DNA from: a virus
Taxonomy: Duplodnaviria; Caudoviricetes
Virus record (IMG/VR): IMGVR_UViG_3300024275_000002
Span: 982 to 64,981 of that record
Strand: one strand, 5' to 3'
DNA: 64,000 nucleotides
Shown here: piece after piece, positions 1 to 64,000 of the stretch
Layout: every line of letters begins with the position of its first letter
Numbering within the stretch: the first letter of the stretch is position 1
Notes under the pieces: model-generated
Database searches by the model: none
Told to the model about the DNA's origin: nothing
The model's input: only the letters and a program-made list of their open reading frames with translations
Translations under genes and position numbers: made by a program

Positions 1-539
1 ACGCGGTCCCAAATGACTTGTGTATGTACGTCAAATAGATCCTTCATCTCCGACAGCATGGCTATCGATTCAGCCGCTTCGCGCGTGCAGCTGGCGGGCA
101 CTTTGTTCAGCACGGCGAGCACAGGCGTGTCCTTACCTTCAGCCCGCAGTTGGGTAATCAGCTTGCCCATCGTGCCGAGCGACCATGTGTCAAACTGACC
201 AGTGGTCACAGGCATGACTATCACGTCGGCCGCAGACGCAGCCCCACGGGTCTCCAGCCCGTCGTCACCCGGGCAGTCCACAATGACTGCATCCCATAGC
301 TTCGCCTCGGCGACCAGATCCTTGTAGATCTTGCCGGACAGATGGGCACGCGCAATGGAAGGCTCGATGCCCGACTCTGCGCGTGTCTGCACCCATGTAT
401 CGGCGCTCTTATTGACAGGATCAGTGTCGATCAGCTTGACGTTGAACCCGCTGCACGCATGTCTAGCCGCTAGGTTCGTCGATATGGTCGACTTGCCAAC
501 CCCACCTTTGCCATTCACTACAGCCACAATTACGCCCAT
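1..539 (-). CDS. parA: ParA/MinD-family partition ATPase (short type), C-terminus runs off the window edge
   Basis: Not in ORF track; manual translation from ATG at 539 gives MGVIVAVVNGKGGVGKSTISTNLAA (deviant Walker A KGGVGKST), LIDTDP and VIVDCPG (Walker B); RBS GGAGGG upstream. Confidence 0.92.
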   Translation of the reverse strand, partial: MGVIVAVVNGKGGVGKSTISTNLAARHACSGFNVKLIDTDPVNKSADTWVQTRAESGIEPSIARAHLSGKIYKDLVAEAKLWDAVIVDCPGDDGLETRGAASAADVIVMPVTTGQFDTWSLGTMGKLITQLRAEGKDTPVLAVLNKVPASCTREAAESIAMLSEMKDLFDVHTQVIWDR

Positions 540-569
540 GTTTCCCTCCGTCAAGTTATGGGTCGAGCG

Positions 570-660
570 GTCAGTATAGCACACGATAACTACAGGTGTA
601 ACTAGACGTGTATGTACGTCATAGATACGTCTGTATGTATCGATATGTCTGAGTATATAT
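570..660 (-). promoter_or_regulatory. parA promoter with repeat-rich tract
   Basis: Minus strand reads TGC-TATACT (extended -10); TGTAACTAG box at 597-604 overlaps the -35 position; GACGT-N6-ACGTC dyad 605-620; GTATGT-like repeats to about 660. Confidence 0.5.
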
Positions 661-978
661 GTGTGTCTTTATTGCAAGCTATAGGGCCGATGTTATGCGG
701 GGAGGGAAGGGCGGCTAGGAGCGTTAGTTGCAATTGAAGAATATATGTCAAACACCGGAGGTTAGGGCAGGGCGTCGGTGCCTCCCCGTGTGGACAAGCC
801 CGCTGCCCCCACCACAAGGGCGGGGACAGCCGCTACGCGGTCCCGGCCTTGACCACACTCGAACCTGACGCGCGCTGCGCGCTTGCCCCAATGAGAGAGA
901 AAGTCAAAGGCAGAAAAGCGTATGAACCAGATCAAGAGGGAAATTCCCGGAAACCCCTTATTCCATATAGAGGTCTAT

Positions 979-1036
979 GCAAAAATTTGCTAACACTTCG
1001 GCAAAATTTTGCCGAAACTTGCCTAAAAATTAGGCA
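979..1036. other. Cluster of palindromes upstream of rep, candidate plasmid origin or Rep-binding sites
   Basis: GCAAAAATTTGC (979-990), perfect 20-bp palindrome TTCGGCAAAATTTTGCCGAA (997-1016), TGCCTAA-AAA-TTAGGCA (1020-1036). Confidence 0.5.
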
Positions 1037-1147
1037 CCAATTCATGTAAACCCTCATGTCGGATTTATGCAAAAACTCGCGTTGATTGCAGCATTGATCG
1101 GTGCTTAAATTTCGGCTACGATACGTCCCGAACTCGTCGGAGGACTT

Positions 1148-1618
1148 ATGGCTACCGTGTTCAAGGGCAGTCGCCGCCTGCAGGATCTTGAGACGGGCGA
1201 AGTGCTTGACACACAACTCGTTGAGAAAACTGTCGGCGATGTCGGCTTCCACAAGATATGGCTGCATGAAATCCTTGATCTCGTCGACGAGGTGGGCAAT
1301 GCGAAGATGGTCGTGTTGATGTGGCTGCTGTCGCATGCCGATGCGCAGAACAAGATCTTTGCGACCGGGCGCGAGATTGCCGAAGGGGCGGGCACCAGCC
1401 CGCGTACTGTCACGGCGTTGATGGCCAAGTTGCAGGAAGCGAATATCATCACGAAGGTGCGGTATAGCGTGTGGCGGCTGAACCCCGACGTGATCTTCAA
1501 GGGCGACCACAACAAGCGCATGGCCGTCCTGATTCGCTACAGGGACGAGACGCAGGCTGACCTGTTCGACGAAGCACCTGCACCTGCAACTAAACCGCAT
1601 CTGAAGCGTGTAGCCTGA
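1148..1618 (+). CDS. repL: RepL-like plasmid replication/maintenance protein (winged HTH)
   Basis: 156 aa; HTH segment ATGREIAEGAGTSPRTVTALMAKL followed by WRLNPDVIFKG, typical of the RepL family; RBS GGAGGA. Confidence 0.75.
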   Translation: MATVFKGSRRLQDLETGEVLDTQLVEKTVGDVGFHKIWLHEILDLVDEVGNAKMVVLMWLLSHADAQNKIFATGREIAEGAGTSPRTVTALMAKLQEANIITKVRYSVWRLNPDVIFKGDHNKRMAVLIRYRDETQADLFDEAPAPATKPHLKRVA

Positions 1619-1782
1619 TGACTTCCACTCAAGTTTTCCTGCAGTACCTCGCCACGAGCGCCGGCTTCAAGCAGTTCGTAGCCAAGGGGCTGATGTGTGG
1701 CGGTGGCCGCACGTCATGGACCTACGCGGAGTGGCTGGCCATACATCGTCCCGACATCACCCCGCCGGAGAAGGCGTCGTGA
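1618..1782 (+). CDS. Small hypothetical protein (54 aa)
   Basis: TGATG overlap with rep stop and overlap with next start; MTSTQVFLQYL. Confidence 0.5.
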   Translation: MTSTQVFLQYLATSAGFKQFVAKGLMCGGGRTSWTYAEWLAIHRPDITPPEKAS

Positions 1783-2102
1783 AGATCGATCCGCGCGAGC
1801 GCATCGAGCTGGAGCACGCGCAGCGTATCTGCACGGCGAACGGCTACATCCACTACCGCCGGTTCCCGTCCGGCCGCGACGCGGCGATCTGCAAGCTCAT
1901 GTACACGTGGGCGATCTACGCGGATCTCACCGCGTGGGGCTACGGCGATCGCTGGTGCTTCAGCAGCTACGCGAAGGCGCTCACGGCGCTCGCTGAGTGG
2001 GATGGCGCAGACGACACGGAACCGCAGGGCTGGCACCGGCACCCGGACAGCGGCCGGCGTCGCGAAGATGGCGATCCTGCCCGCGAGACCGTCAACTTCT
2101 GA
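1779..2102 (+). CDS. Phage hypothetical protein
   Basis: GTG start overlapping previous stop; Trp-rich GYGDRWCF...GWHRHP. Confidence 0.65.
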   Translation: MKIDPRERIELEHAQRICTANGYIHYRRFPSGRDAAICKLMYTWAIYADLTAWGYGDRWCFSSYAKALTALAEWDGADDTEPQGWHRHPDSGRRREDGDPARETVNF

Positions 2103-2115
2103 AATCGGAGCGAGC

Positions 2116-2382
2116 ATGACCGAGAAGGTAAGCCTCACGAAGGAGATGCTGGAGCGCATCGACCGCGACTCCGACGTCCTGGCCCAAGCCGCTCAAATCG
2201 TTGCGCGCCTGCGGCCCGAACTGATCGAGCTGGCCAAGCGGCGCAGCGAGGCGTTCGAGCACGATGAGGGTTCGGCCAACTTCCTCGTCACCGCGATGCA
2301 CGACCTGCTTGGCGATCTCGCCGAGCACTTGGCCGAGGGATCGCGCCGTGGCTACGCGTACCTGAACAGCCAGCGCCATTGA
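2116..2382 (+). CDS. Hypothetical protein
   Basis: RBS GGAG, MTEKVSL; helical composition. Confidence 0.6.
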   Translation: MTEKVSLTKEMLERIDRDSDVLAQAAQIVARLRPELIELAKRRSEAFEHDEGSANFLVTAMHDLLGDLAEHLAEGSRRGYAYLNSQRH

Positions 2383-2535
2383 TGCGTTAGTAACTATTAT
2401 GTCAAGTCATTTCGACACGTGTAACAAACTGAAGATTCATGTACACTGAGGACTGCAAGCGATTTGGTCTCTCTTGCATTGCCAACCCCGCTCCCCCCGG
2501 GGCGGGACCATTGGCCCCCGTGTGGTAAGTTAAGC

Positions 2536-2568
2536 AGGGCAGCCTCCCAAGGGGCTGCCCTCTTTTTT
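2536..2568 (+). terminator. Rho-independent terminator
   Basis: AGGGCAGCC...GGCTGCCCT stem then CTTTTTT, at the convergence with the minus-strand operon. Confidence 0.85.
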
Positions 2569-2572
2569 GCCT

Positions 2573-2773
2573 TCACCAGTTGCCGCCCGCCGTGTCCGCG
2601 TCGCCGAAGGCGCACGGGCCACACAGCTGCGTGGGGTGAACCGTAGGCGTGCAGCCGCAGCACAAACACGGCGTATGCCAGTCCTTGTCGCCGTCCTCGC
2701 TCGGCGCGACCTGCTTGCCGGCGTCGCGCTCCTGCTGCATGAACTGGTAGCCTTGCTGACGCTTCTGGATCAT
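2573..2773 (-). CDS. Small Cys-rich hypothetical protein
   Basis: MIQKRQQ...CLCCGC...CGPC; start overlaps stop of upstream gene. Confidence 0.55.
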   Translation of the reverse strand: MIQKRQQGYQFMQQERDAGKQVAPSEDGDKDWHTPCLCCGCTPTVHPTQLCGPCAFGDADTAGGNW

Positions 2774-3084
2774 CACAGCCTCCCTGTCCGCAGATCGTCC
2801 AGCACCGCCTGAACGTCGTCGGCCGGCTCCTGCAGGCGGTCCTCGACAAGCTTGGCGTAGCCGATGATATCGTGCCAGTTGTCGAGGTAGTTCGGGTCGC
2901 CGTTCACGATGCGCGCCATCTTGTCCGCAATGACCTCCAGCGCCTGCTTCTGGTCGTCGGCCAGCCGCTCCCACCCGGGGTGCTTCCACATCGATCGCTT
3001 GATCGACTGCGCGACGATCGCGTGTTCGCGGAACTTGCCGTAGCGCTCGCCGCGCTGCGCCAGCGTTGCATCGATGTTTCCCAT
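2773..3084 (-). CDS. DUF6378-like phage protein
   Basis: RGERYG...KMARIVNGDPNYLDNWHDIIGYA motif. Confidence 0.75.
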   Translation of the reverse strand: MGNIDATLAQRGERYGKFREHAIVAQSIKRSMWKHPGWERLADDQKQALEVIADKMARIVNGDPNYLDNWHDIIGYAKLVEDRLQEPADDVQAVLDDLRTGRL

Positions 3085-3095
3085 ACGTCACCTCC

Positions 3096-6059
3096 TCAGT
3101 GCATCGTGAAATTGCCTTGGGTGGATGCCGGCTTCGACGGCGCGCCCACGAGCTGCAGGTCCGCGTCGAGCTTGCGGTTATCGATCAGCCAGCAGCGCGT
3201 CTGGCCAGTGCGATACACGGTGTCCGCGCCGAGCACCTTCTGCGCCGCGCGCTTCACGAGAATGCCGGACTCCTCCAGCTGCTTCTCGATCGTGCGGAAC
3301 GCGATGCGGTTCTCGGCGCAATACTTGAGCATGGCGCTGCGCGAGATGTACGTGAGGCCCACGTCGTCCTCCTTGCGCACCTCCATCTCGTCGAGCGGCT
3401 TCTGCACCACGTTGTCGATGTTCGAGCTGGACTTGGCCGACAGGATCAGCGTGTTGCGCAGCTTCGAGTCCAGGAACTGCGCGAGCAGTTCGGCCGGCGT
3501 CGTGCCCGACTCGCGGATCGTCAGGCGCTGGCTCACGAGCAGCTGCACCATCCACTGCAGGTCGTCCTCGAACGGGAAGTCGAGCAGCCCCAGCTCGGCG
3601 CAGATCTGCGCGGCCGTGTAGCAGGCGGCGACGGCCGCCGACCAGTAGCGTTCGGCCGATGCGTTCGACGATGACAGCAGGCGATCGATCTTCTCGACGT
3701 TCTCGATGAAGCGGTCGCGCACCTTGGCGTAGTGCTTGGCGACGTACTGCGCGAACAGCGGGCCGGCGAGCCCGTGGTGCTCGTTCAGCTCGCGCAGGAA
3801 CTGGTCGGCCGCCAGCTTCGCCTCCACGCCCGTGTCGACAAGGCGGAAGTCCACGGAGATGAGACGCATCAGGTGCGGGTCGAGATCCTTGCCTGTGGCC
3901 ATCATCGCGGAGATCGTGTCGGCGTTCGTCGTCATCGCGCCCATGGTGGCCCACGTGTCGAACCGCGAGGACATGATGCCGTCGTGCTGCAGCCGGCGCT
4001 TGCCTTCGCCCTGCGTGAAGTTCAGCAGGAACTTGCGCAGATCCTCGTTCTCGCGCTCGGTCACGTCGTCGATCAGGAACGGCAGCGAGTGCACGCAGCC
4101 CAGCGCCGAGTACAGCGCGTTGATCGTCGCGCCGTCCTTGTTGCCGTTCACCAGCAGCGACATCGGGTGCCCCCACACGCTGCTCATCGCCTTCAGGCAG
4201 GAGGTCTTGCCACGGCCGCTCGCGCCGCTCGCGCAGAACAGCACGCCGTTGTTGCCGGTGTCGTTCATGTGGAACAGGATCGAGCCGAACGAGTGGTAGA
4301 GGAACATGCGGTGCCCCTCGTAGCCCGGCCGGTTATAGAACGACATCGCGCGCTTCCAGCCCCCGAGCGTGCCGGTCGGCTTGAGCTTGCCCTTGGTGAC
4401 GTTCGCGACCGCATCGCTGGGCGAATGCGCCACTACTGTCCCGTCTTGATGCACGACACGATCGCCGAGCACGAACACCTTGTGCTCATCGTGCCACCCG
4501 AGGCGTTCGTACAGCTTCTCGCGCCCGGCCTCGCGGGCGAGCTTCTGCAAGTAGGCGGTCATATAGAGCTGCGTCATTTTGGATTGGTCCCCGCCGAGCA
4601 CGATGCCCTTCGAGAACAGGAGCTTGGCCAGACCCTTCGGGTCAGCCAGCAGGCCGAGCGGCACCGCGAAGTCACGCGGCTCCGGCGGTGCGCCCTTCTT
4701 CAGCGGCAGGTACACCCGCCACATGCTGCGCTCATCGATCTCCTGATCGATGCCGTTCTGCGCGCGGATCGCGAGCGGAAACAGATCGTAGGGGCACACG
4801 ACCTGCTGGCGCGGCCGGCCCTCGTTGTCCTCGGTCTCGATGATGACCGCGCCATCCTTGCGGCGCTTGTAGCCGGCCGGCGGCTCGGGCAGCGTGATCT
4901 CGGTTGGCGCGGCCGGCGCGTCGTCGCTGTTCGGCATCTCGTCGTTCTCGATCGCGACGCTGGGGGCCAGGATCTTCGGCGCGGGTACCGCCTCCACGTG
5001 GCGGCCGAGCTGGGCCGGCGACGTGAGCTTCGTCCAGTGCGGGCATGCTTCGCACACCGAACTATTCAGGGCGTGAAAATGATCGCATCGGGTCGGACCA
5101 GCGTGCCAGTTATTGATCTTCTCGACCATCGCGTTCGTGCTGAAGTCCGCGTGCCGATCGGACACGGACAGGCCCGCGAGCGTGCGCGGTTCGCAGAACT
5201 TGACGATGCCCAGCGACGCGCGCCACAGGGGCTCGCTGGCGCGGCTCCCATGCGTGGCGACCATCGCGCCGAGCTGGCCGCACGAAAAGACGATCCGGTC
5301 GAAATTCAGCGGATCGTTCGTGGTGCCGATGTTGTCCATGCCCTCCCACACGCCCGTGGCGGGCCTGCTGCCACCGAGGATGAGCGTAGGTGCCACCGAT
5401 GGCACGCGTGCCCCGTGGTCGGCCGCGTAGTCGGTCACGCGGTGGGAGAAGTCGACGAAGCTGACCACGCCGGCATCGCGGAGCACGCTTACGGGCGCAT
5501 TACGTCGGACGTTATAGCTGCCCGGCACCCGCAGCACGCGGGCCTGATCGGCCGGGACAGCCATGTCGGTGCGGAACCCCTCGGCCACGCAGATCGCCTT
5601 CAGGCGGTCGGCCACCGGCCGCCACTCGGCGACGGGCACCGCGATCGCCAGCGCCCAGTACGCGTGAATGCCGCCGCCTGAGTCGACCAGCATCGGCTGC
5701 GGCAGGCCGACCTTCTTGTAGAACGCCTTCAGCTCGCGCACCGCGTCGCGCTTGCTGGGAAACTTCTTCGGGTCAGTCGGGTCGACGTCGAGGTCCAGAT
5801 AGAAAGACCGCATGAACGCGACGTTGGCTTGCGTGCGCGTGCGGTACTTCTGCTTCTCGGCGTCCCAGTAGCGCGCCTCTTTGTACGTGCCCAATGCAAC
5901 GTACGCCGGCTTGCCCTCGAAGGTCAGGTGGTTGACGTGCGCGAGTGCGCTGTCGATGGTGGTGTGCGCGCGGTTGAACCAGCCACGCTCGGCGGGCGTG
6001 GCGATGAAGATGGTCCCCGAAGGAGCCAATACCTTTTCGAGGAATTCCCGCGTTGTCAT
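3096..6059 (-). CDS. Primase-helicase fusion (N-terminal AEP/RepB-like primase, C-terminal DUF927-type P-loop domain)
   Basis: YLDLDVD and SGGGIHAYW primase motifs; Cys/His cluster CDHF..C..CPH; Walker A GASGRGKT; likely start MTTREFL at 6059. Confidence 0.85.
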   Translation of the reverse strand: MTTREFLEKVLAPSGTIFIATPAERGWFNRAHTTIDSALAHVNHLTFEGKPAYVALGTYKEARYWDAEKQKYRTRTQANVAFMRSFYLDLDVDPTDPKKFPSKRDAVRELKAFYKKVGLPQPMLVDSGGGIHAYWALAIAVPVAEWRPVADRLKAICVAEGFRTDMAVPADQARVLRVPGSYNVRRNAPVSVLRDAGVVSFVDFSHRVTDYAADHGARVPSVAPTLILGGSRPATGVWEGMDNIGTTNDPLNFDRIVFSCGQLGAMVATHGSRASEPLWRASLGIVKFCEPRTLAGLSVSDRHADFSTNAMVEKINNWHAGPTRCDHFHALNSSVCEACPHWTKLTSPAQLGRHVEAVPAPKILAPSVAIENDEMPNSDDAPAAPTEITLPEPPAGYKRRKDGAVIIETEDNEGRPRQQVVCPYDLFPLAIRAQNGIDQEIDERSMWRVYLPLKKGAPPEPRDFAVPLGLLADPKGLAKLLFSKGIVLGGDQSKMTQLYMTAYLQKLAREAGREKLYERLGWHDEHKVFVLGDRVVHQDGTVVAHSPSDAVANVTKGKLKPTGTLGGWKRAMSFYNRPGYEGHRMFLYHSFGSILFHMNDTGNNGVLFCASGASGRGKTSCLKAMSSVWGHPMSLLVNGNKDGATINALYSALGCVHSLPFLIDDVTERENEDLRKFLLNFTQGEGKRRLQHDGIMSSRFDTWATMGAMTTNADTISAMMATGKDLDPHLMRLISVDFRLVDTGVEAKLAADQFLRELNEHHGLAGPLFAQYVAKHYAKVRDRFIENVEKIDRLLSSSNASAERYWSAAVAACYTAAQICAELGLLDFPFEDDLQWMVQLLVSQRLTIRESGTTPAELLAQFLDSKLRNTLILSAKSSSNIDNVVQKPLDEMEVRKEDDVGLTYISRSAMLKYCAENRIAFRTIEKQLEESGILVKRAAQKVLGADTVYRTGQTRCWLIDNRKLDADLQLVGAPSKPASTQGNFTMH

Positions 6060-6079
6060 GTGAGCCCCGTCAGGGTGGG

Positions 6080-6433
6080 TCAGGCGGCGATCGGCTTGGG
6101 CTGCGGCTTGTGCGTGCGCACCACGCGCTGCATTGCCTTGCATCGTTCTTTCACGGTGCCGGCAAGCGGCAGATCCTTGGCACGCTTAGCCTTGCGAAGG
6201 ATCGTGATGAGGCGCTTGATCTTGATGATCTTGTCAGCGTCGCGCGGGCGCGCTTCGCCGTACATCCAGCGATAGATCGTCACGTCTGAGACGCTGAGCA
6301 GTTCAGCGACGACCTCGACCGGTACGTTGCCGTCGATGATGAGTTCCGCCAGCGTCGGACCCAGGGCGTCGGGGTCGGCGATGCGCGCCTCGGCGATTTG
6401 CTTGAGCCGGGCGTCCGTCAAGATGCGAGTCAT
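6080..6433 (-). CDS. HTH DNA-binding protein (Cro/XRE-like)
   Basis: VEVVAELLSVSDVTIYRWMYG helix-turn-helix. Confidence 0.75.
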   Translation of the reverse strand: MTRILTDARLKQIAEARIADPDALGPTLAELIIDGNVPVEVVAELLSVSDVTIYRWMYGEARPRDADKIIKIKRLITILRKAKRAKDLPLAGTVKERCKAMQRVVRTHKPQPKPIAA

Positions 6434-6486
6434 GGAAGGTCTCCAGTGGTACTAAAGGGCGCGCGTGGGGGCGCGCCCGGCGAATA

Positions 6487-7719
6487 TTACTCGGTCTCGT
6501 CGTCCCAATCGTCGAGGAGAGAACTCACGCCGTCGCCAGCGGAGGCGGTTTCCACCACGGTCGGCTCAGGCGTCGGAGCCGGCGCAGCTGCGGCCGTTTC
6601 CTTCGGCTTACGCGTTGCCTTCGGCTTGCTCGTCGCGGCCGGCGTCGGAGCCGGTGCTGCCGCTGCCGGCGTTTCCGTGTCACCCCAGTCGGCGTCACCC
6701 TCCGACTCGGCTGCAGCCGCCGCTGCAGCTGCCAGACGTTGCGCTTCCGCCGCTGCCGCTGCCGCAGCTTCCGCCGCGCGCTGGGCCGCCGCCTTCGCCT
6801 CGGCCTTCTTCGCCGCAGCCTGCGCCTGCTTCGTGGCCTCGGCCGCCGCCGCTGCCGCTGCCTGCTCGCGCGCTGCCGAGTCGGCTGCATCGTCGTCATC
6901 GTCGTCGCCACCCGCTGCCGGCGCAGTCGGGATGCCCGTCATGCCGTCCGTGGCCGGAACGCCGTTGAGGATCTTGTCGATCACCTCGGCCTTCTCCTTC
7001 AGCACGGCCTTCGTGACTTCCGACTCGGTGTCGTCCAGCCAGCGTGATGCCTTGAACAGCAGCTTCGGGTACGGCGTGTCGTCGAACTTCACGATCGTCT
7101 CGACCATGCCGGTGTACGTCACGCCGCGCTGACGCAGGAAGTCCACGTACTGATCCCACGCGTACCAGCCTTGAGCGTTCTGCTTGGCCGCTTCCTTGTC
7201 CCACAGGCTCGTCTGCGGCAGCTTCAGCAGCATCGGCGGATGCTTGCCGATCTTGTCGCCGGACGGCACCACGGCAAGCCGCTTGTTGGCCGTGCACAGC
7301 GTCGTCGCCTTGTTGTCGTCGGTGATCTTCGAACCCTTGATCGCGTTCGGGCAGCTCGCGCACGTCGGGGCGCACGGCTCCTTGATCGAGGCGTCCGGCT
7401 TCTCGCCGTCCAGCGACGAGCAGATCGGTGCCTTGTTCTCGCCGTCCACGTACGGGCCGTAGTAGGCGCGGCTGCGGTTCGCGCGTGCGTTGAGCACGAC
7501 GAGGTTGATGATACGCACGCCGATGCGCTCGCCGGGGTTTTCCTTGTCGGGGCGTGTCACCAGCTTCTTCTCGCCATTCAGGACCGTGTACCAGTCCTTG
7601 CCCGGGAACACGAGCTGGTCGGTGGTGTTGCGCGCTGCGATGTTGGCCAGTTCGCCGAAGGCGGCCTGGATGTGCGCCGGCATTGCTGCGCTGGCGTCGA
7701 ACGGAATGATGTTAGCCAT
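6487..7719 (-). CDS. Putative single-stranded DNA-binding protein
   Basis: Position in the replication module; beta-rich N-terminus, Ala-rich linker, acidic tail LLDDWDDETE. Confidence 0.6.
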   Translation of the reverse strand: MANIIPFDASAAMPAHIQAAFGELANIAARNTTDQLVFPGKDWYTVLNGEKKLVTRPDKENPGERIGVRIINLVVLNARANRSRAYYGPYVDGENKAPICSSLDGEKPDASIKEPCAPTCASCPNAIKGSKITDDNKATTLCTANKRLAVVPSGDKIGKHPPMLLKLPQTSLWDKEAAKQNAQGWYAWDQYVDFLRQRGVTYTGMVETIVKFDDTPYPKLLFKASRWLDDTESEVTKAVLKEKAEVIDKILNGVPATDGMTGIPTAPAAGGDDDDDDAADSAAREQAAAAAAAEATKQAQAAAKKAEAKAAAQRAAEAAAAAAAEAQRLAAAAAAAAESEGDADWGDTETPAAAAPAPTPAATSKPKATRKPKETAAAAPAPTPEPTVVETASAGDGVSSLLDDWDDETE

Positions 7720-7737
7720 GATGTGTACCTCGTGGAG

Positions 7738-8301
7738 TTACGCCGCCAGCTCGGCAGCATTCGGGTTGAAACCAAGCGCCTTGTAAATGCAGCGCAGGTG
7801 AAGCGCCTGCGACAGCGCATCGTCGAGCGCGTTGTGATGCGTGCCGTAGCGTTCCAGCTTCGCGTGCTGCGCGCCCGGCAGGTTCTTCACCGTGCGGTAG
7901 CAGCGCTCCTTGTGCCACGCCCACGGGATCTGCTTGCCGCACACCTTGTACGCAGCTTCCAGCAGGCCCGCATCAAAGCGCGCGCTGTTGCCCCAAAAGC
8001 TCATCGGCCGCGAGCCCCACCAATCGGTGAAGGCATCGAGCGCCAGCGGCAGCGTCACCGCGTCCGGGTGGCTCATCACCATCTGCGCCGCCTCGCCCTG
8101 ATCGCACCAGAACTTGATCGCGCCTGCGTCCGGCCTCATGCCCAGTTCGAGGCACGATTCCAGATCGATCGGCTGGTAGAACAGATCCATGATCGGTTCG
8201 TCGTCGAAGTTGAAAGCAACCGCGCCGATCGACAGGAGCGGGGCGTACGGCTTGGTGCCCATCGTCTCCAGATCGACCATCGCGTTCAATGCGTTTTCCA
8301 T
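7738..8301 (-). CDS. DEDDh 3'-5' exonuclease/exoribonuclease
   Basis: MVDLET, GNSARFD, HNALDDA catalytic motifs. Confidence 0.85.
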   Translation of the reverse strand: MENALNAMVDLETMGTKPYAPLLSIGAVAFNFDDEPIMDLFYQPIDLESCLELGMRPDAGAIKFWCDQGEAAQMVMSHPDAVTLPLALDAFTDWWGSRPMSFWGNSARFDAGLLEAAYKVCGKQIPWAWHKERCYRTVKNLPGAQHAKLERYGTHHNALDDALSQALHLRCIYKALGFNPNAAELAA

Positions 8302-8303
8302 CG

Positions 8304-8747
8304 TCAGTCTCCCTTACGTACGCGCATGACGCGCTCCTCGAACTTGTTGAGCCCGGGCGGCAGAGCGTTATCGTTCGCCGCCATGTAGTTCTTCACCTGC
8401 TGGACCGCGACCCGCCGTTCGAAGAAAACGAACGGGTGCTCTTGCTTGCGCAGCCACGCCTCCCACGCCACGTCATCGGCGATCGACAGCTTCATCGTCT
8501 TGTCCGTGTACGTGGTGCCGTAGACCGTCTTGAAGCCCTGCACCTTCTGCTCGTCGGCCACCTTCAGCAGCAGGTTCTCGATGCGCTCCATGATCCGGTT
8601 GTACTGCGCTTCTTCCTCTGCCCACACCTTCGCGCGAGCTGACTTCTTTTCGCGCGTCTGGACGTACCGCTTCACTAGCTGGTCGGGCGTAAGGGCCGCC
8701 AGCGAAGCGAGGGCCGCCTCGAACCGTTCTTGCATGGTCATGTTCAT
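8304..8747 (-). CDS. Conserved phage replication-module protein
   Basis: RBS GAAGGAG; coiled-coil N-terminus, GFKTVYGT motif. Confidence 0.7.
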   Translation of the reverse strand: MNMTMQERFEAALASLAALTPDQLVKRYVQTREKKSARAKVWAEEEAQYNRIMERIENLLLKVADEQKVQGFKTVYGTTYTDKTMKLSIADDVAWEAWLRKQEHPFVFFERRVAVQQVKNYMAANDNALPPGLNKFEERVMRVRKGD

Positions 8748-8770
8748 TTGGTCTCTCCTTCAGCAACAGA

Positions 8771-8800
8771 TGTAACTAATATGCTCGCAATCCTAACTAA
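8771..8800 (-). promoter_or_regulatory. TGTAACTAA box in the intergenic region upstream of the 8747 operon
   Basis: Exact TGTAACTAA 8771-8779 plus CCTAACTAA at 8792. Confidence 0.6.
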
Positions 8801-8835
8801 ATGCAAACCGGCCGAGTGCGCCGCAGCCCCCGGGT

Positions 8836-10446
8836 TTACGCTGCGATCCTCACTTGCGCGAGGTCGAGCCCCAGCTCTCGTTTGTACAGATCCAGCATCG
8901 ATTCCTGCGTGATGCGCCGCCCTTCCACCATTGCGTAGATCTCTTGCTCGAAGCGGTTCGCCGCGATCCGGGCGATCGTCATCTTGCGCTTCTGGCCGGG
9001 GCGGTTGATGCGGTCCATCACCTGCATGCTCTGGTCGTTCGAATAGATCGGCGCGTAGAACACCACCATGTCCGCGTCGGTCAGTGTCAAGCCGTGCGCC
9101 ATCACCTTCGGGTGACACACTGCCTCGGTCAGCGACGCGTCATTGCGGAAGTCATGCCAGATCTTGTCGCGCTTGGTCTGGCTCACGTCGCCGTTCACCA
9201 CCTCCACGCGCCGGCCGTCACCTCGCAAGTTGTGCCAGATCCGCAGCTCCTCGGCCAGCGCCCGCGCGATGCCCTTGAACGGTACGATAATCAGCACCTT
9301 CGAACTCGACTGCTCGATCAGCTCCTGCAGCACGCGCAGGCGCGGCTTGTGGTCGATCGTGATGTACGTGCCGTCCTCGCGCTTCACCGCACCGCAGAGG
9401 ATCTGGCGCAGCTTGATGATCTTGATGGCCGCGTTCGCAGCCGTGATCTTCTCGCCCTGCGCCTCGGCCACGAGGTGATTTTTCATGGCCAGATAGGTGC
9501 GGCCCTGCTCCACCGACAGTTCGGTCGACCGGTTTAGGAACGTGACGGGCGGTAGCTGCAGGCAGTCGGCTTTCTTGAACCGGATCGCAGGCTGCAGCGC
9601 GTTGTACGCCAGCTCGTTGCTGCCCGGGCGCGGCACCCACTTGTGCTGACTGACCTGATACATCGTCTCGCGACGCCACTGGCTGAAGAACTTCGGCACC
9701 CGCGACTTGTCGACGAGGCGCGCCAGCGCCCATGCGTCGGTCGGTGCGGTCGGGCACGGCGCACCCGAGAGCATCCACAGCTTACGGCCCTGCGTGATCT
9801 GTTCCAGGATCTCGTACTGCTCGGTCTGGCCGTTGCGGTAGTCGCTGCACTCGTCGACGATCACCACGTCGATGTCCTTGCGCGCGAGCAGATCCTTCTT
9901 CAGCACCTTCAGGCCGGCCGGGTTGATGATGTAGAAGTCCGCCGGCTTCGACAGGCGGTCGCGGCGGCGCTCGGCGTCAGCATGCAGGATCATGCCGGTG
10001 CGGTGCATGCACACGGAGAAGATCTCCTGCAGCCACGTGTCCTTCAGCGTCGACAGCGGGGCCACGATCAGCGCGCGCTTGATCTTGCCGAGGCGCATCA
10101 AGTAGTCGGCCGCCCACAGCACGCACGCCGTCTTGCTGGTGCCCATCTCGTTGAGCACGAAGCAGCGCGAGTGCAGCGTGAGGAAATCCGCCGTCGCGTA
10201 CTGGTGGTCGAACACGCTCTCGAAGCGGGCGGGCCGGGGCCAGTCGTAGTAATAGCGGATCGGGCTCGGTGCCTTGATGCCCATGTTGCGCAGCACCTTC
10301 ACCACCGCGAGGTTATGCGGCACGGCGATGTTGTGCCCGTCATAGTCGAGCAGCTTGTGGTGCGACGGGAAAATGCCCATCAGCTGCGCGAGCGTCTTGG
10401 GGCGCACCTTCAGCACCAGACTCTTACTTGGCTTGTGGACGATCAT
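8836..10446 (-). CDS. SNF2/DEAD-like SF2 helicase
   Basis: EMGTSKT (motif I), VIVDECS (II), LSGAP (III), HGLTL and QVMDRINRPGQ (V/VI). Confidence 0.9.
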   Translation of the reverse strand: MIVHKPSKSLVLKVRPKTLAQLMGIFPSHHKLLDYDGHNIAVPHNLAVVKVLRNMGIKAPSPIRYYYDWPRPARFESVFDHQYATADFLTLHSRCFVLNEMGTSKTACVLWAADYLMRLGKIKRALIVAPLSTLKDTWLQEIFSVCMHRTGMILHADAERRRDRLSKPADFYIINPAGLKVLKKDLLARKDIDVVIVDECSDYRNGQTEQYEILEQITQGRKLWMLSGAPCPTAPTDAWALARLVDKSRVPKFFSQWRRETMYQVSQHKWVPRPGSNELAYNALQPAIRFKKADCLQLPPVTFLNRSTELSVEQGRTYLAMKNHLVAEAQGEKITAANAAIKIIKLRQILCGAVKREDGTYITIDHKPRLRVLQELIEQSSSKVLIIVPFKGIARALAEELRIWHNLRGDGRRVEVVNGDVSQTKRDKIWHDFRNDASLTEAVCHPKVMAHGLTLTDADMVVFYAPIYSNDQSMQVMDRINRPGQKRKMTIARIAANRFEQEIYAMVEGRRITQESMLDLYKRELGLDLAQVRIAA

Positions 10447-10452
10447 TTGGGT

Positions 10453-10761
10453 TCACTTGGGAAACAGCAGCAGGAGCACGAGCGTTTGTTCCATCCGTGC
10501 CAGCTCATCGTCGTTAGACACAACGAACACGAAGCCGCCGGCCTTCTTCATCTCGGCGATCGTGACTTGCTGACGTGGGGTGGGTTGCTTGCCTGGAGCC
10601 TTGGTTTCTACCGCAATGAAATAGCCACCGCCGCAGTTGATGAAATCCAGCGACGGTTCTCCGTATCCGTTCAATACCGGCATGTGCACGTACAGGCCGA
10701 ACCTGCGCAGCACCGCCTTCACCTTGTCCTTTACTTTCCCTTCGGGGGTGCGCCGACTCAT
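10453..10761 (-). CDS. VRR-NUC domain nuclease / resolvase
   Basis: TPEGKVK...GEPSLDF...AVETKAPGKQPTPRQ. Confidence 0.85.
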   Translation of the reverse strand: MSRRTPEGKVKDKVKAVLRRFGLYVHMPVLNGYGEPSLDFINCGGGYFIAVETKAPGKQPTPRQQVTIAEMKKAGGFVFVVSNDDELARMEQTLVLLLLFPK

Positions 10762-11438
10762 CGCGCGCCGCGACCGTGGTATTCGCAGCTCGTCACCGGG
10801 CAATGCTTGCGGCACAGGCCGCTGGGCTTAGCCACGAAGATCCCGCACTTGAACGCCTTCAGGTAGTCGCGCAGCTTCGGCACCAGCGAGTCCCACATCT
10901 CCTCCATCTGCGCGCGGGTGAACGTCTCGCGATCCTTCGCCGACTCGTCAAACCCGTACTGCAGCCAGTGGAATGCGCAGTGCACCGTGTTCACTTCCGG
11001 ATGGCAGTGGAACACCGTCAGCGCAAACACGATCAGCTGCTGCATGTCCTTCTTCCGGTTCTTGCCCGTCTTGTGGTCGTCGACCCACGCCACGTCGCCG
11101 TCGATCGTCAGCACGTCGATGATCGCCCGGCACCACACATCCTTCGCGAAGAACTCGGTCGGCTGCAGCTGCTTGTTCAGCGCGTAGCGGCGCTCCACCA
11201 GCGTGCGGCCCGCCCGATCGATGAAGCCCTGCGCGTACGCCGCGTACAGGCTCATGTTCGCCGGCAGCGGCACGCCCGCGCCGATGTGCTTCTCCAGCGC
11301 CCGGTGCACTTCATCGCCCCACAGCGACGCTTCGTTCTTCGTTTCTTGAAAGTGCTTGAGCACCTTCACTTCTTCGTACTGGCGCGGGCAGGTGTCGAAC
11401 GCCTGCAGCGCCGAATGACTCCATGCGAGCGGCTTCAC
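10758..11438 (-). CDS. PD-(D/E)XK (RecB/Cas4-like) exonuclease
   Basis: WSHSAL..FDTCP, IIDVL..VDDHKTG, terminal LCRKHCPV..C. Confidence 0.85.
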   Translation of the reverse strand: MKPLAWSHSALQAFDTCPRQYEEVKVLKHFQETKNEASLWGDEVHRALEKHIGAGVPLPANMSLYAAYAQGFIDRAGRTLVERRYALNKQLQPTEFFAKDVWCRAIIDVLTIDGDVAWVDDHKTGKNRKKDMQQLIVFALTVFHCHPEVNTVHCAFHWLQYGFDESAKDRETFTRAQMEEMWDSLVPKLRDYLKAFKCGIFVAKPSGLCRKHCPVTSCEYHGRGAR

Positions 11439-11704
11439 TTCATCCCCCCTTTGGGGTTACGCGGAAAGCTCCGATTCTTGTGGGGCGTTTCCACGCGCAA
11501 ATTCTTCGGATCGGTCTGTGCACCGCCCTTGATGAGCGGCACCTTGTGATCCACATCCTTGCCGTCGTGCGGCTTGACCATGCCCAGCTTCTCGGCCTCA
11601 CGACGAGCGCGTTCACGAGCGGCGTGTCTCGGGCCATCGCCCCGCGCCTTCGCGGTTGCTTCCTCGCGTTTATAGTTACGTTTGTAATTCGGAGAACTAG
11701 GCAT
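11435..11704 (-). CDS. Small HNH endonuclease-like protein
   Basis: DVDHKVPLIKGG...NLRV...KNRS. Confidence 0.75.
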   Translation of the reverse strand: MPSSPNYKRNYKREEATAKARGDGPRHAARERARREAEKLGMVKPHDGKDVDHKVPLIKGGAQTDPKNLRVETPHKNRSFPRNPKGGMK

Positions 11705-11705
11705 G

Positions 11706-11882
11706 TCAATTCTCGCTGGTGGTTCGGATGTCAAAAACACGCTTAACCATGTACGGCACGAAGTTGTGGTCGACGTACACGGTGCCGTCCTCGGCGCGGA
11801 GTACGGCTCGGTGACTCACCTTGTCGTACTCCAGCACCTCGAACGTCGTGCCCTTCACCTTGCCGACGATGAACGTCGTCAC
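11706..11882 (-). CDS. Small hypothetical protein (58 aa)
   Basis: Manual translation from GTG: TTFIVGKVKGTTFEVLEYDKVSHRAVL; RBS GGAG; overlaps upstream stop. Confidence 0.55.
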   Translation of the reverse strand: MTTFIVGKVKGTTFEVLEYDKVSHRAVLRAEDGTVYVDHNFVPYMVKRVFDIRTTSEN

Positions 11883-12082
11883 GCGTGCTCCGTCGCCGGC
11901 AGCACCTTCTCGTCCACCTTCACCACCTTGAACCCGTACTTGTTCAGCATCTCGTCCGTCAAGGCACGATCGAACGGCACGCCCGTATCACCGAGCAGCG
12001 TGCCAATCCGTGTGTCCTTGTTGAACTTGATGATCTTGAAACGCAGCCCGGGTGCCTTCGTCGATTCCACGTAGAGCGCCAT
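11879..12082 (-). CDS. Small hypothetical protein
   Basis: RBS GGGAGAG; ORF track. Confidence 0.6.
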   Translation of the reverse strand: MALYVESTKAPGLRFKIIKFNKDTRIGTLLGDTGVPFDRALTDEMLNKYGFKVVKVDEKVLPATEHA

Positions 12083-12110
12083 GACACTCTCCCGAAGTCC
12101 AGATCGTTAC

Positions 12111-12449
12111 TTACAGTGCGGCGCGGATGTGCGCGATGAGATGGCGCACTTCGTTCCACGCGTCACCACCGAGCTGCACAGCCAGCTCCTCGATGCGCTG
12201 CAAGTACGACTCGGCCGGGTGGGCTTCAGAAGGGGATTCGGGTGATGCGTCCGACGAACCCGAATCCGGCGCGGCCACTAGCGTCAACGGCGACGTAGCA
12301 GCCGCTTCGACGTTTCCCTCCGGGGCCGGGGTCGGTTCGTTGGTAGGCTCCGGTGGCGTCGCGTTGGCAATCCAGTCCGGCTCCGGCTCCGTCGAGGCCG
12401 GCGCGGCGTCCGTCGCCGGGGTTTCGTTCTGGTTCAGATCGTCCGACAT
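12111..12449 (-). CDS. Acidic Pro/Ala-rich hypothetical protein
   Basis: RBS AGGAG; low-complexity N-terminus and short helical C-terminus. Confidence 0.6.
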   Translation of the reverse strand: MSDDLNQNETPATDAAPASTEPEPDWIANATPPEPTNEPTPAPEGNVEAAATSPLTLVAAPDSGSSDASPESPSEAHPAESYLQRIEELAVQLGGDAWNEVRHLIAHIRAAL

Positions 12450-12490
12450 AGTACGAACTCCTAAATATTGGTCGCAAAAAATTTAGCCCG

Positions 12491-12682
12491 TCACACCTGC
12501 ACGCCGTGCTTGCGGAGCGCCTTACGAGCGAGATTGACGGCGGCAAAATCAGCCTCCGTCAACGGTGATCCATCGACTCGTTTGCCCTGCTTCATGTGCT
12601 CCATTTTCACGTCGTACAGCCGCTTCAGTATAGCTGCAAGCGTTGCGGGATCGTTAGGAATTCCAACTTGTTTTTTACTCAT
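12491..12682 (-). CDS. Small hypothetical protein
   Basis: RBS GAGGG; follows polA. Confidence 0.55.
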   Translation of the reverse strand: MSKKQVGIPNDPATLAAILKRLYDVKMEHMKQGKRVDGSPLTEADFAAVNLARKALRKHGVQV

Positions 12683-12694
12683 GACTTTCCCTCG

Positions 12695-14602
12695 TCAGTG
12701 CTTCGCAAGACCATAACGCCTGTGCATGCCACCCTCGCTATTCAGCGGCAAGTCAGGTGCCCACACGGGCGGAATCTTCATCTTCGCCATCAGGCGCTCG
12801 AACGCCCACGGTGCCTCAAACTCATGTGCAACAAAGACACCTTCGTCGTGCACGCTGTGCACCCACCACACCGGGCGGCCCTTCGCTTCCTGAGCAAACG
12901 ACAGGCACTGGCCGAGCACGATCAGGCGAGCCAGCGCCTGCACGATGTTCTCGACCATCTTCGCGCCGTAGATCTTCTCGCGCGACTTGCCGTTCCAGAA
13001 CGTCCACTCCATGTATCCGGTCTCGGGGTCTTTCTCCCGCTTCAGCTCCGGGTACAGGATCTTCAGGCCGCCGGGCAGTACGATGCCGTCCACACACGTC
13101 TTAACTACTCCACGGTAATCCACGTTCACGCCAACCTGTCCACGCGCGATGCACGCGAGTGCTTGGTTGCAGCGGTCCCACAGCGCCGTCACGCGCTTGT
13201 GCGAGTTGCGGTAAATCTTGCACACCTCCTCGCACAGCTTCATCTCCAGCACCAGCGGCTTGCCGTCCTTGCCCTTCGCCTCGCGGCGCACCGAGACTTG
13301 GAACATCAGCGCGCCCTGCCCGAAGCCGAACGCCAGCTTCACGCGCTTGCCCATCTGCCGCTCGTCCGGGTCGAGCGCCTTGTCGATCGGCCGGCCGTAG
13401 ATCTTCTCGGCCATGATGCAGTAGATGTCCGGCCCCTCGCCACGGTCGTAGCGCCGGTACGCCTCGATCATGTCCTCCTGGCCGGCGAGCCAGTCGAGCA
13501 CGCGCGCCTCGATGTTGGAGCTGTCGCCCACCACGATCGCGTAGCCCAGCTCAGCCATCAACGCATCGCGCAGCTTGCTGCCGCGCTTGAGCGCCTGCCA
13601 GTTGATGCTGTCGCCTGCCGACAGCCGGTGCGTGCCGCTCGCGCCGCTGTACTTCAGGTAGATCGTGGCGAGCCCGCGCCGCGACATGGCGATCAACCGC
13701 TCGGCACCCTTCTCCGCGATCGTCGTCTTGTTCTTCAGCCGGGCCTCGACCAGCACCTGCACGCGGAAGTCCGGATGCTCCTGCAGCTTCTGCATCGCCT
13801 CGTCCGTCTTGGCGAACGCATACGTCAGCGGCGCGATCGGCTCGCGCTCGGCCGGCGGCTTCTTCAACCACGTCGGACTGATCTTCATCGGCGGGTCGAC
13901 CCCCAGCGCCTTGAGCGCCGTGGCGAACCGCTCGTTGCTCATCAGGTCGTCCTTCGAGACGCCAGCCTCCAGCATGAGGCGTTGCTTTTCTTCCCGCAAG
14001 TCGGCCGCATAGTCACTGAGCATCTGCGCATCCAGCTGCACGTGCGGCTCGGTGAACATGCGGATGATCTGGTCGTTCAGCTGCAGCTCCGACTTGCTGA
14101 AGTGCGGGGCCATGCGCATGAACAGCTCGTACGTCAGGTCGACGTCGTTGCAGCTGTAGCGGCCGTACTGCGCGAGCCGTGCCGGCCCGAAGTCCGCGTA
14201 GTGCATGCCACGCACCTTCAGCACTTCGTCGCCCTTCTTGCCGATGCCGTACCGCTCGGCCAGCTTGTCGAGCGACAGCCTGCCGTTCGCACCATGGAGC
14301 GCCCGCGCCATGCCCAGCGTATCGAGCCAAAGGCGCGGGAAAATTCCGTAGTGGTACGAAGTAATGAGCCCGTCAAAATGGGCGTGGTGGCACAGCACGG
14401 CCTTCGATTCCAGCTTCAGCGACTTCAGATGCTTGCCGATCTCCGGCCGGGGCACCCAGTACGTGCGCTCGTTATTCACACGCACGCTCACCAGGATCGC
14501 CTCGAAGCGCGGGTCACGGACGTACGCTTCCGTCGTCATCGACGACAGCGTGTAGCCGTCGCCGTAGAACGTCTCGTAGTCCAGCACGACCAGATCCATC
14601 AT
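12695..14602 (-). CDS. polA: Family A DNA polymerase with N-terminal 3'-5' exonuclease
   Basis: LDYET and HHAHFD exonuclease motifs; DSSNIEAR (A), KRVKLAFGFG (B), VHDE (C). Confidence 0.93.
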   Translation of the reverse strand: MMDLVVLDYETFYGDGYTLSSMTTEAYVRDPRFEAILVSVRVNNERTYWVPRPEIGKHLKSLKLESKAVLCHHAHFDGLITSYHYGIFPRLWLDTLGMARALHGANGRLSLDKLAERYGIGKKGDEVLKVRGMHYADFGPARLAQYGRYSCNDVDLTYELFMRMAPHFSKSELQLNDQIIRMFTEPHVQLDAQMLSDYAADLREEKQRLMLEAGVSKDDLMSNERFATALKALGVDPPMKISPTWLKKPPAEREPIAPLTYAFAKTDEAMQKLQEHPDFRVQVLVEARLKNKTTIAEKGAERLIAMSRRGLATIYLKYSGASGTHRLSAGDSINWQALKRGSKLRDALMAELGYAIVVGDSSNIEARVLDWLAGQEDMIEAYRRYDRGEGPDIYCIMAEKIYGRPIDKALDPDERQMGKRVKLAFGFGQGALMFQVSVRREAKGKDGKPLVLEMKLCEEVCKIYRNSHKRVTALWDRCNQALACIARGQVGVNVDYRGVVKTCVDGIVLPGGLKILYPELKREKDPETGYMEWTFWNGKSREKIYGAKMVENIVQALARLIVLGQCLSFAQEAKGRPVWWVHSVHDEGVFVAHEFEAPWAFERLMAKMKIPPVWAPDLPLNSEGGMHRRYGLAKH

Positions 14603-14874
14603 GTCCCCCGGCGGGCAGCTTCCAGCATGCGCTCCAGCAGGTTCTGGTGCGGCTCATACGAGACCCCCAGTGCCTCTCGCAGCATGTCCAGCTCGGAGCG
14701 GGCATCGCTCAGCATCTCGCGCACCATCGTGGCCATCTCCGGCAGGTCATGCCAGCTGTGCATGGTGCCCGGCTCCGGCTCGCCCTTCAGGGCGTTCGCG
14801 GTGCGTTCGAGCAGCGTCGACAGACGATCGTTGAGTCCGGCGAACTCGTCCTCTGGCAGATCAGATTGTCCCAT
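14599..14874 (-). CDS. Hypothetical protein
   Basis: Coupled overlaps at both ends; MGQSDLPED. Confidence 0.55.
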   Translation of the reverse strand: MGQSDLPEDEFAGLNDRLSTLLERTANALKGEPEPGTMHSWHDLPEMATMVREMLSDARSELDMLREALGVSYEPHQNLLERMLEAARRGT

Positions 14875-15074
14875 CAGTCGTCCCCTTCCCACGTCAGCAG
14901 ATCACCATCCTCGTCGGCCGTGTAGCGGCCGGGCGGGTACGGTTCGCCTTCACGCCGATCCTTCTCCTGCACCCACGGGCCGTTGCAGCAGCCACACGCA
15001 TCGATGTAGAGACCGTGCTTGCGCGACAGCTCGCTCAGCTCCGACAGAAACGCCAGCAGCTTCTTCTGTTCCAT
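14874..15074 (-). CDS. Hypothetical protein
   Basis: RBS GGGGAGG; MEQKKLL...IDACGCC. Confidence 0.6.
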   Translation of the reverse strand: MEQKKLLAFLSELSELSRKHGLYIDACGCCNGPWVQEKDRREGEPYPPGRYTADEDGDLLTWEGDD

Positions 15075-15271
15075 CACGCCCTCCCCAGTGCGACATCGAT
15101 GCGGTGCATCAACGTGTGCGGCACGTTGACCGTGATCGCGCTGCTTTTCCATCCACGTGCGGCGTTCGGATCGTAGCGCTTCAGGTTCGCCAGCTCATCG
15201 AGCAGCGTCTGCAGCTCACGCATGCGCGCGGCGGCGCTGCGCAACACGTCTCCCATTGCGTCATCAGCCAT
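15074..15271 (-). CDS. Hypothetical protein
   Basis: Coupled small ORF. Confidence 0.55.
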   Translation of the reverse strand: MADDAMGDVLRSAAARMRELQTLLDELANLKRYDPNAARGWKSSAITVNVPHTLMHRIDVALGRA

Positions 15272-15455
15272 GGTTGAACTCCAGCACGACCACCTTGTCG
15301 TCCGGGAAGTAGCGCGCGCCAGACGGCACGAGCCAGCCCACCGTGGTGTGATCGACGTCGACCTTCACGCGTGTTGCATCCGGCAGGCTGGCCAGGAACG
15401 TCGCCACCTCCGATGCGTTAGCACGACTAAACGAAAAGTGTTGGCTAGTCATCAT
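15264..15455 (-). CDS. Hypothetical protein
   Basis: MMTSQHF; coupled. Confidence 0.5.
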   Translation of the reverse strand: MMTSQHFSFSRANASEVATFLASLPDATRVKVDVDHTTVGWLVPSGARYFPDDKVVVLEFNHG

Positions 15456-15718
15456 GCCCCCGTGCGTTCCCACTCCGCGACCAGCTCCTTGATGACCTCG
15501 ACGCCGCGCCCGGCCGGCGTCAGGTTCGTCGCGTGCACGCATCCCTTCTCAGGGAACACGAGCAGCACGAACGGCACCCGATCGCCGGTCGAGTCGATCA
15601 GCGCGTTGTCGATCGCGCCGATCAGCCCCGGCATGCTATCCAGCAGCCTCGCTACCGCCACCGGCTGCTCCGGCGTCACCAGATCCGTGAGGTTCGGGTT
15701 GTCCACTGCGTTTGTCAT
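15452..15718 (-). CDS. Hypothetical protein
   Basis: RBS AGGAG; MTNAVDNP. Confidence 0.6.
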   Translation of the reverse strand: MTNAVDNPNLTDLVTPEQPVAVARLLDSMPGLIGAIDNALIDSTGDRVPFVLLVFPEKGCVHATNLTPAGRGVEVIKELVAEWERTGA

Positions 15719-16133
15719 CGTCGGTCTCCTTTGCTGCGATATACGCGGCGACCACCGCCGCACCCATAGTTCCATACGACAGCCGCTTCTGTTTCTGCCG
15801 TAGCGCCTTCACGGCCGCGCAGATGATCTTGTGCTGGCGCTCGGCCTGCGCGTACGTCGAGCAGCGATCGCAGTACACGTCTTTCCTCTTGCCGGAGAAC
15901 ACCATCGTCTCGAACAGGACCGGCGTTGAGCTGAAGAAGGAATGGTCGAGCCCGAGGAAGATCGTCGATACGCGGATGTGCCGCCCGAACTTCGTGGTGG
16001 CGATGCGTCGGTTCGGCTGATCGAACATCCTGGCCCATGCGACCAGCTTCTCCGGGTCGAAGCCCCAGCGCGTGCCGTCGCCGACGTCAAAGCGCACGAC
16101 TTCCTTACCAATCAAAACGAAGTGGTCACTCAT
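15636..16133 (-). CDS. Hypothetical phage protein
   Basis: MSDHF...VSTIFLGLDH...LFETMVF...YSTY-like phage motif. Confidence 0.6.
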   Translation of the reverse strand: MSDHFVLIGKEVVRFDVGDGTRWGFDPEKLVAWARMFDQPNRRIATTKFGRHIRVSTIFLGLDHSFFSSTPVLFETMVFSGKRKDVYCDRCSTYAQAERQHKIICAAVKALRQKQKRLSYGTMGAAVVAAYIAAKETDDDKRSGQPEPHGSGDAGAAGGGSEAAG

Positions 16134-16443
16134 CGCGCGGCCCCTGTGCTTGCAGGATCTCGGCGCGCAGCTGCGCGCACATCGCGTAATTGCGGCGGTA
16201 TTCAGCCCACGCGCGCATCGCTTCACGCGTCGAGCGGTACCAGCGCCAGAGGCAGAGAATCGACATCGCCGCGCCGCTGCAGCTGATGGCCAGCGCGAAG
16301 TCACGGCCGGCCCCGGCGTTGCCGGCTGCGAGCCACAGGTTCAGGCCGAGCGCGCCCGCGTTCGCACCGAACACGATCGTTGCGTGCGGGAGGAACTTCG
16401 GAGGAAATTTCCCCGGTTCCGGTGGCAAATCAGGAAGGTTCAC
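16126..16443 (-). CDS. Small membrane protein
   Basis: Two hydrophobic segments. Confidence 0.5.
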   Translation of the reverse strand: MNLPDLPPEPGKFPPKFLPHATIVFGANAGALGLNLWLAAGNAGAGRDFALAISCSGAAMSILCLWRWYRSTREAMRAWAEYRRNYAMCAQLRAEILQAQGPRDE

Positions 16444-16735
16444 GCAGCGCTCCGACAGGGCCGAACTCCAGCACGCCGAGGCGCGTGCCGTTGCATACCA
16501 GTGTCGCGCGGTCGACCTGTACCCGCTCCTGCTGGAACGTCGTGAAGATGCGGCCGACCGACATATCCATCGTGTCGATCTCGACCACGCACTCGTCCCC
16601 ATCGAAACGGATCTCGACCCGCGCTTTGGTGCGCAAGTTAGCGCCTACATAGTCACCGAGCTGCACGACCCGCGATTCGACCCTCACGAGCCGATCGCGC
16701 ATGTCACGCAGCAGCTTATTTGCTTCGTCATCCAT
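16430..16735 (-). CDS. Hypothetical protein
   Basis: RBS GGAG; MDDEANKLL. Confidence 0.6.
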   Translation of the reverse strand: MDDEANKLLRDMRDRLVRVESRVVQLGDYVGANLRTKARVEIRFDGDECVVEIDTMDMSVGRIFTTFQQERVQVDRATLVCNGTRLGVLEFGPVGALREPS

Positions 16736-16773
16736 ACTAATTCTCCGGCGGCCAGAACGGCCGCGCAAGCGAT

Positions 16774-17019
16774 TTATTGCTTCGTTTTCGGGGCGTTGGC
16801 GACGCGCCCCTCAAAGTTGGCGATCAGCTCCTTCATCGCCGCCAGCATGTCGCCGCGCCCGGCGCTGCTGATGTAGTTCATGCGGTGGCCATCGCCCTCG
16901 CCGAACTTGAACACCAGCAGCGTGAACCCCCATCCTGGGGGCAGCGCGTCATCAATCACCCCAGCAATTGCATTCATGGCCCGGGCGACTTCGGGATCGA
17001 TCGGTTGGTGGCCGCTCAT
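16774..17019 (-). CDS. Hypothetical phage protein
   Basis: GFTLLVFKFG...NYISSAGR. Confidence 0.65.
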   Translation of the reverse strand: MSGHQPIDPEVARAMNAIAGVIDDALPPGWGFTLLVFKFGEGDGHRMNYISSAGRGDMLAAMKELIANFEGRVANAPKTKQ

Positions 17020-18365
17020 TCTTCACCCACCTTCGGCAGCTCGATGTTGCCCTCGCGGTAGGCCGACAGCCAGCGTTTGAGGTTGCTCACGGCACCGGAG
17101 ATCGACACGAACGGCTTGCTCAGGTGCTTGCGCTTCTGCAGCACGTCCATGCCCATGTGGTCGCTCATGCCGATGATGACCTCGGCGTTGTGCTGCTTGG
17201 CCACCATCGCGTTGCCGCCCGCGCCCTGCCCGCCCAGCTTCGTGTTCGGCACGAAGATGAAGTCGTAGACGCCGAGGAACGCCTTCTGCACGTCCTGCTC
17301 CTGCACCGGGTACAGGCCGATCACCATGATCTTCGGCAGCTTCGGTGCTGGCGTACTGACGGGCGTATCGACAGGCGTATTGCTGGCTGTACTGACGTCG
17401 GGCTGAACTACTATCCCGGGGTCAGGCGCGGTCGCGGCGTCCATGATGTGATCGACCAAGCCGCCCTTGATCTCGTCGCGCAGCGCCGTGAGCATGTCGA
17501 CGGCCATGCGCTTCGCGAACTGGCGAATCAGGCTCTCGAACGACATCGAATCGACGTGCTTCGCGATACGCTGCTGCACTTCGACCTCGCGTGCCGCCGC
17601 GAGCTGAAGCTGACGTTCCTGTTCGAGCAGCAACGCAGCGTGTTCCTCCTCGGCGCGCCTTGCTTCTTCGACTGCGGCGCGCTCGGCGTCGAACTTCTCC
17701 TGCGCGATCTGTGCCTTGGCCATGCGCATCAGCGGCTCAAGCCACTCCTGCACCTGCATCCACGTGTTGATAACGCGCTTGCGGTCGGCCGGCAGCTCCA
17801 TCGCGATTGCATTGCGCAATGCGTCCAACCGCTCGATACCACCCTGCTCCATGCGCCGATAGACGCTGCGAGCGAGAATCATTTTCTCCTCGTCAGTCCA
17901 GCGCACCAGTTGTCGTGAGGCGCTAGTGTCATTTTCAGTAGGCAGAGTGGGAGATGTGGTCTCGGGAGTCGAGACTGGAGCGGCTGCAGCGGGGGCGGGA
18001 GTGTCTGTTGCGGGAGGTGTATCGAAAAGCGATTCGGCACTGGCCTTAGCGCCTTCCTGTTTCGTCTTTGAAGCGCCAATGGCATCCCACATTGGGACAA
18101 TCCACGGGCGGAATTTGCTGAAGTTGATGCTATCGAGGGGACGGCGACGATCGGCTGGCAATGTTTTCTTTTGTGCTTGGTCAATTGCCTCGATATTCGT
18201 TAGCCTCTTGTCCTTGGACAGAATGCGATAGGACTCGGCGGCGATCTTTTGCTTCTCGTCCTCGTTCCAGAATATCCGGCTGTTCACGGGGTTCTCCTGC
18301 GGGCGGGAACGGCCCGGCGCTGCGATGCGCTCGCGGGCCATAGTGTAGGGATGTGCCATTTTCAT
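17016..18365 (-). CDS. Protein with two Myb/SANT-like repeats, a coiled coil and a DUF2325-like C-terminus; putative regulator
   Basis: Repeats FWNEDEKQKIA...LPADRRR and RWTDEEKMILA...LPADRKR; C-terminal AEVIIGMSDHMG...KPFV. Confidence 0.6.
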   Translation of the reverse strand: MKMAHPYTMARERIAAPGRSRPQENPVNSRIFWNEDEKQKIAAESYRILSKDKRLTNIEAIDQAQKKTLPADRRRPLDSINFSKFRPWIVPMWDAIGASKTKQEGAKASAESLFDTPPATDTPAPAAAAPVSTPETTSPTLPTENDTSASRQLVRWTDEEKMILARSVYRRMEQGGIERLDALRNAIAMELPADRKRVINTWMQVQEWLEPLMRMAKAQIAQEKFDAERAAVEEARRAEEEHAALLLEQERQLQLAAAREVEVQQRIAKHVDSMSFESLIRQFAKRMAVDMLTALRDEIKGGLVDHIMDAATAPDPGIVVQPDVSTASNTPVDTPVSTPAPKLPKIMVIGLYPVQEQDVQKAFLGVYDFIFVPNTKLGGQGAGGNAMVAKQHNAEVIIGMSDHMGMDVLQKRKHLSKPFVSISGAVSNLKRWLSAYREGNIELPKVGEE

Positions 18366-18408
18366 GTCCTCGGATTATCAACGCGCGCTTTGGAAATACC
18401 ACTCACGC

Positions 18409-18437
18409 GCGTTAATTCTATCATCAGTTGTAACTAA
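18409..18437 (-). promoter_or_regulatory. Promoter with extended -10 and TTAGTTACA box
   Basis: Minus strand TTAGTTACA-ACTGATGA-TAGAAT. Confidence 0.6.
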
Positions 18438-18447
18438 CAAAAGTATG

Positions 18448-18470
18448 AGAAAAGGGGGCAGTTTCCCTTA
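18448..18470 (-). terminator. Possible terminator ending the early array
   Basis: Minus strand AAGGG-AAACTGC-CCCCTTTT. Confidence 0.4.
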
Positions 18471-18830
18471 TTCCGCCGGGAATTGCACGGTCAGCATGGC
18501 TTCTTCGATGATCGCTTTCGGCGACATGGAAGTGCCGTTCTCGTCACAGCCGAGCCACAACCCCTTGCCCGCGACCACCATCCAGTCCTCGTTACCGAGT
18601 GGGCGCGTGAGTCGGAAGAACTTGCGGCCCTTCGCTTCCCAGTCGAGCAGCCCTTCCTCGTCGACGTACACGACGTCGCCATTGGACAGCGTGACCGCCT
18701 CGAACGTCTGCACCTCGTCGTCCGGCCGCGAGATCAGCGGGTAGATCTGCTGGTACTCGTCGGCGTCCAGCTGGACGGCCGAGATCGTGCGGGCGTACGG
18801 ATCGATAAGGTAGCCGGTTATGGTGCGCAT
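18468..18830 (-). CDS. DUF3846-like early protein
   Basis: YLIDP...VYVDEEGL...VAGKGL. Confidence 0.6.
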   Translation of the reverse strand: MRTITGYLIDPYARTISAVQLDADEYQQIYPLISRPDDEVQTFEAVTLSNGDVVYVDEEGLLDWEAKGRKFFRLTRPLGNEDWMVVAGKGLWLGCDENGTSMSPKAIIEEAMLTVQFPAE

Positions 18831-18833
18831 GAT

Positions 18834-19187
18834 TTACTCCGTGTCGAGGTTGACAAGCCAGCTGGCCGGGATCGGGTCGTCGCATTCCACCCACTCGCCG
18901 CAGACGTAGAACGTGAGATGCCCGAGCATGAAGGTATCGCCGACCCACGCCGGTACGGCGATTCGGTACGGCGTGCCCTTGATGGGCAGCAGCCTGCGCG
19001 GGTCGGTGTGCAGGTTCGTGCGCAGCACGGCAGCTGGCACCATGCGCTCGACAAACACATCGCCGGCATCGTTCGGCGCGCTGAGTGCAAAGATGGCCCG
19101 CTGCCGCTTGAACGAGATGAGCGTGGCCGGGCGTTCGGTAACGCGATAGGTAGACATGACGGTCTCCTGTTCATCCATGAACGCCAC
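18834..19187 (-). CDS. Hypothetical early protein
   Basis: ORF track; in operon. Confidence 0.55.
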   Translation of the reverse strand: MAFMDEQETVMSTYRVTERPATLISFKRQRAIFALSAPNDAGDVFVERMVPAAVLRTNLHTDPRRLLPIKGTPYRIAVPAWVGDTFMLGHLTFYVCGEWVECDDPIPASWLVNLDTE

Positions 19188-19189
19188 AT

Positions 19190-19441
19190 TTACCGGCTAT
19201 GCCGGCCGTAGAACGCGTCCATCTGCGCCTTCACCTCCCTCCCCACGGCGCGCCACGTTTCCATGTTGACGCCCGAGTTGGAGTTTGCAAACGCGCATTG
19301 CTCGTCAGTCATCGCGGCGCACTCGTCCGCGTAGCGGGCGATCGCCTCCATGATGAACGCCTGCGCGAGCGCGCCGTAGTTGCTGTAGTTCATCATCTTG
19401 CGGACCAGTTCTTCGTTCGTGTTCGGCTTTTGAATCGACAT
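19190..19441 (-). CDS. Hypothetical early protein
   Basis: TNEELVRKMMNYS.YGALAQAFIMEAI; leader motif at 19450-19462. Confidence 0.65.
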   Translation of the reverse strand: MSIQKPNTNEELVRKMMNYSNYGALAQAFIMEAIARYADECAAMTDEQCAFANSNSGVNMETWRAVGREVKAQMDAFYGRHSR

Positions 19442-19537
19442 GATGTTCACCTTCTATCAAGTAAAAAAGCAGGGCGTCGTGCTGACCGCCCCTTCCAAAC
19501 CTCGCACATCAAGGGGAACGAGTGCGAGGGGCCAACC

Positions 19538-19903
19538 TCATTCGCGCGGCAAGCGCAGCTCACGCAGCCACGTCGGCCCGAGCCGATTGCGGATCGCCTG
19601 CAGCGGGCCAGGATATTTCGCCACGAGCCAGCCCTTGTTCAGCTTCGACTTCCAGCAGCGGCCGTTCGCGCGGGCGAAGTCGAGGAGTGCCGCACACTCG
19701 TCCGGCTGCAGGTCCGCCAGCGACGCCCAGCGCGGCTTCTCGCCCACGCGGCCGGCGAAGCGCACCGCGATGATCGCGCTCTCCGGGCAGCGCTCCTCGC
19801 GCATGATGAACTGCTTCACGCCGGCCTCATCCGACCAGACGGTGTGAATGTGCGTGACGCCACGATCGTGCTTGACCGTGATGATGTAGTTGTTGAACTC
19901 CAT
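19538..19903 (-). CDS. Hypothetical early protein
   Basis: MEFNNYII. Confidence 0.55.
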   Translation of the reverse strand: MEFNNYIITVKHDRGVTHIHTVWSDEAGVKQFIMREERCPESAIIAVRFAGRVGEKPRWASLADLQPDECAALLDFARANGRCWKSKLNKGWLVAKYPGPLQAIRNRLGPTWLRELRLPRE

Positions 19904-19904
19904 C

Positions 19905-20129
19905 TCACACCTCGTCGAACTCGCGCACACGGCGCTTGGCCATGAAACGCGCGGATTTTTTCGAGTCGCACACCGGACGCAGGAACACCGCGTCGATGAT
20001 GTCCGACAGCTGGCACTTCGCAATGCCGACGACCACCCGCTTCGCCGCATCGCTGCTAACGGCCGCCGTGGTCACAAACTGAATGCCCGTGCTGCTACGC
20101 ACGCGCACCTTGTACAGGTTCGCCTGCAT
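19905..20129 (-). CDS. Hypothetical early protein
   Basis: Leader motif then MQANLYKV. Confidence 0.6.
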   Translation of the reverse strand: MQANLYKVRVRSSTGIQFVTTAAVSSDAAKRVVVGIAKCQLSDIIDAVFLRPVCDSKKSARFMAKRRVREFDEV

Positions 20130-20188
20130 CTCAATCTCCTTCAAGCAAGTAAGCGTGGTAGCGCCACGCACGCAAACTACTGTCCCGG

Positions 20189-20827
20189 TCACGCCTGATA
20201 CACGGTGTCGCCAGACACGTACAGGTAGCACTCGCCGGCTGCATGCGCCAGCTCGGTCAGCTTCTCGCCGAACTTGCCCAGCCCCCGATCCCAGTACCCC
20301 GCGCCGTGGTGGTTACGCGTGAGCCAGAAGTCATGCCCGGCCTGCGTGTACGAGTAGTCGTACTCCTCGAACACCACCTTCCAGATTCCCTCGGGCACCG
20401 AATCGATGAAGTCCTCGCAGTCCACGCGCATCTTCGCCTGCGTCACGGGATCGATCGGGAATCCCTCCATCCCGTCGTGCTCCTCGTCCGTGCTCGACCA
20501 CAACGCGCACGTCATGTAGCCCTGAACGAACTCCTCGACCCAGCGCTCGCGCGGCGTGGGCAGCACGCCTGCCTTCGGGTACTCCTCGTACACCATGTCG
20601 ATCGCCGCCTCGCGATCTGCTGCCCGCATGAAGAACTCGATACTGCCGTCCGGTGCGACGGCGCGCCACAGCGGATCACCGATCCCCCAGTACGCACCAC
20701 CCTCGTCGTACCCCTGATCGAGCGGGCACACGTGCACGTACAGCTCAACCTTCGCTTCGTGGTCGCCGTGCGTGTTGTGCCGGCCCATCGGCGCGCCGCG
20801 CGCGCAGCTCACCTCACTGAGTCTCAT
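20189..20827 (-). CDS. Acidic early protein
   Basis: GAPMGR...GYDEGGAYWG...AGHDFWLTRNHHGAGYWDRG. Confidence 0.75.
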   Translation of the reverse strand: MRLSEVSCARGAPMGRHNTHGDHEAKVELYVHVCPLDQGYDEGGAYWGIGDPLWRAVAPDGSIEFFMRAADREAAIDMVYEEYPKAGVLPTPRERWVEEFVQGYMTCALWSSTDEEHDGMEGFPIDPVTQAKMRVDCEDFIDSVPEGIWKVVFEEYDYSYTQAGHDFWLTRNHHGAGYWDRGLGKFGEKLTELAHAAGECYLYVSGDTVYQA

Positions 20828-20831
20828 GATC

Positions 20832-21101
20832 TCAGTCCTCCGGGTACGGGTCGCGCTTGCCTGCCAGCACTTCAGCGAGGTAGCGCGAGCGCGCGACGTA
20901 GTGATCCTTGATCGACTCGGGCGACACGTCCGGCCCGATGCCGTCCAGCAGCTCGGAGATCTCGGTGCCGATCATGGCTGCGTTCTCGACGACGTACAGT
21001 GCACGTGCGATCGGCGCATACTCGGGCGCGCTCGGCTCGTAGCACGCCAGCTTGTCGCGCAGCTTGGCCGCGAGATCCTTCAGTTCGCTGTTGGTATCCA
21101 T
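20832..21101 (-). CDS. Hypothetical early protein
   Basis: RBS GGGAG. Confidence 0.6.
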   Translation of the reverse strand: MDTNSELKDLAAKLRDKLACYEPSAPEYAPIARALYVVENAAMIGTEISELLDGIGPDVSPESIKDHYVARSRYLAEVLAGKRDPYPED

Positions 21102-21102
21102 G

Positions 21103-21825
21103 TCAGTCTCCCAGCGTCATCACGTCACGCGCTGCCCAGTACGCATCTTCCTCGGCCTCGATGCGCTCCTGCTCGGCCTCGTGCTCCAGCACACGTATGC
21201 ACTCGTCGATCAGCTCGTGCGCCGTCTCCTCGATATAGTCGTCGGCGTCGCTCTCGATGCCCCACAACGCGAAGCGATAGTCGATCTCGACTTCATCGTC
21301 GTCCATGTTGTCCGGCAGGTGCGTGACGATCACACCCACGTAGCGCCAGTCGTCGTTACACCACCCACGCAGGAACTCGTAGTCGAGCCGCACTGCCTCG
21401 GCCGTGATCTCGCCCGGCGTGAGCGGCTTGTTCGGGTCGCGCCCGGGCACATCGCGCACTTCGGTCTGCACGCGATACACCTTCTCCAAGCCGCCGAACT
21501 TCGTGTCGACCACAGGCTCGCCGATACGCACACGCACCTTGCGCGTCTGAGCCAGTCGCTTCACCAGCTCGGCCTTCGCCTCGGGGCCAAGCCCCCAGCA
21601 GTCACGCTTGGCGATCCGCGTTGCCTCGGCCACGTCGTAGTAACGCTTTCTACCGTGGTCGGTATTCAACACACGCTCGCCGGGCAGCTTGTCACGGCTC
21701 GTCCAGTCGCTCACCGGGCCATGCCCGTCGTCGCGCTCCCACGGCGCTTCGCCGCTGTCATCGTCCTCGATGTTCACGCGAAAGCGATACCCACCCTTCT
21801 CAATCACATCACCGTCGTCCAACAT
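21103..21825 (-). CDS. Acidic early protein
   Basis: PWERDDGHG...WRYVGVIV...ALWGIES; Glu-rich C-terminus. Confidence 0.75.
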   Translation of the reverse strand: MLDDGDVIEKGGYRFRVNIEDDDSGEAPWERDDGHGPVSDWTSRDKLPGERVLNTDHGRKRYYDVAEATRIAKRDCWGLGPEAKAELVKRLAQTRKVRVRIGEPVVDTKFGGLEKVYRVQTEVRDVPGRDPNKPLTPGEITAEAVRLDYEFLRGWCNDDWRYVGVIVTHLPDNMDDDEVEIDYRFALWGIESDADDYIEETAHELIDECIRVLEHEAEQERIEAEEDAYWAARDVMTLGD

Positions 21826-21908
21826 GGTCGTTCTCCTCGCGCGATCGCTCGCGCTTCGCCTTCAAGCAAGTAAGCGGACATGCCGAGCCCGCATCGGTTT
21901 GCCCGCGC

Positions 21909-22520
21909 TTAGTCGGACAGCAGTTCCTTCGCAATGTCCTGGATCACCCAGTCCATGTAGATCATCTGGCCCGTGGTCGTGCGCCCCCACACGGTGAGCC
22001 CGGCGAAGTCGGTGTCGACCATCTCGCCACGCTCGGCCAGCTTGCCGGCGAGCCAGTCGCTCACGGCCCAGTGCTCGTACGCTTCGATCCTGTCAGGCTC
22101 GATCCGATTGCGATCGCACGCACTGCGCCACGCATCGTCCTCGTCGCTGTCGGTGTCGCCGTCCCAGTGCTCGTCGAGGTACGCCTCGACCGCAGCCTTG
22201 TCTTTGACGTCGGGCTCGGGCAGCTCGTTCTCGTCGGCGTGGTCCTTGATGTCGTTCTTGGTCAGCGCCACGTAGTCGCCGTTGACCTCGTACATCTCGA
22301 ACCCTTCCGCTTCGGCCGCACCCTGCCAATCGTCCTTCACGCTGATCGCCATGATCTGCTCGTCGTCGATGCCAAGGTCCGCCAGCTGATCCGAGTTCAG
22401 ATCGGGCACGATCTTCTGCAGGCCCGAGACCAGCATCGAGACGCAGTAACGCACCTCGTCCTGCACCAGCTTGCTCGCGCGTTCGCTGACTTGCTCGATG
22501 CTCAGTTCTTTCTTTTCCAT
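21909..22520 (-). CDS. Highly acidic early protein
   Basis: EAYEHWAVSDWLA..L...GE...WGRTTTGQ; leader motif. Confidence 0.75.
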   Translation of the reverse strand: MEKKELSIEQVSERASKLVQDEVRYCVSMLVSGLQKIVPDLNSDQLADLGIDDEQIMAISVKDDWQGAAEAEGFEMYEVNGDYVALTKNDIKDHADENELPEPDVKDKAAVEAYLDEHWDGDTDSDEDDAWRSACDRNRIEPDRIEAYEHWAVSDWLAGKLAERGEMVDTDFAGLTVWGRTTTGQMIYMDWVIQDIAKELLSD

Positions 22521-22551
22521 GATGTTTCTCCTTCAAATAAGTGGCTACGGT

Positions 22552-22779
22552 TTACATCTCGACCATAGCTGCGCGAATGGTCGTCTTGGTGTACGGCGCA
22601 CCGTCCGGCGTCTGAGTGATCTCCATCTCTGCAAGCGCGTCGAGCATCACCTCGGCCGCGCGATCCTTGCTTCGCGAGTTCCGCACGCAGCTACGCGCCA
22701 AGTTGTACAGCCCCTCGTCATTGTTGATCCAGAGGCTGACGTTCCAGTGGTTCCAATTCTTGTGTCCGTTGTATGTCAT
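22552..22779 (-). CDS. Small early protein
   Basis: YNGHKNWNHWNVSLWINNDEGLY; leader motif. Confidence 0.75.
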   Translation of the reverse strand: MTYNGHKNWNHWNVSLWINNDEGLYNLARSCVRNSRSKDRAAEVMLDALAEMEITQTPDGAPYTKTTIRAAMVEM

Positions 22780-22842
22780 GATCCTGCTCCTTCAAACAAG
22801 TGGTGGGCAAACCGATATTGTCTCAGCTTGTCCGGGTCAAAC

Positions 22843-23319
22843 TTACTGCAGCGCGTCGGGCAGTGCGATCTCCGCGCCCACGACCGACGCCACGTAGCAC
22901 CGCATCGCTGCAATCAGCAGCGTCGGCCCCTCGAAACGCTGGCGACGCTTGCGTACAGCCCACGAGTCCACGCCGTATCGCATGCCGCCACGCGCCGTCA
23001 TCTCGTCCCAGCGCGCGATCGTGCCGTCGCCGAGATCATCGCTGGTGATCGCATACCACTTGCCCGTCACCTTGTGGCGACGCGTTGCGATGCCACCCAT
23101 GGCCACGATCCGGCCGCCCTCGTGCCAGTCGGTCGACGGGCTGAAGCGGTAGTAGACATACGACCCCGGCTCGATCTCGCACTCGATCCATGCGGGCGTC
23201 GTCTGTTCTTTGCGGCAGATCTTCACGACCCGATACTCGTGGAGCTGGAGTTCGAGCGCAGCGGCCACGGCCCAGTCGAGCGCAGCCCCTTCGAGCTTGC
23301 TCACGTCAGCGAGTGCCAT
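22843..23319 (-). CDS. NinX/DUF2591-family protein
   Basis: LEGAALDWAVA...SPSTDW..GG.I...GPTLLIAAMRCYVAS. Confidence 0.75.
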   Translation of the reverse strand: MALADVSKLEGAALDWAVAAALELQLHEYRVVKICRKEQTTPAWIECEIEPGSYVYYRFSPSTDWHEGGRIVAMGGIATRRHKVTGKWYAITSDDLGDGTIARWDEMTARGGMRYGVDSWAVRKRRQRFEGPTLLIAAMRCYVASVVGAEIALPDALQ

Positions 23320-23542
23320 GATCCTTCCCCTCGAACAGGCGCAGTGCAGCCTCGTGCGCTTCATTGTTGATCTGGTCCATGCGCTCCGCGATCATGATCG
23401 TATCGAACAGATCGTAGAAGCGGCGCACGCCCACCGGGTCGAGCCCGTGCGGAGCACACAAGATGCCCTTGAGCATCATGAACTCGTCTTTATTGCCCTT
23501 GAAGTTGGCGAGCAACAGCTTGGTGCGGTCGATCTTGTTCAT
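23306..23542 (-). CDS. Hypothetical early protein
   Basis: RBS GGGAGG; MNKIDR. Confidence 0.55.
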   Translation of the reverse strand: MNKIDRTKLLLANFKGNKDEFMMLKGILCAPHGLDPVGVRRFYDLFDTIMIAERMDQINNEAHEAALRLFEGKDHGTR

Positions 23543-24006
23543 TCCGACCTCCCGGTGAACTGGTGCACGTTGCGCGAACCCACGTGGGGCTGGAGCTTGA
23601 AGTTGCGGCGGATGCGCCAGCCCGCCGTCGTGTTCGGTGCCTCGTACACGAACTTCTCGTACTGCCCCAGCAGCTCGGCACTGAAGATGCCGATCAATGC
23701 CCCGCCCGGTGTCATGATGGTAGCGAGGCAATTCATGCGCATGAGCGCGAACTCGGCGATCTGCTGCAAGCTGTCCCGAGGCAGCATGACGCTGCCCACA
23801 GCCGGCAGGTTGTCGACCTGACTGTTCCAGTTGTCGGCGAACGCACAGTCGACCGGCAGACCCAGCCAATCGCGTATCAGCTCGCGGCCGTGCTCGTTCA
23901 GGTCGCACAACAGGCGCATGCCGAACGCGCAGCTCTCGCCGGTCAACACGTTGATGCCCAGCTGCGGCATGTCGTTCCAGCTGTTGATCGTGATGCTGTC
24001 TTTCAT
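23539..24006 (-). CDS. Hypothetical early protein
   Basis: Leader motif; GINVLTGESCA..MRLLCDL. Confidence 0.7.
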   Translation of the reverse strand: MKDSITINSWNDMPQLGINVLTGESCAFGMRLLCDLNEHGRELIRDWLGLPVDCAFADNWNSQVDNLPAVGSVMLPRDSLQQIAEFALMRMNCLATIMTPGGALIGIFSAELLGQYEKFVYEAPNTTAGWRIRRNFKLQPHVGSRNVHQFTGRSE

Positions 24007-24038
24007 GATGTTTCTCCTTCGCCTTCTAACAAGTTGAA

Positions 24039-24392
24039 TTACATGCCGCGACAGAATGCCTGATGCGCTTCCCAGTCGATCGTCTCGTGGTCGATCCCGG
24101 GGATGAACTTCGCCTTCTCGGGCTCCGGCTCGGGCGACATGATGTCATCGCCTTCCACCTTGTCCCAGCCCACGTATCCCACGAACGCCGGGCTCACGGC
24201 TGCCTTTTGCAAGACCTCCATGAAGCGTGAAGATGACTTGGTGTACCGGTCGCACCCGTTCGTGTCGCGATAATGCACCTCGCCCGGCACGATCTTCGTG
24301 ACGATGCCCGTGTACAGATTCGTGGTGTACTTGATGCGCACCACATCGCCCACGTCGATCGTGACGCCGTTCACATCGACTGCCTTGACCAT
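24039..24392 (-). CDS. Hypothetical early protein (SH3/KOW-like N-terminus)
   Basis: DVNGVTIDVGDVV. Confidence 0.55.
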   Translation of the reverse strand: MVKAVDVNGVTIDVGDVVRIKYTTNLYTGIVTKIVPGEVHYRDTNGCDRYTKSSSRFMEVLQKAAVSPAFVGYVGWDKVEGDDIMSPEPEPEKAKFIPGIDHETIDWEAHQAFCRGM

Positions 24393-24406
24393 GATCGCTC
24401 TCCACG

Positions 24407-24589
24407 TCAGCCCACCATGTTGACCGAACGCACGACATAGCCGGCCTGCTCGGCGATGCGCGCTGCCTGATCGCGGTTGTTCGCGTCGACCTGCACGCGT
24501 GGCGTCACGCCGTCCTTCGGCTCGACTTCCAGCTCGTACAGGTGCGCGGCCGGCCGCTCGCCGAGCCGTATCTTCACTGCGTTTTCCAT
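24407..24589 (-). CDS. Small early protein
   Basis: Leader motif; VQVDANNRDQAARIAEQAGY. Confidence 0.65.
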   Translation of the reverse strand: MENAVKIRLGERPAAHLYELEVEPKDGVTPRVQVDANNRDQAARIAEQAGYVVRSVNMVG

Positions 24590-24683
24590 GATGCCTCACC
24601 CTCTAGCAAGTTAAGCGGACGTGTACCGGGGACGTATGTTCGCCCCGGACAAACCGAGCCCGCAATCGGTTTGTCAGGCAAGA

Positions 24684-24974
24684 TCAAGTGGACTCGACCA
24701 GCCCGTACTTCGCTGCCAGCTGACACGCCTTCGAATACGACTCGGCGTACTTACCCCCGTCGAGCGTGCTGAACGACACGCCCGATTTGAGTCCATGAAA
24801 CACGTCACCATCGTCGCCGAACGCGCACGTCGGCCACGCCTTGACCAGGATCACGATGGTGTGCTCGTCGTTACACACGATCACGTCACCATCCTTCACG
24901 CTGTCATCCCACTGCGTGCGATCGTATGCCTCGCCGTGATACAGGTGCGGCCACTTGTGTACGTTGACCATCAC
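24684..24974 (-). CDS. Small early protein
   Basis: EAYDRTQWDDSVKDGDV...AWP. Confidence 0.65.
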   Translation of the reverse strand: MMVNVHKWPHLYHGEAYDRTQWDDSVKDGDVIVCNDEHTIVILVKAWPTCAFGDDGDVFHGLKSGVSFSTLDGGKYAESYSKACQLAAKYGLVEST

Positions 24975-25219
24975 TCGCTCTCCTTGAAATAGAACGACTG
25001 GCCCGACCAGATAATGACGGCGTTCTCCGGGTCTTGCCGAAACTCCACGCGAATGTCGCCGCAGCAGTTCGGGATATAGCCGTCCGATTCGTCGATCTGC
25101 ATGTCGATCGACGCGGCATACTCGTCCGCGAACTTGCGCTCGTCCATCAGCTCCTCGTCGCCCAGCGCGCGCTGATACACCACCTCGCCGGACGACGGCT
25201 CATAGATCACGACGTACAT
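24971..25219 (-). CDS. Small acidic early protein
   Basis: RBS AGGAG. Confidence 0.6.
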   Translation of the reverse strand: MYVVIYEPSSGEVVYQRALGDEELMDERKFADEYAASIDMQIDESDGYIPNCCGDIRVEFRQDPENAVIIWSGQSFYFKESE

Positions 25220-25228
25220 GATCGTCTC

Positions 25229-25561
25229 CTACAGGCAGTCACGCAGCGTCATGCGCTCGACGCGAAACAGATACGCTTCGCCCGGTTGCGCGAACGACGT
25301 CGTGGTGCCCGGCCCGAGCAACGCCCGCACCATGCCACGCGGCACCACCATGTCGCCCGTGTGCCGGAACGAATCGATCAGCGAGTCGGCCGCGTCGCGC
25401 TTCGTCTCGTACAGCCCGAAGCTATCGTCAAGACAGCCCGGAATGCCGTTACTTGCGCGCCAGACGGTGCGGTTCAGTGCACGCTCCTGCACCTCGTCGC
25501 GCTTGAGCGGCCGGTCATCGGCGATACGCTCCATTGCCTCGTCAAACGTGAGCTTTTTCAT
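25229..25561 (-). CDS. Small early protein
   Basis: Leader motif; GCLDDS. Confidence 0.65.
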   Translation of the reverse strand: MKKLTFDEAMERIADDRPLKRDEVQERALNRTVWRASNGIPGCLDDSFGLYETKRDAADSLIDSFRHTGDMVVPRGMVRALLGPGTTTSFAQPGEAYLFRVERMTLRDCL

Positions 25562-25638
25562 GTCAAATCTCCTCGCGATTGCTCGCGCTTACGCCTTCAA
25601 TTAAGTGGCGGACAAACACATATCCGCATCGGTTTGTC

Positions 25639-25821
25639 TCAGTCGGTTTCCCAGCACGCGAACCGAACCTCGTAGTGGCCGGCATTGTAGGCGGCCTGAA
25701 TGGCAACCTGCGCCCGCGAGCGCTCTTGTATCGTGCGGAACTCCAGCAGCTGCGACGTGATCGAAACCACGGGCACCTCGCCGTCATCCCACGTGCTGAT
25801 GGTCACAAGCATCTGGTACAT
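25639..25821 (-). CDS. Small early protein
   Basis: RBS GGAGG; coupled. Confidence 0.5.
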   Translation of the reverse strand: MYQMLVTISTWDDGEVPVVSITSQLLEFRTIQERSRAQVAIQAAYNAGHYEVRFACWETD

Positions 25822-26015
25822 CACGGCCTCCGATCCTTGCGGTCGGTCGCGAACCACGGCCGTGCCTCGTTGCGCATGCGTTCACGCAGGTGGAAGAACA
25901 GGCCCGTGCGGGCCTCGCCTTCCTCGGGTGCGTTCTCGATGAACCACCACAGCGCATGCTCGATCACGAGCGTGTCCGTGTATTCGATCATCGCTTTGAG
26001 CGACATTGGTTTCAT
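25821..26015 (-). CDS. Small early protein
   Basis: ATGA overlap; HALWWFIEN. Confidence 0.55.
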   Translation of the reverse strand: MKPMSLKAMIEYTDTLVIEHALWWFIENAPEEGEARTGLFFHLRERMRNEARPWFATDRKDRRP

Positions 26016-26344
26016 GATGCACCTCGCGCAATCATCTTCCGGGCGAACTCGACCAGCTTCGCGCGGCAATCTTCCAGCGGCGGCGGTGCGCCATGCTGTC
26101 GGAAGTGCGCAGCCATCCATGCGCCGCACTCCTCGTCGACCTCATACGCCCACACGCCCGGCACGCCACACGCGGGGTCTTTCAGCTCGTCAAACACGGC
26201 GGCCGACAGCTCGCCGACCTGCGCGAAGTAGTCGTACAGCTCGACCATGCCGCCGCTCCAGTTGGCCAGATCGGGTATCTCGCCGAACCCTTGCGCGATC
26301 GCCACAGCGGACACAGCCACTTCCCGAATGTCAGGATGGTGCAT
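26012..26344 (-). CDS. Small early protein
   Basis: RBS GGAG; GVWAYEVDE. Confidence 0.6.
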   Translation of the reverse strand: MHHPDIREVAVSAVAIAQGFGEIPDLANWSGGMVELYDYFAQVGELSAAVFDELKDPACGVPGVWAYEVDEECGAWMAAHFRQHGAPPPLEDCRAKLVEFARKMIARGAS

Positions 26345-26474
26345 GGCCTTTCTCCAGTGCGCTGCAGATCGTGCTCAGCGTGTTGGCAATGCCTTCGGTC
26401 ACAGCCGGCAGCGCGACGAACAGCACCAGCGCCATGCCCACCGCGAGGAACGCGTACGGAATCAGGTTTCGCAT
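26331..26474 (-). CDS. Small membrane protein (47 aa)
   Basis: Manual translation MRNLIPYAFLAVGMALVLFVALPAV; RBS GGAG. Confidence 0.5.
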   Translation of the reverse strand: MRNLIPYAFLAVGMALVLFVALPAVTEGIANTLSTICSALEKGHAPS

Positions 26475-26477
26475 GGC

Positions 26478-26777
26478 TCACTCCGCTTCGTTGTCGCGTG
26501 CTAGGCAGTGATCCAGATACGCGCCGTTGATTGCCCGGGCGATCTGCGCCCGCGTCGCGCCCGCCATCACGCGTGCTTCGAACAGGTAGATCGTGGCGTC
26601 GCCGTACTTCTGGTCGCGTTGCCACAGCACCCCTGCTGCCGCTACCGCGATCTCGCTGCGCTGCCACTCGAACCCGGACACGTGGCGTCCGACGAACGCC
26701 ACCACGTACACCTGCGCATGCAGCTTGCCGCCCGCTACGTCCAGCGGCGGCAGGTGCACAACTTCTCGCTCTTTCAT
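26478..26777 (-). CDS. Small early protein
   Basis: Leader motif. Confidence 0.6.
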   Translation of the reverse strand: MKEREVVHLPPLDVAGGKLHAQVYVVAFVGRHVSGFEWQRSEIAVAAAGVLWQRDQKYGDATIYLFEARVMAGATRAQIARAINGAYLDHCLARDNEAE

Positions 26778-26837
26778 GGTCCTTCTCCTTCTAGCCAGTT
26801 AGGCGGACAAACACAGCTCCGCATCGGTATGTCCGGG

Positions 26838-27086
26838 TCAGTACGCCTCGACCGTGCAGTTCTCGATCTGCATGCCGTTCGGCGACACGCCCGGATCGAT
26901 CAGCATCTGCACGCATGCTGCCACATCGATCGATCCACCCGGCTTCAGCAGCTCGCGCGCTTCCGCCTTCGGCATGCCCCGGCAGAACTCCTCGTCGCGC
27001 ATCGCCACGGCCATCGCTGCCTTGTACAGCGCGCGCTTGTCGTGCACCGTCACATCGAACATGACGTTGAATGCTTTCGTTTTCAT
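26838..27086 (-). CDS. Small early protein
   Basis: Leader motif then MKTKAFNV. Confidence 0.65.
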   Translation of the reverse strand: MKTKAFNVMFDVTVHDKRALYKAAMAVAMRDEEFCRGMPKAEARELLKPGGSIDVAACVQMLIDPGVSPNGMQIENCTVEAY

Positions 27087-27159
27087 GGTCCTTCTCCTTC
27101 GCCTTCTGGCAAGTGGGCCGGACAAGCCGATACGAGCATCGGTCTGTCCGGCGAGTGAA

Positions 27160-27231
27160 TGTAACTAATCGCTTCGAAGTCCTTAGTTACATCAGCTTCT
27201 ATTATCGCCCCGGACACTGGGGTTATGTCAA
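27160..27231 (-). promoter_or_regulatory. Early sigma70-like promoter with downstream inverted operator pair
   Basis: Minus strand TTGACA (27231-27226)-N19-GATAAT (27206-27201); TGTAACTAA-N14-TTAGTTACA at 27160-27191. Confidence 0.65.
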
Positions 27232-27244
27232 ATGGTCCGGGTTG

Positions 27245-27625
27245 TCAAGGGGCGTGAGCGGCTGCCAGCAGAACCGGCACTTCGTCGGCCAGGGTGAAAT
27301 ACGTCCACGCCATGCCGGCGGCCTGAATGGCCGGGTGTTTATGGCCGTACCGGGCGTCGAAACCCGGCAGGAGGGTGCAGCCGCGAGCGTGCGGCGCGAG
27401 GGTGCTGCTGTCGTTCGCGGCCTTCCAGCCGGTCGCGGCCTGCGCGTCGAGTGCATCTTGCTGCGTGTTGAAGGTGATTTTGAACTGCGGGCCGAATTCC
27501 ACCGCGCGCACGTTGCCAATCACGAGGCAGCGCGAACGCGCTTCGGCGACGAGCTGATCGATCTCGTCGTCGGTGAGGTTCTTCGGGTTCGTCAAGCTGA
27601 AGCCATTACTCAGAGAGATGCGCAT
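27245..27625 (-). CDS. Hypothetical protein
   Basis: MRISLSNG; ORF track. Confidence 0.5.
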   Translation of the reverse strand: MRISLSNGFSLTNPKNLTDDEIDQLVAEARSRCLVIGNVRAVEFGPQFKITFNTQQDALDAQAATGWKAANDSSTLAPHARGCTLLPGFDARYGHKHPAIQAAGMAWTYFTLADEVPVLLAAAHAP

Positions 27626-27863
27626 GGATACCCCCACGGTGCACATCGATGCCTTTCTCAATGGACAACACCCCACCCTGCCGCGCGTCGCGCTGCATTC
27701 GCATCGTTCGTTTGGAATAGGTGGGGCTGTCCGCCGTGCTGCTGGTATTTATGACAGGTTCGTTGGCGAATCGCCTCCAATTTGTTGCAATTCGTAACAA
27801 CGAATAATCATTCTAGCCAGTCATCAAAACGTCGTACATAAGATTTTGCCTCGTGGTTTACGC

Positions 27864-28379
27864 TCACCGATACTTACCGAATATCGCTACCACATCCTCC
27901 CGATTGGTTCGATTGACCATCGTCAAACGTGCCACATTGCGTTTCACCCACCGGGCCGCATCTGCCCGTGACATATCGGTTTCACCAGTAGATTTTACGA
28001 GTCCCTTTGCGGCAGCACGGAATACCGTTTCGATCGCGACCGGCTGATTATTGCGAACGATTGGCATTTCCATCCAGTCCGTGACCAGCAGGATGCGCGT
28101 GCCGCTGCGCACCACACCGAACCCGGCGTCACCCGGCCGGGACGCTCGGCCGTTGCGGATAGTTACAGGGTACGTGTACGTCTCGATCGTTACTTTGGGT
28201 GCCGGGCACGCACGGCAATGCGTGATCTTCCCAGCCTGCAAGTAGTCTCCACGGGCCACGTAGGCTCTCCCGCACGAACAGGCACACTCCCAAAGGCCGT
28301 GACCATGTCCATCATTGCCTACAAACCGTGACACTCGCAGCTCGCCGAACGTGGCACCCGTCAGGTCGCGCTTACGCAT
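27864..28379 (-). CDS. Protein with homing-endonuclease-associated Zn-binding N-terminus
   Basis: DLTGATFGELRV...WECACSCG...G.ITHCRAC. Confidence 0.65.
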   Translation of the reverse strand: MRKRDLTGATFGELRVSRFVGNDGHGHGLWECACSCGRAYVARGDYLQAGKITHCRACPAPKVTIETYTYPVTIRNGRASRPGDAGFGVVRSGTRILLVTDWMEMPIVRNNQPVAIETVFRAAAKGLVKSTGETDMSRADAARWVKRNVARLTMVNRTNREDVVAIFGKYR

Positions 28380-28389
28380 AGTCACACTC

Positions 28390-29220
28390 TCTTAGTTACA
28401 CATTGCGGGGGATTTCGAGACTAGCACGAACGTCGATTTTGGCGAGGGGTTGCGGGCCAGCTTTCGTATCTGGTGCAACTATGGGTGCAAGTAAGGGTTT
28501 CCGAGCCTTGCTGGAGGCGGCTCTAATCAAATAAGCAGAAAAAGCTGGTTTTTCGAGAGGGGGGGTCCATTTGAGGGAAATGTCATTTTTTGGAGGCGAT
28601 GTTTGGCGGGCATAGTTACTGATCGTGAAACTAAGATGAGTAACTAACGATGCGGGATAGAAACGAAAGGGAATGGAACTAACCGCACATCGCCTCCATT
28701 CCGTGACGTTTTTGATTTTCGCGTAGGGTCTATTTTTTAACTGCTTTTTTGGTTTACTAGCTTATTGATTAACTATAAAAAGAAAGAAGCCTTGCTGGAT
28801 AAGGGTTTGCGGCCGGTGATGCAATAAGCTGGGACTAAGCTGAACTATCATTGCGTCGGCCGCTCAGCCATGCTGGATAAGGCTCGCCGCGAATAAGCTG
28901 GAATTAGTTACATGCAACTAAGCGGCGAAACGCGTAACTATCCACGTTAGTTACAGTCGCCCGGACAATCGCAGGTCGTATCGGCTTGTCCGCCCCTGTT
29001 AGTTACATTCAGCGCGGGCCAGTCCTTTCAGGCGTCTGACCCTAATTGCAGAACGCTTGGGCGCGGGCCGGCCTGTGCGGCGCTGATCGCGCTGCGAGCC
29101 CCTAGCAGCCCCGTGGTGGGCTTGGCGGGGCTCGCCCGTACCTGTGAGCCATGCGCGCGGCGCGGCGCCTGCTAGGGGCGAAAAAAAGCCCCGCACGCGG
29201 CGGGGCTGAAACGGGGCGGG
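28390..29220. other. AT-richer non-coding control or terminus region with repeats
   Basis: No credible ORF; multiple TTAGTTACA boxes; GCC(T/A)TGCTGGA(TAAGG) at 28505, 28789, 28867. Confidence 0.6.
29181..29207 (-). terminator. Rho-independent terminator
   Basis: Minus strand AGCCCCG-CCGCGTG-CGGGGCT-TTTTTT. Confidence 0.8.
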
Positions 29221-29226
29221 TTGTAA

Positions 29227-29883
29227 CTATGCGGCTTTGCGCGGCTGATGGACGGCGCGATATTGATTCGCGATGGTCGTGAGCGTCATGGCGGGGAGTT
29301 TGTCCGCATCGCCATTGTTCGCGAGCAGGATTTTCGCAATGTGATCCAGCGCCGCATCCACGCCGATCGTCGCGACAATCTGTTCAAAAGCCTGTTCGAT
29401 CGTCACGTCGCGCGACGGCGTTCCGGCCGGCCGCCCCAGCGGCTTCTCTGTCTTGTGCTCGCCTTTCTTCGCGTTCGGCCGCACCAAGCCCGCATCAATC
29501 AGGGTTTGGCGCTTCTCTGCCTTTGCTGCTGCGCGCCGTTCGGCCCGCTTGACGCTTTCCGGATCGGTCGAGCGCGGCAGGTCGCCAAACTTGGCTTTCA
29601 ACGCTTGCCCGTACACCTGAACGTAATATTCGGCGGACTTGCCGCGCTCGCCTGCCAGCACTTTCAACGCTTCCCGATCTGCGCTCGCCTCCGCGAACGT
29701 CGGAATCACGGAATACTGCGATTCGATCATGCTGCGTACCGCGTCGCGTGCGGTTGCCTGTGCATCGATTGCCGCACACAGGCTGCTGTGCCATTCGAGA
29801 ATCGTCACTTTCTTGTCGTCCACGATCACCACGCGCGAGCCCGGCACCGTAACGGGTGCATTGGTTTGATTACGCTTTGCCAT
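29227..29883 (-). CDS. Basic/helical hypothetical protein, first gene of the early strand
   Basis: RBS AAGG; MAKRNQT; KPLGRPAG. Confidence 0.6.
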   Translation of the reverse strand: MAKRNQTNAPVTVPGSRVVIVDDKKVTILEWHSSLCAAIDAQATARDAVRSMIESQYSVIPTFAEASADREALKVLAGERGKSAEYYVQVYGQALKAKFGDLPRSTDPESVKRAERRAAAKAEKRQTLIDAGLVRPNAKKGEHKTEKPLGRPAGTPSRDVTIEQAFEQIVATIGVDAALDHIAKILLANNGDADKLPAMTLTTIANQYRAVHQPRKAA

Positions 29884-30343
29884 GTCGTTCACCTTTTGAT
29901 CAGTTGTCCTAGCCGGTTGGTTAGGAGATCCCAGTATCGCGCGGTGCGGGCCGATTGCAGCCGCGCGGCAGAGCACGTAAAGCGGCTCAAAACGCCTGAA
30001 ATGCGCGGCAAGGCGCTGCACAGGGGCGCAAAGTAATTCTTTTTCTGGCCGGCCGGGGGCCAAGGGGGGCGAAAGGAGGGTGACGGGCATCCCGTCGACC
30101 CGTTTCCCATAGAGAATTTCAGCTCAAAAGGTCTTAGTTACACTCCCCGCAACTAACCGTCCGCCGGAAAAATTTCAGCCAGAAAAACCACTTAGTTACA
30201 TCCAGCCGCCCTGCCCCCTTGGCCAGCAGAAAAGTGGCCGCTCGTGGCCGCTCGTGGCCGGAGCTGGCCGTTCGCTTGACATCGCCCCGCGCTTCTGGCC
30301 GCTCCCGGAAACCCTCACCTTTCCCGTGCTGATCCGATTCGCC

Positions 30344-30372
30344 TTGCAGTTATCGTGCCGGACTGATATAAC
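30344..30372 (+). promoter_or_regulatory. sigma70-like promoter for packaging genes
   Basis: TTGCAG-N17-TATAAC. Confidence 0.55.
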
Positions 30373-30396
30373 GCGCGAAGATACTCAGGATTCCGA

Positions 30397-30828
30397 ATGA
30401 ATCTTCCCGCCACCGCCGAGCCGGTCATGCTCGCTCCGATCAAGCCAGACGACCCCGCAGCCCTCGGGTATCCCCCGATGCTGCCCGTCGAGTTGGCGAT
30501 GCGCACGGATACCGTCCAGAACATCTGCCGAGCCTATGGAATCGACAAGCCGACGCTTGCCCGGCTCCTCGCCCAGCCCGTGTTCGTGAAGGCGTATCAG
30601 GAAGCGATCGAGATGCTGAAGATCGAGGGCATGAGCTTCAAGCTCAAGGCCCGGATGCAGGCCGAGGCGTATCTGGCCACGGCGTTCACCATGGCGCAAA
30701 ACCCGGCCACCTCCGACGCGGTGCGGCAAAAGATCATCGCCGATACCGTGCGCTGGGCGGGCTACGACAAGAAGGCCGAGGAAGCCGGCCAGGGCAATTC
30801 GTTCGCAATCCAGATCAACCTCGGCTAA
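30397..30828 (+). CDS. terS: Terminase small subunit (putative)
   Basis: Upstream of terL; HTH-like N-terminus, ending IQINLG. Confidence 0.7.
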   Translation: MNLPATAEPVMLAPIKPDDPAALGYPPMLPVELAMRTDTVQNICRAYGIDKPTLARLLAQPVFVKAYQEAIEMLKIEGMSFKLKARMQAEAYLATAFTMAQNPATSDAVRQKIIADTVRWAGYDKKAEEAGQGNSFAIQINLG

Positions 30829-30839
30829 GGAGCCACCTC

Positions 30840-31118
30840 ATGACGACGATGCGTGCAAAACTTCAGGTCGGTTTCGTTCAGGAAAGCTTCGCGTACCGCG
30901 CCCACCCCGACGACCCGCAGGTCAAGCAAATGGAGACGCTGACGATGCACGCGGTCGCCAAGCACCAGCCGTACGGCGACGACGGGCTCGACGAGGACAA
31001 CACGTACGCCAAGTGGTCGCCGGGCGCGAACCTGTCGATCAACATCGCGAACCCCGCGCTGTGGGGCAAGTTCAACGTGGGCGACAAGTTCTACGTCGAC
31101 TTCACGCCGGCAGAGTGA
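30840..31118 (+). CDS. Conserved phage hypothetical protein
   Basis: MRAKLQV...KWSPGANL.I.I.NP...F..G..FYVDFTPA. Confidence 0.7.
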   Translation: MTTMRAKLQVGFVQESFAYRAHPDDPQVKQMETLTMHAVAKHQPYGDDGLDEDNTYAKWSPGANLSINIANPALWGKFNVGDKFYVDFTPAE

Positions 31119-31120
31119 CC

Positions 31121-31249
31121 ATGGCCGCGAACCTCATCATCGACCTGCTCGTCGCCTTCGTGATCGCGGCCGGCGGCTTCATGTTCGGCTGGTCGGTCGG
31201 GCGCTACGAACGCATCACGCGCGCGAGCACGCTGGGAGATGAGCCATGA
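31121..31249 (+). CDS. Small membrane protein
   Basis: One transmembrane segment. Confidence 0.45.
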   Translation: MAANLIIDLLVAFVIAAGGFMFGWSVGRYERITRASTLGDEP

Positions 31250-31479
31250 TGCGTGTGCTCGATCACGAAGGCGACACCGACGCCCGGATGGTGGCGATCC
31301 TGATGCGCAAGATCGGCGTCGAGAGCCTGATCGTGACGACGGGTGACGACCGCGCGATGGTCGCCGGGATCGCCGGCAAGCGGCTGGTGATGGCCACCTG
31401 TCCGGATGGCTCGGGCTCGGTCGAGCTGCAGCTGATCGACGAGGCGATCCTGCCGGCCGAGGGCGAGGTGTTCAATTGA
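31246..31479 (+). CDS. Hypothetical protein
   Basis: Coupled. Confidence 0.5.
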   Translation: MMRVLDHEGDTDARMVAILMRKIGVESLIVTTGDDRAMVAGIAGKRLVMATCPDGSGSVELQLIDEAILPAEGEVFN

Positions 31480-31649
31480 ACGACGCGCATTTCGTCCCCT
31501 GCCCGCAGCGCCCGCAAAACGACATGCGCCTGCCCGTCCCGCAGCCGAAGTGCCCGCAGTGCGGGATCAAGCTGCATGAGGCGTTGCGCTACGTCTGCAC
31601 GCGCGTGGGCTCCTGCCCCACCGGCCTCGCGGAGGCGAAACGTCGATGA
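31476..31649 (+). CDS. Small Cys-rich protein
   Basis: TTG start; CPQC...C...CP; overlaps terL start. Confidence 0.4.
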   Translation: MNDAHFVPCPQRPQNDMRLPVPQPKCPQCGIKLHEALRYVCTRVGSCPTGLAEAKRR

Positions 31650-33082
31650 CCGTCATCAGCTACACGCCCCCGCCAACCGTGCGCGACTTCATCAAGCACT
31701 ACGCGCCGGGGCAGCTGTTCCTCGACTGGATCGTGGGGCCGGTCGGCTCCGGCAAGACCACCGGCAACTTCTTCAAGCTGTGCTACATGGCGCAGCTCCA
31801 AGCGCCCTCGCCGATCGACGGCATTCGGCGCTCGAGGTGCGTCGTGGTGCGCTCGACCATGCCGCAGCTGCGCGACACGACGATCAAGAGCTTCGGTTAC
31901 TGGTTCAAGGACGGGCAGGCCGGCAAGTGGAAGGCGACCACCAGCGACTTCATCCTGCGCTACGGCGACGTCGAGTGCGAGGTGATGTTCCGCCCGCTCG
32001 ACACCCCCGATGACGTCGACCGCGTGCTGTCGCTCGAAGTGACGTTCGCGATCATCGACGAATTCGTGCAGATTCCGCAGGCGATCGTCGAAGCGCTGTC
32101 CGCGCGCTGCGGCCGTTATCCGCCCGAGATCGAGGGTGGCGCGACCAACTGGGGCATGTGGGGCTCGTCGAACCCGGGCATGGAGGCCGACTGGTGGTAT
32201 CCGATGCTGGAGGACCACGGCGCGCTGCCCGATGGCCAGCAGCCGCCGGAGAACTGGACGTACTTCAAGCAGCCGGGCGGCTTCTCCGACGACGCCGAGA
32301 ACATCGAGAACCTGCCGGGCAAGCAGGAGTATTACACCAACCTCGCGAAGGGCAAGACGCCGCACTGGATCAAGCAGTTCATCGAGGTCGAGTGGGGCTA
32401 TTCGATGTCGGGTAAGCCCGTGTTCCCGATGTTCAAGCGCGATTTCCACGTGGCCAAAAAGCCGCTCGTGCCGAACCGCGCGCGGCTGCTCGTCGCCGGC
32501 TACGATCCGGGCCTCACCGGCAGCGCCTGGGTGTTCGGGCAGTACGACGAGGCGTACGGCCGCGTGAAGATCTTCCGGGAAATCGTGCTGGAGGGGTATG
32601 CGACCGACCGGGCGATCGTCGACAAGGTGAAGCCGCTGCTGTTCACCACGTTCCGGGGCTTCGACTTTCTCGTGGTGCCGGACCCGGCGAGCGTGAACGA
32701 GTCGTCCAGCCGGCAGGGCTCGTCGGTCATCAAGGAACTGCGCCATCACTTCCGCGTCAATTACGACACCGACAACGCGATCGAGTCGCGGCTGCAGCCG
32801 GCGCAGTATTACATGATGCGGTTGACCCCGGACGGGCCGGCACTGGAGATCGACCCGAGCTGCGTGCACCTGATCCGCGCGCTCACGGGCGGATACAAGT
32901 ACACGGTGAGCAAGTCCGACATCCAGCGCGACATCCCGGACAAGAACAAGCACTCGCACGTGGCGGACGGCTTCACGTACCTGATGCGGTACTTCCGGCG
33001 CGGCGAGGAGCAGGCCGGCCGCCGGGCCGAGCCTCGCCAGATCCGTCCGAGGCGTGTGGGCAATTCATACGCGATGCGATAG
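31646..33082 (+). CDS. terL: Terminase large subunit
   Basis: GPVGSGKT Walker A, AIIDEF Walker B, GYDPG nuclease motif, SHVADG. Confidence 0.95.
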   Translation: MTVISYTPPPTVRDFIKHYAPGQLFLDWIVGPVGSGKTTGNFFKLCYMAQLQAPSPIDGIRRSRCVVVRSTMPQLRDTTIKSFGYWFKDGQAGKWKATTSDFILRYGDVECEVMFRPLDTPDDVDRVLSLEVTFAIIDEFVQIPQAIVEALSARCGRYPPEIEGGATNWGMWGSSNPGMEADWWYPMLEDHGALPDGQQPPENWTYFKQPGGFSDDAENIENLPGKQEYYTNLAKGKTPHWIKQFIEVEWGYSMSGKPVFPMFKRDFHVAKKPLVPNRARLLVAGYDPGLTGSAWVFGQYDEAYGRVKIFREIVLEGYATDRAIVDKVKPLLFTTFRGFDFLVVPDPASVNESSSRQGSSVIKELRHHFRVNYDTDNAIESRLQPAQYYMMRLTPDGPALEIDPSCVHLIRALTGGYKYTVSKSDIQRDIPDKNKHSHVADGFTYLMRYFRRGEEQAGRRAEPRQIRPRRVGNSYAMR

Positions 33083-33112
33083 ACTCATGCGCAAATTGCT
33101 TAGGACTCCGAC

Positions 33113-35422
33113 ATGAATCCGGTGAACGACAACGACGCAGACGATCTGCCGGTCCCGGGTTCGCCCGAGGCCCCCGCGCCGGGCGCGCCGAAGATCAACC
33201 CGGACGGCCTGAAGCGGCTGGGCGACCTGCTCTCCTCCAAGTTCAAGACGTACGAGTCCGACCGCCGGCTCGCGGAGCTGAAGTGGGAGCGCAACGCGCG
33301 CCAGTTCCTCGGCATCTACGACCCGGAAATCGAGAAGCAGATCGACCCGAACCGCAGCCGCGCGTATCCGAAGCTCACGCGCGTGAAGTGCGTGTCGATG
33401 ATCTCGCGCCTGATGAACCTGCTGTTTCCGACCGACGACAAGAACTGGACGGTCGCGGCGTCGGCCGTGCCGGACCTGGACGAGGACGACCTGCAGCAGG
33501 TGCTCGACGCCCTGATGCCGCCGCCCGCCCCCGGCGCGGACATGCAGGCACCGGGCATGCCGGCCCCGCCGACACCCCAAGCGCCGAGCGACGACGCGAT
33601 CGAGCAGGCGATCCGCGACTTCGCGGCCAAGCGCGCCGCGCGCCTCGGGCTGGAGATCGAGGACCAACTGCAGGAGCTGGGCGGCGCACGCTCGATCGAC
33701 TACGTGGCGCTCTGCCGGCAGGTGCTCGCCTCGGGCGTGAAGTACGGCTGCGGGCTGCTGAAGGGGCCGTTCGTCTCCGAGGAGGAGCGGCGCACGTGGC
33801 AGATGAGCCAGCAGGGGCGGCTCGTCGCGCAGACGTCGACGGTGTTCCGGCCGCGCTTCGAGTTCGTGTCGATTTGGGACTATTACCCGGACATGGCCGC
33901 CAAGCACCTGAAGCAGATGGACGGCCAGTTCGAGCGCATCGTGATGAGCCACCATCAGGTCAACTGCCTGAAAAAGCGCCCCGACTTCCTCGCCGATCAA
34001 GTCGACGCGTTCCTGAAGAACTGGCCGCAGGGCAACTATGTCCGGCGCGCGTTCGAGACCGAGCTGCGAGCGATGGGCGTGCAGGTCAACGTCACCCAGT
34101 CCGAGCGCGGCAAGTATGAGGCGATCGTGTGGGAAGGCTTCGTCAAGGGCACCGACCTCGCGAACTGCGGCGTCGACGTGCCCGAGGACAAGCTGCAGGA
34201 CGACCTGCGCGCCGAGATCTGGATCATGGGCAACTATGTGGTCAAGGCCGAACTCGACCCGTGGTACGAGCTGGACGCGGACCCCGACGAGGTGCCGCGC
34301 TACCACCACTTCATCTTCGAGGAAGATGAGAGCTTCATCCTCGGCAACGGTCTGCCGGCGGTGGTGCGCGACTCGCAGCTGGGCCTGTGCGCTGCGGTGC
34401 GCATGGCGCTCGACAACGGCGCGGTGACGCGCAACTTCGAGGTGAACACCGCGCTCCTGAGCATGAATCAGGACATGACCGCGATCGACCCCGACAAGAT
34501 GTGGTACCGCGAGGATGAGAACCCGGCCACCGCGCAGATCCCCGCGATCCGCGCGATCGAGCTGCCGATGCACATCGAGGAGATGATGGCGCTCGGCCGC
34601 ATGTTCCAGGAAAACGCCGACACCGAGACGTTCGTGAACGCAGCCACGGGTGGCGACATGCAGAAAGGCCCGAGCGAGCCGTTCCGCACGGCGGCCGGCG
34701 CGTCGATGCTGCGCGGTGACGCGGCGCTGCCGTTCAAGGACGTGGTGCGCAACTTCGACATCTTCACCGAGTCGGTGATTACGGCGCTGATCGCGTTCAA
34801 CCGCAACTTCAACCCGAACCCGGACATTCAGGGCGATTTTCAGGCGGTGGCGCGCGGCGCGACGAGCCTGATCGCGAAGGAAGTGCTCGGCCTGCAGCTG
34901 GACAACCTCGCGCAAACGCTGACGGACGAGGAAAAGCGCTACGTGAACTTCCGCAAGCTGGCCCGCGCGCGGGTGCGCGTGCGCGACCTGGACTCGGACG
35001 ACATCATTTACGACGACGCCACGTGCGACCAGATCGACCAGCAACAGCAGCAGCAACAGCAGCAGCTGCAGGATCTGCAGACGCAGCAGCTGCAGGCGCA
35101 GGTCCGGCAGGTGCTCGCGGGCGCGCTCAAGGATATCGCGCAGGCCGGCAAGAACGTGGCGGCGGCCGATGCGACCACCGCGAACGTGATTCTCAGCGCG
35201 CTGGAGAAAGGGCTGGAGCCGGACCAGCTCGATCCGAAACTCATGACGGGAGCAGGAAATGGCGGGAGTACCGGAAGCGCTGGAGGCGCGGCAGCGGGAA
35301 GCGGGGTTGGTCAACCAGCTCAAGAGCTGCCGGGAGGAGCCGCTGATGCAGTCCCTCCGGCAGCTCTTGCAGCTGCGGCTCTCCCGACAGGATCTCCTGC
35401 TGCGGCGATGCCAGCAGCCTGA
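33113..35422 (+). CDS. Portal protein
   Basis: 769 aa after terL; YPKLTRVKC..., poly-Gln stretch near the C-terminus. Confidence 0.85.
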   Translation: MNPVNDNDADDLPVPGSPEAPAPGAPKINPDGLKRLGDLLSSKFKTYESDRRLAELKWERNARQFLGIYDPEIEKQIDPNRSRAYPKLTRVKCVSMISRLMNLLFPTDDKNWTVAASAVPDLDEDDLQQVLDALMPPPAPGADMQAPGMPAPPTPQAPSDDAIEQAIRDFAAKRAARLGLEIEDQLQELGGARSIDYVALCRQVLASGVKYGCGLLKGPFVSEEERRTWQMSQQGRLVAQTSTVFRPRFEFVSIWDYYPDMAAKHLKQMDGQFERIVMSHHQVNCLKKRPDFLADQVDAFLKNWPQGNYVRRAFETELRAMGVQVNVTQSERGKYEAIVWEGFVKGTDLANCGVDVPEDKLQDDLRAEIWIMGNYVVKAELDPWYELDADPDEVPRYHHFIFEEDESFILGNGLPAVVRDSQLGLCAAVRMALDNGAVTRNFEVNTALLSMNQDMTAIDPDKMWYREDENPATAQIPAIRAIELPMHIEEMMALGRMFQENADTETFVNAATGGDMQKGPSEPFRTAAGASMLRGDAALPFKDVVRNFDIFTESVITALIAFNRNFNPNPDIQGDFQAVARGATSLIAKEVLGLQLDNLAQTLTDEEKRYVNFRKLARARVRVRDLDSDDIIYDDATCDQIDQQQQQQQQQLQDLQTQQLQAQVRQVLAGALKDIAQAGKNVAAADATTANVILSALEKGLEPDQLDPKLMTGAGNGGSTGSAGGAAAGSGVGQPAQELPGGAADAVPPAALAAAALPTGSPAAAMPAA

Positions 35423-35486
35423 GTTCGCGGCAGCGCAGGCGAAGGCGCAGGTGCTGGAGCAGATGCTAAGCGAGCTTTTTAGTTAG
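35259..35486 (+). CDS. Small helical protein overlapping the portal 3' end
   Basis: RBS-like GGAGCAGGA before ATG; fills the gap to the scaffold promoter. Confidence 0.55.
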   Translation: MAGVPEALEARQREAGLVNQLKSCREEPLMQSLRQLLQLRLSRQDLLLRRCQQPEFAAAQAKAQVLEQMLSELFS

Positions 35487-35492
35487 TAATCC

Positions 35493-35521
35493 TTGACATT
35501 CATAACGACTACGGATAGAAA
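35493..35521 (+). promoter_or_regulatory. sigma70-like promoter for head genes
   Basis: TTGACA-N17-TAGAAA. Confidence 0.7.
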
Positions 35522-35527
35522 GCGACC

Positions 35528-36565
35528 ATGAGCGACACGACCCCGACCCCCTCGAAGCCGGAAGATGACGAGTTTGCATCGGCGTTCGCCGAAGCAAGCG
35601 GAGCCCCGGCGACCCCGACAGCTGCCGCCGCGCCGGACGCAAACGCGAGCACCGAGGCGTCCCCATCTGCGACGGACGCGCCCGCGACTCCCGACCCGGC
35701 GGCGGCTGTGCCCCCGGAGGGCACCGCCCCAAAGCCTTCGGAAAGCGGCGACCAGCCGGCCGCCGCTGCCGCGCCTGCGGAAGCGAGTTCTGGTACTGCG
35801 GACCAACCTGCCGCGAGCACGGCCCCGGCCGCGACGGTAACGACGACGGCGACTGAAGGTACGCGCACGGTCGACTACGCGGCGCAGCTGGCCGCGCTCA
35901 ACGCGCAGATCGAGGAGCTGAAGCGCTCAGCGGCAGCACCGGCCGCCACGCCGGCTCCCGCTGAAGCACCGCCGCCCCCGCTGTACAGCGACGACGAAAC
36001 GGGCACGCTCAAGAAGTACCGCGAGGAGTGGCCGGACGTGGCCGCAGGCGAAGCGCTCGCGCGGCGCGGCGAGTATCAGCAGATCATCGGCTACATCTTC
36101 GATACGCTGCGCCCGCAGTTCGAGGCGCTGCAGTCGTTCCGCGAAACGCAGTCGACGCGCTCGCAATACCGCGATCTGGTCGAGCTGGTGCCGGATTACG
36201 ACGACGTGCGCGACCAGACGCTGGCGTGGATCGAGTCGCAGCCGGACTACTTGAAGTCGGCGTACCAAGCGGTCGCGAACTCGGGCTCGCCGCAGCAAGT
36301 CGCGGATCTGATCGGGCGCTTCAAGAAGGAAACGGGCTATGTCGCCGCCGCGCCGGCCGTGACCGCGCCGGTTGCCGCAACGCCGGCAGCGCCGGCAGCT
36401 GCTCCCGCCGCGCCTGCTGCGCCGGCCGCGCCGCGCGCCGTTGCTCCTGCTGCAGCTGCTGCCGCCGCGCGCCTGAAGCCGGTCGAGTCGACGCGCAGCA
36501 CGCCGACTGCGCAGCCGGACCCGAACGACTTCGAAGCGGCGTTCAAGGAATTTTCTGCTCTCTAG
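35528..36565 (+). CDS. Capsid scaffolding protein (putative)
   Basis: Ala/Pro-rich and acidic, between portal and MCP; ends DFEAAFKEF. Confidence 0.75.
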   Translation: MSDTTPTPSKPEDDEFASAFAEASGAPATPTAAAAPDANASTEASPSATDAPATPDPAAAVPPEGTAPKPSESGDQPAAAAAPAEASSGTADQPAASTAPAATVTTTATEGTRTVDYAAQLAALNAQIEELKRSAAAPAATPAPAEAPPPPLYSDDETGTLKKYREEWPDVAAGEALARRGEYQQIIGYIFDTLRPQFEALQSFRETQSTRSQYRDLVELVPDYDDVRDQTLAWIESQPDYLKSAYQAVANSGSPQQVADLIGRFKKETGYVAAAPAVTAPVAATPAAPAAAPAAPAAPAAPRAVAPAAAAAAARLKPVESTRSTPTAQPDPNDFEAAFKEFSAL

Positions 36566-36574
36566 GAGTGAGTC

Positions 36575-36820
36575 ATGGCATCGACGATCACGGACACCGC
36601 CATCAATCAGGCGATCCTGAGCAACGAGCAGAAGAAGTTGCTCACGAAGGTGAACGACAGCACGGCTACGATCCAGGACGTCGGGGCCAGCCTGCTGTCG
36701 CTGGACGAGAAGGCAACGCTCGCCGAGCTGGTCGCCGCCACGGCGACTCGCCGCAGCATCAACACGCGCGAGACCAGCCTGCCGTTCAAAGACGTTTGCT
36801 TGAAGATTGCGAACGTGTAA
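36575..36820 (+). CDS. Hypothetical protein
   Basis: RBS AGGAG. Confidence 0.6.
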   Translation: MASTITDTAINQAILSNEQKKLLTKVNDSTATIQDVGASLLSLDEKATLAELVAATATRRSINTRETSLPFKDVCLKIANV

Positions 36821-36873
36821 GCACTGATTTATAGTTTCACCTGATTCGCACTGCGACACACCCAAGCAAGCGG

Positions 36874-36944
36874 GATGTGGCGGCACTGCAAAGGTTAGGA
36901 ATCCAAACCTTTTTGCATCCTGATTTCATAGGAGCCGCCACATC
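36874..36944 (+). promoter_or_regulatory. Structured 5' leader of the major capsid gene
   Basis: Perfect 11-bp complement GATGTGGCGGC (36874-36884) / GCCGCCACATC (36934-36944) enclosing TGCAAAGGTT...AACCTTTTTGCA. Confidence 0.55.
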
Positions 36945-37982
36945 ATGACCAATCTTGTCCACTACGGCGATATCTCGCCCCGGGTTGCCGCATACGCAGT
37001 CTCGCAATTGCTCAAGCGCGGCCTGCCGTTTCTCGTGATCGAGAAGTTCGGCCAGACCTACCCGATCCCGAACAACGCGACGAAGGTCGCAAAGTTCCGT
37101 CGTTACTTCCTCGCTGGCGCGACCGGCGGTGCGGGTGACGGCAACCCGGCAAGCCCGTTCAACACGCCGCTGGCCGTTACGCCGCTGGTCGAAGGTGTGA
37201 CGCCGGCAGGCAAGACGCTGGCGAACCAAGACTACACGGTCACGCTCGTCCAGTACGGCGACTACCTGACGATCACCGACGTCGTGCTCGACACGGCCGA
37301 AGATCAGGTGCTCGCGCAAGCGACCGAAGCGCTGGGCGAATCGGCTGCGCAGACGATCGAGACGATCCGCTTCAACGTGCTGAAGGCCGGCCTGAACGTG
37401 TTCTACGCGAACGGCACGGCGCGCAGCTCGGTGAACGCCGCGATCACGCTGGCGATGCAGCGCAAGGTCACGACCGCGCTGAACCGCCAGAACGCCCGCA
37501 AGCTCACCTCGGTCGTGAAGTCGACCCCGGACTTCCGGACGGAGCCGATCGAAGCCGCGTACATCGCGCTGGTGCACCCGGACCTGGAGTCCGACATCCG
37601 CAACATGAGCGGGTACGTGAACACCAAGCAGTACGGCACCGTCACCCCGTTCGAGAACGAGATCGGCTCGGTCGAGCAGGTCCGCTACCTGTCGTCGACG
37701 GTGTTCGCGCCGTGGGCGGACGCAGGCGGTGCTGCCGGTTCGATGCGCTCGACCACGGGCACGAACGCGGACGTCTATCCGGTCCTGTTCCTGGGCCGCG
37801 ATGCGTACGGCATTGTGCCTCTGAAGGGCAAGGACTCGCTGGTCCCGATGGTGGTCAACCCGAAGCCTGCAGCAGGAGATCCGCTGGCGCAGCGCGGTAC
37901 GGTCGGCTGGAAGGCCATGACGACGGCTGTCATTCTGAATGACGCCTGGATGGCCCGCCTCGAAGTTGCCGCGACGGCTTAA
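36945..37982 (+). CDS. Major capsid protein, N4-gp56 family
   Basis: YGDISPRVAAYA...IEKFGQ...KFRRY...QYGD...EIGSVEQVR...DPLAQRGTVGWK. Confidence 0.92.
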   Translation: MTNLVHYGDISPRVAAYAVSQLLKRGLPFLVIEKFGQTYPIPNNATKVAKFRRYFLAGATGGAGDGNPASPFNTPLAVTPLVEGVTPAGKTLANQDYTVTLVQYGDYLTITDVVLDTAEDQVLAQATEALGESAAQTIETIRFNVLKAGLNVFYANGTARSSVNAAITLAMQRKVTTALNRQNARKLTSVVKSTPDFRTEPIEAAYIALVHPDLESDIRNMSGYVNTKQYGTVTPFENEIGSVEQVRYLSSTVFAPWADAGGAAGSMRSTTGTNADVYPVLFLGRDAYGIVPLKGKDSLVPMVVNPKPAAGDPLAQRGTVGWKAMTTAVILNDAWMARLEVAATA

Positions 37983-38060
37983 CGGGCGTCGGTACATCTG
38001 TACTGACGTATATACGCCCGGCGCGCCGGGCGCTCCGCTTCACAATTTCGGAGTCCTATC

Positions 38061-38429
38061 ATGACCAACCAAGTTGTTACGCAAACCCCCTCGGTGGCCC
38101 CGAACAACTCGGCGGGCATCGTCAACTATTCGTCGGGCGGCTTCTCCACCGACGCGGGCACGGCGGTCGCCTTCTCGCTGAGCATCGGCTTCAAGCCGCG
38201 CAAGTTCCGCCTCATCAACCTGACCGGCGGGGGCAACGGCCCGATCGAGTACGAGTGGCTCGACCAGATGGCGGCGGCCAACTCGCTGACCAAGACGCCG
38301 GGCGCGACGAACACGTTCACGGTCGCGCAGAACACGAGTTCGCTCATCACCGTCACCGACGGTGGCGTGACGCTTGCAGCCGGCGTGATGGCGGCCAGCA
38401 GCGCGTTCGTGTGGGAAGCGTTCGCTTAA
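38061..38429 (+). CDS. Putative virion/decoration protein
   Basis: Directly after MCP; GFKPRKFRLIN. Confidence 0.6.
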   Translation: MTNQVVTQTPSVAPNNSAGIVNYSSGGFSTDAGTAVAFSLSIGFKPRKFRLINLTGGGNGPIEYEWLDQMAAANSLTKTPGATNTFTVAQNTSSLITVTDGGVTLAAGVMAASSAFVWEAFA

Positions 38430-38443
38430 AGCCTTAGCGCTTT

Positions 38444-38479
38444 GACCGGGCGTTTCGTGGGGGATGCCCGGTCTTTTTT
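38444..38479 (+). terminator. Rho-independent terminator
   Basis: GACCGGGC...GCCCGGTC-TTTTTT. Confidence 0.8.
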
Positions 38480-38503
38480 GCCCCACTACAACAAGGATGA
38501 ATC

Positions 38504-38872
38504 ATGAGCGCGAACGAACTCGACGACGGCTTCCCCGACAACATCACCGGTGGCGGCACCGACCTCTTGCCGGCGCGGCCGGCGAAGCGTGAAAAGGCTG
38601 CCGCGAAGAAGGCAGAAGCGACCGAGGAGCGCGTTCGCATCATGCTGGAGGACAACGACCAGATCGGTCCTGCCGGCCAATTCATCCAGGTCAACGGTCG
38701 CAGCTTCCAGCTGCAGGCCGGTGTCGAGGCTGACGTGCCGCGCTGCGTGCTCGATGTGCTCGATCACGCGGTGATGGGCGTGCCGATCAAGAACGCAAGC
38801 GATCAGGTGATCGGCTTCCGCGAGCGTCTGCGCTTCCCCTACCGTGTCATCACGGAACACCGCAAGGCGTAA
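38504..38872 (+). CDS. Conserved phage protein
   Basis: FIQVNGRSFQL..GVE..VP..V..VL..AV...R.PY. Confidence 0.7.
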   Translation: MSANELDDGFPDNITGGGTDLLPARPAKREKAAAKKAEATEERVRIMLEDNDQIGPAGQFIQVNGRSFQLQAGVEADVPRCVLDVLDHAVMGVPIKNASDQVIGFRERLRFPYRVITEHRKA

Positions 38873-38875
38873 GCC

Positions 38876-39649
38876 ATGAACCTCGGCGATCAACTCGATG
38901 AACTGCGCGACAACATCCTGCGAGACACCAGCGATCTGATCGGTGGTCCGCAGGACGACCTGTGGTCGGATGCAACGTTGCTGCGGTACATCGAGGACGC
39001 CGAGCGGCGCTTCGCGCGCCAGACCCTCATCATTCGCGACGCGACCACCCCGGCTTGTACGCAGGTCGTGTTGCAAACCGGCGTGTCGATGTATCCGCTG
39101 CACCCGAGCGTGCTCGCGGTCATCAGCGCGAATTACACGCCGGCCGGCGGCCAGCAGTACGACTTGTACCGCTCCGGCCACGCACTCGTCGCGCAGACCG
39201 TGCCGCTCGAAGCGCTGCAGTTCGACCCGACGAATCCGTACAGCTCGGCGCTGCCGCCGGGCGCGCCGCTCGCCTACTTCACTGACGAGACGCTGGTGTA
39301 CGCGCAGCAGTCGCGCGTGACGCTCACCGTCTACCCTGCCCCGTCCGACACGCAGAACGGTACGATCGTGCCGATGCGCGTGATCCGCCTGCCGATGTGC
39401 GGCTACGGCCAGAAAGACCTGGGCCGCGAGTCCGAGATCCCGAAGGATTACCAGCTCGACGTGCTGGAGTGGGCCGCGTACCGCGCGCAGCGCAACTGGG
39501 ACGGCGACGGCGGTGCTCCGACGAGCGCGGCGCAGCACAAGCAGGCGTTCGACGATGCCGTGACGCAGGCCGAGAAGGAAACGAAGCGCAAGATGTTCGC
39601 GAACACCGCGATCCGCTACGGTGCGAATGGATTCTCGTGGACACGCTAA
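38876..39649 (+). CDS. Head-tail adaptor / tail tubular protein (putative)
   Basis: LRDNILRD...LWSDATLLRYI; position after head genes. Confidence 0.65.
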   Translation: MNLGDQLDELRDNILRDTSDLIGGPQDDLWSDATLLRYIEDAERRFARQTLIIRDATTPACTQVVLQTGVSMYPLHPSVLAVISANYTPAGGQQYDLYRSGHALVAQTVPLEALQFDPTNPYSSALPPGAPLAYFTDETLVYAQQSRVTLTVYPAPSDTQNGTIVPMRVIRLPMCGYGQKDLGRESEIPKDYQLDVLEWAAYRAQRNWDGDGGAPTSAAQHKQAFDDAVTQAEKETKRKMFANTAIRYGANGFSWTR

Positions 39650-39658
39650 GGGGGCGGC

Positions 39659-40897
39659 ATGGCCGAAAACCAGACCCAGCAGCGTGACCCGGATGTCGTC
39701 ACATACAGCGCCTTTTCCGGCCTGCGTAACGACATCGCGCCCGAGCGCTTTTCGCCGTCAGACCTGACGATCGGCAACAACGTCGATCTCGACAAGAGCG
39801 GGTATCTCGCGCGGCGCGCGGGCTACACCCGCCAGTGGTCGGGAGCGGCGCACTCGCTCTGGTCCGATCCGACCGGCACGCTGTGCTTCTTCGTCACGAA
39901 TGGACAGCTCACGCAGCTGAACGCCGATTACACGACGCGCGGGCTGGCGACGGTCGCCAATCTGCCGATGAGCTTCATGCGTGTGAACGATCGCGTGTAT
40001 TTCAGCAACGGCCTGAACACGGGCGTGATCGAGAATGGCGCGGTGCGTAGCTGGGGGCTCCCGGTGCCGTCGCTCCCGAACATCGTGACCACGGTCGGCC
40101 AGATGCCGGCGGGCACGTACCTGTTCACGTGCACGTACATGCGTGGCGACGGCCAGGAATCCGGTGCGCCGCTCGCGGGCTCGTTCACGGTGCCGGACGG
40201 CAGCGGCGTGATCTTCACGTTCACCGCGCCCACCGACCCGGCCGTCGCGTTCACGCAGATCTACCTGTCGACGCCGAACGGCGAAGTCATGTACTGGGTC
40301 GGGATGCTCCCGGCCGGCACCACGTCGTTCACGTACACGGACAGCACGGGTCCGATGGATCTGCCGCTGAACACCCAGTTCCTCGGGCCGGCCCCGGCCG
40401 GGCAGCTCGTTGCTTACTATCGCGGCATGACGTTCGTCGCGGCGGGCGACACGCTCTACCCATCCGAGCCGTTCGCTCACGAGCTGTTCGATCTGCGCAA
40501 GTACATCTCGCTCGATGGCCGGATCACGATGATCGCGCCGCTCACCGACCGCGAGATGTACGAGACCGGCAAGAACAGCGGCCTTTTCATCGGCACCGAT
40601 CGCTCGTGCGGAGTGCTGGTGGGCTCCGGCCCGGGTGAGTTTCAGTACGTGCCGAAGGCGAATTACGGTGCGGTGGAAGGTGCGCTGACGTTCGTCGACG
40701 GATCGGTGTTCGGAGATGACTCGCAGGGCATGCGCGAGCTGCCGATGTGGCTGACGACCCAAGGAATTTGCGTCGGGCTGCCCGAGATGGTCGTGCGCAA
40801 CCTGACGCGCACCAAGTACCAGTTTGCTGTCACCGGTCGCGGAGCAGCACTGTTTATGCCCGGCCCTAACCGGCTTATTTTTTCGGACAATCTCTAA
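39659..40897 (+). CDS. Tail/nozzle structural protein (putative)
   Basis: FSGLRN...NVDLDKSG...RR.G; beta-rich. Confidence 0.6.
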   Translation: MAENQTQQRDPDVVTYSAFSGLRNDIAPERFSPSDLTIGNNVDLDKSGYLARRAGYTRQWSGAAHSLWSDPTGTLCFFVTNGQLTQLNADYTTRGLATVANLPMSFMRVNDRVYFSNGLNTGVIENGAVRSWGLPVPSLPNIVTTVGQMPAGTYLFTCTYMRGDGQESGAPLAGSFTVPDGSGVIFTFTAPTDPAVAFTQIYLSTPNGEVMYWVGMLPAGTTSFTYTDSTGPMDLPLNTQFLGPAPAGQLVAYYRGMTFVAAGDTLYPSEPFAHELFDLRKYISLDGRITMIAPLTDREMYETGKNSGLFIGTDRSCGVLVGSGPGEFQYVPKANYGAVEGALTFVDGSVFGDDSQGMRELPMWLTTQGICVGLPEMVVRNLTRTKYQFAVTGRGAALFMPGPNRLIFSDNL

Positions 40898-40909
40898 GGA
40901 GAACGAATC

Positions 40910-41683
40910 ATGACGATGCGGCTCTCGACCGGTCTGCGCAACTACCTCGCCAAGCAAGGCGGGATTGCGGAAGCGCTGAACAACGGCATCATTGAAATCT
41001 ACTCGGGTGCGCAGCCGGCTACGCCGGACGCCGCGCCCACGGGCACCCTGCTCTGCACGATCTCGTCGGGCTCGGGTGCGGTGACGTCGGAAGTCGTCGC
41101 CACCGGCACGCTGACTCTCACGGGTGGCGCGGCCGGCTCGGTCAACACGCTGACCGTCAACGGCATCGACATCCTCGGCGGGGCCGTCAACTTCGATGCG
41201 ACGCTGGGCCAGACGGCGGCCGACATCGCGGCGCAGATCAACCGCTTCACCGGTAACGTCGACTACACCGCGACGGCCAGCGGCGCGGTCGTGACGATCA
41301 GCGCGCTCCCGGGCACGGGCACGAGCCCGAACGGCTTCGTGGTTGCGGCCACGTCGACGACGATCACCACCAGCACGGTCAACATGGCAGGTGGCGTGGC
41401 TGCGGTGAACGGCCTGAAGTTCGATAACGTCTCGGCCGGCGCGCTGCCGAAGCTCAGCTCGCAGGTGTGGTCGGGCGTCAACGGAGCCACGGGCACCGCC
41501 GGCTGGTTCCGCCAGTACGGTTCGGTCGCCGACTCGAAGGCGCTCGACTCGGTGGGCGTTGCGCTGCGCATGGATGGCGCGATCGGTACGAGCGGTGCGG
41601 AGATGAACCTGAACAGCACGGCGTTCGTCTCGGGCGCGACCACCACGATCGCGTCGTGGTCGATGACGGTGCCGGGTCAGTAA
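40910..41683 (+). CDS. Virion structural protein
   Basis: MRLSTGLRN...IEIYSGAQPATPD...GTAGWFR...DGAIG. Confidence 0.65.
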   Translation: MTMRLSTGLRNYLAKQGGIAEALNNGIIEIYSGAQPATPDAAPTGTLLCTISSGSGAVTSEVVATGTLTLTGGAAGSVNTLTVNGIDILGGAVNFDATLGQTAADIAAQINRFTGNVDYTATASGAVVTISALPGTGTSPNGFVVAATSTTITTSTVNMAGGVAAVNGLKFDNVSAGALPKLSSQVWSGVNGATGTAGWFRQYGSVADSKALDSVGVALRMDGAIGTSGAEMNLNSTAFVSGATTTIASWSMTVPGQ

Positions 41684-41694
41684 GGAGCTGATCC

Positions 41695-42915
41695 GTGGCC
41701 AACCTCACGCTTAACGTAAGCGGGGTCTCGTCACAAGGCGTCGCCGGCTCGCTCATCATGCCGGTGTTCGCGATGGCGCTCCCGGTGCCCACGCTGTCGA
41801 TCAGCGGCCAGGGTGCGATTCCGCTCGTCAACGTGGGGTTGCCCGCGCCGCAGCTCGCGGCGACAGGTGCGCAAGGGGCGATTGCGAGCGTCGCGCTCAC
41901 GCTGCCGATGCCGATCCTGCAGACGCCGGGGGTCTCGCTGGCGTTGCCGATGCCGCGCCTCGCCGCGAGCGCGATCGTCGGGCCGGTTGCCACGGTGGCG
42001 CTCACGCTGCCTTCGCCGGTCCTCGCGATCAACGCGCCGAACGCGGCGCGGCTGACGCTGCCCACGCCGCAGCTCGCGGCTTCGGGTTCGACGGGGGCCG
42101 TGGCGAGCGTCGCGCTGGCGCTGCCGAGTGCCCAGCTGGTGAGCGCGGGGGACGTGCCGTACACGGCGAGCGTCGCGCTGGCGCTTCCGGTGCCCACGAT
42201 CGAGATCGACGCGAAGGCGGCCGGCCTCGCCGCGTCGACGATGTACCTCGGGCGGCTGGCGCTCGCCGCGCAAGGTGTGACGGGCACGATCGGCTCGGTG
42301 GCCGTGGTGCTGCCGGTGGTGCATATCAGCGCCTCGGGCTATCAGGCGACGGTCGGCAGCGTTGCGCTGCGGTTGCCGGCGTTGCAGCTCATGACGATCG
42401 GTGGCAATGCCAGCTCCGGGACGGGCACCGGCACGAGCGCCGCGAACACGGTCGTGATGCACTCGGAGTCGCAGGCGCTGTCGACCTACTCCAACTTCCC
42501 CTTCAATTCGTACGCTGCCTTCAACGGCGTGTTCCTCGCGGCGGACGGCAACGGGATCTTCGCGCTGACCGGCGACACCGACGATGGCACGCTGATTCAG
42601 GCGAACGCGCGCGTGGGCATCACCGACTTCAACACGTCGCACCTGAAGCGCGTCGATCGAATCTACGTCGGCTACCAGACGACCGGCGATCTGGTGCTGA
42701 AGATCTTCACGGACGGCGGGGTCGAGCGTGATTACGCGTTGCGCTCGAACCAGTTCCCGGGTCTGCACAGCAACGCCGCGCGCCTCGGCAAGGGGCTCAT
42801 CAGCCGATACTGGCAATTCGAGATCGCGAACGTGAACGGCGCGAACTTCACGCTCAACGAGCTGGAGCTGAAACCGATCGTCCTGAGCCGCCGCGTAGGT
42901 GGCCCGGATGCGTGA
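41695..42915 (+). CDS. Repetitive virion protein
   Basis: GTG start; repeated (S/T)VAL(T/A)LPxPxL units and a globular C-terminus. Confidence 0.65.
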   Translation: MANLTLNVSGVSSQGVAGSLIMPVFAMALPVPTLSISGQGAIPLVNVGLPAPQLAATGAQGAIASVALTLPMPILQTPGVSLALPMPRLAASAIVGPVATVALTLPSPVLAINAPNAARLTLPTPQLAASGSTGAVASVALALPSAQLVSAGDVPYTASVALALPVPTIEIDAKAAGLAASTMYLGRLALAAQGVTGTIGSVAVVLPVVHISASGYQATVGSVALRLPALQLMTIGGNASSGTGTGTSAANTVVMHSESQALSTYSNFPFNSYAAFNGVFLAADGNGIFALTGDTDDGTLIQANARVGITDFNTSHLKRVDRIYVGYQTTGDLVLKIFTDGGVERDYALRSNQFPGLHSNAARLGKGLISRYWQFEIANVNGANFTLNELELKPIVLSRRVGGPDA

Positions 42916-44209
42916 GGTCGGCGAGATCCGCAAGACGCTGGGCGAAGATCCGGCCGGCTCGGCTCCGTACATCGGCACCGCGCGCACGCTCCTCGGTGTG
43001 CTGAAGAACCAGATGGCGCTGGGCGGCCTGTCGCAGGGAACTCGCACCGTCCGGCTGCCGAACGGCGTGACGATTACCGTCGAGTCGCGGTTTGGCCAGG
43101 ACGCGGTGCGCATCGTGCCGCCGCCGGGCGTCTCGGTGCATGTTGACGTCCAGCTGCCGCCCGGCGCTGCGCCGATTGCTCCTGAGCCGCTGGAGTCCAG
43201 CGTCTCGTACCCGTGGTCGCCCTCGCACGTGTGTGTCGGTGGCGCATTCAACAACACGGTCGGGCTCACCGGGATTTACTGGCCGACTGAGAAAGTCGCG
43301 CCGATCGACGTGGGCGCGTCGTTCGGGAACTCGGACATCGGCCAGTACCTGACATCGGTGACGGCGGACGGGCATTTTGCCGTGGGCTGGCAAGGCAACA
43401 ACGGCGTCAGCTACACGCGCAGTGGCGGGCTGCGGGATATTCCGATTCCGGGCGTCGACAACGACCCGAACGGCAGTGGCAACTCTACGGCAGCGTCCGT
43501 CTCCTACGATGGGGGCAAGGTTGGCATCGCGGCCGTATCGCGCACCGGGGCGTTCTCGCTCGGCTACGTGTGGTTCCCGAAAACCGGTGCTGTTCAAGCG
43601 CTGCAGCAAATTTCGGTGGCGACGCAGTTTGCCTCTGAAACGGTCGTCATGTCGGGGAACGGCAAATTCGCGGCCGGGCGTGGCCCCCATGGTGCGATCG
43701 AGGCGGCGGTGATCGTCGACGTGACGACCGGCGCGACGGTCAAGGTGATCGACAACGCGAAAATCCTCGCGCTCGATTACGCTGGCACGACCGCCGTGGG
43801 CTGCATCAACTGGGGCCAGTCGAACTCGCAGGCGATGATCTGGACGCCGCAAACGACGATCTCGCTGGGGCAAGGCCAAGCCGAGGGCATCAGCGCGGAC
43901 GGCACCGTGGTGTGCGGGACGCTCGGCTACCAGTGGACGAGCAACGGCTTCATCTGGACGAAGAAAGGCGTCATCGGGCTCGGCGCGCTGACCGCCGCGC
44001 ACTGTGTGTCGCCCTGCGGCACCACGATCGGGGGCGCGAACGCGTCGGCTCCGGTGGTGTGGGACATCCACGGCAAGCCGACCGTGCTTGCCCTCCCCGC
44101 CGGGTCGTATATCTATCGCCCGGATATGCACGGTGTGCTGGGGCTCGCGCAGCGCGCGCCGCTCGCGTGGCTGGGCCAGGGTGACACGACGCTGACGTTC
44201 TCCGGCTGA
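42908..44209 (+). CDS. Tail protein with HAF-repeat-like beta-propeller
   Basis: Repeats SVTADGHFAVG, SVSYDGGKVG, MSGNGKFAAG, GISADGTVVCG, CVSPCGTTIGG. Confidence 0.6.
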   Translation: MREVGEIRKTLGEDPAGSAPYIGTARTLLGVLKNQMALGGLSQGTRTVRLPNGVTITVESRFGQDAVRIVPPPGVSVHVDVQLPPGAAPIAPEPLESSVSYPWSPSHVCVGGAFNNTVGLTGIYWPTEKVAPIDVGASFGNSDIGQYLTSVTADGHFAVGWQGNNGVSYTRSGGLRDIPIPGVDNDPNGSGNSTAASVSYDGGKVGIAAVSRTGAFSLGYVWFPKTGAVQALQQISVATQFASETVVMSGNGKFAAGRGPHGAIEAAVIVDVTTGATVKVIDNAKILALDYAGTTAVGCINWGQSNSQAMIWTPQTTISLGQGQAEGISADGTVVCGTLGYQWTSNGFIWTKKGVIGLGALTAAHCVSPCGTTIGGANASAPVVWDIHGKPTVLALPAGSYIYRPDMHGVLGLAQRAPLAWLGQGDTTLTFSG

Positions 44210-44247
44210 CCCCTACCACAATTCCGGCTGTTTTCATCCCTGTGAAT

Positions 44248-44276
44248 TAGACAGGATTCCTAACTAGATATAGACT
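44248..44276 (+). promoter_or_regulatory. sigma70-like promoter
   Basis: TAGACA-N17-TAGACT, with CCTAACTAG in the spacer. Confidence 0.5.
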
Positions 44277-44303
44277 TCGCGTAGTCACCCACGGGGCCAT
44301 GCG

Positions 44304-46352
44304 ATGTCCATTACCACTTACGTCGTCGATCAGGTATTCGGGGACAACGCCTCCGGTGAGCTGCCCCCACCGCCGCAATCGACCGGTGCTGCGAACATCG
44401 TCAACGAAGGCTTCAGCACCGCGCAGCAGTACGCGCAGAACGCGTTCAACACCGCGAGCAGCTTTCTGAGCCAGATTGCCGGCGCGACGACGAAGCTGCA
44501 GACGCTGCCACCTGTCGACGGCACGTTGCCTCCGGTCAGTGACTTCGTGTCCGCGTTCGTGCCGCCGACGCAGCCGGTGCCGCCCACTGGACTGACGATG
44601 AACCTGCCGGCCGCGCCCGGCGCGCCGTCGCTCACGCCCGTGCAGGGTGTCACGGTGGGGCAGGCCCCGCAGTTCACGGCGCAGCCGGCCGCGATCGATC
44701 TGTCGTTCGGGCCGCCCGCCCCGCTCTCGGCCACGGTGCCGACCGCGCCGACGCTGCCGGCCGTGAACGTTCCGACGTCACCCGCGATCGTGCTGCCGGA
44801 TGTGCCGACGTTGCTCGGCATCAATGTGCCGGGTGAGCCGCTGCTCAACCTGCCGACGTTCACCGCTGTGCAGCCGGGCTCGCCGCTTGCTCCTGACTAC
44901 ATCTTCTCGTTCAACGAAAACGCGTTCACCGAGCAGCTGCTGACCGATCTGAAAACGCAGCTCGACGCGTGGGTCAACGGCGCGTCGACGGGGCTCGCGC
45001 CGGCCGTCGAGCAGGCGATTTGGGACCGCGATCGCGCGCGTGAGATGGTTGCGAGCCAGCGCAAGATCAGCGAATCGATGCGCATGTTTGCGCAGCGTGG
45101 CTTCACGAAGCCGCCGGGCGCGCTGAACCTCGACATCCAGCAAGGGCTGCAGGATTCGATGGGCGTGCTGTCGTCCGCCTCGCGCGACATCATGATTAAG
45201 CAGGCTGACCTGGAGCAGTCGAACCGGCGCTTTGCGTTCGAGACGGCGTGGAAGGTCGAGGAAGGGCTGATCCAGTACAACAGCCAGATTGCCGGCCGCG
45301 CGTTCGAAGCGGCGAAGTTCGCGCAGCAAGTGGGCATCGACATCTTCCACGAAGTCGTGGCCCGCTACACGGCGGACATTCAGGCATATCAGGCGAACGT
45401 CGAGGTGTACAAGGCGCAGATTCAGGCCGAGCTGGCGAAGCTCGACGTGTTCAAGGCCGAGATCGAGGCGCAGCGGCTGATCGGCGAGATCAACCAGCAA
45501 TCGGTCGAGATCTACAAGGCGCGCGTCGAGGCGGCGCATACGATCGTTGACATCTTCCGGGCGCAGGTTGAAGCCGCAAATGCCTCGGCAATGGTCAACA
45601 AGACCACGATCGATGCCTTCGCCGCGCAGGTTGGAGCCTATGCCGAACAGGTTCGAGCAAAAGCTTCGGAGTACGAAGCATATGCCACACACGTCAAGGC
45701 CGAGGTCTCGAAGCTGGACGCGTTCACCGCGCAGGCGAGCGCCTACGACAGCCAAGTGCAGGGCTTCAAGGCGACGGTCGACGCGCTGGTGGCCGCGAAA
45801 AACATCGAGATCGACGTCAGCCAGCGGCTGCCGCTTGACGTGTTCAAGTCGCTGACCGATGTGTACCGCGCGCAGGTGGGTGCGGAGACGGAGCGCGTGG
45901 GCGCGCTGGCGCGTGTGTTCGAGACCGAAGGGAATGTCTACAACGCCGAGGTGCAGGGTGAGTCGGCGCGCGTGAACGCGGAAGTGTCCGTGCTGAAGGC
46001 CGACACCGAGCTGGCCGTGGCGACGGGTAATCTGCGCATCGAGGCGGCGAAGGCGAACATTCAGCTGCTGACCGAGCAGGTGCAGCTGCTCGTCGAGTCG
46101 ATCAAGGGTGGTGCTCAGGTCGCAGCGCAGCTCGCCGCGTCGGCGCTCTCCTCGATCAACCTGTCTGGCCAGATCGGCGATCACGTCACGTATGGCGTGG
46201 GCTACAACGTGAACAACTCGTCGCAGGCCAGTGTCAGCAGCTCGATCACGAACAACACGTCGAAGCAGACCAGCGAGTCCGAAACCACGAATACGTCGAC
46301 GCAAACGAGCACGTCCGATGTGACGTCGCACAACTACAACTACACCCCGTAA
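44304..46352 (+). CDS. Virion coiled-coil (ejection/tail) protein
   Basis: Pro-rich N-terminus, long Ala/Gln helical core, Ser/Thr tail. Confidence 0.65.
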   Translation: MSITTYVVDQVFGDNASGELPPPPQSTGAANIVNEGFSTAQQYAQNAFNTASSFLSQIAGATTKLQTLPPVDGTLPPVSDFVSAFVPPTQPVPPTGLTMNLPAAPGAPSLTPVQGVTVGQAPQFTAQPAAIDLSFGPPAPLSATVPTAPTLPAVNVPTSPAIVLPDVPTLLGINVPGEPLLNLPTFTAVQPGSPLAPDYIFSFNENAFTEQLLTDLKTQLDAWVNGASTGLAPAVEQAIWDRDRAREMVASQRKISESMRMFAQRGFTKPPGALNLDIQQGLQDSMGVLSSASRDIMIKQADLEQSNRRFAFETAWKVEEGLIQYNSQIAGRAFEAAKFAQQVGIDIFHEVVARYTADIQAYQANVEVYKAQIQAELAKLDVFKAEIEAQRLIGEINQQSVEIYKARVEAAHTIVDIFRAQVEAANASAMVNKTTIDAFAAQVGAYAEQVRAKASEYEAYATHVKAEVSKLDAFTAQASAYDSQVQGFKATVDALVAAKNIEIDVSQRLPLDVFKSLTDVYRAQVGAETERVGALARVFETEGNVYNAEVQGESARVNAEVSVLKADTELAVATGNLRIEAAKANIQLLTEQVQLLVESIKGGAQVAAQLAASALSSINLSGQIGDHVTYGVGYNVNNSSQASVSSSITNNTSKQTSESETTNTSTQTSTSDVTSHNYNYTP

Positions 46353-46362
46353 GGAGCCGACG

Positions 46363-47445
46363 ATGGCTGGCCCGCTGAATCAGGACGTTCTTAACTCGCT
46401 CGGCAACTTCACGGTGCCGGGCCTCGTGACGCCGAACAACATTCCTGTCGGCAAGCCGTCCGCGCCCGTGCCGGCGACGCCGCCGGTCGGCTCGCTGATC
46501 GATCAGATGCGCGCGAATGGTCAGTTCGCGGGGTACGGCATCCCGGGCGCTCCGGTGCCCGCGCCGGCCGCTGCTGTTCCGGCTGCTTCGGCTGCGCCCG
46601 CCCCGGCTATCGGCCAGCCGCCGGCCGCCCCGCCGATGACGCCCGCGCAGCGGCAAGCGTTCTTGGCCGGAATGCCGGACTACGTGCCGGGGAAAACACA
46701 GGGTGCCGCGCAAGGTGGGCTGCGGCCACCGCTGCCGGATAACATGCTGGGCAACTCGGGCGTGCCCGGATTGCCGCAAGGTCCAGTGCCGGGTGGCCCG
46801 GCCGCAGCGTATTCGCCTGCGGCTGCGAATGCCGCTGGCATGTGGGCGACACCGGTTACGACTTCCGGCGGGGGCGTCGGCGCGCCGAGCGTGAACGGCC
46901 GCTATATCGACCCGACGCAGGCGATCCAGCATGGTTACGACCAGCAGCTGGCATATCAGCAAGCTGCGCTGCAGAACATCATGGCCGCCGCGCGCCAAGG
47001 CAACCCGGATAACTACAGCTTCCGCCTCGCGCACTTGATCGGCGCGATGGGCGCGAACAACTTCGCGGGCATTCAGGGGCAAGGCGTCGACGCACTCAAC
47101 CAGTCGATCGCGGGCGTGTCGGCCGCTGGCATGAACGCGGGCGCGGCGATGTATGGCTCGGATCAGGCATTGAAGGCTCATTTGGCCCAAGTCGGTGAGG
47201 AGCACTATCAATCCTCCACCGGCTCGGTGCAGACCGGCACCACGCTCGTGCCGGACGCCATGACTGGTATCAGCGTGGCAGTGCCGACGTATGGGCAGCG
47301 GCCGGCAGCGGCCGGTGGGATGCCGACGCCGTATCCGACGACGCCGCAGGGTAATCGCCCAGTGGTCGGAGCCACTTATCGTGACCGTAACGGGCAACGT
47401 GCGGTCTATCAGTCGGATGGTACCTACAAGCCGGTAGCCCAATAA
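46363..47445 (+). CDS. Internal virion (ejection) protein, putative
   Basis: Pro/Ala/Gly-rich; ends VGATYRD..G.RAVYQ. Confidence 0.6.
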   Translation: MAGPLNQDVLNSLGNFTVPGLVTPNNIPVGKPSAPVPATPPVGSLIDQMRANGQFAGYGIPGAPVPAPAAAVPAASAAPAPAIGQPPAAPPMTPAQRQAFLAGMPDYVPGKTQGAAQGGLRPPLPDNMLGNSGVPGLPQGPVPGGPAAAYSPAAANAAGMWATPVTTSGGGVGAPSVNGRYIDPTQAIQHGYDQQLAYQQAALQNIMAAARQGNPDNYSFRLAHLIGAMGANNFAGIQGQGVDALNQSIAGVSAAGMNAGAAMYGSDQALKAHLAQVGEEHYQSSTGSVQTGTTLVPDAMTGISVAVPTYGQRPAAAGGMPTPYPTTPQGNRPVVGATYRDRNGQRAVYQSDGTYKPVAQ

Positions 47446-50400
47446 TGGCAGAATTCGACCCGACCTCGGCCTCGCTCGAACCCGGCCAATTCGATCCGTC
47501 CTCGGCGACACTCGAACCGCCGCCCGCGCCACGTGGAGCGCTGGGTGAGATCGCGACCGGAGCCCTGCGCGGGCTCGTCGCTGGCGTTCCTGAAGCGGTC
47601 GGCAAGTCGTCGCAGTTCCTCGGCAACATGATCGGTTCGCAGGGGATGGTGACGGAAGGCCAGACGATGCGCGGCGCGGCCGATATCCTTCGGCAGAAGT
47701 CGTGGCTCGCCCCGCAGACGGCTGAGCACGGTGGGTTCACGAACACGGTTGCGCAGGCGGCCGAAGGCATCGGTAGCTTCCTGCCGACGATCGCGGCCGG
47801 CGCGGTGAACCCGCTGGTGGGCCTCGGCCTCGGCGCGGCGCAGATGGCGGGCACGGCCGGCGAGGAAAAGCTGGAACAGGCGCGGGCTAAGGGCATGTCG
47901 CCGGAAGCGGCGCGCTCGAACGCACTCACCGACGCCGGTATCGCTGGCTTGGCCGGGCTCGCCGGAGGCGCGCTGGGCGGCAAGATGATGGGCATGTTTG
48001 GCTCGCTGGCGGGCCGCGTGGTGGGCCAGGACGGCTCCGCGCTCGCGGCTGATGTGCTGGGTAAGCTGAGCGGTCAGCAGGGCACCCTGATGCCGTTCCT
48101 CAAGACGCTGCCGAAGTTCGCGGCCGAAGGCACGGGCGTCATGGTCGGGCAGGCCGGCCTGCAGGGGGCGGTCGATCAAGCGTACGGCAGCGACGATGCC
48201 GGCCCGCTCGAAGCGATGAAGAATGCGTTCCTGCCGTCGCTCGCGACGATGGGACTGCTCGCCCCGCTCGGCCTCGCCGCATACGCGAAGTCGGTGGGTA
48301 TGGCGAAGTCGTCGGCCAACATGCTGTCGGCGGCCGAGACCGATCCGGTGCTGCGGCAAAAGCTCGCGGCCCAATACGCGGGCGAGCTTGGGAAGGTGAA
48401 CCCGGACGCGGCGACAGCGTTCATGTCGAATGCCGCGACGGCGATCGGCAACAAGCTGCCGATGGCGATCGACCCGAAGCTGTTCAGCCCGGGCACGATC
48501 ACCGTACCGCAACCCGAAGCGCCGCCCCAGCAGCCGCTGGCGCTGGGTGCACCGCAGATGCGTGTTGGCGAGCCGACGTTGCCCTCCTACTCATTCCCGG
48601 ACGGCAGCTCGACGAACGACGTCAATCAGGTCTACGCGTACCTCAACGGTCTGCCGCCCGAACAGCGCGCCGCTGCGCGCGCATCGATCTTCGGGTTCGA
48701 GGCACAGCCGACCACGTTCGACGCCGCGACGATGCCGCCCGCGCCGGAGCCGCCGGGCAACGCATTGCTGCCGAGTGCGACACCGCTGCTGCCGGCTCCT
48801 GAGCGGGCCACGCGCGGCGATGGGACGGTGTACGTCAACGAGCGCGGCGAAGCGGTCGCCGGCAAGTCGGGCGCGTTTCAGTTCCCGGACGGCACCAGCA
48901 CGGACGATCCGGTGCAGGTGTCGAAGTATGTCGACTCGCTGCCGGAAGATCAGCGCGCGCTCGCGTGGGCGAAGATCGTCGGATCGCCGGAGGCTGCGGC
49001 GCGCCCCACGGCACTCGTGCCGACCAACACGATCGAGGTGAACCGCGAAGGCACCGCGATGACGCCGGCCGAGCGCGAAGCGTACGCGCGCATGTCGCCG
49101 GTCGAGCAAGCTGCCGTGTCGCCCGAGGCGCAGCAGATGCACGCGCAGATCAAGGACGAGCTGACGGCTGCCGGCCAAACGCCGGCCGAGCCGATGTCGC
49201 GCGCGGAGTTCAACAAGTCGGAGCTGGCAGCAGGGCTGAAGGGACAAGCGCTCGCGAAGGCGTACAGCGACTATCTGAAGTCGCCGAGCACCGCCGCCGA
49301 GCTGATGCGCGAGGATGCCGAGGCGTACACCGCGTTGAAGGAAACCCAAGCGCCCGAGGCAACGCCGGCAGCCGAGGTGCCGCTGGAAGCGCCGGAGCCG
49401 CGCCTGAACACGCAGCTCTCCGACGCGCTCGAAACGGCGCGCAAGGAAAGCGACGTCGAGGCCGCACACGCGCAGCTCGACACGGCGAAGGCGGCCGAGA
49501 CGGAAGCGCTGGCCAATCGTGCTGCAGGCGAGCGCGAAGCCGCCGCTGCCGCAGCTGGCGAGATCAAGCCGGACCTGAACGCGCCGAAGCAAGCCGACGA
49601 GATCCATAGCGATGTCGCCGCCGTGAACGAGGCGAACGGGTTCGATACGCGTGCGCAGTCGATGGTGCCGTTCATGAAGCGCCTGGATGCGCTCGGCCTC
49701 GATAAGCTGCCCGATCACGATGCGCAGATCGCGAAGCTGCAGGAGGTGCTGTCCGATCGTTCGGTGAAGATGTCCGACGTGATGCGCGACCGCATGCAGG
49801 CCACGCTCGATGCGTGGAAGGCCGAGCGCACGCCGGAACCTGCCGCACCTGAAGCCGCAGCGCCGGCCCAGCCGGCACCGGTCGTGAAAGCGAACGGCAC
49901 GGAAGTCGCCGCTGCAAAGCCGAGCGAAACCGCCGGCACGCCCGTGCAGAAGATCGACGAGATGGGGCACGTCGCCTTGCTCGCGGAAGCGCGCAACACG
50001 TATCAGGCGCTCAAGACGGCAAACGAGAAGCTGATCGCGCGCTGGCAGGAAACCGGCCAGAAGCTCACGCCGGCCGATCAGCGCCGCTGGAACGACGTGC
50101 GCTCGAAGCTGCAGCTGTTCAGCGACATGACCGGCGAGAACCACGCAAATTACGGCGACGACTTCGTGCGTGGTGAGCTGCGCAACGCCGACAAGGTGCT
50201 GACGGGCGATTACTCGAATGGGCGCGGCCCGCTCGCGCTGGTCGCCTCGAAGAACATGGACGAGGTGAACCCGTCGCTGTTCGCGAATTCGAATCGGCTC
50301 GTCGACACGCTGGCCAACATCCGCGACTACGGCTCGACGCCGGCCGCCCGCGCGATGGCTCGGCAGCTGATGCCGCTGGTCGGCGACACGAAGCTGGAGC

Positions 50401-53400
50401 ACGGCTGGGCACCACCGCCCGAGAGCCCGCTGATGCGTGGTCAGTTCGACCCGATGAAAAAGCTCGTCAGCATCTTTCAGGGCGGCGAGACCGAGCACGC
50501 GATCCTGCACGAGTCCAGCCACGCCGCGCTGGAAGCTGCGATCTACCGCGCGCAGTCCACGCGTGCGTTGACGCAGCGCGACGTGCAGATGAAGCGCGGG
50601 GTAGCCGATCTCGAAGTGATCCGGCAGGAGGCAATGCGCGGTATCGGGCAGGCGGATCAGTACGGTCTGTCGGACGTGCACGAGTTCGTCGCGGAGCTGG
50701 ACAGCAACCCGCTGTTCCAGCAATGGCTGAAGGGGCTCGGCGAGAACAAATCGCTGTGGGATCGCGTGGTCGACACGGTGCGCAAGATCTTCGGCATGTC
50801 GGTCGACCACCGCGACATGCTCGAAAAGGCGCTTGAAGCCCGTGACACGCTGTTCAACATGGTCCGCGATCAGCACGAGTTCTACAACTCGCCGGAAGGC
50901 GCTGGTTACGTGATGGACCGCACCGCGCACGCGCTGGTCGAGAAAGGCGATGAGCTGACGAAGGTGGTGAGCCTGGACAAGGCGAACCGCACCGTGGCGC
51001 GCACGATGCTGCCGACCGTCACGCTGCACTACATCGCCGACCGCATGCGCGCGATTCCCGAGATCGTGCAGTCTGGCTTCAGCCGTGGGCTCGACGCGAT
51101 GAGCCGTGCGTATGACAGCCGCGACCTCGTGGCCAAGCGCATCGAGGAAACGAACGGTGCGTATGTGAACAGCGTGCGCCAGATCATCAACAAGCTGCCA
51201 GCGGAAAAGCAGTCGGCCATGCAGATGCAGATGATGAAGCTGGGCGGCGAAGCGGCGATCGGCCAGTTCGATTACAAGCTCAACTACGCGGAGAACAAGA
51301 AGCTGTACCCGGACCTGAGCGATCAGAACAAGGGCTTCATCGACGGCATTCACCGCGAATTCAAGCAGCTTCAGGCGTCGAACCCGGAGCTGGCGAACTC
51401 ACTCGTGCGTGGTGAGCAGCTGAACCGCAAGATGCTGGTGAACCAGTTCTCGACGATGGTGCGGCTCGCACTCGAAACGCAGGCTGGTGTCACCGGCCGG
51501 CTGGAGGCCGAGCTGTCGCGCATGGCTCCGGAAGATGCCGCACGCGCGCGGTTCGAGCAGCGCGTGGCGAACGCGCGTATCGACAGCCAGCTCGCAGCGA
51601 AGCATGCGCAAGGGCTGGATTTCATGGCGAAGGATCTGGACGCCGTGAAGAACCCCGACGAGAAGCGGTACGTCGACGGCGCGTCGGCCATGCTCGCCAC
51701 GCGCTTGAATGCCGCGTTCATCGATGCGCGGGCGTTGCCGCAGGGTTCGAATCTGCGGCAGGTCATGGCGGATCTGGAGGAGGCGTACCGTCCGCAGGAG
51801 CGCTCGCCCTACTTTTCGCTCGGCCGCAATGGCAACTTCTTCGTGAATGCCGCGTTCCGCAACATGGACGCGGCGGCCCACGCCAAGGTGCAGGACGCGC
51901 TGCGCGGCACGAACAAGATCGTCGGCGATCTCACGGGCGACGGGCACGCCTTCTTCCGCTTCAAGACCGAGGATGAGGCGAACGGCATCTACACGCGCCT
52001 GAAGTCCGCGCTCGGCGACAAGATCGATCTGTCGCGCTCGGGCTGGGGGCCGCTGGCCGAAGATCACATGACCAGCGTGTCGGGCGTGACGCCCGCGCTG
52101 CGGCAGATGCTGGCGGACATCCACGACGAGTATGAAGCCCAGCGTGCGGCCGGCGGCATGAGTGCCGAGCAGGCAGCGCAGTACAAGGCGATCGCGACGC
52201 GCTCGCTGATGTCGCTGCTGCCCGAGACGGCCGCGCGTAGCGCGAAGATGGAGCGGCGTGGCGTGGCGGGTTACGACGGCGACTTCACCGGCAACTTCGC
52301 GCGGCGCGCCTCGGGCGCGGTGCAGGATCTCTCGAACATCTACACCGCCCGCACGTTCACCGACGCGCAGAAGCAGATGAAGGACGCGCTCGGCCAGATG
52401 AACGTCAGCGGCAGCGCCGATGCGAAGATCCGTGCGGCCGACGCCTACGGCGAGGTGATGAAGCGCTACGCGAACAGCATGACGCGGCTGGACAATAGCG
52501 CGATCAATCAGGCTGCGTCGCTCGGCCACAGCTACTACCTCGCCGGCAACATCGCCTACATTATCCGCACGATGGCCCAGCCGTGGCATCGTGGCTTGCC
52601 GCACATCGGCAGCAAGTTCGGCTACATGAACGCGGTGCAGGAGCTGCCGAAGGCGACGGCCACGGCGCTGCAGCTCATCAAGAACACAATCGCGGCTGGC
52701 TATCAGGCGGGCGGCGGCCGTGGCGTGCTCGATGCGAACATGGTCTTTAAGGACATGGGCCTCAAGCCGAACGAAGAACAGTTCATGCAGGAGATGCACG
52801 ACCTCGGCAAGTTCGATCTCGGCCAGTCGCGCCAGCTCGCGCAGCTCGCGGTCGGCGGCAGCCAAGGGCGGCAGGATCTGATCCGTATCGCCTCGATGTT
52901 CCCGCAGTACACCGAGATGGCGAACCGTGTTATCTCGGGGCTGGCCACGTACCGGCTCGCGATGCGCGAGCTGCCGAAGCGCCCGGGCAACGAAGGGCTG
53001 TCGGCCGACCAGCTGCACGCTATGGCGAGTGACACGGCGCGGCGCGCGGTCGAGTACGTCATGGACGACTTCAGCCCGTCGAACACGGCGCGCATCCTGT
53101 CCAAGCACGGCCCGCTCGGCGCGACCGCCCCACTGCTGACGATGTTCCAGAACTTCAACTTCCAGACCACGCAGCAGATTGCGCGCACGATCCACGACGG
53201 CTATTTCAGCGGCGAGGCGCAGAAGTACCTGCAGGCGGCCGGCGACCAGAAGGGTCTGGCCGAGGTGCAGCAGCGCTCGCGCGAGGCCAGGAGCGAGTTC
53301 AAGGCGCTGCTGGCGACGACCAGCGTGATCGCGGGCGTCATGGGGCTGCCGTTCGCAAATGCGATCGCGGGCGCGTACAACCTCGTGACGAGCGACCGCG

Positions 53401-54182
53401 ACGCTCCGAGCGACATCCGCATCAGCGCGCGGAACGGCTTGGCACGCCTGCTCGGGCAGCCGATGGGCGATGTGATCTCGCACGGCGTGGGCAGCCTCGT
53501 CAATGTCGACACGTCGAACTTCGGGCTGGAGAACCTGCTGCCGGGCTCGGAGTTTCTGGCCGATCGCCGCAGCTTCCAGGACCGCATCGAGTCGCAGTCG
53601 CAGCAGCTGCTCGGGCCGGCCGTCAACGCCGCGATCGACGTGGGCACCGCGTTCCATAAGATCAGCCAAGGCTATGTCGTCAAGGGCATCGAGTCGCTGC
53701 TTCCGCCCGCACTCAAGTCGCCGTTCAAGGCGGCCGAGCTGGCGGGCGTGGTCGGGCCCGGTGGTTACACGGACACGAAGGGCAACCGCTATCCGATGCA
53801 GCAGCAACCGAATGCGTGGAACATCCTCGCGCAGGCGGTCGGATTCCGGTCGGCGGATCTCGCCTCGCATAGCGAGCTGCAGCAGGATCTGTCGACGAAC
53901 AAGCAGCTGCGGGCGGAACGTCGTGGCGTGATCGCTGACGAGTTCTACAAGGCGGTTCAGCCGGGCGCGTCGCCGGACGACGTGAAGGTCGCGGTCGCCG
54001 ACATGCAGGCATACAACGCGAAGAACCGCACCGAGCCGATGCTCGGCATTCAGCAGTTGCTGCGCTCGCGGATGCAAGAATTCGCGATTGGCCGCAGCCT
54101 TGGCGTTGGCGTGCCGGTCGGAAAGCGCGAAGTTCCGTATGTGAGGCAGGAGGGGTATTTCGCCATGCCCGAGCGAAAGTGA
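47445..54182 (+). CDS. Giant internal virion/ejection protein with zincin-like HExxH motif
   Basis: 2245 aa; hydrophobic Gly/Ala helices at the N-terminus; LHESSH...HEFVAE; helical C-terminus. Confidence 0.75.
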   Translation: MAEFDPTSASLEPGQFDPSSATLEPPPAPRGALGEIATGALRGLVAGVPEAVGKSSQFLGNMIGSQGMVTEGQTMRGAADILRQKSWLAPQTAEHGGFTNTVAQAAEGIGSFLPTIAAGAVNPLVGLGLGAAQMAGTAGEEKLEQARAKGMSPEAARSNALTDAGIAGLAGLAGGALGGKMMGMFGSLAGRVVGQDGSALAADVLGKLSGQQGTLMPFLKTLPKFAAEGTGVMVGQAGLQGAVDQAYGSDDAGPLEAMKNAFLPSLATMGLLAPLGLAAYAKSVGMAKSSANMLSAAETDPVLRQKLAAQYAGELGKVNPDAATAFMSNAATAIGNKLPMAIDPKLFSPGTITVPQPEAPPQQPLALGAPQMRVGEPTLPSYSFPDGSSTNDVNQVYAYLNGLPPEQRAAARASIFGFEAQPTTFDAATMPPAPEPPGNALLPSATPLLPAPERATRGDGTVYVNERGEAVAGKSGAFQFPDGTSTDDPVQVSKYVDSLPEDQRALAWAKIVGSPEAAARPTALVPTNTIEVNREGTAMTPAEREAYARMSPVEQAAVSPEAQQMHAQIKDELTAAGQTPAEPMSRAEFNKSELAAGLKGQALAKAYSDYLKSPSTAAELMREDAEAYTALKETQAPEATPAAEVPLEAPEPRLNTQLSDALETARKESDVEAAHAQLDTAKAAETEALANRAAGEREAAAAAAGEIKPDLNAPKQADEIHSDVAAVNEANGFDTRAQSMVPFMKRLDALGLDKLPDHDAQIAKLQEVLSDRSVKMSDVMRDRMQATLDAWKAERTPEPAAPEAAAPAQPAPVVKANGTEVAAAKPSETAGTPVQKIDEMGHVALLAEARNTYQALKTANEKLIARWQETGQKLTPADQRRWNDVRSKLQLFSDMTGENHANYGDDFVRGELRNADKVLTGDYSNGRGPLALVASKNMDEVNPSLFANSNRLVDTLANIRDYGSTPAARAMARQLMPLVGDTKLEHGWAPPPESPLMRGQFDPMKKLVSIFQGGETEHAILHESSHAALEAAIYRAQSTRALTQRDVQMKRGVADLEVIRQEAMRGIGQADQYGLSDVHEFVAELDSNPLFQQWLKGLGENKSLWDRVVDTVRKIFGMSVDHRDMLEKALEARDTLFNMVRDQHEFYNSPEGAGYVMDRTAHALVEKGDELTKVVSLDKANRTVARTMLPTVTLHYIADRMRAIPEIVQSGFSRGLDAMSRAYDSRDLVAKRIEETNGAYVNSVRQIINKLPAEKQSAMQMQMMKLGGEAAIGQFDYKLNYAENKKLYPDLSDQNKGFIDGIHREFKQLQASNPELANSLVRGEQLNRKMLVNQFSTMVRLALETQAGVTGRLEAELSRMAPEDAARARFEQRVANARIDSQLAAKHAQGLDFMAKDLDAVKNPDEKRYVDGASAMLATRLNAAFIDARALPQGSNLRQVMADLEEAYRPQERSPYFSLGRNGNFFVNAAFRNMDAAAHAKVQDALRGTNKIVGDLTGDGHAFFRFKTEDEANGIYTRLKSALGDKIDLSRSGWGPLAEDHMTSVSGVTPALRQMLADIHDEYEAQRAAGGMSAEQAAQYKAIATRSLMSLLPETAARSAKMERRGVAGYDGDFTGNFARRASGAVQDLSNIYTARTFTDAQKQMKDALGQMNVSGSADAKIRAADAYGEVMKRYANSMTRLDNSAINQAASLGHSYYLAGNIAYIIRTMAQPWHRGLPHIGSKFGYMNAVQELPKATATALQLIKNTIAAGYQAGGGRGVLDANMVFKDMGLKPNEEQFMQEMHDLGKFDLGQSRQLAQLAVGGSQGRQDLIRIASMFPQYTEMANRVISGLATYRLAMRELPKRPGNEGLSADQLHAMASDTARRAVEYVMDDFSPSNTARILSKHGPLGATAPLLTMFQNFNFQTTQQIARTIHDGYFSGEAQKYLQAAGDQKGLAEVQQRSREARSEFKALLATTSVIAGVMGLPFANAIAGAYNLVTSDRDAPSDIRISARNGLARLLGQPMGDVISHGVGSLVNVDTSNFGLENLLPGSEFLADRRSFQDRIESQSQQLLGPAVNAAIDVGTAFHKISQGYVVKGIESLLPPALKSPFKAAELAGVVGPGGYTDTKGNRYPMQQQPNAWNILAQAVGFRSADLASHSELQQDLSTNKQLRAERRGVIADEFYKAVQPGASPDDVKVAVADMQAYNAKNRTEPMLGIQQLLRSRMQEFAIGRSLGVGVPVGKREVPYVRQEGYFAMPERK

Positions 54183-54231
54183 CGGTTATAATGCGCACAT
54201 TTGTTGGAAGTCCTAATGATTGGGGGCGGCG

Positions 54232-54819
54232 ATGACGTGCTGCAACACACAGGATTTTTGCGTTGCTGCGGGTGAAACCTTCCACCCCACGATCCGCTGG
54301 TCGACCGACACGTACACGAGCGTGCCGATCACGGCGATTACGCAGGCAGCGCCGGCCGCGATCACGGCCATGAACCATGGCTTGCCCGATGGCTGGCCGT
54401 GCGCGGTGGTGGGCGCTGGGGGCATGAACCAGATCAACGCGCAGCACTACCCGCCGGCCGCAGCAGACTGGCAGAAAGGCACCGTCGTCGATTCGAACAC
54501 GGTGGCGCTGGGCAACGTGAGCAGCGCGCTGTACTCGCCGTACACAAACGGTGGCTTTCTCGTCTACGGCAAGCCGGGTGTGCTGGCCGGTGCCGTGGTG
54601 ACGCTGACGATTTGGGACGGCCCGAACAGCCCGAATGCGCCGCTCGTCGCGCTGTCGAGTTCGGGCGGTGGCATCGCGATCGACATGAACCTGATGACGA
54701 TCACGCCGACGCTTCAGACGGCCGCCCTTGCGTGGAAAACCGGCTTCTACCGGCTGGACGTGACGGACGCCAGCGGGACTGTGACGCAGCTTTCGAGCGG
54801 CACCATCACCATCGATTAA
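54232..54819 (+). CDS. Virion structural protein
   Basis: ITAITQAAPAAITA..HGL tail-associated motif; TATAAT at 54188. Confidence 0.6.
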   Translation: MTCCNTQDFCVAAGETFHPTIRWSTDTYTSVPITAITQAAPAAITAMNHGLPDGWPCAVVGAGGMNQINAQHYPPAAADWQKGTVVDSNTVALGNVSSALYSPYTNGGFLVYGKPGVLAGAVVTLTIWDGPNSPNAPLVALSSSGGGIAIDMNLMTITPTLQTAALAWKTGFYRLDVTDASGTVTQLSSGTITID

Positions 54820-54829
54820 GGGGAAAGTC

Positions 54830-55108
54830 ATGTATCCAGTCACGCAAGTCGGGCCGTCCGCTACGGTCGGCGCAGCGAGCGCGGTCGCGGCGACGGTCAA
54901 CGGCGCGTCGTATGTGCTGGTGAGCAACACCGGCAGCACGTCGGCCTGGAGCGATTTCGCGTTCGCGCGGACTGCGGCCGTGCCGGCGACGCCGCTGATC
55001 CCGGTGCCCCCGGGCGGCCAGATTCTCGTGCGCCAGACCGGCAACGATGGCTACTGGGCGTCGTCGATCGGCGGCATCACCGTGACACCCGTCGAGCGAG
55101 GTGCGTGA
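54830..55108 (+). CDS. Small structural protein
   Basis: YVLVSNTGS...P.PPG. Confidence 0.55.
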   Translation: MYPVTQVGPSATVGAASAVAATVNGASYVLVSNTGSTSAWSDFAFARTAAVPATPLIPVPPGGQILVRQTGNDGYWASSIGGITVTPVERGA

Positions 55109-55329
55109 TGAAGCTGGATGCGAGCGCGCGCAAGAAGATCTCGGGCGACAAGTTCGCTGGTCCGGGCCGCACCTACCCGGTCGAGGACAAGGCGCATGCG
55201 GCGAACGCGAAGTCGCGCGCGAGCGCGGCCGAACATGCTGGGCGCATGTCGAAGTCCGAGGAAAAGCGCATCGATGCCAAGGCCGACCGTGTGCTCGGTG
55301 GCAAGGGCATGGTCAAGAAGCCGGGTTAA
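55108..55329 (+). CDS. Small basic protein (DUF6582-like)
   Basis: KFAGPGRTYPVEDKAHAANA. Confidence 0.55.
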   Translation: MKLDASARKKISGDKFAGPGRTYPVEDKAHAANAKSRASAAEHAGRMSKSEEKRIDAKADRVLGGKGMVKKPG

Positions 55330-55339
55330 GGAGACGGGA

Positions 55340-55552
55340 ATGGCAATCATCAAGGTGCTGATCGACGGACAGCTGGGCGAGATGGATGAGTCCGAGCTGG
55401 TCAAGACGGAAGGCAGTCACGAGAACGACAACGAGATCGCGACGTGGGTGGAGTATCGCTTGCCGGGCAGCGACGTGATCGTGCATCGGAGTGCCCACGT
55501 ACACCTGAAGATCCCGTTGCTCAGCGATGCAGTCGCAGCATCGATTGGCTAA
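55340..55552 (+). CDS. Small phage protein
   Basis: WVEYRL...VHRSAHVHLK. Confidence 0.65.
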   Translation: MAIIKVLIDGQLGEMDESELVKTEGSHENDNEIATWVEYRLPGSDVIVHRSAHVHLKIPLLSDAVAASIG

Positions 55553-55580
55553 TTTTTCTCGCATCAGTTAGGAGTCCATC

Positions 55581-56039
55581 ATGGCAAACTCGCAAGCAAT
55601 GTGCACGTCGTTCAAGCAGGATCTGCTGAACGGGCTGCACGCGTTCGGCACGTCGGTGGTGCGTGGCTCGACGACGGCGGACAGCTTCAAGGCTGCGCTG
55701 TATCTGACCACGGCGTCTTTGGGCGCGGCGACCACCGCCTACACGGCAACCGGCGAAGTGTCGGGCACGAACTACACGGCGGGTGGCGTCGCCGTTACGT
55801 TCGGCACGGCCCCGACCACGAGCGGCACCGCTGCGTTCGTCACGCCTTCGGCGAACATCGTCTATTCGAGCGTCACGCTCTCGACCGCGTTCGATACGAT
55901 GCTGCTCTACAACAACACGGCGTCGGGCAAAAACGCCGTGTCGGTGCATACGTTCGGCGCGCAGACGATCACAGCCGGCACGCTCACGCTGACGATGCCG
56001 GTGAACGCCGCCGGCACCGCGCTGATCCAGCTGTCGTAA
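55581..56039 (+). CDS. Virion structural protein
   Basis: MCTSFKQDLL...FKAALY...YTAGG. Confidence 0.7.
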   Translation: MANSQAMCTSFKQDLLNGLHAFGTSVVRGSTTADSFKAALYLTTASLGAATTAYTATGEVSGTNYTAGGVAVTFGTAPTTSGTAAFVTPSANIVYSSVTLSTAFDTMLLYNNTASGKNAVSVHTFGAQTITAGTLTLTMPVNAAGTALIQLS

Positions 56040-56052
56040 CCCGAGGTGAGCC

Positions 56053-57072
56053 ATGGCCGTGACTCTCTACCTGTCGACCGATGCGTCCGCGCCGACACTG
56101 ACCGGGCAGGTTGGCTCGCTCGTCAGCTTGCTCGATGCGTGTCTGGTGAACGGCTACGGCTCGAAGTCGGCTGCTGGCTGGACGATTGCCTACACGGCGA
56201 CGAACAAGCGCGACTACAAGCAGGGCACCGGATCGAACGGCTACTACCTGGACGTCGATGATTCGGGTCCGGGTGCTGGTGCTGCGCGCGAGGCGCGGCT
56301 GCGTGGCTACGAAACGATGTCGGCGCTCGCGACGGGAACGCTGCCATTCCCGACGACCGCGCAGTCGTCCACGTTTGGCGTCGTGTGCCGCAAGTCGAAC
56401 ACGGCGGACTCGACCGCGCGCCCGTGGTATCTCATCGCGGATGCGACGTGCTTCTACCTGTTCGTGGATACCGGCGACGTGGCCACGTATTCGATGGCTG
56501 TCCACTTTGGCGACTTCTTTTCGTACTCGTCGGGCGATACGCACAACACGATCTTGATCGGACGCAACGCCGAGAACACAAGCAACTTGTACAACGAGGC
56601 GCTGGTGGCGCTTTCTCCAGCGGCTTACGCGTGCAGTGGGGCGCTCGGCGGCCATTGGATCGATCGGTCATATACGGCGGTCGGCGGGTCGGTTGGCGCG
56701 GCCAAGCATACGCATTTGCTCGGCTATGGGAGCGTCTACGGGGGCGCTGGTATGCCCACTGTGATGGGGAATGCGTCGGCTGTCGCGCTGTACCCGAACG
56801 GCCCCGACAACTCGCTTGAAATGGCTCCCGTCTATCTCGGCCATAACGGGCAGGTGCGCGGCTACCTCAAGGGGTGCTGGTGTCCGATGAGCTGCCAGCC
56901 GCTCGGGCATGCCGACACTTTCACGGGTACGGGCAACATGGCGGGCAAGTCGTTCATCGCGTTCAATATGCAAGGTTGCGTCGCCGCTACCGTGAATGGT
57001 TCGAGCACCGGCAATCCGGCTTCCAACACTAGCGGGCAAATCATCATCGAGACGTCGAACACCTGGAGTTAA
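56053..57072 (+). CDS. Tail fibre/tail-associated protein
   Basis: APTLTGQVGSL..LLDACLVNGYG. Confidence 0.7.
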   Translation: MAVTLYLSTDASAPTLTGQVGSLVSLLDACLVNGYGSKSAAGWTIAYTATNKRDYKQGTGSNGYYLDVDDSGPGAGAAREARLRGYETMSALATGTLPFPTTAQSSTFGVVCRKSNTADSTARPWYLIADATCFYLFVDTGDVATYSMAVHFGDFFSYSSGDTHNTILIGRNAENTSNLYNEALVALSPAAYACSGALGGHWIDRSYTAVGGSVGAAKHTHLLGYGSVYGGAGMPTVMGNASAVALYPNGPDNSLEMAPVYLGHNGQVRGYLKGCWCPMSCQPLGHADTFTGTGNMAGKSFIAFNMQGCVAATVNGSSTGNPASNTSGQIIIETSNTWS

Positions 57073-57074
57073 TC

Positions 57075-58049
57075 ATGACGCAAGGAATCGCCGATTCTTC
57101 CGCGTCGGATCATCAATTGACTCCGTACGGCGCGGCGTTTATCGATCCGGCCCAGGCCAAGTTTGGCAACCGGTCTTTGAACGTGATCGGGAGTGGGTCC
57201 AGCGTGCGGACCCCCAGCAGCCCGGATTTCAACTTCGGCGCTGGGCAATTCACCTTCGAGACGTGGGTGTATTGGACGGCACATACCGGGACCGCGATTG
57301 AATGCCTCCAAAGCCAGTGGGGGACGTCGGGGATGACGAATAGTTGGTGGCTCGGCATGCTGTCGGGAACGCTCGAAATCAACGTGACGCCCGATGGTTC
57401 GACCATGACAACTGTCGGCGCGGCCTATACGCCGACTTTGAATACGTGGACGCACATCGCAGCCGATCGTGATGCGTCGAACGTTGTGCGCGTGTATGCA
57501 AACGGTGTTGTGATCGCGAGCAGCACGGTCGCCATGACGCTCTATGCGAGCGCTGAGTCCGTCTACCTCGGTAATGACGTCGCCAGTTACAAGCTGACGG
57601 GGTATATCGATGAGGTGCGGATCAGCAATACTGCGCGTTATGGCGGGGCATTCACGCCCCCGGCGAGCGCGTTTTCACCGGATGCGAACACGGTGCTGCT
57701 CGTGCATTTCGACGCGCTCAATGGGGCCGCTGTCGGGACTAAGGTTCCCGCTTTGCAGCCGGCGTTCGCACTCACGGTGCCGCCAGCAGCAGTGTTGCAG
57801 CTTGGCAAAGCTCCGGCACAGGGACCGCATACAGTCTCCGGTACCGTGCAGGTCAACGGCGTGCCGACAGCTGGGCTGCTGGTGCGCGCGTATGCGAAGG
57901 CCACTGGCGAGTTTCTCGGGCAGGCGACGACGGACGGCAGCGGTAACTACACCATCAATTGCGGGAACAACTTTACTGATGTGACGGTCGTGGCCTACAA
58001 CCCTCCCACGTACGAGGCACTTGTTGCCGACCAGATCACGCCGGCATAA
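57075..58049 (+). CDS. LamG/ConA-like lectin domain tail protein
   Basis: FTFETWVY...WTHIA...LTGYIDEVRISNTARY...LLVHFD. Confidence 0.8.
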   Translation: MTQGIADSSASDHQLTPYGAAFIDPAQAKFGNRSLNVIGSGSSVRTPSSPDFNFGAGQFTFETWVYWTAHTGTAIECLQSQWGTSGMTNSWWLGMLSGTLEINVTPDGSTMTTVGAAYTPTLNTWTHIAADRDASNVVRVYANGVVIASSTVAMTLYASAESVYLGNDVASYKLTGYIDEVRISNTARYGGAFTPPASAFSPDANTVLLVHFDALNGAAVGTKVPALQPAFALTVPPAAVLQLGKAPAQGPHTVSGTVQVNGVPTAGLLVRAYAKATGEFLGQATTDGSGNYTINCGNNFTDVTVVAYNPPTYEALVADQITPA

Positions 58050-58058
58050 GGAGCGGCC

Positions 58059-58964
58059 ATGACCCTGCAGATTCAGGATCGCGTCAAGGAGAGCACCGCG
58101 ACGACCGGCACGGGTGCCCTGTCCCTCGGCGGCGCATTGACCGGGTACCGTGCGTTCTCGTCGGTGTGCGCCGACCAGGACACGTGCTGGTATTCGCTGC
58201 AGGAGGTCGACGGCAACGGCAACCCGACCGGCCTGTGGGAGGTCGGCATTGGCACGTACACGGCGAGCGGCAACACGCTCGCGCGCACCACGGTGCTGTC
58301 CTCATCCAACAGCAATGCGCTGGTCACTCTCGCCTCCGGTTCCACGCACGTCTGGATCGGCCTGCCGGCCGAAGTGATGCGGCAAGGTGCGTTTCTGGCG
58401 GGCGTAGGCGCGGCAGCCAACATCCCGCAGATCAGCAACTTCGCTTGGACGAACCAGGGTTCGTGCACGGCCACGCAGCAGGCGAATGGCGTGGCGCTCT
58501 TTGCGCCAAGCGGCGGCAGCGAGAACGTGCACGTGTTCGATCAGGCGAAGCCGGCGGGCAGCAGCTGGGCGGTCGTCGCCGAGTACGATCTGACCGGCCC
58601 GAAAACGAACTATATGCGCGCGGGCCTCTCGTTTCGCGACAGTGCGTCGGGCAAGATCGTGGCGTTCTGGATCGGCATGTGGGAGACCGCGTACGACTAC
58701 GAGTATTACAGCAACACGACCTCGTGGGCCGGGCGCACGAGCGTGACGCAGATCGTCGGGCGTATCGCCCGCTGGCAGAAAATCACGTACGACAGCACCA
58801 ACTTCAAATGGTACCTGTCGAATGATGGCGTGACGTGGACGCTCATCTACACCATCGCGGTGAACAACTACTTCGGGTCCGGTGCGTTCACGCACGTGGG
58901 GGTCGCGCTCAACCCGTTGAACGGCGACATCGCGATGAACCTCTACCAGTTCTCGGCAGGCTGA
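58059..58964 (+). CDS. Tail fibre with lectin-like C-terminus
   Basis: DRVKESTATTGTG...WEVGIGTY..LARTTV; C-terminal beta-sandwich YLSNDGVTW. Confidence 0.7.
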   Translation: MTLQIQDRVKESTATTGTGALSLGGALTGYRAFSSVCADQDTCWYSLQEVDGNGNPTGLWEVGIGTYTASGNTLARTTVLSSSNSNALVTLASGSTHVWIGLPAEVMRQGAFLAGVGAAANIPQISNFAWTNQGSCTATQQANGVALFAPSGGSENVHVFDQAKPAGSSWAVVAEYDLTGPKTNYMRAGLSFRDSASGKIVAFWIGMWETAYDYEYYSNTTSWAGRTSVTQIVGRIARWQKITYDSTNFKWYLSNDGVTWTLIYTIAVNNYFGSGAFTHVGVALNPLNGDIAMNLYQFSAG

Positions 58965-58968
58965 TGCC

Positions 58969-60372
58969 ATGAGCTTCGGCGGCCAGCCCTTCGGCACCGG
59001 CCCGTTCGGGGCGCTCGCGGGCGTAAACATCCCGCAGAACCCGACAGGCGTTCATGCGACTGGCAGCGTCGGCGCGGTGTCGACGAGCCGCACCATTGCG
59101 CTCACTGGCGTGCAGGGCACGGGCGTCGTGCATTCGCTCGTGGGCGCTGGCTCGCAGCCGGTCAAGTTCAATTTCGTCACGGCTGGTTACACCCCGCCGA
59201 GCGCGCACAACGCTCACCTCAAGTTCGGCTCGGGTGGCACGCCAGTCACGGGCGTCACGGGCACAGGCGCGGTCGGCAGCGTCGGCGTCACGCACACCTC
59301 CGCGCTCACGCAGGTCACGAGCACTGGCTCGCTCGGCGGCGTCACGGCAAGCCAAGCGGTGAGCGTTGCCCTCACCGGGGTTTCGGCAACCGGCGCAGTG
59401 AGCAACGTTACGCCGACGCAGGGATTGACGGGTGTCTCGTCCACGAGCGCAGTGGGCAGCATCACGCCGACGCAGGGTCTGACGGGCGTCTCGTCCACGG
59501 GCGCGGTCAGCAGCGTCACGCCGACCCAGGGTTTGACGGGCGTCTCGTCCACGGGCGCGGTGGGCACGATCAGCGAGTTGGACAAACCTGCCCTCTTGCA
59601 GGTGGCCGCAACGGGCGCGCCCGGCGACGTCAGCGCCGCGATCTCGGTGGACGTCACGCAGGTGGCCGCCACGGGCGCGGTGGGGACTGTCACCACCGGC
59701 ATTATTGTCCTGTCGCAGGTGGCGTCGACGGCCTCGGCCGGTAACGTCAGCGCAGTGATCGCGCCCTCTGTAACAGAAGTTTACAGCACGGGCTCTCTAG
59801 GTAGCATTACGGAGTCCGAAGCATTATCCTTGTCGGGCAACGTTTGCGCGGGTGGTGTCGGGGGCGTCACGCCTGCGCAAAACATTACGTCTGTGGGGGC
59901 CGCCGGCAGCGCCGGGTCGGTCTCGACCGCAGCATCTCTTGCTGCAGGGGGCAACCTTGCCTCCGGATCGCCGGGCATCGTTGTCACGGGCTTGGCGATC
60001 CCTATCTCGGGCACTGCGACCACCGTAGTCGCGGGCTCGGTCTCGGCCGGTCTTTGGCTGAGTGGCGTCGCGGGAACAGGTTATGAGGGGACCGTTAGCC
60101 CGTCGATCACCGTATCTCTATTGGGTGTCTCGGCGATTGGTATCTCAGGAAATATTTTCGCTGGCGCAGCAGCAGGCGACGCTATTTCCGTATTTTTGAC
60201 TACCTACAACCATGAGCACTCCTTTACAATCCAAGCATCAGACTCGGCCATCCACCAGCCATCGAGCGAAACCAGCTGCCGCACCGCCGCTTCCGACTGG
60301 GTTGCCCGACGGTCTGTCGAAGAACGTAACGTTGCTTCAGCTGTGGCGCAAGACGTCACCGCTGTCGCATAA
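58969..60372 (+). CDS. Repetitive Gly/Ser/Thr/Val tail protein
   Basis: Repeated TGVSSTGAVG units. Confidence 0.7.
   Translation: MSFGGQPFGTGPFGALAGVNIPQNPTGVHATGSVGAVSTSRTIALTGVQGTGVVHSLVGAGSQPVKFNFVTAGYTPPSAHNAHLKFGSGGTPVTGVTGTGAVGSVGVTHTSALTQVTSTGSLGGVTASQAVSVALTGVSATGAVSNVTPTQGLTGVSSTSAVGSITPTQGLTGVSSTGAVSSVTPTQGLTGVSSTGAVGTISELDKPALLQVAATGAPGDVSAAISVDVTQVAATGAVGTVTTGIIVLSQVASTASAGNVSAVIAPSVTEVYSTGSLGSITESEALSLSGNVCAGGVGGVTPAQNITSVGAAGSAGSVSTAASLAAGGNLASGSPGIVVTGLAIPISGTATTVVAGSVSAGLWLSGVAGTGYEGTVSPSITVSLLGVSAIGISGNIFAGAAAGDAISVFLTTYNHEHSFTIQASDSAIHQPSSETSCRTAASDWVARRSVEERNVASAVAQDVTAVA
59410..59571 (+). repeat. 54-bp tandem repeat x3 (18 aa TPTQGLTGVSSTGAVGSI)
   Basis: Units start at 59410, 59464 and 59518. 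Confidence 0.9.
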
Positions 60373-60382
60373 CACGGCGGGA

Positions 60383-60598
60383 ATGGACATGACTGTTCCG
60401 CACTCGGAAAGGAAGCTGACGCCGGCTGACATCGATTCGATTGTGGATCAGCTGGAAGCCCGAGCACTTGCCCGACTTCAGGCCAACATCGGCCGTGGCG
60501 TGCTGTCGATCGTAAGCACGTGGATGATCCGCGCGATCATCGTGGTCGCAGCGTACGGTGCCGGGTCGGGCGGCCTCCTCCGCAAACTGGGGCTGTGA
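60383..60598 (+). CDS. Small membrane protein (lysis-associated)
   Basis: C-terminal transmembrane segment, upstream of the holin. Confidence 0.55.
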   Translation: MDMTVPHSERKLTPADIDSIVDQLEARALARLQANIGRGVLSIVSTWMIRAIIVVAAYGAGSGGLLRKLGL

Positions 60599-60599
60599 T

Positions 60600-60857
60600 A
60601 TGAGCCGCATGCTCGAATGGCTGTTGATGGCTCTCGCGTGTTACGCCGCGTGCATCACGCTGCGTACGCTCGACATCGAGCCGCAGGTGCAGGTTCTGCT
60701 CTGGAAGCTCGGGAACGTGACGGTCTCGGCCTACGCTGGTTACTGGGTCGATCGCCGCGCGTTCTCGCGCGTCCTGAAATCCACCGCGCCCCTCGAACAG
60801 ATTCGACGTGCGATCGTAATGGCAGCCGCCATGCTCTCCGTAGCTATGGGGCTGTAG
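60600..60857 (+). CDS. Holin (2/3-TM type)
   Basis: LWKLGNVTVSAYAGYWVDRRAF...RRAIVMAAAMLSVAMGL. Confidence 0.8.
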   Translation: MSRMLEWLLMALACYAACITLRTLDIEPQVQVLLWKLGNVTVSAYAGYWVDRRAFSRVLKSTAPLEQIRRAIVMAAAMLSVAMGL

Positions 60858-60859
60858 AT

Positions 60860-61456
60860 ATGCGCGACCTCGTATGTGCGGCTGTATGTACTGCCGTATG
60901 TACGGGACATCTTGCATATGGCGCTGACCCCGCTTTGCAGTACCGGTCAACTCTCATCCGCGAGGCGCAGGCCGTCCATGGCCTCGCTGCGCCCATCCCG
61001 ATGTTCGCCGGCCAGATCCGTCAAGAGAGCGGCTGGCGGCCCGGCGTCACCGCCTGGGACAACGGGCGCGGCCTCGCGCAGTTCATGGACACCACGGCGG
61101 CAATGATCGCGCGCACGTACCCGGAGCTGGGCGCGCCGGACCCGTACGACCCGCGCTGGGCGATCAGGGCGTTGGTGCGTTACGACGGCTGGCTGTACGC
61201 CCGCGTGAAGGGTGCCGATGCGTGCCAGCGCTGGGGCGCGGCACTCAAGGGATACAACGCCGGCCTCGGGTACGCGCAGCGCGCGCAGCGGCGATCGCCG
61301 CGACCGCAGCAGTGGTTCGGTGCCACGGAGTTCATCAACGCCGGGCAGAGCCCGAAGAACTTCGAATACAGCCGCCTCTACCCGAGGTGGATCTTGTGGA
61401 AGCACCAGCCGCTGTACCTGGGCTGGGGACCACGCACCTGCGGAGAAAAGCCATGA
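60860..61456 (+). CDS. Endolysin, SLT-family lytic transglycosylase with N-terminal signal-like segment
   Basis: QIRQESGW, GLAQFM, YNAGLG motifs. Confidence 0.9.
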   Translation: MRDLVCAAVCTAVCTGHLAYGADPALQYRSTLIREAQAVHGLAAPIPMFAGQIRQESGWRPGVTAWDNGRGLAQFMDTTAAMIARTYPELGAPDPYDPRWAIRALVRYDGWLYARVKGADACQRWGAALKGYNAGLGYAQRAQRRSPRPQQWFGATEFINAGQSPKNFEYSRLYPRWILWKHQPLYLGWGPRTCGEKP

Positions 61457-61830
61457 GCCTCGTGACCCTGCAAATCCTCGTCCTCGCCCTCTACGCCATG
61501 AACGCTGTCCTCATCATCCGCTACACGGCGAACCTCGCGGTGGCCGTCTGGAATCTGATGCGCGCGTGGGTGGGCGCGTACCACCCGAACGGCGCTGGCT
61601 ATATGCCGAGCTGGTGGTACTCGCTCGACTGTCTGGCCAACACGGTCATCGGCGGCGATCCGCACGAGACGATCAGCGCGCGTGCCGGCAAGGCGCGCAC
61701 GGCCGGCCGCCTGTGGGGCTGCGTGCTGTGCCGCATGCTCGGCTGGATCGTGACGAAGGTGGTCGGCCAGCCGACCGACTACTGCGCTGACAGCATGGCG
61801 CGCGACGCCATTACCCCGCACGGAGAGTGA
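61453..61830 (+). CDS. Membrane-associated hypothetical protein
   Basis: N-terminal TM; LDCLANTVIGGDPHETISARAG. Confidence 0.65.
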   Translation: MSLVTLQILVLALYAMNAVLIIRYTANLAVAVWNLMRAWVGAYHPNGAGYMPSWWYSLDCLANTVIGGDPHETISARAGKARTAGRLWGCVLCRMLGWIVTKVVGQPTDYCADSMARDAITPHGE

Positions 61831-61831
61831 C

Positions 61832-62392
61832 ATGGCCCTGATCTTCGAGAAGTTCTTCCCGTACATCGTCGCGGCGCTGGTGGGCACCGGGCTCGGCATG
61901 TGGGTGCGTGGCGTCGACGCCGACCGCGTGCTCGCGCGCGAGAAGGCTGACCATGCCGCCGACGTCAAGACGTACCGCGACCAGATCGCCGCAATGAACG
62001 CCGCCGCAGATAGCGCGTTCCAGAAAGCCGTGGCGGACCACCAAGCGCAGGAAGGGAAAATCGCGTCCCTCGATGCGCAGTACACCGAGGAGAAGAACCG
62101 CCATGAAGCCGACAATGCCCGTTACGCTCGCGCTCTCGCTGCTGGTACTGAGCGCCTGCGTGTGCAGGTCTCCCACTGCTCCGTCAGTGGTAGTGGCAAA
62201 GCAGCCGGAGCTGCCAGCGCCGCCCGCGTGGACGATGGAGAAACCGCCTACGCAGACATCGCTCCAGCGGCTGCAGAGCGCGTTGTCCGGGTCGCCACTG
62301 ACGACCAGCACGAAATCGACAAACTGACCGCGCTGCAGGCGTACGTGTGCACGCTCAAGCCGGATCTCCCGGCGTGCGCGGCTGGTCAGTAA
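61832..62392 (+). CDS. Rz-like inner-membrane spanin
   Basis: N-terminal TM, coiled coil, ERLRVQVSHC, KLTALQAYV. Confidence 0.85.
   Translation: MALIFEKFFPYIVAALVGTGLGMWVRGVDADRVLAREKADHAADVKTYRDQIAAMNAAADSAFQKAVADHQAQEGKIASLDAQYTEEKNRHEADNARYARALAAGTERLRVQVSHCSVSGSGKAAGAASAARVDDGETAYADIAPAAAERVVRVATDDQHEIDKLTALQAYVCTLKPDLPACAAGQ
62103..62327 (+). CDS. Rz1-like outer-membrane lipoprotein spanin, embedded in Rz
   Basis: Lipobox LVLSAC then Pro-rich PELPAPPAW. Confidence 0.75.
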   Translation: MKPTMPVTLALSLLVLSACVCRSPTAPSVVVAKQPELPAPPAWTMEKPPTQTSLQRLQSALSGSPLTTSTKSTN

Positions 62393-62741
62393 GCGTCCAC
62401 ATATCCTGCGGGAACCCGGGCCTCGGCAGGTAGCCGCGCCGTTCGAGTGTCCCCCGCACGATCGGATTCTGGATCGACTGGACGTAGACGTAGGTGCAGC
62501 CGAGTTTGGCTGCCGCGATCTCAACGGCGTGCAGCGTTGCCGAGAACACGCCATAGCCCCGGCAGTCCTCGTTCACCGTGATGTCGGCCAGATCCAGCGC
62601 GTAGCCGGCCTCATTGCCCAAGTAGCGCACCGAGCGGCGCACGTAGAGCCTCCCCTTCCCCTGCAGGTCGATGTGGGCGTTACGCCGGCCGAACACCGCG
62701 ATCACGATGTCGTCGGCCAAAGACTTCGAATCAATCATCAC
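62355..62741 (-). CDS. GNAT-like acetyltransferase
   Basis: ADITVNEDCRGYGVF (motif A-like RGxG), YVQSIQNP...LERRGY. Confidence 0.6.
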   Translation of the reverse strand: MMIDSKSLADDIVIAVFGRRNAHIDLQGKGRLYVRRSVRYLGNEAGYALDLADITVNEDCRGYGVFSATLHAVEIAAAKLGCTYVYVQSIQNPIVRGTLERRGYLPRPGFPQDMWTLTDQPRTPGDPA

Positions 62742-63007
62742 TCACGCTCTGCTCGCAGCTGCACCGGCATGAACGTGTCGTCGTCGATCTGCTCGCGCAC
62801 GCAGCCGCCGGCCGGCATCTCACGTGGCGCGTCGATGCAATACTCAGCGTCGTAGGCTGCCGTGTGGAGGAGCCAGCGGTGCGGGCGCACGTCGCCGTAC
62901 TGCGTCATGATGCGGCCGGCCATCTCGATCATCATCCACGCGCTGAGCGAGAACGATGGGCTATGGATGTCATCGGCGATCCAGCGGTATGTGCTCATAG
63001 GGATCAC
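62738..63007 (-). CDS. Hypothetical protein
   Basis: Coupled overlaps. Confidence 0.45.
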   Translation of the reverse strand: MIPMSTYRWIADDIHSPSFSLSAWMMIEMAGRIMTQYGDVRPHRWLLHTAAYDAEYCIDAPREMPAGGCVREQIDDDTFMPVQLRAERE

Positions 63008-63228
63008 TTTGGTGAGATTTCAACGCGCAGGCGGTAGCCGAACACGTCCAGCAGGTCGCGCATCACCGCGAAGGTGATTGTCTGCCTGCCGTTCTCGATG
63101 TTCGTCACGGAGGTACGTGACAGCCCGACGAATTCGCCCAGCTGGGCCTGAGTGTAGCCGTGCGCCAAGCGCAGCTCGCGGATGAACGCCCCGAGATCGC
63201 CGGGGTTCATGGTTTCACGGCGCTTCAT
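63004..63228 (-). CDS. XRE-family HTH regulator
   Basis: IRELRLAHGYTQAQLGEFVGLSRTSVTNIENG. Confidence 0.9.
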   Translation of the reverse strand: MKRRETMNPGDLGAFIRELRLAHGYTQAQLGEFVGLSRTSVTNIENGRQTITFAVMRDLLDVFGYRLRVEISPK

Positions 63229-63470
63229 TTTTTGACTGGGTACCCGATGCCGACGATCTTTTGGCCGCGTGCTGCCGCGTCGCGCTCGGCCTTCGCAACG
63301 TCAACGGCCGCTCGTTTTTGGAGGATGTCGAATTGCTCCCGAGCGATCTTTTCGGTCGGCCACTGCTTGCGTACGCGGTCGATGAATTGCTCGCGCGTGA
63401 CGCCGGACACCTCGCCGGCGAGCGACGCCATAAACAGGTCGGCGATTTCGTCGTAAATGCTCACAGCCAT
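63225..63470 (-). CDS. Hypothetical protein
   Basis: RBS GGAG; MAVSIYDE. Confidence 0.55.
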   Translation of the reverse strand: MAVSIYDEIADLFMASLAGEVSGVTREQFIDRVRKQWPTEKIAREQFDILQKRAAVDVAKAERDAAARGQKIVGIGYPVKK

Positions 63471-63694
63471 GTCTCCACAACGTGCGATGGATCGTTGTCC
63501 GACCGCGTGATGCACACCAGCCCCGGCGGCAGCTTCCGGCGCAGCTCCTCCAGCGTGGCCGCCTTGAGCACCGTGTGCGTGCGCATCGTATCGCCGCCCG
63601 CGAGGATCAGCCACATGCGCGCTACGAACAGGTTCGGGTAGTCGGCCGGGTGCTCGTAGACGGTCCACATCGCGAGGGGGTTGGCTTCGGTCAT
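63461..63694 (-). CDS. Small phage protein
   Basis: WTVYEHPADYP..FVARMW...R...DP..VVETWL. Confidence 0.7.
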   Translation of the reverse strand: MTEANPLAMWTVYEHPADYPNLFVARMWLILAGGDTMRTHTVLKAATLEELRRKLPPGLVCITRSDNDPSHVVETWL

Positions 63695-63927
63695 GGGTAG
63701 ATGCGCTCAAAGGTATCGGTTCGCCGGTACAGCTTCGCGTGCATATCGTACGCCATGTTGCCGGGGGCCAGCTCCTGATATAGCCCGAGATCGTTGCTGG
63801 CCTGTGGTTCGGAGATGCCGAAGTAGTCGCGCAGCGCGCCACGCCGGACGGTGCCGTAGTGGAACAGCAGGAAGTCGATGAGCCGAATCCGCTGTTCCAC
63901 CGCGTACGACAGATCGGGCTTGAGCAT
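63691..63927 (-). CDS. Stand-alone CapW-type winged-HTH protein (no WYL domain)
   Basis: VEQRIRLIDFLL...RR..L.DYFGISEPQASNDL..YQELAPGNM.YD...K.Y resembles the N-terminal wHTH of CapW-like WYL repressors. Confidence 0.75.
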   Translation of the reverse strand: MLKPDLSYAVEQRIRLIDFLLFHYGTVRRGALRDYFGISEPQASNDLGLYQELAPGNMAYDMHAKLYRRTDTFERIYP

Positions 63928-64000
63928 CAGTGCACCGAACCGCGAGGAGGCAGGAAGTTGGTCATGCGGCCCTCCGCGAGATCCCAGTTCATGAACTCAA

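Follow-up and report, generated by a model that had tools for sequence, protein, structure and literature searches.

Described phage-plasmids and the present locus

Phage-plasmids, by the Ravin/Pfeifer definition temperate phages that are kept outside the chromosome, are known chiefly from sipho- and myoviruses of entero- and actinobacteria. P1, a myovirus, has RepA/oriR and ParAB as its plasmid replicon and uses RepL, controlled by C1, to initiate lytic replication. In the P1 group, two replicase families occur at one position and match IncY and p0111 (Pfeifer 2021, PMC7969092), and it has also been reported that few phage-plasmids are podoviruses (Pfeifer et al. 2021, PMC7969092). In cluster A mycobacteriophages a parABS system replaces the integration cassette at a collinear position, and the prophages have been proven to be extrachromosomal (PMC7157519). 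In the parABS phages of this cluster (RedRock, Alma, Miko and Jeeves) the origin or initiator adjoins the par genes, divergently so in the RepA phages, and several unrelated origin types permit compatibility (Dedrick 2016; Wetzel 2020, PMC7157519). crAssphage (Carjivirus communis) is a podovirus with its own replisome, RepL and no integrase, for which persistence as a plasmid has been proposed (PMC10983915).

The window analysed here, meaning the whole stretch of 64,000 nucleotides, belongs to a podophage genome whose sequence is carried only by contigs from soil or rhizosphere metagenomes. Comparison with related genomes makes it likely that positions 1-1618 form the centre of a roughly 4.9-kb island by which a temperate podophage can survive without integrating, as a circular plasmid at low copy number, in a host that is probably Paraburkholderia-like. 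The original prediction had placed a module of ParA and RepL within these positions; the module is larger, wraps around the contig ends and includes a partner protein of ParA. Its GC content is 46-59%, against about 64-70% in the rest of the genome.

The likeness to cluster A lies in the alternation of an integration cassette with a partition-plus-replication module at a collinear position within one clade. Cluster A phages are siphoviruses of Actinobacteria with a type Ia-like ParA/ParB, RepA or RNA-based origins and an experimentally established plasmid state, whereas the present phage, known from sequence alone, is a podophage of Proteobacteria that encodes a PolA replisome, pairs a ParF-like ATPase of type Ib with a ribbon-helix-helix protein and carries RepL or, in relatives, TrfA iteron replicons. 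With P1 it shares separate plasmid and lytic replicons, replicase alternation at one locus and a RepL-family gene; however, no backbone genes in common with P1 were seen, a tblastn search with RepL across 50,697 phage records having matched three records, none of them P1-type, and megablast of window positions 1-8000 against the same records returned nothing. crAssphage differs in its Bacteroidota host and its other polymerase type, and no partition system has been described for it; the complete par operon and an integrating relative for comparison make the case stronger here.

The par operon and the replicon cassette

The parA gene lies on the minus strand (window 1..539, genome 858-1520), begins with an ATG at 539 and encodes a type Ib ParF-like ATPase of 220 aa. 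A ParA truncated by the edge had been proposed, and the minus-strand frame from window position 539 does run off the start of the window; its final 41 codons fall outside, at genome 858-981, and the contig holds the whole gene. HMM searches agree with this assignment, as the protein matches Pfam AAA_31, CbiA and MipZ as well as phrog_164 ('ParA-like partition protein') at 2.5e-34. Its translation contains the deviant Walker A motif KGGVGKST (residues 10-17), and its nearest solved relatives are those of TP228 ParF (4dzz and 5u1g, 206-214 aa). Small size, the deviant Walker A motif and the lack of an N-terminal DNA-binding domain place it in type Ib. Compared with a sister phage described below, parA differs by 12 synonymous codons and one non-synonymous codon, and its sequence indicates that purifying selection acts on it.

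Directly downstream, in the 981 bases before the window, a minus-strand gene for a partner protein of 106 aa (genome 551-871) overlaps parA by 14 nt and covers its stop codon. Homologues of this protein always stand behind a parA gene wherever upstream sequence is present, although they are few: 11 relatives are detectable among 1.8 billion representatives, no Pfam or PHROG family matches, and a word-based homologue search returned only the protein's own cluster. The alignment of these proteins (A2) is too variable to yield search patterns. In an AlphaFold2 model residues 51-102 reach a pLDDT of about 90 and form an extended segment followed by two helices (62-75 and 79-102). Most of the top 50 VIA-align rows, including all the best, are ribbon-helix-helix domains, among them omega, ParG and pCXC100 ParB, with Z values of 3.3-5.6, modest for a domain of this small size, and an rmsd of 1.4-3 A over 44-52 residues; Foldseek E-values were not significant. 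The protein has a flexible, basic tail at its N-terminus and a predicted ribbon-helix-helix domain at its C-terminus. A small ATPase followed by a basic-tailed ribbon-helix-helix protein is likewise the arrangement of TP228 ParF/ParG and of pSM19035 delta/omega, whereas here the partner stands outside the Pfam and PHROG families and the centromere is a candidate. The locus accordingly has the makings of a partition system, with a ParF-like ParA, a conserved downstream ribbon-helix-helix partner and a candidate centromere.

The operon continues on the minus strand through the contig ends into window positions 62355..64000, as the gene order across the junction in a separate assembly shows. It comprises a gene for a 166-aa protein (mostly genome 54-554, with its 3' end at the end of the window), a BrxR/CapW-type winged helix of 78 aa (63691-63927), a 74-aa regulator matching HTH_3 and phrog repressor families (63004-63228), and other ORFs of 77, 81, 89 and 128 aa within the same stretch. 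The candidate lysogeny regulators found in the genome are small HTH_3 and winged-helix proteins; neither an S24 peptidase nor a classical CI-type repressor was found in it, the 74-aa HTH_3 protein being the only candidate of that kind.

A control region of 608 bp separates parA from the divergent repL, and its backbone part (540..739) is common to the sister phage. It contains a sigma70-like parA promoter on the minus strand (window 602 to 573), with the -35 element GTTACA, an 18-nt spacer and TG-TATACT. Near-copies of the TTAGTTACA box, which precedes the early and late units of this phage, lie at 597-605, facing parA, and at 724-732, facing rep. The latter immediately precedes the rep cassette, so that Rep could belong to the lytic programme. 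Short repeats of the GTATGTA/ATACGTC type at 608-645, with an exact second copy of 14 nt at 20-33, are candidate binding sites of the ParA partner and may serve as centromere or operator. The TGTAACTAA box was dropped as a clade-wide element, its exact copy being rare in the relatives fetched. No Rfam family was found in the window.

Beyond position 739 begins an exchangeable replicon cassette of 1032 bp on the plus strand (740..1771), in which an origin leader and phased palindromes are followed by repL and a 54-aa ORF. The candidate RepL binding sites (976..1080) are three AT-rich palindromes at 22-bp intervals (976-1043) and a related fourth (1066-1080). The repL gene (1148..1618, plus strand) encodes a 156-aa protein whose winged helix spans roughly residues 55-105. 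That its product is a RepL-like initiator, as first proposed, is confirmed by PF05732 (1.1e-32; 113.3 bits against a cut-off of 20.3), the alignment covering model positions 7-140 of 164. The 54-aa ORF (1618..1782, plus strand) is translationally coupled to repL and lies almost wholly inside the cassette; downstream of it two backbone ORFs of 107 and 88 aa (1779..2382, plus strand) also occur behind trfA in the sister phage.

RepL is 71-76% identical to its counterparts in P22-like viral contigs, 62-64% identical to those in two Paraburkholderia genomes, and 65.5% identical to RepL of Apa386Bp6 (NC_021978), a plasmid of Acetobacter pasteurianus 386B. The palindrome architecture also precedes repL in the P22-like contigs, with co-varying sequences (alignment A1), and Apa386Bp6 likewise has AT-rich palindromes phased at about 22 bp before repL and a small ORF after it. 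That plasmid differs in being 6.5 kb long and in carrying a RelE/ParE toxin without ParA or phage genes; RepL is its only annotated rep gene in the PLSDB gene table, which may be incomplete. RepL together with palindromes in common with Apa386Bp6 thus amounts to a plasmid-type initiator with a predicted origin.

In the sister phage, the flanks are 97-99% identical and parA is kept, and the RepL cassette is replaced by a TrfA cassette. The contigs part at 733 and rejoin at 1772 with 1214 other letters between, while blastn puts the breakpoints at 739/1772 and the sister cassette at 1208 bp. It encodes TrfA (PF07042 at 8e-25) and contains six or seven iterons of 21-22 bp together with a perfect DnaA box. 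This amounts to an oriV of RK2 type and implies that the host replisome replicates it. Two further clade members, L034 and G409, carry other TrfA variants (34% and 49% identical to the sister TrfA), both accompanied by iterons and a DnaA box of their own. Across these three phages the resemblance to RK2/IncP TrfA-oriV consists in 5-7 direct iterons of 17-22 bp, DnaA boxes and an AT-rich stretch; unlike RK2 TrfA, the clade proteins are short (259-277 aa), are distant from the family model (88 bits) and reside on phage genomes. Nine papers mention both 'phage-plasmid' and 'TrfA', in no case with one of these terms in the title or abstract. An initiator and its own origin repeats are, as the aligned genomes show, exchanged as one cassette between near-identical phages.

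Relatives of the phage and rival readings

The rest of the genome is that of a podophage with its own replication machinery. A replication block on the minus strand (3096..14602), presumably the lytic replicon, encodes a DUF927 primase-helicase (3096-6143), an SNF2-type helicase (8836-10446), a PolA-type polymerase (12695-14602), an exonuclease and a PD-(D/E)XK nuclease. The polymerase and primase-helicase of the original prediction are therefore present, as is its full virion set; the SSB it had also listed was not recovered, no bacterial-type SSB (PF00436) having been found. The virion and lysis genes comprise the large terminase, portal, head-closure and tail proteins, a holin/SLT/Rz cassette and an N4-gp56-type major capsid protein (36945-37982), whose relatives are N4-gp56-type podophages. 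Backbones that combine an N4-like capsid with their own polymerase are usually virulent.

Pseudomonas phage Rollin (OR577172) is the nearest cultured relative of this backbone, with identities of 44% in the terminase, 38% in the portal, 47% in the capsid, 29% in the primase-helicase, 44% in the helicase and 34% in PolA. It differs in possessing no ParA (AAA_31), no RepL and no integrase, and since Rollin has the replisome, such a backbone replicates lytically without par/rep. StenR_269 and DES1 likewise have neither integrase nor ParA. The nearest cultured phages thus lack the module, in line with the earlier remark that this is not a standard phage-plasmid group.

A further relative, G408, belongs to the clade by its PolA (71% identity), helicase (73%) and primase (64%) and has no island; at that locus its primase is followed by DUF6378 and a 388-aa tyrosine integrase (66 bits). 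Directly beyond the integrase lies host DNA, an RNase R gene with 90-91% identity to those of two Paraburkholderia genomes, and no tRNA was found beside the integrase. As G408 is integrated in a Paraburkholderia-like chromosome, the clade is temperate. No integrase was found in the complete island-bearing genomes that could be searched. Among related phages the module is thus kept in the clade, replaced by an integrase in G408 and absent from the nearest cultured phages, and sequence comparison suggests that the lysogeny module of the clade alternates between integrase and par/rep. The Rz alignment recovered 80 viral contigs, in which G408 and G409 were the only clade members and the rest were unrelated prophages sharing the lysis gene, and a primase-only search for related loci yielded no viral-contig relative. 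Six capsid matches in 401 Burkholderiales genomes were set aside, the two on large contigs sharing portal and capsid only with this phage and being uninformative on its clade.

It has to be considered that the phage might be virulent or pseudolysogenic, with RepL or TrfA recognising a lytic origin and with ParA and its partner distributing DNA in a carrier state. RepL by itself is insufficient evidence against this, because P1 employs RepL, with oriL, for lytic replication, and RepL-like genes without ParA occur in apparently virulent Alteromonas podophages. The near-copy of TTAGTTACA facing the rep cassette and the lack of an S24-type repressor point in the same direction, and a contig depth of 52, measured in a soil metagenome of 458 Mb, would fit active growth, although it gives no copy number per host. 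However, Rollin manages with the same replisome and neither Rep nor ParA, the perfect DnaA boxes in the TrfA/oriV variants point to the host replisome, no function in a purely lytic life is known for a partition system under purifying selection throughout a diverged clade, and the island stands at the integrase locus of an integrated relative in a temperate clade. A lytic role of this kind is accordingly judged unlikely.

Plasmid persistence gains further weight from more distant relatives. At least three further diverged ones carry parA and a small ribbon-helix-helix gene beside the same lysis genes, with ParA 41-53% and the partner protein 36-47% identical, and with backbone identities of 51-60% in Rz and 58-64% in the primase. 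The divergence of ParA and its partner keeps pace with that of the backbone, and both hold a fixed position in at least four lineages, so their inheritance is old and vertical. This bears on the view that the island is mere cargo, be it a recently captured plasmid fragment, a means of excluding plasmids or rival phages by incompatibility, or a hitch-hiker. Its GC content below that of the rest of the genome would fit such an origin, and related modules of RepL and ParA on unrelated P22-like contigs, one of which has an integrase too, and a ParA-partner-Rep_3 module on a lambdoid contig indicate that the parts are mobile. Yet the co-divergence of ParA and partner with the backbone, the purifying selection on parA and the lack of an integrase in every complete island-bearing genome searchable make this explanation very improbable.

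The absence of a recognised integrase had been noted for 64 kb and holds across the complete genome. One circle of 64,854 bp fits the contigs of three assemblers, which have differing breakpoints and lengths of 64,981, 64,995 (k141-named) and 64,884 bp; the implied end overlaps are 127, 141 and 30 bp, of which the 127-bp overlap was seen directly, and CheckV completeness is 100%. A circular assembly is equally expected from circularly permuted virion DNA. Contig depth is 52 in run X1, the 458-Mb soil metagenome, and 11.6 in run X2; it was dropped as evidence of lifestyle, and run X3 was dropped as a record of habitat or presence on account of a small share of words, short contigs and 90-99% identity. 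All three assemblies close circularly without host flanks. The complete genome was screened in six frames for four families, none of which rose above threshold: tyrosine recombinases (PF00589) and rve transposases (PF00665) gave no match, serine recombinases (PF00239) gave one sub-threshold match of 13.8 bits inside the helicase, and the protelomerase family (PF16684) gave none. With assemblies that close as circles, an N15-type linear plasmid prophage is thus not indicated. Neither an integrase beyond the window nor flanking host chromosome, either of which would have counted against the original prediction, was thus found. Integration through an unrecognised recombinase, or through host Xer at a dif-like site with par/rep as remnants, is the least probable reading of all, for although many ORFs have no family and a missing HMM match does not prove absence, the four-family screen of the complete genome was negative, the circle closes in three assemblies with no host joint on any contig, and selection maintains intact par genes.

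The inference of a phage-plasmid is thus backed comparatively by four independent results, the plasmid state itself being predicted: the genome is complete and circular, without host flanks or a recognised recombinase; the island occupies the locus of the integrase of an integrated relative; parA and its partner have co-diverged with the backbone under purifying selection; and RepL or TrfA with their origin repeats are exchanged between near-identical phages. One genome combines a complete phage gene set with a plasmid-type initiator and a partition system, with neither a recognised integration function nor host flanks, and given the lack of an integrase and the position of par/rep at the integrase spot of the integrated relative, persistence as a plasmid is the most likely reading.

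Proposed life cycle and its meaning

According to this model, the phage DNA would circularise upon infection, and RepL would bind the 22-bp-phased palindromes upstream of its own gene and start replication that depends on the host replisome. The leftward operon would yield the ParF-like ATPase and the 106-aa partner, and the latter, by analogy with type Ib systems, may bind the short repeats of the control region and segregate the copies. The HTH_3 protein and the BrxR-type winged helix are candidate silencers of the lytic genes, a speculative assignment, and lytic growth would run on the phage's own primase-helicase and polymerase. A bolder and rather doubtful extension is that lysogeny in this clade is a plug-in slot, flanked by the primase block and the lysis genes, which takes either an integrase with att or the par operon combined with one of four or more iteron replicons, among them RepL and three variants of TrfA. 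As the RepL cassette lies directly behind a TTAGTTACA copy, one phage regulator could then set both plasmid copy number and lytic entry, with a hand-over from the host-dependent Rep to the PolA replisome.

The phage would represent a new group among phage-plasmids, with cluster A parABS phages, the IncY/p0111 alternation of P1 and the RepL of crAssphage as its closest analogues, and it adds an uncultured clade of N4-capsid podophages from soil and rhizosphere that encode a replisome themselves. Within this clade there are natural 'isogenic' pairs in which the replicon cassette, RepL or TrfA, is the sole difference, and relatives in which the entire lysogeny module differs, being either integrase or par/rep. 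They offer a comparative system for switching between integration and plasmid, for avoidance of incompatibility through replicon exchange, and for the coordination of a host-dependent replicon with a phage replisome. The clade also supplies candidate compact replicons and a small partition cassette that may be useful in Burkholderiaceae genetics. Moreover, predictors of lifestyle that rely on integrases will assign such phages to the wrong class.

The partition operon and its RepL replicon

The ParA ATPase predicted to run off the window edge was recovered in full: its minus-strand open frame, which enters at window 539 and continues past the window start, is a 220-aa gene in the complete record (genome 858-1520). 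The product matches ParA/MinD-type P-loop families (AAA_31, 5e-15; CbiA; MipZ) and phrog_164 'ParA-like partition protein' (2.5e-34), possesses the deviant Walker A motif KGGVGKST, and has TP228 ParF (4dzz, 5u1g) as its closest solved structures. Read across the contig junction in an independent contig, a leftward operon opens with parA and continues with a 106-aa gene, a 166-aa gene, a 78-aa BrxR-type winged helix, ORFs of 77 and 81 aa, a 74-aa HTH_3 regulator and two further ORFs, and ends against the Rz gene. The island comprising this operon and repL extends from about window 62,355 through the contig junction to window 2382, and is bigger than the ParA and RepL pair originally noted (window 1-1618). 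Compared with a sister phage from the rhizosphere, parA has 13 codon differences, 12 of them synonymous, and the partition operon appears to be intact and under selection. Within this operon, a 128-aa gene (window 62394-62737) is replaced by a 79-aa gene in the sister phage, and the 81-aa gene (window 63231-63462) is absent from it.

The 106-aa partner gene (genome 551-871) overlaps the parA stop codon, and its product has no Pfam or PHROG match and only 11 relatives among 1.8 billion representatives; wherever upstream sequence exists, these homologues trail a parA with the same short overlap. A basic N-terminal peptide and the C-terminal 45 residues are conserved in the alignment, and AlphaFold2 predicts an extended segment and two helices for residues 51-102 (pLDDT ~90). 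Foldseek E-values for this model were not significant; in VIA-align, ribbon-helix-helix domains made up most of the top 50 rows and all the best ones, among them omega, ParG and pCXC100 ParB, which bind the centromere in type Ib systems (Z 5.6-3.3). Based on these structural matches ParA and its partner can be read as a type Ib partition system, in which the partner would represent a new, uncatalogued ribbon-helix-helix family. Candidate centromere repeats are short and lie at window 608-645; a 14-nt exact repeat links the control region (608-621) to the 3' part of parA (20-33), for which a rough estimate gives ~0.005 matches expected by chance, and the latter copy would fit a second binding site for the partner.

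On the opposite strand, the predicted divergent RepL-like initiator is a 156-aa RepL (window 1148-1618, plus strand), separated from parA by 608 bp and scoring 113 bits in Pfam against a cut-off of 20.3. In the rightward unit, repL and a 54-aa ORF coupled to it are followed by two more small ORFs; the unit closes with a hairpin resembling a terminator (2536-2561), where it meets the end of the early operon. Just upstream of repL are three AT-rich palindromes with 22-bp spacing (window 976-1043) and a fourth related copy (1066-1080); the nucleotide sequence around them (880-1147) can be aligned with repL upstream regions of several viral contigs (RepL 71-76% identical), in which the register of the palindromes is kept and their sequence altered. 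The same row of phased palindromes is found in Apa386Bp6, a 6.5-kb Acetobacter pasteurianus plasmid whose sole annotated rep gene encodes a RepL 65.5% identical to that of the phage, and RepL also occurs at 62-64% identity in two Paraburkholderia genomes. The GC content of the module is 46-59%, versus 64% for the genome.

A complete genome with its own lytic replisome

The 64,981-bp record, of which the window covers bases 982-64,981, is classed by IMG/VR as having direct terminal repeats and by CheckV as 100% complete, and carries a 127-bp exact repeat between its ends. An independent ENA contig (k141_ name; 64,995 bp) has a different breakpoint and reads through these ends uninterrupted. Together with a Logan contig (64,884 bp), all three yield a 64,854-bp unit after subtraction of 127, 141 and 30 bp, the first being the only overlap observed directly. 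On the circularity check proposed for the contig, the repeats at its ends therefore resemble overlaps left by the assembler in a sequence that is circular or circularly permuted.

A six-frame HMM search of the complete genome detected no tyrosine integrase, rve transposase, protelomerase, S24 peptidase or bacterial SSB, and no serine recombinase above threshold (a 13.8-bit match only, inside the helicase). The lack of an integrase reported for the window thus extends beyond it, and the SSB attributed to this genome was not found. Otherwise the gene content is that of a phage. The minus strand encodes a DUF927 primase-helicase, an exonuclease, an SNF2-type helicase, a PD-(D/E)XK nuclease and a PolA-type polymerase; terminase, portal, N4-gp56-type capsid, proteins for head closure and tail, a virion protein of 2245 aa and a holin/SLT/Rz cassette are on the plus strand. 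The 2245-aa protein (phrog_30335, window 47445-54182) is 23-60% identical to large proteins of Pseudomonas phage Rollin, a Massilia plasmid and clade members, and a 2270-aa virion RNA polymerase has been proposed at its position in StenR_269 (PMC10747016). A solitary HNH endonuclease gene (phrog_374, window 27864-28385) lies at the edge of an 830-bp non-coding control region.

The nearest cultured relative is Rollin, with replisome and structural genes 29-47% identical. With StenR_269, which has an N4-like capsid and is a podovirus in electron micrographs (PMC10747016), and with DES1 and vB_Pun_Y3, the phage has only capsid or portal in common. Neither Rollin nor any of these three carries ParA, RepL or an integrase. 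Since Rollin shares the replisome but lacks Rep and Par, lytic replication can presumably proceed with the phage's own primase-helicase and polymerase alone.

Alternative modules at one locus

The sister contig, retrieved via its ParA variant and originating from an independent study, is collinear with window 1-733 and 1772-16,776, and has 1214 other letters in between; identity by blastn is 97-99% flanking the breakpoints (739/1772). The replacement cassette encodes a 277-aa TrfA (PF07042, 8e-25). Upstream of the gene are 6 or 7 iterons, each 21-22 bp long, as well as one perfect DnaA box and a near-copy of it, an arrangement of the RK2 oriV type.

Further clade members, found through partner-protein homologues and Rz alignment, provided the proposed survey of relatives: ParA and the partner are kept in at least three of them (L034/L035, G409, L036/L037 and L038) and the island is missing in one (G408). 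L034/L035, from a 64,053-bp contig (primase 60%, ParA 53%, partner 47%, Rz 60% identical), has a TrfA 34% identical to the sister's, with its own iterons and DnaA box. G409 (62,905 bp, CheckV 100%) is collinear over the whole genome (capsid 85%, PolA 64% identical), has no integrase in this complete sequence, and encodes a TrfA that has 49% identity to that of the sister and is accompanied by six iterons and a DnaA box. In L036/L037 and L038, parA and the partner gene adjoin the same lysis cassette. This survey indicates that par co-diverged with the backbone and that the replicon was exchanged several times.

G408 (PolA 71%, helicase 73%, primase 64%, Rz 60% identical) has the order primase, DUF6378, a 388-aa tyrosine integrase (66 bits) and then directly an 844-aa RNase R, which Paraburkholderia oxyphila and Paraburkholderia sp. 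Ac-20340 share at 90-91% identity. Because the integrase abuts this RNase R, G408 is read as a prophage integrated in a Paraburkholderia-like chromosome, its integrase sitting at the locus that holds par/rep in other members. This record (IMGVR_UViG_3300047160_002654; L061, L141) is only 40.6 kb (CheckV 64%), and no terminase-to-capsid homologues turned up in the sequence covered, which is all but ~6.3 kb mid-contig. A prophage that has suffered deletion, or an assembly error, may explain this. The genes past Rz include one for an Adhesin_E-like lipoprotein and further ORFs for secreted proteins.

Related modules occur elsewhere. In P22-like contigs of ~41.7 kb (L009, IMGVR_UViG_3300046694_000138; L006, L008, L010, L011), parA is followed by a same-direction RepL 71-76% identical to that of the phage; L009 carries the P22 coat protein and L006 also a tyrosine integrase, so the ParA and RepL module is also present on a second, unrelated backbone. 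A lambdoid contig (L040, Logan SRR29078200_4470, 3682-9872) encodes a CI-like S24 repressor and a P22_Cro-like gene, then parA, a 106-aa partner homologue, a Rep_3 initiator and a Prim-Pol/DUF3987 primase: another phage-plasmid-style module with the same partner family. Two plasmids from pure cultures are candidate phage-plasmids or carrier-state phages: NZ_CP024609.1 (L003/L004; 87 kb, Massilia violaceinigra B2), with an N4-gp56-type capsid 54% identical, ParA/ParB, two integrases and a 16.7-kb PLxRFG gene, and NZ_CP103299.1 (L031-L033; 54 kb, Endozoicomonas gorgoniicola PS125), with such a capsid 46% identical.

Plasmid maintenance or a lytic role for rep

RepL of P1 is a lytic initiator. 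The crAssphage paper, which interchanges the roles of P1 RepA and RepL, provides the precedent of a podovirus with its own replisome and RepL as a proposed phage-plasmid (PMC10983915). In about 20% of cluster A mycobacteriophages, parABS stands in for the integration cassette in the collinear place, next to an origin of the RepA or RNA kind, and the plasmid state of these phages has been shown (PMC7157519); the likeness is that of integration cassette versus partition module at one locus. P1-group elements likewise alternate two replicase families at one position (PMC7969092), as RepL and TrfA do here. Phage-plasmids, module swaps and replicase alternation being already known, the kind itself is not new.

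A lytic role for rep may be the main alternative, and it draws on a 9-nt box (TGTAACTAA/TTAGTTACA) with 21 sites at no more than one mismatch (1.55 expected; 0 of 100 shuffles reached 21). Sites range over window 597-30200 and most cluster in the 27.1-30.2 kb control region; exact copies lie at 8771, 18429, 27160, 27183, 28392, 28904, 28947, 28999, 30134 and 30192. The box precedes several early and late units, several copies reading TTAGTTACA in the direction of the downstream transcription unit, and may serve as a promoter element or as the operator for a regulator specific to this lineage. In a sigma70-like promoter of parA, the -35 element coincides with the final six bases of the box. One near-copy (597) faces parA and another (724) the rep cassette, the two lying within backbone common to the sister phage, and rep expression may thus be wired into the phage programme, which would fit copy-number control as well as a lytic role. 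The box is rare in G409, and an exact copy adjoins trfA in L034 (L034:4690). Another near-copy underlies a sigma70-like promoter (window 2396-2425, minus strand; GTTACA, 18-nt spacer, TG-CATAAT) that is directed leftward, into the rep operon from its 3' end, so that antisense or convergent transcripts could run across the small ORFs and repL. Further caveats apply to the plasmid reading: circular assemblies are produced by permuted virion DNA too, a CI-type repressor was not found in the phage genome, and RepL-like genes without ParA occur in apparently virulent Alteromonas podophages.

No recombinase was found, the partition operon is intact and under selection, the plasmid-type initiator comes with an origin of its own, and the relatives' origins contain DnaA boxes; these points argue instead for a phage-plasmid, and we consider it quite probable that this phage persists as a low-copy plasmid replicated by host machinery. 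In conclusion, the interchangeable use of TrfA/oriV and RepL replicons on a phage is new, as are the natural near-isogenic pairs and this uncultured, Paraburkholderia-associated lineage of N4-capsid podophages with their own PolA; the clade appears to be temperate, with one locus holding the lysogeny module, either integrase or par/rep.

Follow-up and report, generated by a model that had tools for sequence, protein, structure and literature searches.

The window analysed here, a 64 kb stretch of the 65 kb genome of an uncultured phage, contains an early region (27.2-19.4 kb) in which 22 small genes lie on the minus strand between positions 27086 and 19190. Between these genes recurs a non-coding unit of two parts: first a hairpin whose base is fixed, then a standard leader for ribosome binding (Table 1). 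The array is preceded by a promoter-like site that a strict promoter scan missed because its spacer is 19 nt long, and that is 97.7% identical in the relative L031. An operator-like palindrome marks the transcript start and is a member of a repeat family other than the GACA hairpin; a second relative, L024, has a box resembling it behind its own promoter-like site. The phage also encodes the plasmid-type functions ParA and RepL. No nuclease or RNA-binding candidate was found among the early genes.

The leader pattern ACTTNNNNGARGG has 11 matches in the window versus 0.36 expected, an enrichment of about 30-fold, and nine of these matches are minus-strand copies within 19450-27114. As ACTT-N4-GARGG, the leader is found at all 10 non-overlapping gene starts of the early operon, counting one ACTG variant, and it is absent from the later intergenic gaps. 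The Shine-Dalgarno (SD) sequence lies inside the motif, 5-9 nt from the ATG, and six of the 10 leaders are preceded by a hairpin. This array of leaders and hairpins did not arise by chance.

The six GACA...TGTC hairpins, each 29-30 nt long and on the minus strand, follow the upstream stop codon after 0-9 nt and precede the leader by 2-6 nt; the leader is mostly unpaired in the predicted folds. The distance from GACA to TGTC is constant (19-20 nt) and palindromy reaches a 3-4-nt centre in most copies, whereas the length of the arms varies even within one genome (9-13 bp in the relative G002); helices mostly span 9-13 bp, the longest about 15 bp, and loops contain 3-9 nt. A covariance model built from 22 copies, taken from the window and its relatives, detected no further copy in the 64 kb, so that only the early arm has them. 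The initial annotation had reported about 22 small minus-strand genes, ten leaders and six hairpins, and all of these were recovered, with hairpin coordinates that agree to within 1-3 nt. Its stop-hairpin-leader-ORF order describes the module in general, except that copy 1, as part of the 5' leader, follows the early promoter rather than a stop codon, and that a second, unrelated hairpin separates the hairpin at 24676 from its leader. Its description of six stems likewise applies to the four copies that fold stably, the inner stem being decayed and the fold weak in the copies at 26834 and 25639.

Table 1. Coordinates of the promoter-like site, operator-like palindrome, hairpins and leaders of the early region (98% relative, L031).
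Feature	Position	Strand	Remarks	Basis or comparison
Early promoter-like site	27201..27231	-	TTGACA (27231-26), 19-nt spacer, GATAAT (27206-01)	Sequence reading
TGTAACTAA...TTAGTTACA palindrome	27160..27191	-	At transcript start	11-bp perfect arms
Hairpin 1	27120..27149	-	In 5' leader before first early gene	Covariance model, 36.8 bits; fold about -16 kcal/mol
Hairpin 2	26805..26834	-	Inner stem decayed, weak fold	Covariance model, folding
Hairpin 3	25610..25639	-	1-nt overlap with upstream TGA; inner stem decayed, weak fold	
Hairpin 4	24647..24676	-	7 nt after stop of 95-aa gene	Hairpin at same junction in G002
Hairpin 5	22805..22833	-		Covariance model, folding
Hairpin 6	21876..21904	-		Covariance model
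Leader 1	27102..27114	-		Pattern match
Leader 2	26787..26799	-	Tenth copy, reads ACTG	20 nt identical to leader 1, up to and past ATG
Leader 3	25594..25606	-	Followed by GNRA mini-hairpin (25587-25574) and second SD	
Leader 4	24599..24611	-		Homology with 98% relative stops here, downstream gene replaced
Leader 5	24022..24034	-	No hairpin	Orthologous gene directly after hairpin in G002
Leader 6	22789..22801	-		Pattern match
Leader 7	22530..22542	-	No hairpin	Pattern match
Leader 8	21859..21871	-	Followed by GNRA mini-hairpin (21854-21839)	Mini-hairpin missing in 98% relative
Leader 9	20138..20150	-	After unrelated 6-bp hairpin (20169-20153)	
Leader 10	19450..19462	-	Directly behind terminator-like hairpin with T-run (19495-19463)	

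At least six related uncultured phages, with polymerases 54-98% identical, also have hairpin and leader in their early arms (L031, 98%; G002, 71%; L024, 64%; L018, 62%; L021, 57%; G001, 55%). The complete relative G001 has seven hairpins, all restricted to its early arm; one of them (copy 1) adjoins the -35 element of an early promoter and another lies just before an intrinsic terminator. At the junction orthologous to that of leader 10, G002 has a GACA hairpin in place of the terminator-like T-run hairpin of the window. Across the 22-copy alignment, paired cells amount to 84%, as opposed to 69% in shuffles and 33-42% when partners are slid, and double-change cells number 54 versus 25. Three pairs of the GACA/TGTC base are invariant and the fourth is present in 20 of the 22 copies, while the inner stem covaries and the loop and NN positions drift or are randomised across relatives. 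Compensatory changes are seen both within a single genome (C-G to G-C, G002 copies 3159 and 5038) and between orthologous copies of G001 and L024 (G-C to A-T). There are three inner-arm types across lineages, and the inner arms TGGTTG/CAACCA are conserved in sequence over five lineages. Wobbles in the true stem columns comprise 9 G-U and 5 A-C, a strand bias that is not significant and therefore does not single out the sense RNA.

None of 25 early and middle proteins has a homologue in the early arm of G001, the most distant full relative, in which the module is nonetheless kept. That the module persists while every gene it separates is replaced implies that it has a function, and the comparison of sequences thus supports the unit as a conserved functional element. 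The initial annotation had expected the hairpin to be conserved and to covary; it is present in the related early arms, and both properties are seen in the 22-copy alignment.

The modules also coincide with sites of gene gain and loss. Compared with L031, four of eight indels have junctions inside a leader or hairpin, two of these four carrying direct-repeat signatures, while the other half lie outside the module. A cassette of gene 1, hairpin 2 and leader 2 is absent as a whole from L031, which has a 118-aa gene inserted within hairpin 6, with 9 nt of the 5' arm repeated at its flanks. The junctions are placed in the leader or the 5' arm, and one copy is half a hairpin. The breakpoint comparison proposed in the initial annotation therefore divides evenly, and its idea that the modules are recombination joints is retained for the four junctions they contain but not as an integron-like, site-specific mechanism, given the leader and 5'-arm junctions, the half hairpin and the lack of any recombinase among the ORFs scanned.

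By analogy, the closest known counterpart of the module is the SAS/ESAS pair of cluster K mycobacteriophages. SAS is an asymmetric, conserved, SD-containing motif located a few nucleotides before a subset of non-structural genes in a single orientation, and ESAS is an imperfect inverted repeat, with a variable spacer and a sub-lineage-specific consensus, that precedes about half of the SAS copies; the function of both has been unexplained since 2011 (PMC3203893, 2011; PMC12699233, 2025 survey). The module shares this layout: an asymmetric SD-containing motif in one orientation, 3-8 nt ahead of the start codons of some non-structural genes, with an imperfect inverted repeat before about half of the motifs (6 of 10), a variable spacer and a sub-lineage-dependent consensus. 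However, the two have no sequence similarity and occur in different host phyla and phage types; since neither the 13-nt SAS consensus nor the 17-nt ESAS arms is matched, the module is an analogue only. Departures in the arms of the module preserve pairing whereas those in ESAS do not (Pope et al., PMC3203893), and the module repeat, unlike ESAS, hugs the upstream stop and can occur away from starts.

Other known families were also considered. A parS site of the ParA system was rejected, as G001 carries seven hairpins but neither ParA nor the neighbour of ParA (the sensitivity control covered the phage's own genome only). A host REP/REPIN family was rejected as well, since a search of 185,579 species genomes with the exact window-type pattern gave only 25 single hits, all of them scattered over unrelated taxa. 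Rfam covariance models gave no match in 19000-27600 up to E = 1.

Our leading interpretation, held tentatively and with somewhat less than an even chance of being correct, is that the unit is an mRNA punctuation module, in which a hairpin recognised by its base (a processing or 3'-end signal) is joined to a translation leader and the whole doubles as a recombination joint. The leader joins ACUUG-N-U-(A/U) to the SD sequence and would form a standard ribosome entry site used by every early gene that lacks translational coupling to its neighbour. In the hairpin behind the upstream stop, the nearly invariant 4-bp GACA/UGUC base is followed by a loose 2x2 region and then by an upper stem that covaries and ends in a free loop. 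A sequence-specific factor, most probably one that the phage lineage itself encodes, could read this base and mark a cut site in the message and/or the formation of a protected 3' end. All cistrons would then share one kind of 5' leader and one kind of 3' hairpin. The modules may act as joints for the gain, loss and replacement of early genes because they are short repeated homologies. Beyond the anatomy, conservation, covariation and indel junctions described above, we infer that the unit acts as RNA, through cleavage or stabilisation, and that a trans factor exists. That arm length and loop size vary suits a hairpin that folds more than it suits duplex half-sites at fixed positions. On the other hand, a palindromic DNA operator evolving together with the protein that binds it should show covariation between lineages just as well, the fixed GACA-TGTC distance is what a duplex site requires, the sequence conservation of the inner arms exceeds the needs of folding, two window copies (26834 and 25639) fold poorly, and two G001 copies lie at a promoter -35 and before an intrinsic terminator.

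Several of these points lead to the main rival explanation, which we consider unlikely though a serious contender, that the palindromes are duplex DNA sites of a lineage-encoded DNA-binding protein, in the manner of L5 stoperators or a KorB-like global regulator. By stopping RNA polymerase during elongation, such a protein would keep the early operon silent or set its timing, and the leader would be a mere ribosome-binding site (RBS) needed where a site interrupts translational coupling. This is consistent with the fixed spacing of the outer half-sites, the inner arms conserved in five lineages, the lack of a significant sense-strand wobble bias and the G001 copy directly upstream of the early promoter -35, and a silent state is plausible because the phage has plasmid-type ParA and RepL. 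In L067, an unrelated array, copies of a start-associated palindrome lack an SD, occur within coding sequence and lie beside iterons, and look DNA-like; DNA binding was also favoured for the analogous ESAS by Pope et al. (PMC3203893). However, palindromy to a 3-4-nt centre and variable arms are not needed by a dimer that reads duplex DNA, nor does such a site account for a compensatory change inside one genome (G002) or for a position 0-9 nt behind stops and 2-6 nt before the leader. The early promoter already has another operator-like family (TGTAACTAA), and the covariance model finds zero copies in the control region, late arm and replication arm. L5 stoperators are asymmetric, 13 bp long, present in both arms and overlapping with the early promoter (cited in PMC3203893); like the module, they are many copies of one short site in short intergenic gaps of operons, whereas the module copies are 30-nt palindromes confined to the early arm.

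An improbable alternative is a passive RNA structure with no dedicated factor, which would lock GC-rich upstream sequence into a local fold, keep the AU-rich leader free and serve as a generic 3' exonuclease barrier as REP hairpins do in operons, the similarity of copies reflecting descent and gene conversion. REP hairpins, Csy4 sites and tunable intergenic regions are intercistronic hairpins that set the stability of mRNA segments and uncouple neighbours. The module shares with REP elements and engineered insulators its place between cistrons, and its four stable folds, its mostly unpaired leader and the unpaired 5'-arm sequence retained in two decayed copies, which looks like descent rather than selection, all suit this explanation. 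Unlike REP, however, it has an invariant base specific to the phage lineage, and the species genomes searched with the exact pattern revealed no such host family. Passive structure also fails to explain why GACA/TGTC is near-invariant at 55% polymerase identity when all early genes differ and the loops and NN positions are randomised, and a passive barrier would be redundant for the G001 copy directly before an intrinsic terminator.

Host RNase III sites, whose stems would be cut to free monocistronic mRNAs ending in half a hairpin, are a still weaker candidate. In the early region of T7, the 5' leader ahead of the first gene contains one RNase III site and others lie between cistrons; natural RNase III substrates span about two helical turns. 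The module resembles the T7 sites in its intercistronic hairpins, the one before the first early gene, the mutual similarity of its copies and the internal 2x2 loop of many of them. Its helices, however, are much shorter (most of them 9-13 bp, the longest about 15 bp) than the irregular two-turn helix of a T7-type site, its lineage-specific inner arms are not explained by a host enzyme, neither Rfam nor any other source provides a match, and cleavage is only hypothetical here.

Recombination as the primary function, through attC-like or other structure-specific sites or a spreading selfish palindromic element, is very unlikely. It would suit the full turnover of genes between conserved joints and the way cassettes are gained and lost at junctions within the module, and, as in attC, a conserved stem base and a variable, covarying inner stem with unpaired positions lie behind promoterless cassettes in a one-way array. 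However, half of the indels are outside the module, those within it have junctions in the leader or 5' arm with no fixed 3'-core point, one product is half a hairpin, and host genomes contain no copies apart from 25 singletons in unrelated taxa. The base is GACA/TGTC rather than the RYYYAAC/GTTRRRY cores of attC, and no IntI tyrosine recombinase or other recombinase domain was found among the ORFs scanned with Pfam or PHROGs, which represent part of those in the genome.

The T4-type PeSL, a sigma-70 promoter with a terminator stem-loop (Arbiol et al. 2010, PMC2839356; Comeau et al. 2014, PMC4122927), resembles the module as a small repeated unit between non-essential early genes that provides joints for shuffling among close relatives, as the indel and replacement junctions counted above (4 of 8, two with direct repeats) do here, but the module is neither promoter nor terminator and its order is hairpin, then RBS leader. 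No sigma-70 promoter was found in a scan of the modules and no T-run follows any of the six copies, so that membership in the PeSL type and an intrinsic terminator were both rejected. Promoters of PeSL type, of host sigma-70 type or of the N4-like hairpin type for an injected RNA polymerase are barely credible: although the repeated units stand ahead of early genes and a 2245-aa virion-arm protein has no assigned function, this protein matches no polymerase, the modules contain no sigma-70-like hexamers, a transcription start site would not fit because the SD is within the motif at 5-9 nt from the ATG, a host-type promoter already precedes the array, and some leaders have no hairpin.

Host-takeover and anti-defence genes accumulate in the early arms of phages and have their fastest turnover there. 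In the present case the non-coding punctuation is far better conserved than any of the genes it separates, even among phages that share no early gene, which points to a cis code on which early-gene expression, and probably acquisition, depends. As a proteobacterial counterpart of SAS/ESAS, its only described analogue, and with clearer stem covariation, the module could provide a second system for testing function, and its conserved motifs could locate early arms and cassette boundaries in genomes of uncultured phages. Leader and hairpin may also serve as standard expression parts in high-GC hosts.

A broader but rather improbable reading is that these phages and plasmid-like elements use a private early-gene punctuation code in each lineage, the window module, TCGGAAATTTCCGA-AGGAG in L067 and GGTTCATAATGAACC in L069 being three dialects of one undescribed system. 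A lineage-encoded factor, such as a Cas6/Csy4-like hairpin endoribonuclease or a global clamp-type silencer, would read the start-associated hairpin or palindrome; a captured gene would have to acquire the local tag for its expression and co-control, and cassette exchange would be driven by this system as well. Other Burkholderia-type elements with similar tags provide additional test cases.

The hairpin-leader module that separates small early genes in this phage is a real, conserved element of a small soil-phage lineage, and apparently one that has not been described before. The virus record (64,981 bp, G+C about 64%, with direct terminal repeats) is covered nearly whole by the window, in which genes diverge at about 29-30 kb. 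The plus arm carries terminase, portal-type and further virion genes, and the minus arm consists of a small-gene array followed by replication genes for a family A DNA polymerase, an SNF2 helicase and a DUF927 primase-helicase. We counted 22 genes in the array, in line with the approximately 22 of the initial annotation; just three of them have a Pfam match, and a domain scan for a trans-acting factor among the early proteins recognised only NinX, DUF7249 and DUF3846.

The leader ACTTNNNNGARGG has 11 matches in the window versus 0.36 expected, nine of them on the minus strand within the array, where a tenth copy is an ACTG variant. These ten leaders, previously proposed to precede ten early genes, fall at exactly the ten early starts that have a gap to the upstream gene; the leader is missing both from early genes overlapping their neighbour and from gapped starts farther down the arm. 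Upstream of six of the ten stands an inverted repeat of 29-30 nt whose base is formed by GACA and TGTC; this bears out the six hairpins first proposed. Five of the six begin 0-9 nt past the upstream stop codon, with one overlapping the stop, and the first is located in the operon's 5' leader, where the suggested stop-hairpin-leader-ORF order does not hold. A stable fold is found in four of the six, most of the inner stem having been lost in hairpins 2 and 3 in transcription order (starting at 26834 and 25639). Two leaders contain a small GNRA-loop hairpin followed by a second Shine-Dalgarno (SD) sequence. Predicted folds revealed no alternative pairing of the hairpin arms with the SD, and in a comparison made by eye ACUUG did not appear to extend SD pairing with the 16S rRNA 3' tail.

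Coordinates of features in the window and in compared loci
Feature	Locus	Position	Strand	Remark
Early array, 22 genes	window	27086-19190	-	47-240 aa
Nine leader matches	window	19450-27114	-	
Host-type promoter-like site at array head	window	27231-27201	-	TTGACA, 19-nt spacer, GATAAT; read from sequence
CCGGAC...GTCCGG inverted repeat	window	27211-27239	-	
TGTAACTAA/TTAGTTACA palindrome	window	27160-27191	-	at early transcript start; different repeat family from hairpin
TTAGTTACA box	window	18.4-18.5 kb		one copy
240-aa early protein	window	21103-21825	-	
2245-aa virion-arm protein	window	47445-54182	+	
Small ParA ATPase and RepL-type initiator	L034 (record start and window 1-1618)	858-1565 and 2129-2599	- and +	
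95-aa early gene homologue	L005 (G002)	14150-14230		5'-truncated
AT-rich non-coding stretch	L006 (G001)	7100-7930		about 830 nt
Palindrome-AGGAG array	L067 (JGI Ga0495587_0000150; also L068)	1086-16599		
Palindromes without SD	L067	1086-2101		six copies
Small-gene array with palindromes	L069 (ENA LEMO22 scaffold_58)	3801-15391		

The promoter-like site at the head of the array has a spacer of unusual length. The CCGGAC...GTCCGG repeat, which brackets its -35 hexamer and spacer, resembles the hairpin base at a spacing 3 nt shorter, which may be a chance likeness or mark a variant form of the site. The palindrome at the early transcript start belongs to what looks like a true operator family of this phage lineage; the single TTAGTTACA box lies upstream of the promoter-like site of a 447-aa gene, and a similar box stands behind a promoter-like site in L024.

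Using the window polymerase, we retrieved uncultured relatives, and the module is present in the arm upstream of the polymerase in all of those listed here: a relative of 98% polymerase identity that occurs in several samples (L016, L030-L033), G002 (71%), L024 (64%), L018 (62%), L021 (57%), G001 (55%, a complete 62-kb genome) and L019 (54%, with the inner-arm version only). In the stretches covered, there are 7 hairpins in G001, 3 each in G002 and L024, and 1 each in L018 and L021. The leader is kept as ACTYGNTAGGAG, with 6 exact copies in the G001 arm versus 0.33 expected and 4 in L024 versus 0.35. Both parts are absent from more distant relatives (polymerases of ≤41% identity, loci L008-L015 and L025) and from the cultured Pseudomonas phage KPP25. 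Exact hairpin patterns had no match in IMG/VR beyond G001, and a near-identity DNA search of the region among cultured phages returned nothing beyond 88 nt of a Ralstonia phage. A covariance model of the kind called for in the initial annotation, built from 22 copies, yielded no further match when run on the window and its relatives (391 kb in all); the hairpin is confined to early arms. At the same time, tblastn (E < 1e-4) detected no homologue of any of 25 window early/middle proteins in the G001 early arm or the L024, L018 and L019 loci, and seven of the 25 are common to G002; G001 and L024 have three middle genes in common and no small early genes. Since G001 keeps the module and shares no early genes with the window, this non-coding module is more conserved than any gene it flanks. 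Two other features of these genomes were seen. The 95-aa early gene homologue of G002 has no control region and adjoins a very long opposite-strand gene, the cause being either rearrangement of the genome or a chimeric assembly. The AT-rich stretch of G001, inside the early arm and after its first early gene, hairpin and terminator, contains several short repeats and is a candidate origin or second control region.

Alignment of the 22 hairpin copies from the window and its relatives showed that three of the GACA/TGTC base pairs are invariant and the fourth is kept in 20 of 22. In about 45% of copies, pairing is absent at the two positions that follow on either side; beyond these, six further pairs of the stem covary, and the loop is free. 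The inner arms are of three unrelated types: AACCGA/TCGGTT in the window, TTCCAAG/CTTGGAA and TCGCA/TGCGA in G002, and TGGTTG/CAACCA in the G001 group. Paired cells amount to 84%, compared with 69% in column shuffles and 33-42% with partners slid, and 54 double-sided changes were observed versus 25 expected. Within G002 two copies differ by a C-G to G-C exchange, and the orthologous copies behind a 376-aa gene shared by G001 and L024 differ by a G-C to A-T exchange. Covariation and conservation, which had been named as the check on the element, are thus both present.

The reading we prefer, tentatively and as a possibility short of an even chance, is that the module acts in early mRNA. The leader would serve as a standard, autonomous site of ribosome entry, the hairpin would be recognised in the early mRNA as a processing and/or 3'-end signal that gives every cistron the same ends, and the repeated modules would secondarily be joints for cassette exchange. 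Several observations argue for a folded element, including palindromy that mostly reaches a 3-4-nt centre, arm and loop lengths that vary within one genome, the compensatory changes, the tight packing between stop codon and leader, and one orthologous junction at which G002 has the GACA hairpin and the window a terminator-like hairpin plus T-run. The main rival, which we regard as unlikely, is that the hairpin is a duplex DNA site, either stoperator-like or for a global regulator. Consistent with such a site are outer blocks at a fixed distance of 19-20 nt, inner-arm sequence conserved in five lineages, and two G001 copies of which one touches a promoter -35 and another lies just before a terminator; the wobble strand bias in stem columns is also not significant, at 9 G-U to 5 A-C (11 to 3 with loop columns). 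Because the stem base does not drift while its surroundings do, a sequence-specific reader is needed on both the RNA and the DNA reading, and the lineage-specific inner arms suggest that this putative reader is phage-encoded.

Eight indel or replacement events separate the array from that of the 98% relative, and part of the enrichment of junctions at modules (four of the eight) is trivially expected, since an indel that leaves the phage viable has to lie between genes. Gene 1, hairpin 2 and leader 2 form a cassette that only the window has, its junction falling within 20 nt common to leaders 1 and 2; the replaced segment behind leader 4 begins precisely at that leader; hairpin 6 of the relative is interrupted by a 118-aa gene that brings its own leader and is flanked by a 9-nt 5'-arm repeat, with a half hairpin as the upstream copy; and the GNRA mini-hairpin of leader 8 is itself an indel. 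The other four events lie within genes or at overlapping gene boundaries. Relative to G002, the stretch that separates hairpin 4 from the leader of the following shared gene contains an insertion of two genes with a leader. Recombination at short repeats, as known from the promoter-early stem-loops of T4-type phages (PMC2839356, PMC4122927), is consistent with this pattern. Fixed-point site-specific exchange is not, and the earlier idea of a recombination joint would hold only in the former sense.

A passive structure, host RNase III, recombination as the primary function, and promoters rank lower. A scan of the modules found no sigma-70 promoter or U-run terminator, and the helix of 9-15 bp is short for a classical RNase III substrate. 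No Rfam family matched within 19000-27600 up to E = 1, and a host REP family was rejected on finding, with the exact window-type pattern in 185,579 species genomes, 25 singletons in unrelated taxa and no host with multiple copies. An N4-type hairpin promoter with an injected RNA polymerase was set aside, as the array is headed by a host-type promoter and sequence searches with the 2245-aa virion-arm protein returned nothing from Pfam or the PDB and a single PHROG, whose function is unknown. The ParA ATPase and RepL-type initiator at the record start suggest a plasmid-like prophage state; ParA and its 166-aa neighbour were not found in the complete relative G001, which removes a centromere (parS) of the ParA system as a candidate.

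The closest published analogue is SAS/ESAS, the start-associated motif and inverted repeat of cluster K mycobacteriophages, which has the same architecture, differs in sequence and host, and is still of unknown function (PMC3203893, PMC12699233).

A wider pattern emerges from the 240-aa early protein, which lacks a Pfam match and has more than 340 homologues, many in Burkholderia/Paraburkholderia genomes and plasmid-like contigs, suggesting that this may be the host group. The family also occurs in an Achromobacter phage and, in the plasmid-like contig L066, beside a TrwC relaxase and ParA/ParG, which hints at exchange of genes between the early arms of phages and small-gene regions of plasmids. 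Two unrelated arrays with this gene each have their own start-associated palindrome. In L067, a 52-kb element unrelated to the window phage, a 14-nt perfect palindrome fused to AGGAG lies 5-7 nt upstream of about 20 start codons, with 18 copies perfect over 19 nt; the six further copies without an SD, two of them within a coding sequence, adjoin a run of origin-like repeats, the ACTTGTGC iterons. In L069, a 15-nt palindrome of GGTTCATAATGAACC type recurs about 11 times, mostly just upstream of ribosome-binding sites. Thus, in the window, L067 and L069 arrays, the same family wears a local tag in each.

Follow-up and report, generated by a model that had tools for sequence, protein, structure and literature searches.

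The gene at positions 63691..63927 of the window (minus strand, ATG to TGA), recognised by its open reading frame (ORF), profile matches and predicted fold, encodes a 78-aa protein. This protein is a stand-alone DNA-binding head, homologous to the N-terminal winged helix-turn-helix (wHTH) domain of the CapW and BrxR regulators, and nothing else. The window is the whole stretch of phage DNA analysed here, 64,000 nucleotides long and corresponding to bases 982-64981 of a 64,981-bp virus record. As judged from the relatives identified in viral and prokaryotic genomes, head-only proteins of this kind form an old family carried by phages and prophages. We consider it quite possible, if short of probable, that the phage head is a signal-blind occupant of host CapW/BrxR operators and hence a transcriptional lock on defence.

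WYL repressors (CapW, BrxR and their relatives) are now seen as a common switch which raises many defence systems when damage or infection is signalled by ssDNA. OrbA and Ocr are known phage counter-defences acting on defence proteins; to our knowledge, no known phage counter-defence acts on the WYL-repressor switch. No description of phage-borne head-only CapW/BrxR proteins was found in the literature searched. CapW binds, as a dimer, a palindrome overlapping the -10 box (PMC9122588), and ssDNA on its WYL domains moves the heads ~13 Å apart, freeing the DNA (PMC11662680). Cellular CapW and BrxR bind as domain-swapped dimers via their linker, WYL and WCX parts (PMC9122588, PMC9122589), and a DNA-bound BrxR structure is the published template for a head reading a palindrome of ~20 bp (PMC9122589, PMC9122588). 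The new elements presented here are the half-site of the cellular relatives, its absence from the phage and from the flanks of the short genes, an apparent remodelling of helix 1, and the exclusion of TAGTTACA, a motif of this phage, as a target of the family.

Identity and predicted fold of the 78-aa protein

The original prediction, made from the sequence alone, was that the 78-aa ORF resembles the N-terminal wHTH of CapW-like WYL repressors. This is borne out: the motif that it quoted is present and a family profile matches CapW and BrxR chains with E-values from 1.5e-19 to 2e-8. The protein itself has no match in Pfam (a release without the PF26109 model), PHROG, NCBIfam or PADLOC. Its ten first homologues, which are 73-85 aa long and 60-70% identical to it, all carry PF26109 as a precomputed Pfam tag. 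A profile built from 10 homologues and searched against solved PDB chains matches CapW 7tb5 (E 1.5e-19, residues 24-92), CapW 7tb6 (E 1.7e-17), BrxR 7qfz (E 1.8e-12), CapW 9c5g (E 1.7e-11) and BrxR 7t8k (E 2e-8), and in each of these five chains the N-terminal domain is the sole matching part.

An AlphaFold2 model derived from 52 family members has a mean pLDDT of 95.6 and includes three helices and a two-stranded wing. The predicted elements are a helix at residues 8-24, a second at 29-36, the recognition helix at 40-53 and wing strands at 58-61 and 66-69. With this model, Foldseek retrieves CapW and BrxR heads at TM 0.90-0.93 and rmsd 0.5-0.8 Å, again only the N-terminal winged helix being matched, and the comparison with CapW and BrxR by HMM and by structure thus came out as the original prediction had supposed. 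The best folds outside CapW/BrxR are weak (IclR at TM 0.58; IclR and DtxR proteins all <0.62). By these measures, the resemblance to CapW is far beyond chance. An excisionase/AlpA-type or other small phage wHTH regulator was considered and set aside, since there was no match in Pfam with a threshold of E 1 or in PHROG with a threshold of E 0.01.

Compared with CapW (PDB 7TB6 from S. maltophilia, 7TB5 from P. aeruginosa and 9C5G from R. leguminosarum), the phage head is homologous over its whole length, with 40-42% identity and an rmsd of 0.5 Å. The phage protein differs, however, in having no linker, WYL or WCX parts and hence neither ssDNA sensing nor a domain-swapped dimer, and its gene has neither an adjoining defence operon nor an upstream operator. 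Comparison with BrxR (PDB 7QFZ and 7T8K/7T8L) reveals the same head fold, at TM 0.88-0.93. In BrxR, residues 71-119 form the homodimer (PMC9122589), but beyond about residue 80 of the phage head there is no counterpart to this region, nor to the linker, WYL and WCX parts. No sequence for linker helices or a WCX domain follows the head in the 78-aa protein.

The gene and the string to which it belongs

The wHTH gene lies in a leftward string of small genes and the translational coupling predicted at both of its ends is real. Upstream, the TGA of a 166-aa ORF (63929-63927) and the wHTH ATG (63927-63925) form a TGATG with one base in common; downstream, the wHTH TGA (63693-63691) overlaps the ATG (63694-63692) of a 77-aa ORF as ATGA. 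The 166-aa gene crosses the ends of the record, its 3' end being at window 63927..64000 (minus strand) and its remainder at genome 128-554. It belongs to no Pfam family, and its atlas neighbours are viral hypothetical proteins. The 77-aa gene (window 63461..63694, minus strand) contains no WYL/WCX remnant; homologues are present in three other loci with head-only genes but never adjoin the wHTH gene there. The distal genes of the same string (window 62355..63473, minus strand) encode an 82-aa ORF, a 74-aa XRE-type HTH protein (63004-63228, minus strand; Pfam HTH_31, E 1.4e-14), an 89-aa ORF and a 128-aa ORF that matches GNAT weakly (E 0.006). The distal end of the string, from the XRE gene onwards (62355-63228), may form a small module of toxin-antitoxin-like or accessory type. 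Beyond it lie the lysis genes, towards which the string is convergent. Among the phage neighbours of the wHTH gene, there are no matches to defence families in Pfam, PHROG, NCBIfam or PADLOC.

In the other direction the string extends past the window end into genome 1-1565, with the rest of the 166-aa ORF, a small ORF (genome 551-1015, same string, no family match) located after ParA, and a ParA-type ATPase (window 1-539 together with genome 858-981, minus strand, with its ATG at window 539). A putative promoter of the string is found at window 573..604 (minus strand). It is composed of TAGTTACAC, a 17-nt spacer and an extended -10, TGcTATACT, and is followed by a GGAGGG ribosome-binding site and the ParA ATG. 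This promoter presumably drives the wHTH gene; in genome 62481-64981, no terminator-like or promoter-like sites were found.

The last 127 bases of the record (window 63874..64000) are identical to its first 127 (genome 1-127), so that the genome is circular or circularly assembled. Since 127 bp is a typical length of an assembler's largest k-mer, the overlap most likely marks circular assembly and not physical terminal repeats. The first 54 nt of the wHTH gene fall within it, and the gene is present as a single copy per phage genome, a second weak match being this terminal overlap. The linearisation point of the record interrupts the ParA-to-GNAT gene string.

A family of head-only proteins

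Other stand-alone copies occur on mobile elements, where the original prediction had suggested that they be sought. A scan of viral contigs gave 67 viral loci, in all of which the frame ends within a few codons of the head's end, and among prokaryotes, scanned with one genome for each species, 8 such short forms were found, likely in prophages. The same species scan also gave 72 proteins of 283-441 aa, most of ~300, with a head 42-61% identical. No longer relatives were obtained by word search; the full-length ones came via locus and exhaustive profile searches. A profile search of 1.84 billion cluster representatives returned 2,498 matches, of which the best 72 are all <=226 aa; in most of these the head is C-terminal or nearly so, and a protein of ~290 aa is first encountered at rank 73.

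A tail HMM made of the WYL-WCX parts of 71 long proteins was run on six-frame translations. No WYL/WCX remnant was detected in the 76 short-form loci, in the window or in genome 1-1627. The sensor is thus not encoded separately nearby, and a split gene with a separate WYL-WCX subunit is ruled out. Two further claims of the original prediction hold accordingly. The gene is complete and not a broken WYL gene, 67 of 67 viral relatives stopping alike and none of the 76 loci retaining a WYL/WCX remnant. The phage also encodes the DNA-binding part without the sensor: residue 78 is the end of the protein, there is no Pfam WYL match and the tail HMM is silent in the nearby DNA.

Across the family loci, the wHTH gene has no conserved position or partner, and none of its eight neighbours in this phage qualifies as a conserved partner gene across the short-form loci. 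ATGA ends 23 of 76 short genes, so that they are commonly coupled to the gene that follows. A tree of 130 non-identical heads, unrooted and based on an alignment of only 80 columns, has a branch (SH-aLRT 91) with all 64 short forms on one side, and the label needs one change; on this tree, a single origin of the short forms is not rejected. The dN/dS ratio of the gene relative to its relatives is 0.16-0.39, with dS saturated, and by this measure the gene is under purifying selection.

Among cultured phages, Stenotrophomonas phage Sonora alone has a homologue, a 75-aa gene within an extended series of coupled small genes that have hypothetical annotations. Complete proviruses hold two close homologues. 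Among five bacterial genomes carrying short-form prophages, the family profile detects a full-length CapW/BrxR-type gene in two and none in the other three; each of the five hosts has 1-4 WYL-domain proteins. When 120 genomes were sampled across the family to which one prophage host belongs, 15 had a full-length relative, so that possible targets exist there.

DNA-contact residues and helix 1

Mutation of R32 and of S42/Q45/S47 of S. maltophilia (Sm) CapW abolishes DNA binding (PMC9122588). These residues align with R29, S39, Q42 and S44 of the phage protein, and the recognition helices of the phage protein and Sm CapW are almost the same. Short and full-length groups alike have a near-invariant R29, and D46, Y50, N57 and Y60 are 82-100% conserved in both groups. 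The full-length group shows no variation at S39, Q42 and S44, which are 62-81% conserved among short forms and canonical in the phage protein.

The two groups differ at a set of positions on and around helix 1. Cellular heads have W at position 8 (100%), G or S at position 9, E at position 15 (95%), R at position 20 (96%), W at position 23 (100%), E or D at position 24 and D at position 31, whereas short heads have Y (84%), A (90%), R (84%), L (78%), H or Q, Y (90%) and A, respectively. The phage protein itself has Y, R, L, H and Y where CapW has W8, E15, R20, W23 and E24. The split at these positions between 8 and 31 is almost categorical. In CapW and BrxR, the head packs on the linker and on the WYL domain of the partner (PMC9122588, PMC11662680). 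We infer that the differing positions of helix 1 correspond to that packing interface, remodelled in the short family. The altered back face of helix 1 would then represent an adaptation to life without partner domains and possibly a new surface for self-association.

Operators of the full-length relatives

In the surroundings of 30 full-length relatives there are SNF2/HmaA-type helicases with NOV_C (8), CBASS parts (SMODS, patatin, E2/E1/JAB, Cap17 and HORMA), methyltransferases (RM), KAP NTPases and Wadjet JetA/B-like proteins, in agreement with published CapW/BrxR regulation of diverse defence systems. Operator sequences were counted in the 235 nt upstream of full-length genes (68 regions, loci L079-L150) and of 65 short genes. 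TATAC occurs in 49 of the 68 upstream regions of full-length genes, with the extended half-site consensus AAACTATACGCAT; the half-site known from the published E. coli CapW operator is included in this consensus. GCGTATA is found in 28 of 68 proximal upstream regions of full-length genes, compared to no GCGTATA or TATACGC (0 of 65) within 235 nt upstream of the short genes. In a Pseudomonas/Hafnia clade, the arrangement is GCGTAT-N7-ATACGC; the published site of E. coli upec-117 CapW has this arrangement, imperfectly (PMC11662680). Another clade has AACTATAC-N19-GTATAGTT around a TGTCAA. The half-site recurs in Alpha-, Beta- and Gammaproteobacteria, Planctomycetota and Acidobacteriota, where the sequences are related and the counts are not independent events. 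This recurrence suggests that the operator code of CapW/BrxR-type regulators is unusually uniform.

Search for target sites in the phage

TATAC occurs 11 times in the phage compared to 15.8 +/- 4.3 expected, and none of these copies is paired. A CapW-type operator in the phage was rejected, since GCGTAT-N7-ATACGC at up to 3 mismatches gives 21 matches compared to 29 expected; AACTATACGCAT gives 23 matches compared to 19 expected. A k-mer scan with all enriched upstream 7-mers was too noisy and was set aside. The absence of the half-site upstream of all 65 short genes implies that the short heads are not autoregulated via the family operator. If they keep the specificity of the family, their sites would lie outside the phage.

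The phage does carry an over-represented motif of its own, TAGTTACA (usually TTAGTTACA), with 13 exact copies and 35 at <=1 mismatch compared to 6.4 +/- 2.6 expected. Copies are located at window 597-604, 8771-8778, 18429-18436, 27160-27191, 28160-29229 and 30135-30200; they are oriented with transcription and cluster at 27.1-30.2 kb, where there is a divergent control region. Palindromes of 21 bp are formed by some of the copies, namely TGTAACTAA-N14-TTAGTTACA (27159-27192) and GTAACTA-N7-TAGTTAC near 28933-28955, and one copy lies within the promoter of the string that includes the wHTH gene. The motif became a candidate target because it has AACTA in common with the 5' part of the cellular operator consensus. 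There are, however, 0 copies of TAGTTACA in five other phages and proviruses with heads 61-70% identical, which does not support it as the head's own operator, and it is not enriched across the 76 short-form loci. It is probably a promoter or operator element of the phage's own.

A second repeat-rich region lies just upstream of the ParA promoter (window 595-650, minus strand), with dense ATAC/ACGT direct and inverted repeats: GATAC-N9-GTATC, GACGT-ACATAC-ACGTC, and TACATACA twice, 23 nt apart. It is located where the centromere or operator of a type Ib partition system would sit. A 12-mer of this region, GACGTACATACA, also occurs upstream of a gene for a BrxR-like protein in Dechloromonas sp. 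CZR5 (L156). The spacing of the repeats is not that of the CapW site, to which they are probably unrelated, and the 12-mer may be a coincidence.

What the head may do

As the contact residues of CapW are kept, the same kind of site is expected for the phage protein: it would read palindromes of TATAC(G)-core half-sites overlapping the promoters of defence operons. Made early, from the translationally coupled gene string, the head would occupy host CapW/BrxR-type operators once the resident repressor lets go. With linker, WYL and WCX missing, it could not be switched off by the DNA-damage or infection signal, and regulated defence (CBASS, BREX, Hma/SNF2, RM, Wadjet and others) would then stay at its basal level during infection or prophage induction. 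The head would in this way imitate in trans the CapW WYL mutants that are unable to respond. Non-cleavable LexA(Ind-) and lambda cI ind- are super-repressors on the same principle. In the unresponsive CapW mutants, there is no operon induction and CBASS protection against lambda prophage induction is strongly compromised (PMC11662680). The phage head resembles two of them, S158E and R200A, in its proposed operator binding without response to the DNA-damage signal (PMC11662680), but these are resident full-length dimers acting in cis while the head is a natural single domain proposed to act in trans.

The super-repressor of host defence operons proposed in the original prediction is in this sense plausible. 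Such occupation of host operators implies that the head binds them specifically, that its affinity suffices although the dimerising parts are missing and that the phage benefits, all of which we infer. Unless the 78-aa head self-associates, its binding may be too weak. A first lytic infection can be blocked without derepression (PMC11662680; bioRxiv 10.1101/2025.11.13.688357), so that the benefit of the lock to the phage would be conditional. That three of the five short-form prophage hosts have no detectable CapW/BrxR-type head counts against the reading, and we count in its favour that the operator of the cellular genes is present neither in the phage nor in the flanks of 65 other short genes. 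In a broader form, the signal-blind head would act as a master key for counter-defence, binding TATAC-core operators common to CapW/BrxR regulators of many phyla and holding many islands (CBASS, BREX, Hma/SNF2, RM and Wadjet) at basal level in infection or prophage induction; we regard this as possible, if doubtful.

A different, rather unlikely, view, also named as the alternative in the original prediction, is that the head is an ordinary small phage transcription factor, captured once and binding phage sites to control early and late genes, lysogeny or the ParA-led string. It is consistent with this that the gene is in a string with other DNA-binding proteins (the XRE HTH downstream and ParA upstream) and that some short-form prophage hosts have no CapW-type gene. 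The over-represented and partly palindromic TAGTTACA, with one copy in the string's own promoter and with AACTA shared with the cellular consensus, would be a candidate site. But TAGTTACA does not travel with the family, being absent from the five phages and proviruses and unenriched in the 76 loci, and an operator-like site precedes 0 of the 65 short genes. The lack of conserved position or partner is as in an accessory gene rather than a core regulator, and the recognition helix is that of a canonical CapW, yet the phage has no CapW-type site.

A head directed at the DNA of the host or of rival elements could also serve ends other than silencing of defence: displacing CapW or BrxR to trigger a costly defence in competitors, repressing other host genes with similar sites, or controlling genes of the prophage or of co-resident elements in lysogens. 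The conserved DNA-contact surface and the absence of a phage site would suit these roles, several homologues are in resident proviruses, and since CapW represses bidirectionally and BrxR loss is toxic (PMC9122588), interference could cut either way. However, a head on a site overlapping the -10 box should repress and not activate (PMC9122588), and nothing points to another target class, so we find such roles distinctly unlikely. That the gene is a decaying or truncated WYL regulator, or a chance functionless ORF, is extremely improbable. The 78-aa protein does end where the linker of the ~300-aa proteins begins, but so do the products of 67 viral and 8 genomic loci, and a WYL/WCX remnant is found in no frame. 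The position of the short forms on one side of a branch, where common descent is not rejected, their family-specific substitutions, a dN/dS well below 1, the coupling at both ends and the very confident fold (pLDDT 95.6) all speak against decay.

A widespread phage family which keeps the operator-reading head and has lost the sensor would be the simplest conceivable jam of the WYL-repressor switch, and with a conserved half-site, a single head would serve against many systems in many hosts. If the occupation of host operators is true, it would define a new anti-defence class, in which a repressor mimic locks transcription. The importance of inducible defence regulation in nature would then be explained as well, and such heads would be small portable tools for keeping defence islands silent in engineered hosts. 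If it is false, the family would still offer an unstudied example of how one domain of a host defence regulator was taken over by a phage to control genes of its own.

Further features of the phage

The replication set of the phage includes a 1015-aa DUF927 primase-helicase, an SNF2 helicase and a family-A DNA polymerase (window 3096-6143, 8836-10446 and 12695-14602, respectively), in addition to ParA. Its nearest cultured relative by TerL is Pseudomonas phage Rollin, at only 45% identity. No integrase was found among the ten large ORFs scanned, which makes a plasmid-like prophage state conceivable. A segment of 57-65 nt is present twice (window 26772-26836 and 27081-27151), the copies being 309-315 nt apart and starting with an identical 20-mer, TTTCATGGTCCTTCTCCTTC. 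On the minus strand, these segments read as a ribosome-binding site and start codon, and two neighbouring small genes thus appear to have duplicated 5' ends.
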